Shown: in pieces, positions 1 through 36,829 of the stretch | Position numbering within the stretch: position 1 is the stretch's first letter | Layout: every line of letters begins with the position of its first letter | From: Chiloscyllium plagiosum | Lineage: Eukaryota | DNA: 36,829 nucleotides | Assembly (NCBI RefSeq): GCF_004010195.1 | Contig: NC_057752.1 | Coordinates: 13,786,300 to 13,823,128 of the forward strand | Reading direction: 5' to 3' | Notes under the pieces: generated by a model | Seen by the model: only the letters and a program-made list of their open reading frames with translations | Database searches by the model: none | Told to the model about the DNA's origin: nothing | Translations under genes and position numbers: made by a program

Positions 1-340
1 CCAGGGATGTGCAGGTTAGGGTGGATTGGCCATGCTAAATTGTCCCATAGTGCCCAGGGATGTGCAGGTTAGGGTGGATGGGACATGCTAAATTGTCCCA
101 TAGTACCCAGGGATGTGTAGGTTAGGGTAGATTGGCCATGCTAAATTGTCCCATAGTGCCCAGGGATGTGCAGGTTAGGGTGGATTGGCCATGCTAAAAT
201 GCCCCATAGTGCCCAGGGATGTGCAGGTTAGGGTGGGTTAACCATGGGGAAGATGACAGGGCAGGGTGCTGGATCTGAGTGGGATGCTCTTCAGTGCAGA
301 CTCAGTGAGCTGAATGGCAGGCTTTTGCACTGTTAGGCTT
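1..340 (+). mobile_element. HE1-type V-SINE 3' part with internal 53-bp tandem amplification
   Basis: The unit ccagggatgtgcaggttagggtggattggccatgctaaattgtcccatagtgc restarts at 1, 54, 107, 160 and 213, followed by a SINE tail. Confidence 0.8.
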
Positions 341-366
341 CGAAATGAAGATGGGCCATTCCATTG

Positions 367-1238
367 AAGTGGAAGGGTGGGTTAGTAAGTTTGCCGATGA
401 CCCAAAGGTTGATGGAGTGGTGATAGCGTGGAGGGCTGTTGTAGTTGCAGTAGGACATTGACAGGATGCAGAGCTGGGCTAATGGAGTTCAACCTGGAAA
501 AGTGTGTAGTGATTCATTTTGGAAGGTGGAATTTGAATGACGATTACCGGGTTAAAGGCAGGATTCTTGGCAGTGTGGAGGCACGGCGGGAATTTGGGGT
601 CCATGTCCACAGATCCCTCAAAGTTGCCACCCCAGTTGTTAAGAAGGCGTGTGGTGTCGTGGCTTTCATTAGCGGGGGATTGAGTTTAAGAGCCACGAGG
701 TTATGCTGCAGCTCTATAGAGCCCTGGTTAGACCACACTTGGAATATTGTGTTCAGTTCTGGTCACCTCATTATAGGAAGGATGTGGAAGCTTTAGAGAG
801 GGTGCAGAGGAGATTTACCAGGATGCTGCCTGGGCTGGAGGGCAGGTCTTATGTAGAAAAGTTAAGGGAGCCAGGGCTTTTCCTATTTGAGTGAAGAAGG
901 ATGAGAGATGACTTGAGAGAGGTGTATAAGATGACGAGAGACATAGATACAGTGGATAGCCAAAGACTTTTCCCCAGGGTGGAAATGTCTGTTACGAGGG
1001 GGCATAATTTTAAGGTGATTGGAGGAAGGTATAGGGGAGATGTCAGAGGTAGGTTCTTTCCTACCACTGCTGGCAGTGCATTCTATGCACCCACCACACC
1101 CTTTGTACAATCAGGGACATTAGGGACATTTCAGTGATTGTGACAGGCATGTGGATGATAGTAAAATGCAGGGTAGTTTGATCTTCGAGTAGGATAAACG
1201 GTCAGCACCACGTCGAGGGCCGAAGGCCTGTAGTGTCC
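367..1238 (+). mobile_element. CR1/HER1 LINE 3' fragment (RT C-terminus, degraded)
   Basis: SKFADD-type motif and LYRALVRPHLEYCVQFWSPHYRKDVEALERVQRRFTRM. Frameshifted. Confidence 0.9.
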
Positions 1239-1239
1239 T

Positions 1240-1410
1240 ACATTCTATCAAACTTCTCCTTATACCTGAAACCCTCCATTCCCTTTAACATCCTGGTAAA
1301 TCTCTTCTGAACCCTCTCCAGTTTAATAATATCCTTCCTGTAACTGGGTGACCAGAACTGCACACAGTTCTCCAGACGAGACCTCACCAATGTCCTGTAC
1401 AACCTCAACT
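1240..1410 (-). mobile_element. CR1 LINE fragment
   Basis: LYRTLVRSRLENCVQFWSPSYRKDIIKLERVQKRFTRM. Confidence 0.85.
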
Positions 1411-1460
1411 TGAGAATCCCATTTTCCAATATTGGCCCAAAGCTATGTATATTATGGTGT

Positions 1461-2140
1461 GTCATAGAGATGTACAGCATAGAAAACAGACTGTTCGGTC
1501 CAACCTGTCCATGCCGATCAGATATCCCAACGCAGTCTCGTCCCACCTGCCAGCACCCGGCCCATATCCCTCTGAACCCTTCCTATTCATATACCCATCC
1601 AGATGTCTTTTAAATGCTATAATTGTACCAGCCTCCACCACATCCTCTGGCAGCTCACTCCACCCTCTGCATGAAAATGTTGCCCCTTAGGTCCCTTTTA
1701 TATCTTTCCCATCTCACTTTAAACCTGTGCCCTTTAGTTTTGCACACTCTCATCCCAGAGAAAAAACCTTGTCTATTCACCCTATCCATGCCCCTCATAA
1801 TTTTATAAACCTCTAGAAGGTCACCTCTCAGCCTTCGACGCACCAGGGAAAACAGCCCCAGTCTGTTCAGCCTCTCCCTGTAGCTCAAACCCTCCAACCC
1901 TGGCAACATCCTTGTAAGTCTTTTCTGCACCTTTTTAAATTTCGCAACAGCAGGGAGACTAGAATTGCAAACCATATTCCAAAAATGGCCTAACTAATGT
2001 TCTGCACAGCCGCAACATGACCTCCCAACTCCTGTACTCAATGCATTGACCAATAAAGGAAAGCATACCAAACGCCTCCTTCACTATCCTATCTACCTGT
2101 GCCTCCACTTTCAAGGAGCTATGAACCTGCACTCCAAGGT
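1461..2140 (-). mobile_element. HER1/CR1 LINE 3' end
   Basis: RMLPGLEGLSYRERLNRLGLFSL..RRLRGDL and a 3' tail ending ctctatgac. Confidence 0.88.
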
Positions 2141-2654
2141 CTACCTGAATGGTTCCTCAATATTTTGAAAGTTCCTGCCTCAACCAGCCTTTAGGGCAGT
2201 GAGTTCCAGACACCCACTTCCTGTCCTTTGCCTTCAAATCGTGCCACCTAATTATTAACCTTTCTACTGAGGGGAAATGGTTGGCTCGAGCTACTTCATC
2301 TGTTGTTCCTCCGAACATTGTATACCCAAACAATGCAGGCATCCAAACGACAGGGATTGAACACAGGCAGCGTGAGGAAAACAGCACCATTAGTGAATTT
2401 GGGTTTTGCAGGAAACATCGATAAATAATCTCAAAAGCCAATGGAAACATTAACCGGGACTTTGGGATGTGATTCGAAGGTGGTGAGCTGCCCAGAGGGA
2501 AGGGGATCCGCAAACTGACATACGATGAAAGGAAATTTGAGGAAGGGGATGACAATAATGGTGAATCTGAATGGGCTGTACCTCTCACGAGAGGTTTTAC
2601 TCCTGGGGTGAACATGTTAGCCACAGACTTAATTTAGCTGCGCAGATCAACAAT

Positions 2655-2965
2655 CCCTGCAATTCCCCCATTCGGCCCATCGAGTCCAAACCTTCAAAGA
2701 GCATCCCACCCAGACCCACTGCCATACTCTGTAACACTGCATTTCCCATGGCCAATCCCACCCTAACCTGCACATCCCTGGACACTATGGGGCAATTTAG
2801 CACGACCAATCCACCCTAACCTGCACATCTTCGGACTGCGGGAGAAAACCCACACAGACACGGGGAGAATGTGCAAACTCCGAACAGACAGTTGCCTGAG
2901 GGTGGGATTGAACCCGGGTCCCTGGTGCTGGGAGGCAGCCGTGCTAACCGCTGAACCCCCATGCT
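2655..2965 (-). mobile_element. HE1-type tRNA-derived V-SINE
   Basis: A/B box head (ggttcagcggttagcac...gggttcaatccc) and V-domain gatgtgcaggttagggtggattgg. Confidence 0.85.
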
Positions 2966-3069
2966 TAGGCATTTAACTTCTAGTTGTTTTTTGTGACAAG
3001 ACATTCTCATAATCCATTCCAAGGTCAACCATCTCTGCAGCTGATTGGTTAATATGTTAGCATGATTCA

Positions 3070-3602
3070 TATGTAGGACGTGGGTGTCACTGGCTGGGCC
3101 CAGTATTTATGGCCCCGTCCCTAGTTGCCCCCTTGAGAAGGTGGGGGTGAGCTGCCTTCTTGAACCGCTACAGTCCACAATGCCCTGAGGGAGGGAATTC
3201 CAGGATTTTGACCCAGTGACACTGAAGGAATGGTGATATATTTCCAAGTCAGGATGGTGAGGGGCTCGGAGGGGAACTTGCAGGGGGTGGTGTTCCCATG
3301 TATCTGCTGCCCTTGTCCTTCTAGATGGAAGTGGTCGTGGGTTTGGAAGGTGCTGTCTGAGGATCTTGGTGAATATCTGCAGGGCATCTTGTAGATGGTA
3401 CACACTGCTGCTACTGAGCGTCGGTGGGGGGAGGGAGTCGGTGTTTGTGGATGTGGGGCCAATCAAGCGGCTGCTTTGTCCTGGATGGTGTTGAGTTTCT
3501 TGAGTGTTATTGGAGCTGCCCCCATCCAGGGGCAAGTGGGGAGTATTCCCTCACCCTCCTGACTTGTGCCTTGTAGATGGTGAGCAAGCTATGGGAAGTC
3601 AA
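3070..3602 (-). mobile_element. 3' end of a second CR1/L2-group LINE family
   Basis: HRRSVAAVCTIYKM motif. Very similar to 20796-21522. Confidence 0.8.
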
Positions 3603-5804
3603 GTGTCCCAACAGCGTATATCTCTGATGTGCAGGATTTGTTCCTTATGTGGTGTTGTTCTTTGAAGTCTTATTCAGTTCCTCACCCATCGGGTCTGTGG
3701 TGTGACATTATTGATGATCTTTTAGATTCTTTCCCCGTCCAAAATATTGATTTCTCTCTGGGATCCTCGAGCCTGCAGCTTCCTTCCTTATCAGAGGTAG
3801 TTCCTCTGTTCCTTGTTACACTTGGCCTTAACTCTCTGCTTGAAGACGCATCCTGTCTTGCAATCAACTCCTTCAATTCTTTCGCAGCGCAGTCATTTGT
3901 CCTTCTGGCCTACTGCAGCCAGTTAGTGAGCTGATGTCAAAATGGTTTTGTTAATATAGCTAGTTGCTTTCAATTCCCTCTGTAACAGCATGCCTTTGTC
4001 CCTTTATTCCAGAGTTATTGCTCATCCCTGTATCTTCTTTCATCCTGGATGGAAGAACTGGATGGATGGACTCTTTCCATCCATGAGCAGTTATTAAAGA
4101 ATCCTAAAGTTTATTATATCACACCCATCTCTGTGGACCTCTTCCCTCCCATGCTTATCTGATTTCCATTCAAAATGAGTTGTCATCTCCACTTTCACCA
4201 CCTCCATGCCCAGTCACTGGGTTAAAAACAAAGTTCTCCCTCGCTTTTCTCTGCTGGCTCCCCAGCCACTACCCAAAACCAGAAATCTTAGGCCCCTAAG
4301 CCTTGTACCAAGAATAATGTACTCTTATGTAAACCTTATAACCACGAACATCTCGATCAATTCTCCCCTCAATCTCCTTCGTTCCAACGAACTCGACTCC
4401 AGCTTCTCCAAACCAAGCCTCTAACTGACCCCCTCCTCCCAACAAGACTTTGGAAATATTTGTGTAGACCACCTTTCAATCCTTCCTGAAGTGTGATGAA
4501 TGGAACTCAGCAAAATCCTCCAGTTGTAGACCAGCCGGAGTGTCTCTATTAAGTTCCATGTGGCACTCCACGTAACGATAGGCCATTTCGTTTAACACCT
4601 GTCTATTGTAAAGGATGTGCAGTAATAGCAGAGCATTTTGCAATACGTAATGTAATCAAGCAGGGTCAGCAGGGTTCCAGGAAGGGGAAATGATGTCTGA
4701 CAAACTTACTGGAATTCTTTGAGGAGGTAACAAGCCGGAGAGGTAAAGGGGGAGTGGTGAGTGTAATATATTGGATGTTCAGAAGCTTGTTTGATAAGGT
4801 GCTGCACATTAGGTTACTGAATAAGATAACAGCCCATGGTTTTGGGGGCAGTATATGAGCATGGTTTGAGGATTGGTGAACTGAGAAAAGACAGAGAGTA
4901 GAGATAAGGGGGCCATTTTCAGGATGGCCACCCATCACTCGTGGAGTACCACGGGTGACTCTAAGTACTTTTTAAAAGGTTGTGAGGTTACCAGTCTAAA
5001 CTACCCTCCCAGGCAGTGCATTCTATACCCCCTCACCACCCTCTGGGTCAAAAACATTTACCTCAAAACAACCTTTTTAAAAGCTAAACTAACTGAGAAA
5101 AGACAGAGTAGGGATAAGGGGGCCATTTTAAGGATGGCCACCCATCACTCGTGGAGTACCACGGGGGTCATTGCTGGAGCCACAATTATTGCCAATATAC
5201 ATTACTGGATGAGGAAAGTGCATGTACTGTACCCACGTTTGTGAATAACACAGAAATAGGTGGGAAGGCAAGGGGTGAGGATGACACACTGAGTCTGCAG
5301 AGGGATCTAGACAGGTTAGGCCAGTGGCAAAAACTTGGCACATGGAATACAATGTGGGGAAAACTGTGAGGTTGTCCACTTTGGCAGGAAGAATAGAGGA
5401 GCTGAATATTATTTAAAGGGAGAAAGACTGCAGAAAGCTACAGAGCAGAGAGATTTGGGAATCCTTAGCCGTGAATCACGAAAAGCTAGCATCCAAGTCC
5501 AGCGGGGAATAGGGAAGGCCAAGGGAATGTTGGTCTTTATTCCAAAGGGAATGGAGTATAAAAATCAGGAGGATTTGCTAAACCTACACAAGGCACTGGT
5601 CAGACCATAGCTGGGATACTGTGAACAGGTTTGGATCCCTTTCCCTGAGGAAAGACAGACTGACATTGGAGGCAGCCCAGAGAAGGTCCACTCGGCTGAT
5701 CCCGGGTATGGAGGGACTGTCCCATGAGGAGAGGTTGAGGAGGTTGGGCCTGGACTCATTGGGGTTTAGAAGAATGAGAGACGACCTTATTGAAACATCT
5801 AAGA

Positions 5805-6167
5805 NNNNNNNNNNNNNNNNNNNNNNNNNNNNNNNNNNNNNNNNNNNNNNNNNNNNNNNNNNNNNNNNNNNNNNNNNNNNNNNNNNNNNNNNNNNNNNNN
5901 NNNNNNNNNNNNNNNNNNNNNNNNNNNNNNNNNNNNNNNNNNNNNNNNNNNNNNNNNNNNNNNNNNNNNNNNNNNNNNNNNNNNNNNNNNNNNNNNNNNN
6001 NNNNNNNNNNNNNNNNNNNNNNNNNNNNNNNNNNNNNNNNNNNNNNNNNNNNNNNNNNNNNNNNNNNNNNNNNNNNNNNNNNNNNNNNNNNNNNNNNNNN
6101 NNNNNNNNNNNNNNNNNNNNNNNNNNNNNNNNNNNNNNNNNNNNNNNNNNNNNNNNNNNNNNNNNNN
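5805..6167. other. Assembly gap, 363 N
   Basis: Run of N. Confidence 1.
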
Positions 6168-6433
6168 TCCAGTGCCTCCACGTCCTTCCTATAGTATGGC
6201 GACCAAAACTGCACACAGTACTCCAGATGCGGCCGCACCAGAGTCTTTTTCAACTGCAACATGACCTCAGTACTCTGGAACTCAATTCCTCTACCAATAA
6301 AAGCCAGTACGGCATATGCCTTCTTCACCGCACTATTTACCTGGGTGGCAACTTTCAAAGATCTGTGTACATGGACACCAAGATCCCTCTGCTCATCCAC
6401 ACTACCAAGTATCCGACCATTAGCCCAGTACCC
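6168..6433 (-). mobile_element. 5'-truncated CR1 nested in the + strand CR1; 3' part lost in gap
   Basis: EQRDLGVHVHRSLKVATQV...LVRPHLEYCVQFWSPYYRKDVEAL. Candidate TSD catc(t/c)aaga at 5796-5804 and 6434-6442. Confidence 0.85.
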
Positions 6434-8671
6434 CATCCAAGATTCCCTGGGGGACTTGACAGGGGGGATGTGGAGAGGTTGTTTCCCCTTGTGGGAGAGA
6501 GTCTAGGACCAGAGGGTACAATCCCAGAATAAGGGGTCACCCATTGCAGACAGAGATGAGGAGGAATTTCTTCCCTCAGAGGGGAGTGAGTTTGTGGAAT
6601 TCTTTCCCACCGAGGGCTGTCGGGGCTGGGTCAGTGAGTATATTCAAGGCAGGGACAGAGAGATGTTTAATCAGGAAGGGGAATGGAGGGGTGATGGGGA
6701 AAGGGCAGGAAAGTGGAGTTGGGGATTATCGGATCAGTCGTGACCTCTTTGAATGGTGGAGCAGACTCGATGGGCTGAATGACCTAATTCATCTCCTCTG
6801 CCTCATAGAGCTCAGAAAGACACTATCATTTTAAGGCAACTAGTTGACATCACACTGTAGAGTGAGTCTTCATCTTACTCTCTGCATTCAATTAGTAGAC
6901 AGTGAACTAGTCAATAAACCATGTTTGCAGTATTAATGGAAGCATTTGATCGGATTTTGTGGTGTGATGGTAAAGGTCCCTACCTCTGGACCCAGAGGCC
7001 TGGGTTCAAGGTCCACCTGCTCCAGAGCTGTGTCATAATATCTCTGAACAGGTTGGTTTTAAAAATACTTTGCACTCTATGTTGGGGACCACCGTAAATC
7101 TGTATAGTTGGGAGCAGGAGAAAGGGACATTGGTAGGTCAAATGAGCAGGCACAACTGTGACAGTTCAGGCTATAAACCAGACTGCATATTTAAGCGTGA
7201 GAGGTCATATTTGTATACATTGTTGTCAATAAGCTTCCAGATATCTGACTCAATACTATGCCACCTCCGTGCTCTGTGTTACGTGGGCTAACCCATAGAA
7301 AACTTGAAGAAGCATATCAGAACCTGACACCAGTGAGGAACACCGATGCGAGCACACTGAAGACTGGAATTGTATTTGTCATCTTCATACATCAATCATC
7401 ATAACGTGGCCTGGGAGTAACTTAGCACGTTTATGAAGCAACTGTTCCTGAGTTGCCCAGGATCTTGCTCCATCTTCTGCACCAAACAATGCTGGATCTT
7501 CCTTTCGTTTCGCACATCTTCTCTCCCGTGATCGGGAGGGAGCTGAGTCACACACAACTCCCTTCAGGCAGCTGTAGGCTTGAGTGGCTCAGCCTCGGAT
7601 TTTGCCTCTGTCTCTCCCAGGAGGCCTTACTCTGGCGGAGTACGTGGGGACATTGAGAATGACGGACGCTAAAACTCTACCTGTTGCGTGCAGTATGTCA
7701 GGAGGCGGAGACGCTGCTCGTTTGCTGTCAGCCTTCAGGCATCGCCAACGAGTTGTGCTTTCCCGCCTCCCTGAGAGCCAATCAGAGGGAGAGGTTACCA
7801 CTGTTGGCGGGTCCCAGGGAGAGACTATGGGAGAGGAGGGTGACAGGCATAACACCGCTTACCATCCATCGAACCTCACCACCCCCCCTTCCCTCCCCAA
7901 CCATTGATCAGCTGCCCCCTCTCCAGTGTTCCATATAAAATCCGGACCAGATTCTCAATGAACTGCAGAATTCAGGACTGCCAAATCTCCCGATACAAAC
8001 TTAAAACATAGAACAGTGCAGCTCAGTACAGGCCCTCTGGGCCTCAATGTTGTGCCGGCCTTTTATCCTACTCTAAGATCAGGCTAACCTACAAACCCTT
8101 CATTTTACTGTCTTCCAAGTAGAATTGTTTCTCCAGCTAAATGCAGTCAGTGAAGGAGGGTGACAAAATACAAATGACGCTTGTGAGATTGATCCTGCGG
8201 ACAGGCAACAGGGTCACTGAGGAAATTACCTGAGCATCTCTGCTCTGGCTACGGCTTAGGTCGTGGTAGGCAGGGTGACATTTGATAGCTGCCTGCCTTG
8301 ATGGCTCATTTGGGGGTGGAGTGGGGTTAACTTTGACAGGAGATGCTCAGAGACCCAGTTTTTGTTATCGCCCTGTCCTCTAGGGGGCTTCCTCCCCCAC
8401 CAAAGCAACTTGGGAGAGTTCCTAGAAAAATGTCTCAATCCATCTGATTTGTAATGGATCCTCATCCAGCCATGAAATTGTACACAGTACCCACACTCTA
8501 ACAGCAGAGTCCCCCGCTGTTGACTTTTACCCAGTGACACACTCCGCTGTCACACACACACACCCTCCTCCAGACAGTGGACAGGGGGTGAAAACTAGTG
8601 AGGGTTAAAAGTTGTGGATGAATTGTCCAGGCTCATGTGTGAATCATATCTCCTTGAACTCAGAACCAGAG

Positions 8672-8806
8672 GCTGTTGCTATAACACTGTATTCTGCATT
8701 CTGTTGTATTACCCTGAGGTCCTGATGTCGGGGATGGTTTGTCTAGATAGCACGCAAAACAATACCTTTTCACTGTATCTCGGGACATGTGACAATAAGA
8801 AATCAA
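8672..8806 (+). mobile_element. LINE 3' tail fragment (Rex/Babar-like)
   Basis: Ends cttttcactgtatctcgggacatgtgacaataagaaatcaa, a tail pattern recalled from fish and shark Rex/Babar-type elements. Confidence 0.45.
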
Positions 8807-9008
8807 ACACTGTAGAACCCGCGAATCCTCAGCTATGGTCACAAAACAAGGAAACAGTTGTAAATAAGGATCGAACCTTTGTTAGAGTGAGCACTGTGCG
8901 ATTTCAGGACTGGCCAGTCACGAGAGTCGAAACTGAGTCCTGTTGACAGTCCAGTATGTAACGCGTTAACCCCTGCTGGTCTCAGTGTGTGTATTTTACA
9001 TCTTCCAG

Positions 9009-9101
9009 TGCAGCTCGAAACAGACGGACACCAGGCATTTTTTGTCATCAAAATCCGACATGCCACCATCCCAAAACTATACAGCTCTGAAGACCAGCCA
9101 G
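9009..9101 (+). CDS. B4GALNT1: Internal coding exon (93 nt, phase 1/1) of beta-1,4-N-acetylgalactosaminyltransferase 1-like gene
   Basis: Acceptor ttttacatcttccag, donor gtcagt. Translates (V)QLETDGHQAFFVIKIRHATIPKLYSSEDQP(G), resembling human B4GALNT1 [25 protein letters not shown]. The final G joins GC at 12243 to give Gly in frame. Not shown in the ORF track in this frame. Confidence 0.88.
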
Positions 9102-9734
9102 GTCAGTGTTTTTAATCCAGGGCTAATGGACGTCTTCTGTATAAATCCCACAACAGAACCAGTCCCGTGTAGAGTAGAGCCTGTGTCTTTAGTGACAGGG
9201 TCGCTTTTAATGCCACCTCTGAAGGATGTGGGATCCCTGTTATTTTCCAACTGTCGATTGGCAAGGGTTGGTTTCGGTTGGCATTCTTCCAGCGGAATTT
9301 TTATTTTCCTGTCAGTTCTGCTCCCGAGGCCACAACGCTACTGCGTCATTCTTGGGTGGGAGGTCGCGGCATAAAAATAGGAGTCGAATGCTTTTGGAAC
9401 GGGACAGCACTGGTTTTGCGTGCGCAATGGCGCCAATTTTGACTGAAGCGCTCAAAAAGGAAAGCTTGCAAGGCCTGTTCTCACTGTTGCAGCGTTTAAA
9501 ATGTGCGCGAAGTATTTTTATTCTCCAGCTCCTCTTTGCCTGGGCCCTTGCAAGTGCCGTGGGCCCTCTGGGTCAACATGCCTGCGCCAGTGTCCTTCCC
9601 CTGCCAGCTGCTTGTGCCACGGGAAGCTCTGTCCCCACTCCCAGCTGGGATCAGTAACGTGTGCATCCTTGCTCTCTCTCCTTTGAGAGAGAGCGAGAGA
9701 GCACCTAACCCGACCTTCTAAACCTTGCTTAGTC

Positions 9735-10075
9735 TTCAATTGCTAAATTGCTCGTGTGCAAACCAGAGACCCAAGTTAATTCTATGGGGCATGGGTTCAA
9801 ATCCCACCGTGGCCAATGGTGAATTTGAATCAAATAAAATACCGAATGAAGAGTTGGTTTAATGGTGGCCATCGTTAATTGTCGTTTAAAACCCATCTGG
9901 TTTCATTAATGCCCTCAAGGAACATGTAGGGAAGGAAATCTGCTGTCCTTACCCAGTCTGGGCCTACACGTGCCTCCAGACCCACAGCCAATGTGGTTGA
10001 CTTAACCACTCTCTGAAATGGTCCTGGCAAAATTACTCGGTTCAGGGGATAATTAGGGGTGGGCAATAAATGCAT
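9735..10075 (+). mobile_element. tRNA-derived SINE of a second family (degraded)
   Basis: B-box gggttcaaatccc. Body similar to 12571-12898, tail aattaggggtgggcaataaatgc. Confidence 0.7.
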
Positions 10076-10205
10076 CTTGAACTGCTGCAGTCCATGTGCT
10101 ATTGGTGGACCCACAGTGCCTTTAGGTAGGGAATTCCAGGATTTTGGATCCAAAATGTTTAAGGATATCAAGCCTACAGTTTTCTTGCTGAAGCTCTACC
10201 CGAGC

Positions 10206-10530
10206 AGACAATGGCCCAGTGGTTAGCACTGCTGCCTCACAGTGCCAGGGACCTGGGTTCGATTCCTGCCTCGGGCGACTGTGTGGAGTTTGCATATTCT
10301 CCCCGTGTCTGTGTGGGTTTCCACTGGTTTCCTCCCACAGTCCAAAGATGTTCAGGTTAGGTGGATTGGTTGTGGGAAATTGCCCATAGTGTTCAGGGAT
10401 GTGCAGGCTGGCTGGATCAGCCATGGAAAATGTAGGGTTACAGAGTCTGAGTGGGATGCTCCCCAGGGGGTGGGTGCAGACTCGATGGGCCAAACGGTCT
10501 GTTCCCCCACTGTAGGGATTCAGGCAATTT
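10206..10530 (+). mobile_element. HE1-type V-SINE
   Basis: tggcccagtggttagcactgctgcctcacag...gggttcgattcc head, V-domain, tail cactgtagggattc. Confidence 0.88.
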
Positions 10531-10539
10531 AACCGAGTC

Positions 10540-10716
10540 AAAATACTGACCCAGTTTGAGGAAACTCGGGCAGCATCTGTGTAGAGAGAAAGGGGAAAAA
10601 CAGTTAATGTTTCGAATCAGGTATAACACTTCATCAGGATTCTGCCCTGAAGAAGGGTGACTGCTTCGCTCTCTCCACAGGTCTGCCAGACCCTGCTGAG
10701 TTTCTCTGGGCAGTTC
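10540..10716. mobile_element. Degenerate palindromic element of a related older family
   Basis: gaaactcgggcagcatctgtgtagagagaa ... ctctctccacaggtctgccagaccctgctgagtttc are inverted relatives. The minus strand has a CUGAUGAA...GAAACAUU remnant at 10603-10640 and the + strand has a ctgaagaagg remnant. Confidence 0.5.
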
Positions 10717-11322
10717 GAAACAATGGCCCCTCTTGAGAATGGCAACCTCATGAAATGCTTAATCTTGAAAGCAAAGCTTACGGTTTCAGGATGTCCCTAG
10801 GGTAAATATGGTCATCATTTGGCAGCAAACATGCAGATGCAAAGCACCCACCCACCAAAGTCTGAAGACCCGGTCACCTATTTTTGTCATGTTGACTGAG
10901 GCATAAGTATTGACCTGGAAAAACCCCCTTCGATATAATGCTGTAAGATCTTTTGTTTAATATCCTTTCCAGTACTGTATCAGTCTTCTAATACAAATGG
11001 CTGGCAAACTGGCAAAGCCAGTTCGGAAGCGGTGGAGTGCGGGTTTTCCACAGGAAGAACTCTCGATCGGATCATCACCGAGGAGCGCATAGTTGGGGTC
11101 AGGTGTGAGCAAAGGCCAGGCTTCTGGCCTACAGTTGCAGATGTGGTCCTGCCTGTTGTCAGGTGTGCAGTGCAACCTGAGAGTCCTCTGACTGAGTTCA
11201 TTGTGGGCTCACCTTCTTCTTTAAGAGAAACTTTTTCGGAACACCTTGATCAACAGAGAGAGAGAGAGAGAGAAAAAAAATGCTAGATTTGGGAAGAAAA
11301 AGAGATTGGAAGGAAGGTGAAA

Positions 11323-11645
11323 GCAGGCAGCACAGTGGCTCAGTGGTTAGCACTGCTGCCTCAAAGCGCCAGGGACCCGCCGCATTCGATTCCAGCCTCG
11401 GGCGAGTCTGTGTGGAGTTTGCAGATTCTCCCCGTGTCTGCGTGGGTTTCCTCCGGGTGCTCCGGTTTCCTCCCACTGTCCAAAGATGTGCAGGTTAGGG
11501 TGGATGGGCCACACTAGGTTGCCCCATTGCGTGCAGATTAAATGGCTTAGCCATGGTTCATGTCGGGTTTCAGGGATTGGGTGGGATGCTCTTTGGCTGT
11601 GCACTCAATGGGCCAAATAGCCTGCAATTGTAGGAATTCTAGAAA
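11323..11645 (+). mobile_element. HE1-type V-SINE
   Basis: ggcagcacagtggctcagtggttagcactgctgcc head and V-domain. Confidence 0.88.
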
Positions 11646-11749
11646 TGCATTAAGTCCTGACCCAGTGCACTGCCTCAAGATTTGAACTCAACCAGTAAGA
11701 AAGATATTCTGCTTTCACACAATAACGCTACAAATGAGTGATGGTCTCA

Positions 11750-12074
11750 TCTAGATTAGATTAGATTAGATTAGATTACAGTGTGGAAACAGGCCCTTCG
11801 GCCCAACAAGTCCACACCGACCCGCCGAAGCGAAACCCACCCATACCCCTACATTTACCCCTTACCTAACACTACGGGCAATTTAGTATGGCCAATTCAC
11901 CTAACCTGCACATCTTTGGACTGTGGGAGGAAACCGGAGCACCCGGAGGAAACCCACACAGTCACGGGGAGAATGTGCAAACTCCACACAGTCAGTCGCC
12001 TGAGGCGGGAATTGAACCCGGGTCTCTGGCGCTGCGAGGCAGCAGTGCTAACCACTGTGCCACCGTGCCGCCCA
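11750..12074 (-). mobile_element. HE1-type V-SINE, young, with (TCTAA)n tail
   Basis: Full head to tail, with (ttaga)n at 11751-11778. Confidence 0.92.
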
Positions 12075-12242
12075 CAAATTTAATTGATTATGGGTCTGAA
12101 AGACATCGTCCTCTTCAGGACGATGGGGCAGATCTGAAATATTTACGCCTCTTGTTGACAAAAGGGTGTATTATGTATATTGATATATTTGACAATAGGT
12201 TCAAAGGAAAGTCGATCACAAATTGTTCTCTGTGTGTTTTAG

Positions 12243-12430
12243 GCTGTAACATCAGTGGCTTGGTGACTATAGCAACCAAAACATTTCTGAGGTATGACAA
12301 GCTGAGGGAGCTGATCTCGAGCGTTAGGAAGTATTACCCCAATGTCACCATTGTCATTGCGGATGACAGCGACAAACCACAAAAGATTGAAGGAGACTTC
12401 ATTGAGCAGTACTTCATGCCGTTTGGGAAG
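12243..12430 (+). CDS. B4GALNT1: Internal coding exon (188 nt, phase 1/0) of B4GALNT1-like gene, start of the GT-A catalytic domain
   Basis: Acceptor tgtgtgttttag, donor gtgcag. Translates [62 protein letters not shown]. The NIS sequon and FLRYDKL favour B4GALNT1 over B4GALNT2. Confidence 0.93.
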
Positions 12431-12570
12431 GTGCAGTATGATTTCTTTTTTACGACATGATGAAAAAAGCAAGCGAGACAGTTGAAGTGCAAAGTGTGTG
12501 GTAACATGGGGAATATAGTGAGCAACTTAGGAATGACTCGGTAAAACGAATAAGAGTGGGCCTATGTTAG

Positions 12571-12898
12571 GGGAGGCGATGGCCTAGTGGTATTGTCATT
12601 GGACTGAGTAACCTGGGCAATGCCCTGGGACCTGGGTTCGAATCCTGCCATGGTAGATGGTGGAATTCGAGCTCCATAAGAATCTGGAATTAAGACTCCA
12701 GTGTTGTCCATGGAACCATTGTCAGGAAAAACCCATCTGATTCACTAATGTGAGGGAAATCTGCCATCCTTAGATGGCCAGGCCTACATGTGACTCCAGA
12801 TCCACAGCCAATGTGGCTGATTCTTAACTGCCCTCTGGGTAATTGGGGATCAGTAATAAATGCTGGGCCTAGCCAGCAACACTCACCTCCCATGAATG
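12571..12898 (+). mobile_element. tRNA-derived SINE sharing its 3' tail with the LINE family at 3070 and 20796
   Basis: A-box tggcctagtgg, B-box gggttcgaatcc. Tail gtaataaatgctgggcctagccagcaacactcacctcccatgaatga is the reverse-complement relative of 20796-20870. Confidence 0.78.
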
Positions 12899-13018
12899 AG
12901 TTTTTTCAAAAATGTATATTCTGGAGTGGTTCAAGGTAACAGCAATCTATAAAACAGAGCATGAAATATGGCCTTTCTGCAGCAGTCTCTCATGACTTGA
13001 GTTCCCTGATCACTCTAG

Positions 13019-13335
13019 GTGGTTAGCTCTGTGCCTCACAGTGCCAGGGACCCAGGTTCGATTCCACCCTCAGGTGACTGTCTGTTTGCACATTCTCCCT
13101 GTGGACTTCTTGTGGGTGCTCCGGTTTCCTCCCACAGTCCAGAGATGCGCAGGTTAGGATGGATTGGTCGAGTTAAGTTGGCACATAGTGTCCAGGGATG
13201 TGCAGGCTAAGCAGGTTCACCATGGAGAAATGTGGGATTATGGGGGGGGGGGGTGAGTCTGGGAGGGATGCTCTTCGGAGGGTTGGTGTTGACTCAGTGG
13301 GCCGAATGGCCTGCTTCCAAACTGTAGGGGATCCC
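13019..13335 (+). mobile_element. HE1-type V-SINE
   Basis: B-box ggttcgattcc, V-domain, tail. Confidence 0.85.
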
Positions 13336-13678
13336 AGTGACTCCAATGAAAGGAAGGCAAAGACGAGAGTCACAGTCCTATTGCCTTCTGACTGGGCAGT
13401 CTGAACATGCCACAAAAAGACAGCCAGCTTAGGTTTGCAAATGCTGAGGCAAGGGAAAGGTGTGAGATGGGGCAACCCGTACGAAACAAATCTCGGGGAG
13501 TCAAAACTATTTCAGAAGGGAGTGCGCTGTGACTGAGTTCAGAAAATGGACGCAAGACTCAACAGGTCTGCAATGTTTTTCCTGGTGGTAGGAAGCAGTA
13601 GGTGAAGTGAAGGAATGATGCAGTCACAGAGTCATAGAAAGGTCCAGCTCATCCATGCCAACCAGTTATCCTAAATTA

Positions 13679-13836
13679 GGTGAAAGTGGGTACTGCAGAT
13701 GCTGGAGATTAGAGTGGTGCTGGAAACGCACAGCAGGTCCTGATGAAGGGCTTTTACCCGAAACGTCGATTCTCCTGTCCCTCGGATGCTGCCTGACCTG
13801 CTGTGCTTTTCCAGCACTGTTCTAATCTTGACAGAA
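13679..13836. mobile_element. Third, more diverged copy of the palindromic element inserted in a HER1/CR1 3' end
   Basis: Begins ggtgaaagtgggtactgcagatgctggaga. TSD atcc(t/a)aaatta at 13668-13678 and 13837-13847. Confidence 0.75.
13736..13771 (+). ncRNA. Minimal hammerhead ribozyme-like motif in hairpin element
   Basis: GGUC-CUGAUGA-A-GGG-CUUUUA-CCC-GAAA-C-GUC/GAUU. Canonical CUGAUGA core. Confidence 0.6.
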
Positions 13837-14369
13837 ATCCAAAATTAATTGAGTCCCATTTGCTAGCTGTTGGGCCATATCCCTCTAAACTCTTCCTATT
13901 CATCCACCACTTCCTCTGGCAGCTCATTCCATACACGTATCACCCTCTGTGTGGAAAAGTTGCCCCTCAGGTCCCTTTTAAATCTTTCCCCTCTCACCTT
14001 ACACCTATGCCCTCTAGCTCTGGACTCCCCCACCTCAGGGAAAAGACTTTGTCTATTTACCCTATCCATGCCCCTCATGATTTTATCAACCTCTATAAGG
14101 TCACCCCTCAGCCTCCGACACTCCAGGGAAAACAGCCCCAGCCTGTTCAGCCTCTCCCTGTAGCTCAAACCCTGTCAATGTGTGTCTGGTAGAATATTCT
14201 CAAGCTTTCAGGCCGAAGTTCATTGTGTGCATTCATACACAAAATCCAGTACTAAGGAAATAAAGATCCAAAAATCGACAGTTCTGAGAATATTCAACCA
14301 CAAATGTACTCATTAATCGCATTGTTCTAGATACTATAGCTATTTCTGAAACCATGGAAAAGTTAGCTC

Positions 14370-14700
14370 ACAGGAAGAGGCCATTCAGCCCATCATGTCC
14401 ATGCTGTTGAATATACTAGCCTCCTGCTCTAACTCCACTTTTGAGCCCTTGCTCTGTCGCCCTGCAGGTTCCAAGACTGCAGGGGCAGGTTTCTGTCTCC
14501 ACCATTAAACTGGGCAGTGGCCCAGACACCTACCACCCACTGGGGTAAAGGACTTACCTCATGTTCCCTCTAACCCTTCCACCAATCACCTTCAATCTGT
14601 GGCCCTTGCTAAGTGACCTCTATGTGAGGGGAAACAGACCTACCTTGCCCACTCTGTCCAAGCCCCCTCATTATTTTATACACCTCCATTCAATCACCCC
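14370..14700 (-). mobile_element. Degraded CR1 3' end
   Basis: aggccattcagcccatc tail and accacccactggggtaaag RT-end similarity. Confidence 0.6.
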
Positions 14701-15971
14701 CCAACCCCCCCCCCCCCCCAGTCTGTTCTGTTTGTGCAGCTGAAGTGAGTGGAGACCACAAATTTCAGAAATAATCCCAGAAGCTGCAGTTCTAAGAAAG
14801 AAGAACTTGTATTTTTTTAAAAAACATAGCACTTTTCATGACCTCTGGCCATCTCATAGCATTTTACAGCCATTAAGGTGTTCCTTTGAGGTTAGTCACT
14901 TTTCTTTCAAGCGAGCAAACTCACAGGAAGCGGGTGTTGTTGGCTGACCCCCAGCAATTATTGCCTGTCCCTAGTTGCCCTGAGGAAGGCAATCCCAGTG
15001 ACACTGAAGGAATGGGGACATATCTTGTGAACATGTGTTGGAGGAGCTGCTAGGACTTGTTAAATAAATAGTTTTGCACCTTAGAGCAGAACCTCAGAGA
15101 GGAGTTGGATTCATTTGAAGCTGCAGTGTGACTGACTGACTGCTTTACTGCTGAAACAAGATCCCTGCCATTTGTGACTCTTGCACACCCCTGTTTCCCA
15201 TGCACCTGTATTAGTGGACCAGCCCTCAGCTGCCCAGACTCTGCCCTCTGGAATGCCCTCCCCACACCCCTGCTTTGCCCAGTAAATAAGGAGCTCCTTT
15301 CAAAGCTAGCTCAGGCATTTGGCCACCAGTTCACTCGTCTCCCTGCGTGGAGTCGGGCCCTGGACGAGAATTGTTCCTGCAAAGCACCTTGGGAGGTTTT
15401 ATTACATTAAAGTTGCTGCCTAAAAGCCAGTTATTGTGGCTATCGCTTTGAGATCACTGTATGGTAACGTTTATGTCCTGCTTTAATGGGCTCTCAGTTA
15501 CATTGATTCTGAGCAAAAAGCATCTCTCTTTCTGTCAGCATCAGGCATCCAGGATAAGGGGGAGACCGTGAGTTCCTCACCACAAGTGGATTTTAGAGGA
15601 CCTGCGATTATGTTTCCAGTGAAGTACTTTGCAATTACTTCAATCTTTGAGCAACCTTTTCCACTCTAATCAATCAGTGATATACTGCATTTGAATTTCC
15701 CCTGGTAGCCTCCGCCACAGAATGCCTGTCAATAAGGAGGAAATTTATAAGCGATTCTACCCGAGCTCAGTTAATATTGGAGATAATGACAGCAGAGGAA
15801 ATGTTGCTTTTATCTCAATCTGGGGGAGGCTTAAACAACTCCATTTCATGAACCATAGTGTCTCAGTCGAGAAAATGATGCGTCACCCCTGCTTCACTCG
15901 CCCTTTCGATCCTGTCGCCAGATACGACTCGATTCAAAGCAAGTCTCTGTGTGGAGAGACTCTCTGTGTTG

Positions 15972-16218
15972 ACTGTATGTGTGGAATTTGCACATTCTCC
16001 CCGTGTCTGTGTGGGTTTCCTCCGGGTGCTCCGGTTTCCTCCCACAGTCCAAAGATGTGCAGGTTAGGTGAATTGGCCATGCTAAATTGCCCGTAGTGTT
16101 AGGTAAGGGGTAAATGTAGGGGAATGGGTCTGGGTGGGTTGTGCTTCAGCGGGTCGGTGTGGACTTGTTGGGCCGAAGGGCCTGTTTCCACACTGTAATG
16201 TAATCTAAACTAATCTAA
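15972..16218 (+). mobile_element. 5'-truncated HE1-type V-SINE
   Basis: V-domain and tail ttccacactgtaatgtaatctaa. Confidence 0.9.
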
Positions 16219-16381
16219 GTGAGGTGGGGAGGTGGAGTCAGTTCCAGAAAAGGGATCCCTCGGAGCAAGCGATATCCCGTGATGTTTGCTTTTCCCAAAG
16301 GGAGCAAGGCATGTAACGAGAGCCTTTGTGCAGCTATTCTGAATTCTGTGGAATCTGATCAATGTCTTTTTCTCTCTGCAG

Positions 16382-16522
16382 GGCTGGTTTGCTGGGCGCA
16401 ACTTGGCGATTTCCCAAGTCACGACGAAATATCTGCTCTGGGTCGACGATGACTTCATTTTCACTGCAAACACCAAGCTGGAAAAGCTGGTGAACATCTT
16501 GGAGAAGACAACACTGGATTTG
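16382..16522 (+). CDS. B4GALNT1: Internal coding exon (141 nt, phase 0/0) of B4GALNT1-like gene containing the DXD motif
   Basis: Acceptor ctttttctctctgcag, donor gtaaga. Translates [47 protein letters not shown], continuing MPFGK in frame. Confidence 0.94.
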
Positions 16523-16887
16523 GTAAGATGGCCACACCGATCTCGGCACTAGCCAGCCGGAAAGCTTTGCCGTTTTCGCTGGTTGTGGAACAACTTTGTT
16601 ATTGGGAATCATGTTTCCAACTGGCATCTACTGCTGACATCTTCTTTCTTGTCCATCTGGGACCATCCTAATTTCCACAATCTAGAATCACACTTACCCG
16701 CTGCTCCGTCAGCTAAAGCCTTACATTGGGGAAGGACCGATTGTTCCAGTTTGTGAAATGGGCGTGACTGTTGCAGAGAATGTGGTTGACATGTCATTTG
16801 GGTTACAGAGGAACTGGTCACTGGAAGGATAATGGTTTGTGTAGCATTGCTTTGATATGCTCATTTCACATTAAGTAATACATTATT

Positions 16888-17172
16888 CAGGAGAAAGTGG
16901 GGACTGCAGATGCTGGAGATCAGAGCTGAAAATGGTGTTGCTGGAAAAGCGCAGCAGGTCAGGCAGCATCCAAGGAGCAGGAGAATCGACGTTTCGGACA
17001 TGAGCCCTTCCCACTCAGATGTACGAAAGTGCAGGAGTACAGTTGGAAGTAGTACAGGAAACGTCAATTCTCCTGCATTCCTGAAGAAGGGCTCATGCCC
17101 GAAACGTCGATTCTCCTGCTCCTTGGATGCTGCCTGACCTGCTGCACTTTTCCAGCAACACATTTTCAGCTG
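16888..17172. mobile_element. Short palindromic non-autonomous element, probably Penelope pseudo-LTR derived, with 10-bp TSD
   Basis: Inverted arms of about 85 bp. TSD atacattatt at 16878-16887 and 17173-17182. Contains a hammerhead motif. Confidence 0.8.
17077..17112 (+). ncRNA. Minimal hammerhead ribozyme-like motif in hairpin element
   Basis: AUUC-CUGAAGA-A-GGGC-UCAU-GCCC-GAAA-C-GUC/GAUU. Perfect 4-bp stem II, weak stem I. Confidence 0.65.
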
Positions 17173-17891
17173 ATACATTATTAACACCAACTCAGATATA
17201 GCCTTACCGATTTGGATTTATTGAAGCCAGTATGGCACGCATTGACTCACATGCCTTTTCCACAGTGTTCTTGACACAGTGACCCTTGCCCACACCCTCT
17301 TCCTTCCCAACTCCCTGCAGGTTAGCGTACCTTGGTTTCAATGTGGATAAGTGACCCTGTTGTACAATCTTTATACTCGAGGGGGATGGTTTGAAGTCCT
17401 GGCCCAGGCTGTACTGAACCGGTTCAGAGCACCAGGCCACAGATAGATGCCTTTCTTCCTGCTGCGTACTGAAGGATAGATTCAGCAAACTCTCTGGTTG
17501 AGAGATAGAACTCAAAGCTGCAATGGTCAGTGACATGTGGGACAGCACTTAGTGATGTTCTAAATCTGCTGCCTTTTGAAATGTGGCTCCCCACTCAGAT
17601 GTATGAAAGTGCAGGAGTACAGTGGGAAGTAGTACAGGAAATGTGAGTTGTACAGAGTACAGGAGAATGTGGCCACACATGACACCATCTTAGGTACAAG
17701 TACCTAGATACAGAATCATAAGAGCAAGATAGAAAGAAAGGATAAAGTTAAAAGTTAAACACTGCAGTAATTTTTGGTAGAAAATAAAGAAATAAAGCTG
17801 AAAGTTCAAACATTACGGTCTTTCTTAAGTGCTTAGCGACGGTGGAACTGCACTTCAAGGAATCACCTCAAGACTGGAAGTCCACGCTGAA

Positions 17892-18079
17892 GCCACACTG
17901 GGCCCGAGAGACTGCCACATACCGCCGAAAGACCGCCATGCCAGGCTGAGAGACCGCCACACTAGGCCAAAAGACCTCCATGTTAGGCTGAAAGTCCACC
18001 CCAATGGACCAGTGAGAGATCGCCACGCCAGGCCGAGAGACCACCATGCTAGGCCAGGAGATTGCCCTGCCAGGCCGCC
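17892..18079. repeat. Degenerate 21-bp minisatellite, about 9 units
   Basis: Units like gccacgccaggccgagagacc at 17914, 17935, 17956, 17977, 18022, 18043, 18064. Confidence 0.85.
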
Positions 18080-19031
18080 TCGCTGGGCCTGCACTGAGTC
18101 CAAGGCTGGGAGTCTGATGCCGGGAGAATAAAAAAGAGAAAGGAAGCAGATGGAGCGGGCAAGCTCTGTCTGAAGTGTCCTACTCCGCCGACATCTTGGG
18201 ATATGATCCTCAGATGTTAACTGTCCCCTTCCTTGCTCTGTCCCCTTCTCCACTCCTTTTGAGTTGCCCCAACAGTGACACTCTTGCTATCCATGAGTTG
18301 GCTCATCAATAATGGCTGGTCTGTCATCCAAAAACGACCCTGCCAGGCTGCACTTATTTCACCCACAGCGCCAGAGATGCAGGGTGGCACTCATCCAGGT
18401 CTCTGCTTCCTCTGGCCTCGTACCCGTTTGAAACCCCCACTCTTGACCATCTTCCTCACTCTTTCCTTTGAGCTCAATGCCAAGGTACCCTTCTGCCCCT
18501 CACTAAGTTGTTACTCCAAGTCACTTGGCACCGTGCCTCTCTCCTTAAATCTTTTGAGCCGTCATGCTTCCCCAAACCTCTAAGTCAGCACTCTGGCTCA
18601 GATCCCATTGCGAAACGAGGCCCACCATCTTGAAGATTTAGTTCACCGATAAGGTTGCCGCCCTGGTTCTTCCCAACGTTAGCTTGCACGTGGCCATGAC
18701 AAGATAGGAGTAGGCTTTTCCAATCAGCCAGTCTGTGTTGGTCCGCACGAGTAGTCTGAATCTCCGGCACTGACCTCTTCCTCATTCCCGTTCCCTCCAA
18801 CCACCTCGCGAACTGACCCTTGGTTTCTGCTCCAATCATTAATTCAGGGTGAATGCTGCACCCTCACGTTCCTGAGTAGAAACATTTCTCTCGCTCTCTT
18901 TTCTAAGGCTGTTACGTTTAATAACTCTATACCGTTATTCCAGAACCACTCAATCATTGTGAATAGGTCCACCCTTTCACAACTTTAACACATCCATCAA
19001 TCCTCAGTTACTTCTCTCTGTCCTTATGAAG

Positions 19032-19355
19032 ATTAGATTAGATTTCCTACAGTTTGGAAACAGGCCCTTCGGTCCAGCAAGTCCACACTGACCCTCCGAA
19101 GAGCAAGCCACCCAGACCAATTCCCCTACCCTATATTAACCCCTGACTAATGCACCTAACACTATGGGCAATTTAGCGTGGCCAATTCACCCTAACCTGC
19201 ACATCTTTGTGACTGTGGGAGGAACTGGAGCAAACCCACGCAGACACGGGGAGATAATGCAAGCTCCACACAGACAGTCGCCCGAGGCTGGAATTGAACC
19301 CGGGTTCCTGGCGCTGTGAGGCAGCTGTGCTAACCACTGAGCCACTGTGCTGCCC
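19032..19355 (-). mobile_element. HE1-type V-SINE
   Basis: Full head, V-domain, (ttaga)n tail. Confidence 0.9.
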
Positions 19356-19457
19356 TTGAAACAGCCTTGAGTTGTCAAGTATTTGTATCCTCCTCACAGT
19401 TGGCGTGATCCAAATGAATCTGTTCCCTATCCTAACCATTTCCTCAATTATCTTCCT

Positions 19458-19585
19458 GTTATGGTTCTGTTTGCCGAGCTGGGAATTTGTGTTGCAGACG
19501 TTTCGTCCCCTGTCTAGGTGACATCCTCAGTGCTTGGGAGCCTCCTGTGAAGCGCTTCTGTGATCTTTCCTCCGGCATTTGTAGT
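19458..19585 (-). mobile_element. Penelope-like element terminal (pLTR/3') fragment
   Basis: Carries the hammerhead motif. Its minus-strand end agaaccataac matches the start of the tail attached to the PLE RT fragment at about 20412. Confidence 0.7.
19494..19533 (-). ncRNA. Minimal type I hammerhead ribozyme motif in a Penelope-like terminal repeat
   Basis: Minus strand reads GCA-CUGAGGA-U-GUCACCU-AGAC-AGGGGAC-GAAA-C-GUC/UGC. This gives the CUGANGA and GAAA core, stem II with one A.G mismatch, a 3-bp stem I (GCA/UGC), a palindromic ACGU stem III and a GUC cleavage triplet. Confidence 0.8.
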
Positions 19586-19795
19586 ACATAGAACACAGAA
19601 CATAGAACAGTACAGCACAGAACAGGCCCTTCAGCCCACGATGTTGTGCCGACCACTGATCCTCATGTATGCACCCTCAAATTTCTGTGACCATATGCAT
19701 GTCCAGTAGTCTCTTAAATGTCCCCAATGACCTTGCTTCCACAACTGCTGCTGGCAACGCATTCCATGCTCTCACAACCCTCTGTGTAAAGAAAT
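19586..19795 (-). mobile_element. CR1 3' end abutting the PLE fragment
   Basis: (atagaac)n tail, caggcccttcagccc, ttccatgctctcacaaccctctgtgtaaagaa. Confidence 0.75.
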
Positions 19796-20146
19796 GTCTC
19801 CTCTCATTCTTCTAAACACCGAAAAGTATAGGCCAAACCTACACAACCTCCTTTTTAAATATTGCTTGCTAGTTTACCCATAACATATATTTTCTCCTTT
19901 TTTAAAAAATAATTTTTTTGTTCATTTTCAACATTTTCCCAATCCTTTGGCTTTCCACTAATCATCATGACATTGCATCTTTACCTTGCAATTTGATGCT
20001 ATCTTTAAATTCCTTGGTTAATGATGATTCTTTGATCCCCTTCCTGGAATCCAACTTCCACATTGGGATATATCTTTATTACGAGTCAATAACTATAAAT
20101 ATCAGCCATTGCTCATTGATTGTCTTTCCTGCTAAACCTCTTTCTC

Positions 20147-20460
20147 AGATCTGTCGATGAAATTGCGCGGGTATCCGTTTTTGGCGAATACATTGTAGAG
20201 GTATTCTTCTTCCTCTTTTTGCAGTTCTGGTGTGCTGCAGTGTGTTGTGGCCCTTTTGAACAGTGTCTTGATGCAACTTCTTTTGTGTGTGTTGTGGTGG
20301 TTGCTTTCATAGTTCAGGACTTGGTCTGTGTGTGTGGCTTTCCTGTATACCTTCGTGGTGAATTCTCCGTTCGGTGTTCTCTGTACAGGAAAGCCAAACA
20401 CACACAGACCAAGAACCACAACAATGAGCACCTGAGCTACAAATCTTCTCCCAAGCTTTG
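20147..20460 (-). mobile_element. Penelope-like element RT C-terminal (thumb) fragment with inverted tail
   Basis: Minus-strand translation VQRTPNGEFTTKVYRKATHTDQVLNYESNHHNTHKRSCIKTLFKRATTHCSTPELQKEEEEYLYNVFAKNGYPRNFI matches the PLE pattern VYRKxTHTDxxL...NGYP. Confidence 0.85.
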
Positions 20461-20795
20461 AGTATCTTCCTGTAGTGCAAAGCTCAGACCAGCATACAGT
20501 GCTCCAGCTATGGTCAAACAAGGTTGATACAGACTCACCACTATATTTTGCCTCAGAAAGAAGATTCTATGACTCTTGCCTTTAAATTTCTAATTCCATT
20601 CATTTTTTTGTTTTATTCTTATCCACCTGAGGTGTTGTTTTCAGTCTCAGACTGACCTGAACGTCCCCCCATCGTCTGTTTTTTTTCCCCCTCACCCAAT
20701 TTCTTCCCATTCGATAATCGTACCAATGTTTCCTGATGCTCCCTTTATTCCTCAGAATTAGTTCCTCTGCAATCGGGATGACTGTTACTTTAAAT

Positions 20796-21522
20796 TTATT
20801 CATTCGTGGCATGTGGGTGTCACTGCCTGGGCCGAGCATTTATTTCCCCGTCCCTAATTGCTCCCTTGAGAAGGTGGGGGTGAGCTGCCATCTTGAATCG
20901 CTGCGGTCCATGTGCTGTGGGTTGACCCACAATGCCCTGAGGGAGAGAATTCCAGGATTTTGACCCAGCGACACTGAAGGAACAGCAATATATTTCCAAG
21001 TCAGGATGGTGTGGGGCTCGGAGGGGCTGGTGTTCCCATGTATCTGCTGCCCTTGTCCTTCTAGATGGAAGTGGTCGTGGGTTTGGAAGGTGCTGTCTGA
21101 GGGTCTTTGGTGAATATCTGCAGGGCACCTTGTAGATGGTACACACTGCTGCTACTGAGCGTCGGTGGGGGGAGGGAGTGGGTGTTTGTGGATGTGGGGC
21201 CAATCAAGCGGGCTGCTTTGTCCTGGATGGTGTCGAGCTTCTTGAGTGTTGTTGGACCTGCCCCCATCCAGGGGCAAGTGGGGAGTATTCCATCACATTC
21301 CTGACTTGTGTCTTGTAGATGGTGGGACAGGCTATGGGAAGACAGGTGGCCAATCAAGCGGCTGCTTTGTCCTGGATGGTGTCGAGCTACTTGAGTGTTG
21401 TTGGACCTCCCCCATCCAGGGGCAAGTGGGGAGTATTCCCTCACCCTCCTGACTTGTGCCTTGTAGATGGTGGGACAGGCTATGGGAAGACAGGTGGGGA
21501 GTTACCCATTGTAGCCTTCCTA
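20796..21522 (-). mobile_element. 3' end of CR1/L2-group LINE with internal 150-bp tandem duplication
   Basis: TLKKLDTIQDKAARLIG, HRRSVAAVCTIYK. caatcaagcg at both 21201 and 21351. Confidence 0.82.
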
Positions 21523-22022
21523 NNNNNNNNNNNNNNNNNNNNNNNNNNNNNNNNNNNNNNNNNNNNNNNNNNNNNNNNNNNNNNNNNNNNNNNNNNNNNN
21601 NNNNNNNNNNNNNNNNNNNNNNNNNNNNNNNNNNNNNNNNNNNNNNNNNNNNNNNNNNNNNNNNNNNNNNNNNNNNNNNNNNNNNNNNNNNNNNNNNNNN
21701 NNNNNNNNNNNNNNNNNNNNNNNNNNNNNNNNNNNNNNNNNNNNNNNNNNNNNNNNNNNNNNNNNNNNNNNNNNNNNNNNNNNNNNNNNNNNNNNNNNNN
21801 NNNNNNNNNNNNNNNNNNNNNNNNNNNNNNNNNNNNNNNNNNNNNNNNNNNNNNNNNNNNNNNNNNNNNNNNNNNNNNNNNNNNNNNNNNNNNNNNNNNN
21901 NNNNNNNNNNNNNNNNNNNNNNNNNNNNNNNNNNNNNNNNNNNNNNNNNNNNNNNNNNNNNNNNNNNNNNNNNNNNNNNNNNNNNNNNNNNNNNNNNNNN
22001 NNNNNNNNNNNNNNNNNNNNNN
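21523..22022. other. Assembly gap, exactly 500 N (probably an arbitrary-size scaffold join)
   Basis: Run of N with a round length. The flanks are unrelated repeats. Confidence 1.
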
Positions 22023-22395
22023 GATCAGATCTATCCAAGGATGCTACAGGAAGCGAGGAATGGGATTGCTGTGCCTCTGGCAATGATCTTTGCATCCTCA
22101 CTCTCCACAGGGTGGCGAATATTGCTCCTCTGTTCAAGAAAGGGAATAGGGAAATCCCTGGGAATGACCGACTGCTCAGTCTTACGTCTGTGGTAAGCAA
22201 GGCACTGGAAAGGATTCTGAGAGATAGGATTTAGACTATTTGGAAAAATATAGTTTGATTGAAGATAATCAGCATGGCTTTGTGAGGGGCACGTCATGCC
22301 TCACAAACCTTACTGAGTTCTTTGAGGATATGACGAGACAAGTTGACAAAGGTCAAGCAGTGGACGTGATGTACATGGATTTCAGTAAGGCATTT

Positions 22396-24352
22396 AGAAC
22401 ATAGAACATAGAACATTACAGCACAGTACAGGCCCTTTGGCCCGCGATGTTGCGCCGACCTGTGGAACCAACCTGAAGCCCATCTATCCTACACTATTCC
22501 ATTTTCATCCATATGCCTTTCCAATGTCCATTTAAATGCCCTTAAAGTTGGCGAGTCTACTACTGTTGTAGGCAGTGCGTTCCACGCCCCTACTACTCTG
22601 AGTAAAGAAACTACCTCTGACATCTGTCCTATATCTATCACCCCTCTTGTGCTAGCCATCGCCATCTGAGGAAAAAGGCTCTCCCTGCCCATCCTACCTA
22701 ACCCTCTGATTATCTTATATGTCTCTATTAAGTCACCTCTCAACCTTCTTCTCTCTAACAAAAACAGCCTCAAGTCCCTCAGCCTTTCCTCATAAGACCT
22801 TCCCTCCATACCAGGCAACATCCGAGTAAATCTCCTCTGCACCCTTTCCAAAGCTTCCACATCCTCCTTATAATGCGTTGGCCAGAACTGGATGCAATAC
22901 TCCAAGTGCGGCCGCACCAGAGTTTAATACAGCTACAACGTGACCTCATGGTTACAAAACTCAATCCCTCTACCAATAAAAGCCAACACACCATATGCCT
23001 TCTTAACAACCCTATCAACCTGGATGGCAACTTTCAGGGATCTATGTACATGGACACCGAGATCTCTCTGCTCATATACACTACCAAGAATCTTACCATG
23101 AGCTCTGTATTCCTGTTGTTCCTTCCAAAGTGAATCACCTCACACTTTTCCACATTAAACTCCATTTGCCACCTCTCAGCCCAGCTTTGCAGCTTATCTA
23201 TGTCCCTCTGTAACCTGTAACATCCTTCTGCACTGTCCACAACTTCACAGACCTTAGTGCCATCCACAAATTTACTAACCCCCCCTTCTAACCCAACCCT
23301 CATTCAGGTCATTTATAAAAATGACAAACAGCAGTAGCCCCAAAACAGATCCTTGCGGTACACCACTCATAACTGGACTCCAGGATGAACATTTCCCATC
23401 AACTACCACCTTCTGTCTTCTTTCAGCTAGCCAATTTCTGACCCAAACCACTAAATCACCCTCAGTCCCATGTCTCTGTATTTTGTGCAGTAACCTATCG
23501 TGGGGAACCTTATCAAACACCTTACTGAAATCCATATACCCCACATCAACTGCTTTACCCTCATCCACCTGTTTGGTCACCATCTCAAAGAACTCAATAA
23601 GGTTTGTGAGGCACAACCTACCCTTCACAAAGCCATGCTGACGATCCCTAATCAACTTATTCCTTTCCAGATGATTATAAATCCTATCCTTTCCAACACT
23701 TGACCCACACCCGAAGTAAGGCTCACTGGTCTATCATTACCAGGGTTGTCTCTACTCCCCTTCTTGAGCAAGGGGACAACATTTGCTATCCTCCAGTCTT
23801 CTGGCACTGTTCCTGTAGACAAAGAGGACATAGAGATCAAAGCCAAAGGCTCTGCAATCTCCTCCCTGGCTTCCCAGAGAATCCTGGGATAAATCCCATC
23901 TGGCCCAGGGGACTTATCTATTTTCACACTTATTCTTTTATTCCTGATCTACCTATAGAAAGTTTCAGGGTTTTTCTTGATCCAACCTGCCAAAGGCTTC
24001 TCATGTCCCCTCCTGGCTCTCCTTAGCTCTCTCTTTTGGTCTTTCCTGGCTACCCTGTAACACTCAAACTGAGCCTTCACATCTCATCCTAACATAAGCC
24101 TTCTTTTGCCTCGTGACAAGAGACTCAACGTCTTTAGTAAACCATGGTTCCCGCACTCGACCACTTCCTCCCTGCCTGACAGGTACATACTTATCAAGGA
24201 CCCGCAGTAGCTGTTCCTTGAATAAGCTCCACATTTCAATTGTGCCCATCCCCTGCAGTTTCCTTCCCCATCCTATGTATCCTAAATCTTGTCTAGTCGC
24301 ATCATAATTGCCTTTCCCCCAGCAGTATATACCAATCCCTTTCCTTTGTTAA
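22396..24352 (-). mobile_element. 5'-truncated CR1 LINE (~1.95 kb) nested in the + strand CR1
   Basis: [54 protein letters not shown] and an (atagaac)n tail. Frameshifted. Confidence 0.92.
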
Positions 24353-25054
24353 ATTTGATAAGGTTCCCAACAATAGGCTCATTTAGAAAGTTAGGAGGTA
24401 TGGGATACAGGGAAATCTGGCTGTCTGGATACAGAATTGGCTGGCCCATTGAAGACAGAGGGTGGTGGGAGATGGAACGTATTCAGCCTGGAGCTCGGTG
24501 ACCAGTGGTGCTCCGCAGGGATCTGTTCTGGGGCCACTGCTCTTTGCGATTTTTATAAATGACTTGGATGAAGAAGTGGGAGGGTGGGTTAGTAAGTTTG
24601 CCGATGACACAAAGGTCAGTGGTGTTGTAGATAGTGTGGAGGGCTTTTGTAGGTTGCAACTGGACATTGACAGGATGTAGAACTGGGCTGAGAAGTGGCA
24701 GATGGAGTTCAAACTGGAAAAGTGTGAGGGGATTCATTTTTGGAAGGTCGAATTTGAATGCAGATTACAGGGTTAAAGACAGGATTCTTGGCAGTGTGGG
24801 GGAACAGAGAGATCTTGGGGTCCACATCCATAGATCCCTCAAAGTTGCCACCCAGGTTGACAGGGTTGTTAAGAAGGCGTGTGGTGTTTTGGTTTTCACT
24901 AACAGGGAGATTGAGTTAAAGAGCCGCGAGGTTTTGCTGCAGCTCTATAGAGCACTAGTTAGACCACACTTGGAATATTGTGTTTAGTCCTGGTCACCTC
25001 GTTATAGTAAGGATGTAGATGCTTTAGAGAAGGTGCAGAGGAGATTTACCAGGA

Positions 25055-25357
25055 GGCTATTACAGAGACTTGGACATCACAGGGTCAGGAATGGTCTTTG
25101 GATGTTCCAGGGTTGAGATGTTTTAAAAGGAATAGGGAGGAAGGTAAAAGGGGTGGAGGAGTGGCATTGCTAATCAGGGATAGTATCACAGCTGCAGAAA
25201 GGGAGGTCATCGAGGAGGGTTTGTCGACAGTGTCAGTGTGGGTGGGAGTCAGAGACAGGAAAGGAGCAGTCACTTTATTGGGAGTTTTCGACAGCCCCCT
25301 CCAACAGCAACAGAGACACAGAGGAGCAGATTGGGAGGCAGAGTTTAGAAAGATGAA
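25055..25357 (+). mobile_element. CR1 endonuclease-domain fragment inserted in the host CR1
   Basis: AITETW, VPGLRCFKRNREEGKRGGGVALLIRDSI. Confidence 0.85.
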
Positions 25358-26106
25358 GAACATAGAACAGTGGATTGGAGGGCATGTCTTATGAAGAGAG
25401 GTTGAGTGAGCTGGGGCTTTTCACACTGGAGAGAAAGAAGGAAGAGAGGTGACTTGATCGAGGTGTACAAGGTAATGAGAGGCATAGATAGAGTAGATAG
25501 CCAGAGACTTTTCCCCAGGATAGAAATGGCTGTCATGAGGGGTCATAATTTTAAGATGATTGGAGGAAGGTTTAGGGGAGACGTCAGAGGTAGTGGGTGT
25601 GTGGAATGCACTGCCAGCGGTGGTAGTAGAGTCAGAGATATCAGGGACATTTAAGCGACTGCTGGACAAGCACATGGACAGCAGTAAATTGAGGGATGAG
25701 TGGGGTTAGGTTGATCTGAGATTACGATAAATGCTCAGCACAACATTGTGGGCCGAAGGGCCCGTACTGTGCTGTGCTGTTCTATTCAGCGTTTCTCAAG
25801 AAATCCAAGGCCAGGTGAAGAAAATGCTAGAGGTGAGCACCCATTCCATTTAAACTTAACATCAGATTCCCACATTTGTTGCAAAATTTTAAAAAGTTTA
25901 TCAAATAACGTAAAGTACCTGTTGGCACTAGTGGTTCTTCTGCTGGTTGGCAAGATGTAATGGCTGGTGTGTTACAAAGATGAGTGCTGATATCTCGACA
26001 GTTTACTGTTTGTATAAAAGACTTTTGAAGTACAAGGGTATAGTAACTAAATTAAGTTTCCAAACAAGATTAACAAGCCAACCTTCTATCCCAGTGAATA
26101 TATTAT

Positions 26107-26380
26107 AGATTAGATTCCCTACAGTGTGGAAACAGGCCCTTCGGCCCAACCAGTCCACATCAACCACCCCCCCTGCTGACTAATGCACCTAACACTAATA
26201 GGCAATTTAGCATGGCCAATTTACCCCTAACCTCCATATCTTTGGACTATGGGAGGAAACCCACGCAGACACAGGAAGAATGTGTAAACTCCACACAGAC
26301 AGTCGCCCAAGGCTGGAATCGAGCCTGGGACCCTGGCGCTCTGAGGCAGCAGTGCTAACCACTGAGCCACTGTGCCGCCC
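26107..26380 (-). mobile_element. HE1-type V-SINE
   Basis: Head, V-domain and tail with small internal deletions. Confidence 0.88.
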
Positions 26381-27302
26381 TTGTATACCTACAGCATGAG
26401 CTTTTATGTTCCACAGTAACATTTGGGGCACCTTCAGGGTCTGTTTCCTCAATGTTGTTGGGTCAAAATCCTTGTATTCTCTTCCTAACAGCACATGGAC
26501 TGGAGTGGTTCAAAAAGACAGCTCACCACCACTTTCTCAAGGGCAAGTAGGGATAGAAACATAGGATAGGAGCAGGAGAAGGCCATTTGGCCCTTCAAGT
26601 CTGTTCCTCCATTCATCACGATCAGGGCTGATTGTCCAACTCAATAGCTTCATCCTGCTTTCTTCCCATAACCTTTGACCCCATTCACCCCAAGTTCTAA
26701 ATCTAGCTGCCTCCTGAACACATTCAAAATTTTGGCATCAACTACTTCCTGTAGTAATGAATTCCACAGGCTCGCAATTCTTTTTGAGTGAAAAAATGTC
26801 TCCTCGTCTCTGTTCTAAATGGTCCACCTCAAATCCTCAGACTGTGACCCCTGGTTCTGGATGCACCCACCATCGGGAACATCCTCCCTCCATCTACCCT
26901 GTCTAGTCCTGTTGGAAATTTATAAGTCTCTCTGAGATCCTCCCTCACTTGTCTGAACACCAGCAAAAGCAGCCCTAACCTAGTCAATCTCTCATATGTC
27001 ACTCCCACCATCCCCGGAGTCAGCCTGGGAAACCTTCACTGCACTCCCTTGAGAGCAAGAGCATCCTTCCTCAGAAAAGGAGACCAAAACTCACACCCAA
27101 CAACACACCCCTGCTCCTGGACTGAAAACATCTCTCAATGCAGGCCAATATACCATTTGCCTTCTTTCCTGCCTGCTGCACCTGCACGCTTACCTTCAGT
27201 GAGTGGTACACAAGGACACCCAGGTCCCACTGCAGACTGTTGTCAACTTACAGCCATTCACAGGTAGTAAGCTGCCGCCTTATTTTTGCTTCCAAAGTGA
27301 AT

Positions 27303-27495
27303 AGCTGGAAAAGCGCAGCAGGTCAGGCAGCATCCAAGGAGCAGGAGAATCGACGTTTCGGGCATGAGCCCTTCTTCAGGCTCATGCCCGAAACGTCGAT
27401 TGTCCTGTTCCTTGGATGCTGCCTGACCTGCTGCGCTTTTCCAGCAACACATTTTTCAGCTCTGATCTCCAGCATCTGCAGTCCTCACTTTCTCC
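27303..27495. mobile_element. Second copy of the palindromic element, opposite orientation, inserted in a CR1 LINE, with 12-bp TSD
   Basis: TSD tccaaagtgaat at 27291-27302 and 27496-27507. Arms are nearly identical to those of 16888-17172. Confidence 0.82.
27348..27383 (-). ncRNA. Minimal hammerhead ribozyme-like motif in hairpin element
   Basis: Minus strand reads C-CUGAAGA-A-GGGC-UCAU-GCCC-GAAA-C-GUC/GAUU. The 5' side of stem I is lost at the fold-back junction. Confidence 0.55.
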
Positions 27496-28267
27496 TCCAA
27501 AGTGAATGACCTCACATTCATCCAAATTATGCTGCATCTGCCATTGATTTGCCCACTCAACCCAACCTGTCCAGATCGTGCTGAAGGATCTCTGTATCCT
27601 TCCCACCCAACTTGGTATCATTTACAAGCTTTGAGATGTTACGTTTTGTTCCCTCATCCAAATCATTAGTGTATGTTATGCATAGCTGGGGTCCCAGCAC
27701 TGGTCCCTGTGGCATCACTAGTTACTGCCTGCCAGTTTGAAAAGGACCCGTTAATTCATAATCTTTGTTTCCTCTTTCTTCTTTCCAGATTTTTATCCAT
27801 CTTCATACACTTCCCCCACTCCCATGCGCTTTAATCTTGCATAATAATCTCTTATGTAGGACTTTGGACTTTCAGAAAGCATTTGACAAATATACCACAT
27901 TGATTGTCTCCCCTTTGTCAACTCTACTAGTTACAACTTCATAGAATTCCAACAGATTTGTCAAGCATGATTAAGGAGCAGAATTAAAGCTGTTTAGCCC
28001 ATCGAGTCTGCCATTCAATCATGGCTGATATGTTTCTCAGTCCCATTCTCCTGTCTTCTCTCTGTAACCCTGATCCCCTTATTGTCAAGAGCCTATCCTT
28101 CTCTGTCTTAAATACACTCAATGACTTGGCCTCCAGAGCCTTCTGTGGCAATGAGCTTCACAGATTAACCAACCTCTGGCTGAAGAAATTCCTCCTTATC
28201 TCAGTTCGAAAGGATCGGCCCTTCAACATGAGGCTGTGCCTCAAGTCCTCGTCTCGCCTTCTCGTAG

Positions 28268-28850
28268 GAGACATAGGTTTAGGGCGAGAGGGGAAAATAT
28301 AAAAGAGACCTAAGGAGTAACTTTTTCACGCAGAGGGTGGTGCGTGTATGGAATGAGCTGCCAGAGGAAGTGGTGGAGGCTGGTACAATTGCAACATTTA
28401 AAAGGCATTTGGATGGGTATATGAATAGGAAGGGTTTAGAGGGATATGGGCCGGGTGCTGGCAGGTGGGACTAGATTGGGTCGGGATATCTAGATTAGAT
28501 TACTTACAGTGTGGAAACAGGCCCTTCGGTCCACACTGACCCTCCGAAGAGCAACCCACCCAGACCCAGTCCCCGACATTTACCCCTTACCTAACACTAC
28601 GGGCAATTTAGCATGGCCAATTCACCTGACCTGCACATCTTTGGATTGTGGGAGGAAACCGGAGCACCCGGAGGAAACCCACGCAGACACGGGGAGGATG
28701 TGCAAACTCCACACAGTCAGTTGCCTGGGAATTGAACCCAGGACTCTGACGCTATGAGGCAGCAGTGCTAACCACTGTGCCACCGTGCCACCCACTGGTC
28801 AGCATGGGTTGGACCGAAGGGTCTGTTTCCATGCTGTACATCTCTATGTG
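28268..28850 (+). mobile_element. HER1/CR1 3' end interrupted by an HE1 SINE
   Basis: cagagggtggtgcgtgtatggaatgagctgccagaggaagtggtgg. The 3' UTR gggatatc|...|ctggtcagcatg is split by the SINE. Confidence 0.85.
28490..28793 (-). mobile_element. HE1-type V-SINE nested in HER1 3' UTR
   Basis: Full head to (ttaga) tail. Confidence 0.9.
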
Positions 28851-28854
28851 CTTC

Positions 28855-30270
28855 ACATTTCCAAAATCTGCCTCCCAATCTGCTCCTCCATGTCTCTGTT
28901 GCTATTGGGGGTGGGGGTCTGTCAAAAATTCCCAGTAAAGTGACTGCTCCTTTCCTGTTTCTGACTTCCACCCATAATGACTCAGTGGACAAACCCTCCT
29001 CAATGACCTCCCTTTCTGCAGCTGTAATACCATCCCTGATCAGCAATGCCACTCCTCCACCTCTTATCTCCCTCCCTATTCCTTTTGAAACATCTAATCC
29101 CTGGAACATCCAACAGCCATTCCTGCCCCTGTGATAGCCCAGTCTCTGTAATGACCACAACATCCTAGCTCCAAGTACTGATCCATACTCCAAGTTCATC
29201 ACCCGCATTCCTGACACCTCTTGCGTTAAAATGGACACACTTCAACCCAATACATTGACTGCAACGTTGCCCTATCAACTGTCTATCCTTCCTCACAGAC
29301 TCTCTGCACGCTGTGTCTGCCTGTTCACCAGCTACTCCATCCTCTGATCCATAGCTCTAGTTCCCAACCCCTGCCAAACTAGTTTAAACCTTCCCGAAGA
29401 GGCCTAGCCAACCTCCCACCCAGGATATTGGTATCCCTCCAGTTCAGGTGCAACCTGTCCTCCTTGTACAGCTCCCACCTTCCCCAGAAGGTATCCCAAT
29501 GATCCATATCTCTGAAGCCCTCCCTCCTACACCAGCTCTGCAGCCACGTGTTCATCTGCACTCGCTTTCCATTCAAGCCTCACTAGTACGTGGCACCTGA
29601 CATTACTACTCTGCTTGTCCTGCCTTTTAGCTTCCAACCTATATTCACTTTTCAGATCCTCATCCCTTTCGCTGCCTATGTCATTGGTACTGATGTGTAC
29701 CATGTCTTCTGGCTGCACTCCCTCCCCCTTAAGAATCCTGTAGACTCAATGCGAGACACCCCTGACCCTGACACCTGGGAGGCAACGTATCATCTCGGAG
29801 TCACGTGCGGGACCACAGAATCTCCTGTCTGTTCCTCAATGCCAGAGACCTGGCCGCTGTGGCTTTCCCCTGTTAGGTTGTACCCACAACAGTATCCAAA
29901 ACGGTATACTTACTATTGAGGGGAACAGTCACAGGGGGTCCCTGCACTGTCTGCCTTTCCCTCTCCTGACGGTCACCCAGCTCCCTTTATCCTGTAATTT
30001 AGGTGTGACTAACTCCCTATAACCCTTCTCTATCACCCCCTCTGCCTGCCGAATGAATCAAAGTTCCTCCAGATCCAGCTGCAGTTCCCTAACACGGTCT
30101 GTGAGGAGCTGGAGTTGGGTGCACTTCCCACAGATGAAGTCAGCAGGGACACTAGTGGTAACCCTCACCTCCCACATCCTGCAGGAGGATCATTGAACTG
30201 CCCTAACCTCCATTCTCACTGTTCTGAATTACAAAAGAGACAAAAAAAAAACAAACTTACCTTACCAACC
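28855..30270 (-). mobile_element. 5' part of CR1 LINE: degraded ORF1 (zinc-finger/SGNH esterase type) and start of ORF2 endonuclease
   Basis: ORF1 start MEVRAVQ*SSCRMWE near 30213; NTWLQSWCRREGF..HWDTFWGRWELYKEDRLHLN; RGGGVALLIRDGI..ESLWVEVRNRKG. Confidence 0.85.
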
Positions 30271-30314
30271 CTCCACCCATTTATTTGATTTTAAATAAAT
30301 TCTTCTGTCTGGCT

Positions 30315-30690
30315 TAGAACGTAGAACATCGAACAGTACAGCCCAGGAACAGGCCCTTCGGCCTACCATGTTGTGCCAAACATGAGGCCAAGTTAAACTA
30401 ATCCCTTCCGCCTACCCTTGGCCCATATCCCAGCATTCCTTCCGTATTGATGTGCTTATCTAAAAGCCCCCACCGAATCTGCTTCCAACACCAGCCCTGG
30501 CAGTGGGTTCCAGACTCCTACCGCCCTCTGTGCGAACAACCTGCCCCTCACATCTCCTTTGAACTCTCCTGCTCTCACCTTAAGTGCATGTCCCCTAGTA
30601 TCAGACATTTCAACTCTGGGGGAGAAAGGAACTGACTGTCAACCCAATCGATGCATCTCGTAATCTTATAGACTTCTATCCAATCCCTTC
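30315..30690 (-). mobile_element. CR1 3' end
   Basis: (tagaac) tail, caggcccttcggcc, RT-end similarity. Confidence 0.75.
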
Positions 30691-31334
30691 AGTCCAACCC
30701 GTCCATGCCGACCAGATATCCGAAATTCATCTGGTCCCATTTGCCAGCACTTGGCAATAAATCAGCCAACGTGGTGGACTCTTAACTTCCCTCTGGGCAA
30801 TAAATGCTGGCCTGGACAGTGATGCCCACACTGTATGAATATACAAAAAAGGCATGCAGTGTTGGCACAGTATTTGCCTGTGTTTAGCAATCTCACCAGC
30901 TGGCAGAGAGCAGGGCAGCCGAAGCAGGTGGTGAAACTTTGGGTATCTTTCCTTCCCCCACCCCCACTGCCCGGGCAGTGAAAGCCGCTGGCTTTGGCAC
31001 GAGTGCTTCTCCCTCTGCCAGCTGAGTAACACCCACTGGCCACCTCATTTGCAAATGAAATCGCTGTGAGGGCACCTGTAGACAGGTTGGAAAAGTGCCC
31101 GCTGCGTGTAATAATCCCTCTGCCCTGACAAAAACTGCTTTTAGTGACAGAAATCCTTGCAGATGCCGGTCTGTGTCTCAAGTCCGTTGTCGTTAGGGTG
31201 ACCCTGGGATAGCTGAGCAAGCGATTCAGTTGTGGGAAACCAGGGATGGGCAGGAAACGAGGGCAAGCAACGGTGGGCAATCAGGGTTAACCACATTTTA
31301 ATGCAAATAACTGGACAGCCTTTGTTTCTTCGAT

Positions 31335-31505
31335 CTGCTGATGGGATTATCAGGCCGATTTGCACACAGGAAGATCCCATCAGCAACAGCGCTTTTGGCA
31401 ACGTTGGCCAAGGGATAAATATCGATCAGTACCACCCAGGGCTGCTCTTCGGAATAGTGCCATGGGATCTCCCCCACCCGCCTGAGTCTTGGTTTAACCC
31501 ATTGA
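31335..31505 (-). mobile_element. DeuSINE (SacSINE1/AmnSINE-like) central-domain fragment
   Basis: agggataaatat...gctgctcttcggaatagtgccatgggatct...ggtttaac resembles the reverse complement of the Deu domain as recalled. Similar remnants lie near 10820-10952 and 14795-14900. Confidence 0.6.
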
Positions 31506-31625
31506 AGGAATGGAATCTTACACAATGACATACCACACTGGGCACCATGTTGGAGTGTGTGATGAATTGGCCTGGCATTTGGGATCTAAACCATTTTTGC
31601 TTATTGTTGTTCAACCAATCCATGA

Positions 31626-31985
31626 AACACAGAACCATAGAATCCCTACAGTGTGGAAACAGGCCGTTCGGCCCAACAAATCCACACTAACGCCCCCCCC
31701 ACCCCCGAAGAGTAACCCCTCCCCAGACCCATTCCCCTACTCTATCACCATTCATTTACCCCTGACTAATGCACCTAACCTATGGACACACTGGGACAAT
31801 TTAGCATGGCCAATCCATCCTATCCTGCACATCTTTGGACTGTGGGAGGAAACCGGAGCACCCCCCACACAGACACTAGGAGAATGTGCAAACTCCACAC
31901 AGACAGTCGCCCGAGGCTGGGATCGAACCTGGGACGCTGGTGCTGTGAGGCAGCAGTGCTAACCACTGAGCCACCATGCCGCCCA
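31626..31985 (-). mobile_element. HE1-type V-SINE
   Basis: Full head to tail. Confidence 0.9.
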
Positions 31986-32289
31986 GAAGCTCCTTTTGGC
32001 CGGGGTTGGGTGGGACTGGGGGGGGGGGTACAAATAGAGAACGAGGGGGAGGCAAGGAGAAAGTCTCCTTTTATCGGAGGCCTCTGAGCCTGTGGAATGC
32101 TTGCTCTCTCAGACAGCAAGTGGGGAGTGGGCTCCTCGAATTTCGCCTGGGTTTGGCAGTTTTTTGACAAATGAGCAAGGCATAGACTCAGAGTGCAGAA
32201 AGAGTCGGTGCCACCTAAAATACACTGCTAACTACACTCGATTCACTTTCCCCGATTAGGCCCCAAAGCCTGCAATGTTATGACTTTTC

Positions 32290-32760
32290 AGGTTCTCATC
32301 CAAGTACTTTTTAAAGTTTGTGTGGTTTCCCCCCCTCAGCTACCCTCCCAGGCAGTGCCTTCCAGATCCCTACCACCCTCTGGGTGAAAGGAGGTTTCCT
32401 CAACCTCCCCCCCTCTCTTAAACCTCCTGCCTTCCATCTTAAAATGGTGCCCCCTTGTTATTGACCCTTCTACTAAGGGGAATCGCTGCTTCCTATCCAC
32501 CCTGGCTGTGTTCCTCATAACCTTGTACACCTCCATCAGGTCCTTGTTCTCACCTCTATAGAAAACAACCCCTGCCTTCCCAGCCTCTCTTCCTCGATAA
32601 ACCGTTCCATCCCAGGCAACATCCTGGTGAATCTCCTCTGCACCCCCATCCAGTGCTATCCCATCCTTCCTATAGTGTGGGGACCAGAACTGCACACAGT
32701 TCTCCAGCTGGGGCCTGACCAGAGTCCTGTACAGCTCCCACATCACCTCCCTGCTCTTAT
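32290..32760 (-). mobile_element. CR1 RT C-terminal fragment
   Basis: ELYRTLVRPQLENCVQFWSPHYRKD. Confidence 0.85.
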
Positions 32761-33879
32761 CATCTATAGTGTTTCTCTCTATCACTGGGGGGCAGTGGAA
32801 ATGAGACCACAAGCAGGTCAGCCATGGTTGTATTGAATGGTGGAGCAGGCTTGAGGACCTGAAATGGCCTCCTCCTCTTCCTAAGTCCTATGTTCTTGGC
32901 TTCAGATGGTAAAAGCACTACAGGTTTGATTGAGCCCTGGTCTATACTGTAAATCAGTGAGTGAAAGCCAATTGCGGAGCCTTCTGACAGCGCCCCATTC
33001 CCCCTCCCCTCCCCCCTGCGCCTTTCTCACTGCAGAGGGCTCCCAGACGCCAGATCCTCAATGGGACCCGGGGTGAGGTCTGTGCGTGGCTCAGTTTCAC
33101 AAGGAGCGTTTGCTAACGTCACCATCAGGGGGCGCCCTGAGCTTAGCTTTGCACAGGAGTCCCAGGCCCCCAAAGTCACACAAAGGCATCCTGCTGCCGA
33201 AATTATTGTAGGAGTCCCTTGACCGGCCTCCGTTGTCATCTTTGTGTTGAATTACTTTCAGTGGAATATCCTCTGTATGCCTCTCTCTCTCACCCTCCCC
33301 CTGGTTCAGACACTTCCAACACTGTGGCTACCTGCCCTATAGCCTCTTTAGGCGGATTTAAGTGACACTGCTGTTGTGAAATGCCTTCAAAGGCACTATG
33401 CAAATGCACGCTGTTGTTGTTGAATGGTTCCGTTCAAGTCCCTGTACTCCCCAGCGAGGGGACTAGCTTGGAACCAAAGGCCAGTACATGGCCAGGGGGC
33501 AAAGGTCCATGATAAATCGCGACATGAGGTACAGCGCAGTAATGTTCCCTCCTGAATGGAGGCCGGAAACCCAAGCACTTTGTCGTGTGAGGAGAATCGA
33601 AGGGTTAGGTGCCAGAACTGACGCTGGGAGAAAAGGACCTCCGCTTTAAGGCAGATGCAAAAGGGTCAAGTTAAACAAAGAACGGCACATGCTGGAAACC
33701 TGGGACTCAGAGGCAGTTCATACAGCACAACAGGCCCTTCAGCCCAACCCGTCCATGCAGACCAGGTTTCCTGAACCAATCTAGTCCAATTTCACCATGT
33801 GGACTCTACCTGATTACCTTGAACCTTTCGAAATGCCCTGCTCTAACATCTTTAATAAGAGTGTCTAAAATCACCCCTA

Positions 33880-35022
33880 AGGGTTTGAGTTATAAGGAGA
33901 CGCTGATGCACTGAAGGTGGTGTGTGTATGGAATGAGCTGCCAGAGGAAGTGGTGGAGGCTGGTACAATTACAGCATTTAAAAGGCATCTGGATGGGTAT
34001 ATGAATTGGAAGGGTTTGGAGGGATATGGGCCGGGTGCTGGGAAACGGGACTAGGTAAGGTTGGGACATCTGGTTGGCGTGGACAGGTTGGGCTGAGGGG
34101 TCTGTTTCAGTGCTGTGTGACTCTATGCAACAGATATTGAGCTAACCGGCCTATCGTTTCCAGCTTTCTGTCTGCCTCCACTTTGCTACAAAGGGCTTAC
34201 CTTGTCTGCTTTCCAATCTAACGTGACCTTCTCTGAATCGAGAGTGTTTTGGAAAGTTTAAACCAATGCATCTACTACCCCACAAGCCACTACTTAGATT
34301 CTGAGGATGAAATCCATCAAGTCCCAGACACTTGATGGGGCACAGCTCCATCAGTTGGCTCTGTGTCACTTCCCTGGTGATTGTAGTCTCTTTGATTTCC
34401 TCCCTCACTTACATTTCCGACTTCATGTCGAGATCTGACATGTTACAGAGATGTTATTTTATATCATGAAACCAATGTGAAATTCCTGCTCAATTCCTCT
34501 GCCATCTCTTTATTTTTAATACCCCATACTCCCTTTCTATTGGGCCAATGTTCACTTTGTTCACCCAGTCCTTTGAGTGTAGGAGTTGGCGACGTCATGT
34601 TGAGGTTGTACAGGACATTGGTGAGGTCTCGGCTGGAGAACTGTGTCCAGTTCTGGTCGCCCTGTTACAGGAAGGATATTATTAAACTGGAGAGGGTTCA
34701 GAGAAGAGATTTACCAGAATGTTGCCGGGAATGGAGGGACTGAGTTAGAAGGAGAGGCTGGATAGGCTGGGAGTTTTTTCCCTGGAGCGTTGGAGGTTGA
34801 GGGGTGACCTTATAGAAGTTTATAAAATCATGAGGGGTATAGATAAGGTGAATGGCAGGTATCTTTTCTCGAGGACAGGAGATTTCAAGACTAGGTGGCA
34901 GGAAAGGTTTGGAGGGATATGGGCCAGGAGCAGGCAGGTGGGACTAGTTTAGTTTGGGATTAGGGTCAGCACGGACTGGTTGGACCGAAGGGTCTGTTTC
35001 CGTGCTGTATGATTCTATGACT
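33880..35022. mobile_element. Cluster of CR1/HER1 fragments (+ 33880-34128, - about 34150-34560, + 34570-35022)
   Basis: HER1 3' tails ending tgactctatg and tctatgactc; LYRTLVRSRLENCVQFWSPCYRKDIIKLERVQ. Confidence 0.78.
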
Positions 35023-35044
35023 CTTTTGTTTTTCCCCCTTTTTA

Positions 35045-35250
35045 CATAGAATCATAGAATCCCTGCAGCGCGGAAACAGGCCATTCGGTGCAACAAGTCC
35101 ATACTGACCCTCTGAAGAGCATCCCACCCAGACCCACTCCCACATTCTATCCCCCTAATCCGACATTCCCCATGGCTAATCCACCTAATTTACAGATCCC
35201 TTGAAACTATGGGCAATGTAGCATGGCCAACCCACCTGAACGTGCACGTG
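35045..35250 (-). mobile_element. HE1 SINE 3' portion
   Basis: atagaatccctgcagcgcggaaacaggccattcgg tail and part of the V-domain. Confidence 0.75.
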
Positions 35251-35917
35251 TATCAATAGTAACTCTTACTATCTTCTTTTTGTATTTCCAGCTGGCTTTC
35301 CCTTGCTCGCCAGTGTTTCCCTCCACATCAGTGTTTTTGTCATTTCCTCTTTTCTGCTCAACCTTCTGACCCTTCACATTTGATGTGATGAGAGACTGCG
35401 TGAGTCAGGTTAATACTCTCCGGATTTGAGGAGAATGAGGTTGAGACAGACTTGATTCTGAAGGGTTTCGACAGGGTCGATACTGAGGGGTTGTCACCTC
35501 CAGGCTGGGGAACTCAATGGGGGGGGTGGGGGGGAGGAGAGCACAGTCTCAGGGTAAGGGGATAGTCATTCTGGACTGAGATCAGGAGATATTTCTTCCC
35601 TCAGGGGAGTGGGGGAATCAGTCAAATTCTCTCTCCCAGAGAGTGATGCATACTTCACTGGAGAGTACACTCAGGAGTGATGTAGACAAGAGTTTCAGTC
35701 AAGGAAGCAAAAAGATGGAGGGAGGGGGTGGGAAAGTGCGCTCAATCTGTCTTGAATGTTAAAGCAGCCAAAAGGCTCCCATTTTGGACACGGTGTTTTT
35801 CGAAGTACTGAGGGTTCTCGTGTTTAATGCTGCCGGACTGGGGGTTTGCCGAGTGTTACGGAGAGGGCGGGGAAGGGATTCAAACCGGCTCTCATTCCTC
35901 CTTGCGTTTCCCCACAG

Positions 35918-36048
35918 GGATCACAGAAGAGTACAGGCCTCCGTTCTATGACGTGGTGCCCACTGACCCCAGTTTCGAGGACATGAGGAAAGTTGTCTGC
36001 ACCGACCAGTACAGACCCAGTGTTCCCAACAGGTGGCTCTCCGATCCG
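35918..36048 (+). CDS. Penultimate coding exon (131 nt, phase 1/0) of an ALK1/ALK2 (ACVRL1 or ACVR1) TGF-beta family type I receptor kinase
   Basis: Acceptor cttgcgtttccccacag, donor gtaggc. Translates (G)[47 protein letters not shown] and DQYRP plus linkage to B4GALNT1 suggest ACVRL1, whereas MRK and NRW.SDP look like ACVR1, so the paralogue is not resolved. Confidence 0.9.
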
Positions 36049-36624
36049 GTAGGCAGCCCGCGTCTTTCCGTGCGGTATTCCCTCTTCCGGGGGGAGGGGC
36101 CACGCGTGTTGTGAGCAGGCCCGGCTTGCAGGCCGAAGCCCGGGCAACGATCTTGCATTTGGGTAGCGCCACCCGCGCCCCCCCCTCCCCAGGCAGGACA
36201 CAGCCCCTTCACTGGGACAGTTAGCAGATCACACAAGGAGGCATCGGTTTAAGCAGCACCTTAAATGCGGAAAGGGAGGGAAATCCAGAGCAGATTCCCC
36301 AGAAAACTAAAGGCACGGCGATGGGCCATGTAATGGGGGGAGAATTCTTGGAGCACCGAGATCCCGGAGGTTCGGGGAGGGTGCTGGAGGAGATTACACA
36401 GCTAGGGAGGGCTACGGCCACAGAGGGATTGAACAAGGCCAACTCAGTTTGTCTGACTTCCAGAGCCCAATTGATAGAAAGCACACATCAGGTTCCTGAA
36501 CTGAACCAGAGCCACAATTTATTACAGGGGATTAGACTTTAGCAACAGGGAAATAATTATAAACTATTGCCACATAACATTACTAGTTAAAATTCTAATC
36601 CCCTTATCAAATCCCCACTGCATG

Positions 36625-36829
36625 TACACACACACACACTCCCTCACACGTTCACACATCCACACTCTCACACACTCAGTCACATACACTCACACATACT
36701 CTCACGCACACTCAATACACTCTCACGCACACTCACATACACACATGTGCACACACACATACTCTCACGCACACTAACATACACACACATGTACACTCAC
36801 TCTCATGCACACTCATATACACACACACA
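36625..36829. repeat. Degenerate (CA)n / CA-rich microsatellite
   Basis: Directly visible, runs to the window end. Confidence 0.95.

Follow-up and report, generated by a model that had tools for sequence, protein, structure and literature searches.

The canonical EN+ Penelope-like elements (PLEs) are described as inserting with an inverted 5′-truncated copy and a 30–40 bp tail (Craig et al. 2021, PMC8557442; Arkhipova et al. 2013, PMC3846280), and how they make the inverted and tandem ends is called an open question (PMC8557442). With the anole Poseidon protein PAc in vitro, both strands are cut and extended (Frangieh et al. 2024, PMC11167929). According to the main text of that paper, the reverse transcription (RT) begins at two internal positions, one on either side of the tail, and requires the RNA 3′ of them, the hammerhead cleavage is dispensable and no reads end at the cleavage site; the same text leaves the inverted copies unexplained and the 5′ ends unmapped. 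Minimal type I hammerheads are described in metazoan PLEs (Cervera and de la Pena 2014, PMC4209133). The non-LTR retrozymes are reported as head-to-tail tandems with a hammerhead per unit (Li, Clavereau, Pollet 2026, bioRxiv 10.64898/2026.07.22.740005). The role of the PLE hammerhead is unsettled, and statistics of the copy ends bear on the PLE end formation.

Here, we analysed a window of 36,829 nucleotides from Chiloscyllium plagiosum and copies of its insertions elsewhere in the genome. The first-pass annotation had reported three hairpin insertions with inverted arms, and all of them (A, B and C) were found at their places (Table 1). Element positions count from the hammerhead cleavage site as 0, minus upstream and plus downstream. 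The palindromic folding is far beyond the random expectation, with z of −5.3 in A, −18.8 in B and −19.6 in C. The annotation also gave each insertion its own TSD of 10–12 bp, which stands for B and C with exact repeats and fails for A, a member of an older sister subfamily. There is no exact TSD of at least 7 bp at A, just an 11-bp match with one mismatch, and the sequences of nine empty host-repeat loci point to a decayed 16-bp TSD. The filler and the partial second hammerhead of B were absent from the annotation; the filler source lies about 415 bp beyond the insertion and short microhomologies occur at both filler joints.

Table 1. Features of the three insertions and the host gene in the window
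Feature	Position	Strand	Remark
B4GALNT1 coding exon upstream of A	about 12243..12430	+	PDB 9h6j, E 5e-24
A left TSD, 16 bp, probably decayed	13663..13678	+	single copy in 9 empty paralogues of host repeat
A inverted tail-bearing arm, older sister subfamily; stops short of hammerhead	13679..13739	-	
A tail-less arm; hammerhead core 13740-13767, one stem II mismatch	13739..13831	+	
A right TSD	13832..13847	+	empty host-repeat copies
B4GALNT1 coding exon (presumed) between A and B	about 16382..16522	+	AG...GT bounded
B left TSD, 10 bp exact	16878..16887	+	
B inverted tail-bearing arm, element +98 to -18	16889..17006	-	
B filler, 58 bp, 93% identical to source 17587-17644	17007..17064	+	
B partial second hammerhead piece, -7 to +11	17059..17076	+	makes rare 43-nt tandem
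B tail-less arm, start -31/-32; intact minimal type I hammerhead core 17081-17108	17077..17172	+	
B right TSD	17173..17182	+	
C left TSD, 12 bp exact	27291..27302	+	single copy in 2 empty paralogues
C tail-less arm, -28 to +48; core 27379-27352 without most of stem I	27303..27380	-	
C inverted tail-bearing arm, -18 to +97	27379..27495	+	
C right TSD	27496..27507	+	

Judging from sequence, the insertions are the hammerhead-bearing end (pLTR) of a Neptune-type PLE and not a separate mini-element family. The PLE origin and the RNA-mediated insertion, both proposed in the first-pass annotation, are borne out by copies elsewhere in the genome, where the unit is directly joined to RT and GIY-YIG sequence; a genome-wide search with a 34-letter piece of the unit gave 25,336 occurrences. 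One copy, L106, carries the RT motifs, thumb, C-x4-C-x2-C linker, GIY-YIG, 3′UTR, hammerhead and tail in a single stretch. The parent RT domain matches RVT_1 at E 1.6e-8 and the GIY-YIG at E 0.09 only, weaker than the Pfam cut-off; the relatives are 800–950-aa RT proteins, many with GIY-YIG, and carry PF01541. The translations of L106, L110 and L117 have the RT followed by a C-terminal GIY-YIG with the CCHH motif, the arrangement that defines EN+ PLEs, and the CX2-5CxxC linker in its C-x4-C-x2-C form, common to Neptune and Nematis. There were no clade-named references among the RT protein matches and no match of the parent RT to solved structures; we presume Neptune over Nematis from the host range.

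The hammerhead pLTR flanks the ORF on both sides as a partial tandem, and its 5′ copy runs into the ORF start, the ATG being about 40 nt downstream of the tail. All copies examined in a non-exhaustive search have the ORF broken or gapped (L106 is frameshifted, L070 and L078 have internal deletions) and none has it intact at full length, so the source RNA could be from deleted masters moved in trans. The unit being the end of an RT and GIY-YIG element in L106 refutes a family of DNA-transposon MITEs, which the first-pass annotation had rightly argued against and to which we give practically no chance. The short, high-copy, inverted-repeat form is what a MITE would show, but the ends are asymmetric, the TSD length varies and the centres are unique, and neither symmetric TIRs nor a fixed TSD nor a transposase partner was found.

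The shark family itself is an ordinary Neptune-type PLE with known structures, and its inverted arms and optional tail are already known PLE features. As described for the canonical EN+ PLEs, it has the head-to-head inverted truncated pLTR, an optional tail of about 36 bp at one end only, partial tandems, microhomology joints, host DNA capture and TSDs. It differs from them in that the copies are mostly pLTR-only stubs in tens of thousands, with TSDs of 13–17 bp compared with 8–10 bp in the rotifer PLEs. The new details here are the 5′ ends avoiding the cleavage site, their peak at −31, the G excess and the long and short pairing of arms; neither the pile-up of 5′ ends nor the G excess nor the pairing count is in the available descriptions of the canonical EN+ PLEs. 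In the open literature, we found no shark Neptune PLE and no survey of shark Penelope truncations or TSDs.

The hammerhead cores of the form CUGA(N)GA-A-stemII-GAAAC-GUC are present in all three insertions where the first-pass annotation saw them. The GUC ends at 13767 in A and 17108 in B, just as it gave, and at 27352 on the minus strand in C. The features of minimal type I hammerheads are present (CUGANGA, GAAA, NUH, stem II and palindromic helix III), and B has the sole intact minimal core among the three. Stem I, which is 4–5 bp long in this class, keeps 3 of 4 pairs in B, has four pairs including two G-U in A that were created by the junction, and has lost its 5′ strand in C with one of the first two pairs remaining. 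An Rfam search at E up to 5 gave no hammerhead match and only sub-threshold matches to miRNA hairpins, because the minimal cores lie outside the Rfam models. As far as the metazoan PLE hammerheads are described, the shark ones share the conserved core, one base before stem II, the G10.1-C11.1 pair, the palindromic minimal helix III, the prevalence of single motifs from truncated PLEs and the opposite-strand pairs 100–700 bp apart. They differ in the stem II of 4 bp only and the U-U mismatch in stem I of the young subfamily.

Folding predicts that the inverted arm would sequester the ribozyme, as had been suggested, in B (37 kcal/mol) and C (43 kcal/mol), but only weakly in A (8 kcal/mol), where the inverted arm stops short of the core. 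The partial-tandem joint of B has 13 exact copies genome-wide versus the 25,336 unit matches. Tandem hammerheads are thus rare and the family falls outside the definition of non-LTR retrozymes. It resembles them, as reported, in being PLE-derived, hammerhead-bearing non-coding repeats, known as retrozymes also in a cartilaginous fish, but its copies are single or inverted and not head-to-tail tandems. A sub-lineage with built-in tandem hammerheads was considered and rejected, owing to query bias and the mere 13 exact copies.

We tabulated the ends and TSD lengths over 89 loci, young copies in the order in which they lie along the first 12 Mb of a single chromosome, and found the ends asymmetric and the TSD length variable. 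An inverted piece is present at 46 of the 89 loci. TSDs of 13–17 bp flank 28 of 45 pairs and 0 of 225 shuffled controls, while 13 of the 45 pairs have none; the family mode is 15–16 bp and the 10–12 bp length falls below it. The fold-back centres were distinct in all 39 inverted pairs checked, five same-length pairs differed at 5–8 places, and the copy lengths form a gradient from about 75 bp to the ORF-bearing copies. These findings do not support the annotated view of a non-autonomous family moving as a hairpin unit. Some centres are near-perfect palindromes, as in L016.

Not a single arm starts at the hammerhead cleavage site (0/+1; 0/141). The 5′ ends fall at −29 to −32 in 44 of 141 arms with a peak of 15 at −31, the A of a TCATTC motif that we take to be initiator-like. 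The stop rate is 0.31 at −31, whereas no base downstream of −27 exceeds 0.06. As 3,609 exact cores continue upstream to at least −33, the −31 position is a peak and not a wall, and 14 of 141 arms extend past −68. Among the 36 pieces bearing the ORF start, 11 extend at least to −26, and 8 of those have their 5′ end at −26 to −33, where that of the short arms lies too.

This common 5′ place, together with the 39 distinct centres, speaks against a SINE- or retrozyme-like family of non-autonomous derivatives, which would use pLTR-only or internally deleted masters, an internal promoter and the PLE protein in trans. We rate it as quite unlikely, though short copies greatly exceed the ORF-linked ones (only the 14 arms pass −68), the internally deleted L070 and L078 exist with no intact ORF among the copies examined, pLTR trans-mobilisation is reported in a rotifer (PMC3846280) and the retrozymes are reported as PLE-derived (bioRxiv 10.64898/2026.07.22.740005). 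By analogy with the anole protein, moreover, trans-mobilised short copies would be without the RNA that it requires 3′ of the RT start.

The base before −31 is G in 1,100 matches versus A or T in 692 (61% G), and G precedes −30 in 18 and −29 in 17 among 100 matches listed for each (counted by eye). Of 30 loci with this G, 0 carry the native upstream sequence, and at 8 of the 30 G junctions the G may come from the terminus of the inverted arm and not from an addition. The excess at −31 is what copying of an mRNA cap would give. The open papers gave no report of a cap-derived or non-templated base at PLE pLTRs, and 5′ end data may stand in Fig. S2 of Frangieh et al. The pile-up could otherwise be an RT stall or drop-off past the hammerhead fold on a longer RNA. 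Consistent with it, −31 coincides with the 5′ edge of stem I and many copies pass that point, but a stall should arise 3′ of the fold, where the stop rates are low, and predicts no G excess confined to one position, so that we find this improbable. In RNA reads of four runs, whose species is possibly different, loose ends occur at −31 (75 reads) and +96 to +99 with no pile-up of molecule starts seen; 95% of the aligned reads continue into unlike flanks and one run gave no alignments. An intron ending at the AG just past the tail was dropped as a candidate, there being no good donor between −31 and the tail.

The 3′ ends are of two types, +93 to +102 in 54 of 142 and +56 to +68 in 53 of 142, so the single fixed end that the annotation saw is in fact one of two alternatives, about +60 and +98. 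Both types are seen also on single-arm insertions. Arms are paired as long and short in 35 of 45 pairs and as long and long in none; with a looser tail call, 64 of 68 pairs have one tailed and one tail-less arm. In 18 of 40 long and short pairs, the 5′ reach of the tail-less arm exceeds that of the tailed one by 3 nt or more, so each arm has sequence absent from the other. Such unequal reach could also arise by asymmetric central deletion of the palindrome after insertion.

The inverted arm might be made on the same element by self-priming or fold-back of one strand, an antisense model proposed for the PLE inverted junctions (PMC3846280). The near-perfect palindromic centres accord with it, and arms usually share the subfamily marks, −16 agreeing in 29 of 33 pairs. 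However, 15 of 60 pairs have arms that disagree at +11, a site variable among the subfamilies, versus 4.4% at other non-CpG sites, and neither the private sequence of each arm in the 18 pairs nor both end types on single-arm insertions is expected from copying one strand. We regard self-priming as unlikely.

The hairpins are probably short insertions of the PLE hammerhead end, made by priming both target nicks from two mRNA start sites. The RT-endonuclease would nick the two target strands with an offset of about 15 bp, and one cDNA would be primed per nick from two internal RT start sites on the element mRNA, corresponding to the 3′ ends about +60 and +98. If −31 is the capped transcription start, the RT begun in the 5′ pLTR would run off after about 90–130 nt. 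The two cDNAs, having the same polarity, could not anneal, so end-joining with microhomology and filler would link them head to head. Each hairpin would be a dead-on-arrival by-product of element transcripts made anew per insertion, with the ribozyme carried along because its place is within 31 nt of the RNA 5′ end; the ribozyme-cleaved RNA would not be the template.

In LINE-1 twin priming, a second nick primes a second cDNA to give a 5′ inversion, and an untemplated G occurs at full-length 5′ ends. The two LINE-1 segments are adjacent and non-overlapping, whereas in the shark one stretch is copied into both arms, from two fixed starts. No link of the Penelope inverted copies to twin priming was found in the open literature. 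The shark insertions, as reconstructed here, resemble the reported PAc reactions in the two internal RT starts flanking the tail, the cutting and extension of both strands, the dispensable hammerhead cleavage and the lack of ends at the cleavage site, and differ in that the Poseidon ORF begins inside the hammerhead whereas the shark ATG lies past the tail. Poseidon, the source of the in vitro support, is a different clade. The model of a cleaved or circular RNA template, as described (PMC4209133), is unsupported by the shark copy ends.

With about an even chance, the stubs are a genomic record of PLE insertion by a dimeric enzyme that primes both nicks, one from each RT start site, on capped sense mRNA beginning with the 31 nt of the hammerhead, with both cDNAs running off at the cap before they are joined head to head. 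If so, one model covers the inverted pLTR, the one-sided tail and the solo-pLTR excess, replaces the antisense self-priming idea and shows that the ribozyme-cleaved RNA is not the insertion template. The shark stubs are valuable as a large natural data set on insertion ends, and make sharp predictions for the existing in vitro system: a start at −31, a cap-derived G, a nick stagger of about 15 nt, and one long and one short RT start per insertion. Genome annotators should class hairpins of this kind with the PLE ends and not with MITEs, miRNA precursors or host riboregulators.

As to the host gene, nothing found here points to a role of the insertions in B4GALNT1. Two of them were annotated as lying in its introns. 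For B, the motif scan of the window found no later exon, and the insertion lies 365 bp past the GT donor of the second exon, which we take to be B4GALNT1 from its motifs. A does lie between two exons.

The three hairpin-shaped insertions A, B and C lie where the first-pass annotation placed them. They are 76–99% identical to one another, in both orientations, and fold into long hairpins (z −5 to −20), each with one hammerhead core on one arm. The target-site duplications (TSDs) of 10–12 bp claimed for all three hold for B and C but not for A. A 16-bp stretch that is single in nine empty copies of the host repeat of A occurs, decayed, on both sides of A. The insertion site of C is confirmed by two empty copies. 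The centre of B consists of a 58-bp copy of downstream DNA and part of a second hammerhead. Other junctions, e.g. in L022, another genomic copy, hold comparable fillers and short captures.

Coordinates of the features (positions in the window, except for the genomic copy L106)
Feature	Position	Strand	Remarks
Insertion A	13679-13836		GUC ends at 13767 (+); no exact TSD
Insertion B	16888-17172		GUC ends at 17108 (+); exact 10-bp TSD
Insertion C	27303-27495		GUC ends at 27352 (-); exact 12-bp TSD
Filler in B	17007-17064		
Source of filler	17587-17644		415 bp past the insertion site
Second, unrelated PLE family	19460-19560 and 20135-20410	-	minimal hammerhead at 19530, stem II longer
Third hammerhead-like PLE end	~10590-10640	-	yet another family
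Assembly gap	near 21520-22010		
Kinase exon	near 35900-36050		presumably activin-receptor-like
L106	G000:C21:15803408-15806572		in order: RT motifs, thumb, C-x4-C-x2-C linker, GIY-YIG with CCHH, 3′UTR, hammerhead, tail

With B as the genome query, dozens of near-identical copies are found, some running upstream into a common 3′UTR and GIY-YIG endonuclease end and others running on past the tail into the start of an ORF. The proposed attachment to RT and GIY-YIG ORFs of a Penelope-like element (PLE) is seen in L106. Its RT matches RVT_1 (E 1.6e-8). Of the named relatives of L106, a protein from Chiloscyllium punctatum comes first (81%); long RT proteins from marine invertebrates come next, and many of these have GIY-YIG. 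The C-x4-C-x2-C-type linker is a mark of Neptune or Nematis (PMC8557442) and would place the putative parent in one of these clades. No intact ORF occurs among the loci examined. In three unlinked young copies (L036, L044 and L046) the 3′UTR is preceded by one and the same non-PLE sequence of ~600 bp, which suggests that a single source element carried host DNA along. At +64 to +100 in L070 and further loci with an ORF start, a pyrimidine tract and words resembling a branch point lead up to an AG that adjoins the end of the tail. This AG, ~40 nt ahead of the ATG, makes the long RT start look like a 3′ splice site, and no donor to match it was seen.

A 34-mer taken from the unit has 25,336 exact matches genome-wide (control, 0), a lower bound for one subfamily. 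Its matches in chromosome order (30 loci and 60 stretches, one duplicate removed) gave 89 loci, all young copies in the first 12 Mb of one chromosome, at which the suggested tabulation of ends and TSD lengths was carried out. Counted from the hammerhead cleavage site, none of 141 5′ ends is at 0 or +1, 44 fall between −29 and −32, most often at −31, and 14 lie beyond −68. The 142 3′ ends are at +93..+102 (54), +56..+68 (53), +42..+53 (30, in part sister subfamilies diverging there) and elsewhere (5).

An inverted piece is present in 46 of the 89 loci. A tailed (long) arm is joined to a tail-less (short) one in 35 of 45 inverted pairs; of the rest, 6 are short+short as called, 4 are other and none is long+long. 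A looser tail call in L125-L274 gives 64 of 68 long+short, 3 short+short and 1 long+long. TSDs are 13–17 bp in 28 of the 45 pairs, shorter in 4 and absent in 13, and none of 225 shuffled flank pairs has any. All 39 pair centres compared are distinct.

These end statistics offer a testable mechanistic lead. The anole PLE protein, a predicted dimer, cuts and extends both strands in vitro, begins RT at two internal sites bracketing the tail, requires RNA past them and is indifferent to hammerhead mutations (PMC11167929). By analogy, RT starts within the 5′ pLTR, the hammerhead-bearing element end, would yield run-off cDNAs of 90–130 nt. Each nick would prime one cDNA, one from each RT start site, and end-joining would set the two same-polarity strands head-to-head with a ~15-bp TSD. 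A simple fold-back making the inverted arm, the proposal of PMC3846280, is hard to reconcile with the finding that in 18 of 40 pairs both arms have sequence absent from their partner, although asymmetric deletion after insertion could mimic such private sequence. The two arms are alike at the subfamily site −16 in 29 of 33 pairs. At +11 they differ in 15 of 60 pairs (L125-L274) versus a 4.4% background, which may reflect the use of two templates or else a hotspot of mutation. Position +11 behaves like a CpG site though it is not one.

The −31 end is the A of TCATTC, which we take to be an initiator-like motif. In Drosophila virilis, the pLTR of Penelope contains an Inr/DPE promoter (PMC2377424). 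Pieces that still bear the ORF start must, for that reason, derive from the 5′ pLTR or a tandem joint; 11 of 36 reach −26, and 8 of these also end in the −31 region. Genome-wide, cores beginning at −31 are preceded by G in 1,100 cases and by A or T in 692. By eye count, G precedes 18 of the first 100 matches listed for cores beginning at −30 (1,448 in all) and 17 of the corresponding 100 for those beginning at −29 (851 in all). Native upstream sequence is found in 0 of 30 G loci, so the extra G is not a subfamily variant, and in 8 of the 30 it could be the end of the inverted arm instead. Such a G, confined to a single position, is the kind of trace left by mRNA cap copying or untemplated addition at run-off, as for LINE-1 and pseudogenes. 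There is no hard wall at −31, as 3,609 cores extend to −33 or past, which is expected because of 3′ pLTR copies and microhomology joints. In RNA-read alignments the −31 and +97 edges recur as loose ends, which are no measure of the start site.

Inverted truncated copies and a one-sided 30–40-bp tail are standard PLE features (PMC8557442; PMC3846280). A cap-like G, run-off pile-up or double priming was not found in the openly accessible main texts of the PLE literature that were searched. The retrozyme definition of a 2026 preprint does not cover these insertions.

The ribozyme of B conforms to the minimal hammerhead type of PLEs (PMC4209133), with a weak stem I; A has a stem II mismatch and C has lost stem I. 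The predicted cost of opening the core against the fold-back is 37, 43 and 8 kcal/mol for B, C and A, respectively, and 4 kcal/mol in a natural 5′ pLTR copy. No arm begins at the cut site, which speaks against cleaved RNA as the template for copying.

Two insertions had been assigned to B4GALNT1 introns. A indeed lies between two exons (match to PDB 9h6j, E 5e-24), but B lies past an internal exon with no next exon found; the search for the last exons after 16522 (window 16523-35900) did not find them. Two copies in one gene need no function, because the density is ~1 exact match per 140 kb.

A fragment of the second PLE family resembles a Poseidon-type RT thumb, for which Pfam gave no real match. 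The loci examined hold several such PLE families with differing stem II sequences.

What the first reader, a model, noticed from the sequence alone, without database searches (positions are those of the whole stretch)
17010..17641. Hairpin element captured 52 nt of neighbouring genomic DNA in its loop
Seen: 17010-17061 (cccactcagatgtacgaaagtgcaggagtacagttggaagtagtacaggaaa) is a direct copy, with 2 mismatches, of 17590-17641, exactly 580 bp downstream and outside the TSD. The right junction gaaa(c/t)gt is shared with the ribozyme GAAACGUC, and a short duplicate gaaacgtcaattctcctgc follows. The other two copies lack this insert. Inference: microhomology-guided template switching onto local DNA or the host pre-mRNA (same strand as B4GALNT1) during insertion, a mechanistic footprint of PLE integration or repair.
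Basis: partly seen in the sequence, partly recalled or inferred. Interest (0 to 1): 0.7.

Follow-up and report, generated by a model that had tools for sequence, protein, structure and literature searches.

The report
Nearby DNA copied into Penelope hairpin
An old mini-insertion of a Penelope-like jumping gene in a shark gene intron holds, exactly where its two mirror-image halves meet, a 52-base copy of DNA from about 400 bases away; it is a real scar of a polymerase borrowing a nearby template, a known kind of event, and one case cannot say whether it formed during insertion or later.

Summary
Confirmed: 17010-17061 copies 17590-17641 (50/52, offset 580). It lies at the joint of a head-to-head pair of Penelope-like pLTR arms (10-bp TSD, 35-nt one-sided tail, minimal hammerhead motif) in an intron of a shark B4GALNT1-like gene, followed by a 19-nt element-derived duplicate. 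Public contigs show the 52-mer is not part of the family and the donor is near single-copy. The element is already at this site in two related species, so no empty site was seen. At one of the two mismatches the insert keeps the ancestral CpG base that this species' donor has lost, so it is an old genuine copy, not an assembly echo; no record spanning the loop itself was displayed. Best model (0.45): during integration the left cDNA end primed three times along the exposed opposite strand (donor, inside the right arm, right-arm end). Later repair of a break at the hairpin tip (0.30) and an RT jump onto pre-mRNA (0.20) remain open. The 'same strand as the host gene' argument does not discriminate, and a 7-nt microhomology is unsupported (3-4 nt). 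Local templated fillers are known for L1 and for Pol-theta/MMBIR repair. A single case is ordinary; a genome-wide survey would be informative.

The parts
16878..16887 (+). Left target-site duplication (10 bp, AT-rich)
   Evidence: Identical to 17173-17182 (D14)
16889..16923 (-). 35-nt one-sided 'tail' at the outer end of the left arm (3' end of the element's sense strand)
   Evidence: Absent from the right arm; hundreds of other copies end at 16889 in all 4 runs (loose ends 589-947 contigs); 30-40-bp tail is a PLE feature
16889..17010 (-). Left pLTR arm; stops 10 nt short of the start of the right arm
   Evidence: Reverse complement of 17086-17171 over 16924-17010 with 2 substitutions and 1 gap in 87 columns
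17010..17061 (+). 52-nt filler copied from 17590-17641 (donor-only core 17011-17057; 1 nt shared with left arm, 4 nt shared with the next piece)
   Evidence: 50/52; depth in bin 17010-17059 is 540-2,010 against 7-21 million in the arm bin before it, so not family sequence
17058..17076 (+). 19-nt element-derived duplicate (second templated piece)
   Evidence: 18/19 to 17101-17119 and to the reverse complement of 16977-16995 (D6 and I2)
17076..17171 (+). Right pLTR arm without tail
   Evidence: many other copies have loose ends before 17076/17077 and behind 17171, though 17076/77 is also where my reference arm begins, so that clustering is partly built in
17081..17108 (+). Minimal hammerhead motif: core 17081-17087, unpaired A 17088, 4-bp helix II 17089-17100, GAAAC 17101-17105, predicted cut after 17108
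   Evidence: Motif scan; architecture as in PMC4209133; no Rfam hammerhead hit; helix I weak in folding; activity untested
17173..17182 (+). Right target-site duplication
17590..17641 (+). Donor of the filler, 408 nt beyond the right TSD
   Evidence: Depth 1.3-1.6x the single-copy flank in the two runs of this organism and 1.8-4.1x in the two relatives, against 264-521x for the repeat that starts at about 17660; 17604 is C in both relatives
16382..16522 (+). Exon of a B4GALNT1-like gene; element and donor lie in the intron after it
   Evidence: PDB 9h6j hit E 3.7e-21; 100% to Chiloscyllium and Rhincodon proteins; tblastn places this and one upstream exon on +, none downstream in the window

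Best explanation
A non-autonomous Penelope-like pLTR insertion was made from both ends of a 10-nt staggered cut: the top strand was extended from the tailed RT start (left arm) and the bottom strand from the tail-less start (right arm), so the two cDNAs had to be joined in the middle. While that joint was open, the 3' end of the left cDNA primed on the bottom strand of the right-hand DNA end, exposed by resection or unwinding. It copied 52 nt of flank 514 nt from that strand's 3' end, let go, re-annealed by 3-4 nt inside the right arm 25 nt from the end, copied about 15 nt more, let go again and sealed at the terminus. The filler is thus a two-piece, DNA-templated, microhomology-guided insertion. 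Shown: anatomy, local single-copy donor, antiquity. Inferred: priming from both ends, DNA template, order of steps, timing at integration. The polymerase (host repair polymerase or the PLE RT on DNA) is not determined.
For: The filler sits exactly between the two arms, with the TSD and both outer ends intact. All three templates lie on one strand in order of decreasing distance from its 3' end: 514, 25, 0 nt. The first junction shares 1 nt and the second 3-4 nt, the pattern reported for Pol-theta templated insertions (primary microhomology >1 bp in 16%, secondary in 57%; direct repeats come from the second resected end; PMC7165422 passages). A purified PLE protein cleaves and extends both target strands and starts RT at two sites that bound the tail (PMC11167929). 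Fillers at joints are common in this family: 800 listed joints carry inserted letters among 1,132 listed (counting incomplete in 3 of 4 runs). Ages are compatible: filler/donor 2 of 52, arms 2 of 87, TSD 0 of 10, against 5.1% (64 of 1,244) flank divergence to relative B; Fisher p = 1.0 for both comparisons. Comparable local fillers occur at L1 insertions.
Against: The tract (52 nt) and distance (408 nt past the TSD) exceed typical Pol-theta insertions (3-30 nt, typically within 30 bp) and typical L1 templated insertions (within 15 bp). The first priming step has only 1 nt of homology. The microhomologies are short enough to be chance (6-16%). The divergence counts cannot separate integration from a later event (95% interval for filler/donor 0.5-13%). 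The loop was not seen in the relatives or in any displayed record. No empty site was found.
Confidence: 0.45

Rival explanations
1. Later repair. The element first inserted as a near-perfect hairpin with a short loop. It later broke at the tip, and end-joining with a small one-sided loss plus the same two-piece templated filler repaired it and widened the spacer to 75 nt.
For: A break at the centre gives the same strand geometry as an open integration joint. Long, similar, short-spacer inverted repeats are fragile, and a 180-bp human palindrome has mediated insertions (PMC7999016 passages). The element folds at -117.6 kcal/mol, z -19.8. The only firm date is that capture preceded the donor's C>T at 17604, which could be after the species split.
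Against: Similar short-loop hairpins persist unbroken (copy at 27304-27497). The right arm begins where many other copies begin (with the reference caveat). The filler is not detectably younger than the arms.
Confidence: 0.3
2. RT jump onto host pre-mRNA. The bottom-strand cDNA ran off the 5' end of the element RNA, restarted on element RNA at 17119, switched by the 3-4-nt match onto nascent B4GALNT1 intron RNA, copied about 50 nt and was joined to the left arm.
For: The longer microhomology is on the side where this switch would start. The donor is in the same intron and in sense orientation. RNA templates would allow a long distance. L1 RT switches between RNAs (PMC11702581, PMC13174262 passages). 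PLEs mobilise unspliced host sequence (PMC3846280).
Against: It needs three templates and a mid-template switch. Orientation is uninformative because either cDNA end may switch. The filler is intronic, so it carries no splice signature. Expression of the gene in the germ line was not tested.
Confidence: 0.2
3. Not a local capture: an assembly echo of the donor, or a piece of family consensus or of a dispersed repeat that happens to lie nearby.
For: Hairpins are hard to assemble, and no record spanning the loop was displayed. The donor lies about 20 nt from a high-copy repeat and has slightly raised depth in the relatives (1.8-4.1x).
Against: The insert carries C at 17024 where both runs of this organism show only T at donor 17604, while both relatives have C there (one also with G>A at 17605, i.e. 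decay of an ancestral CpG on the other strand). An echo would carry T. Depth excludes family consensus and a common repeat at 85% likeness. There is no second copy in the window.
Confidence: 0.03

Closest known systems
Inverted (head-to-head) pLTR insertions of Penelope-like elements (PMC8557442, PMC3846280, PMC11167929)
   Same: Inverted 5'-truncated copy, one-sided 30-40-bp tail, 8-10-bp TSD, AT-rich target, minimal hammerhead in the pLTR
   Different: No ORF here. The inverted junction holds a local genomic filler. PMC3846280 explains head-to-head junctions by self-priming, which leaves no open central joint at the target.
Host DNA captured by Adineta vaga Penelope elements (PMC3846280, passages)
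   Same: Host sequence lying between pLTRs inside one TSD
   Different: There the spacers are 0.9-1.5 kb or a whole gene and no donor next to the insertion is described in the passages read; here 52 nt from 408 nt away, at the inverted junction
Templated insertions at L1 integration sites (bioRxiv 10.1101/2024.08.27.596794: 22 cases in a set of 3,598 insertions; PMC11702581: 3 cases)
   Same: Non-element DNA from near the target copied into the insertion; junction microhomology; twin-primed cDNAs joined centrally
   Different: Different retroelement class; L1 donors typically within 15 bp of the site against 408 nt here; here both arms are the same pLTR sequence
Pol-theta templated insertions (PMC7165422) and MMBIR-type templated insertions (PMC8421209)
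   Same: Direct-repeat filler, several rounds, short first and longer second microhomology
   Different: Tract and distance larger than typical Pol-theta products; MMB-TI as defined there are inverted copies within 100 bp

Membership tests
Penelope-like element (non-autonomous pLTR insertion) | Inverted 5'-truncated pLTR copy adjacent to the first | tested here: met
   Arms 16924-17010 / 17086-17171, head to head
Penelope-like element (non-autonomous pLTR insertion) | 30-40-bp tail on one end only | tested here: met
   16889-16923, 35 nt; family ends at 16889 and near 17171
Penelope-like element (non-autonomous pLTR insertion) | Short TSD at an AT-rich target | tested here: met
   10-bp TSD, 9 of 10 A/T; not checked against an empty site, none was found
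Penelope-like element (non-autonomous pLTR insertion) | Minimal hammerhead motif in the pLTR | tested here: inconclusive
   Core, unpaired A and helix II present (architecture); helix I weak; no Rfam hit; cleavage untested
Penelope-like element (non-autonomous pLTR insertion) | Linked RT plus GIY-YIG ORF of the mobilising partner | not testable with these tools
   No genome held; no ORF fits in this 284-nt insertion
Pol-theta templated insertion (TINS) | Insert repeats flanking DNA, direct or inverted, in one or more rounds | tested here: met
   Two templated pieces
Pol-theta templated insertion (TINS) | 3-30 nt, template typically within 30 bp of the break | tested here: not met
   52 nt, 514 nt from the joint; the 19-nt piece (25 nt away) does fit
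Pol-theta templated insertion (TINS) | Dependence on POLQ | not testable with these tools
   Needs a genetic assay
L1-type templated insertion at integration | Local non-element DNA inside the TSD of a retro-insertion | tested here: met
   Filler between the TSDs, donor outside and near single-copy
L1-type templated insertion at integration | Arose in the same event as the insertion | tested here: inconclusive
   Divergences compatible but uninformative; loop not seen in relatives
Non-LTR retrozyme | Tandem direct repeats, each with a complete hammerhead | tested here: not met
   One complete sense motif, arms inverted; the duplicate lacks the first core strand and helix II (definition)

The most novel reading that the evidence does not exclude
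Local genomic fillers at the centre of shark PLE hairpins are a recurrent product of integration itself. If so, head-to-head pLTR pairs are made by priming from both target ends and are sealed last at the centre, at the target site, rather than by self-priming of the RNA. The very large number of copies in this genome would then be a fossil assay: donor side, orientation, distance and host transcription would show whether DNA or nascent RNA is borrowed and how far the ends are opened. Unchecked notes from this scan describe four further local captures (0.7-1.3 kb) in the same genome.
Probability: 0.35. Interest if true: 0.6.

Novelty: new member of a known kind. Interest (0 to 1): 0.35.

Why it matters
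How Penelope-like elements form their inverted ends is still open: self-priming was proposed from genome structures (PMC3846280), while a purified protein cuts and extends both target strands (PMC11167929). A filler of target-site DNA at the inverted joint, if it dates from integration, favours two-ended priming with a central joint sealed last. This one case has no evident effect on the host gene and cannot settle timing or template. Its value is as one well-dated example (shared insertion, ancestral allele kept) for a survey that could.

Tried and rejected
A genome-wide survey was not possible: no genome is held. Element motifs found nothing in viral, metagenome or prokaryote genome contigs. 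A 19-nt motif gave 48 metagenome loci whose longest match to the element is 34 nt, treated as chance, and none showed the donor among the rows printed. The donor has no match in plasmids. Rfam gave no hit at gathering scores; the miRNA-precursor hit at E 5.8e-5 is far below its threshold and reflects the hairpin. Depth in bin 17010-17059 could not show presence of the filler, because arm ends spill into it. An extra contig over 17604 in run X10 could not be identified. The value 'dup->armR 10' is an artefact of comparing the duplicate with itself and was discarded; that junction shares 1 nt as far as the family start can be read. The ungapped 95% arm identity was replaced by the gapped count. 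CpG decay at 17642, which would lengthen the microhomology to 7 nt, was considered and found no support in the rows shown. A junction at the ribozyme cut site was rejected because the duplicate begins 8 nt upstream. Four literature searches on PLE inverted junctions and one on extra nucleotides at retrotransposon junctions showed no paper, by listing, on local fillers at PLE inverted junctions; the library lacks most subscription journals. Supplementary figures that bear on donor distance (Fig. S10 of PMC11702581, Supplementary Fig. 4d of the bioRxiv L1 paper) were not seen.

Full report
Observation. The 52 nt at 17010-17061 match 17590-17641 at 50 of 52 positions in direct orientation, offset 580. 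The best other place in the window matches 27-28 of 52. A 10-bp TSD (16878-16887, 17173-17182) bounds a 284-nt insertion, and the donor starts 408 nt beyond the right TSD. After the filler comes a 19-nt piece (17058-17076) that equals 17101-17119 at 18 of 19 and is equally the reverse complement of 16977-16995. The two other copies in the window join their arms directly, sharing 1-2 nt.

The element. The left arm (16889-17010) is the reverse complement of the right arm (17076-17171) plus a 35-nt extension at its outer end; the shared part differs by 2 substitutions and 1 gap in 87 columns. The right arm begins with a minimal hammerhead motif built like those described in PLE pLTRs, including the unpaired base before helix II (PMC4209133, part 1 of 4 read). 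Rfam does not score it and helix I is weak. An inverted truncated copy and a one-sided 30-40-bp tail are standard PLE features (PMC8557442 passages). The tail corresponds to two RT start sites, and the purified protein cleaves and extends both target strands (PMC11167929, parts 1-2 of 4). The partner ORF could not be sought because no genome is held. The host is a B4GALNT1-like gene on the plus strand, with an exon identical to carpet-shark proteins.

Public contigs. Of 21 runs listed, four contig sets were laid on 16260-17759 at 85% likeness: X15 and X1 (this organism; X1 may be the assembly's source), X9 (relative B) and X10 (relative C). The results follow.

(a) Not consensus. Depth is 7-21 million in the arm bin before the filler and 540-2,010 in the filler bin. 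The tool warns that depth is no copy number, but the contrast is about four orders of magnitude.

(b) Not a common repeat. The donor bins are 1.3-1.6 times the single-copy flank in X15 and X1 and 1.8-4.1 times in X9 and X10, against 264-521 times for the repeat starting at about 17660.

(c) Old insertion. The flank contigs of B and C end inside the element on both sides (X9: 16260-16910 and 17142-17759; X10: 16260-16910 and 17147-17748), as do this organism's own. Only 1 of these 4 reaches the tool's 31-letter bar for bridging; the others hold 22-26 element letters. No joint skipping the element was among the 15 shown of 1,132. I read this as the element being present in all three species, so no empty site was seen.

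(d) Genuine copy. Donor 17604 is T in both runs of this organism but C in B and C, and B has G>A at 17605. The insert has the intact CG. It therefore preserves the ancestral base, which an assembly echo of the donor would not, and capture preceded that mutation.

(e) Against the longer microhomology. Donor 17641 is G in B and C, and no change at 17642 is shown (106 rows hidden), so the shared stretch is 3-4 nt.

(f) Limits. No record spanning the loop was among 32 displayed pieces, so neither the loop in this organism nor its presence in B and C was seen directly. 800 of the 1,132 listed joints carry inserted letters, so fillers at the joint are common in the family, but their sources cannot be read from the table.

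Dating. Filler against donor is 2 of 52 (3.8%, 95% interval 0.5-13%), arm against arm 2 of 87, TSD 0 of 10, and flanks against B 64 of 1,244 (5.1%, including the exon). Fisher p = 1.0 for filler against flanks and against arms. This fits one old event but cannot exclude a later one.

Mechanism. The plus strand of the left arm and the minus strand of the right arm are each antisense to the element RNA and each continues from a TSD, so the simplest origin is priming from both target ends with a central join (inference). Read along the top strand, the three templates (donor, inner right arm, right-arm start) lie on one strand, 514, 25 and 0 nt from its 3' end. The first junction shares 1 nt and the second 3-4 nt. 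This matches iterative templated insertion from the partner end (PMC7165422 passages), though tract and distance are larger than typical there. I give this DNA-templated, at-integration model 0.45. A later break at the hairpin tip yields the same geometry (fragility: PMC7999016 passages) and gets 0.30. An RT jump onto nascent intron RNA by the bottom-strand cDNA gets 0.20: it starts at the longer microhomology but needs three templates. Microhomology of 4 or more at any of three junctions arises by chance in 5.8% of random joints, 3 or more in 16%.

Known relatives. Local templated DNA inside L1 insertions is documented: 22 cases in a set of 3,598, typically under 250 bp and within 15 bp of the site (bioRxiv 10.1101/2024.08.27.596794 passages), and 3 cases in PMC11702581 (passages). 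Host DNA between pLTRs is documented in rotifer PLEs, where self-priming was proposed for head-to-head junctions (PMC3846280 passages). MMBIR-type multi-template insertions occur as germline variants (PMC8421209 passages). The element is not a tandem retrozyme (bioRxiv 10.64898/2026.07.22.740005, part 1 of 5 and passages). Searches listed no paper on local fillers at PLE inverted junctions, within a library that lacks most subscription journals. Earlier notes of this scan report similar local captures elsewhere in this genome; I did not check them and use them only as a reason for a survey.

Verdict. A real, old, locally templated two-piece filler at the joint of a PLE hairpin. It is a new example of a known kind of event, with timing and template unresolved. 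Interest 0.35. It would rise to about 0.6 if a survey showed such fillers to be a regular product of PLE integration.

Noticed in passing
window 17660-17672 vs 16888-16900: The 13 nt at the element's tailed end, including the extra base 16888 between TSD and family end, match a stretch 19 nt past the donor at 12 of 13, the best non-self match in the window. Unexplained; may be chance after many comparisons.
   Followed up: partly
joints 16969 to 17076: One loop variant with 9 inserted letters has depth 602 in X1 and 299 in X9 against about 12 for single-copy flanks, so some finished hairpins seem to have been multiplied as units, and before the species split.
   Followed up: no
joint 17112 back to 17077 in X10: Other copies also show a piece of the right arm followed by a restart at 17077, like the short duplicate here (depth 669).
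   Followed up: no
window 10609-10637 (minus strand): A second, different hammerhead-like motif, probably from another PLE-like family.
   Followed up: no
window 4879-4955 and 5091-5165: A 77-nt direct repeat (94.8%) encloses about 135 nt that includes a fragment of another repeat family; possibly an unusually long target duplication.
   Followed up: no
window 21198-21497: Tandem duplication of about 152 nt at 95% identity inside a repeat.
   Followed up: no
window 16379-16519: Runs X9 and X10 each hold a second contig over the exon only, with 21 other letters: probably a paralogous B4GALNT gene.
   Followed up: no
window from about 17660: A different high-copy repeat begins about 20 nt after the donor (depth 264-521 times single copy).
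   Followed up: partly
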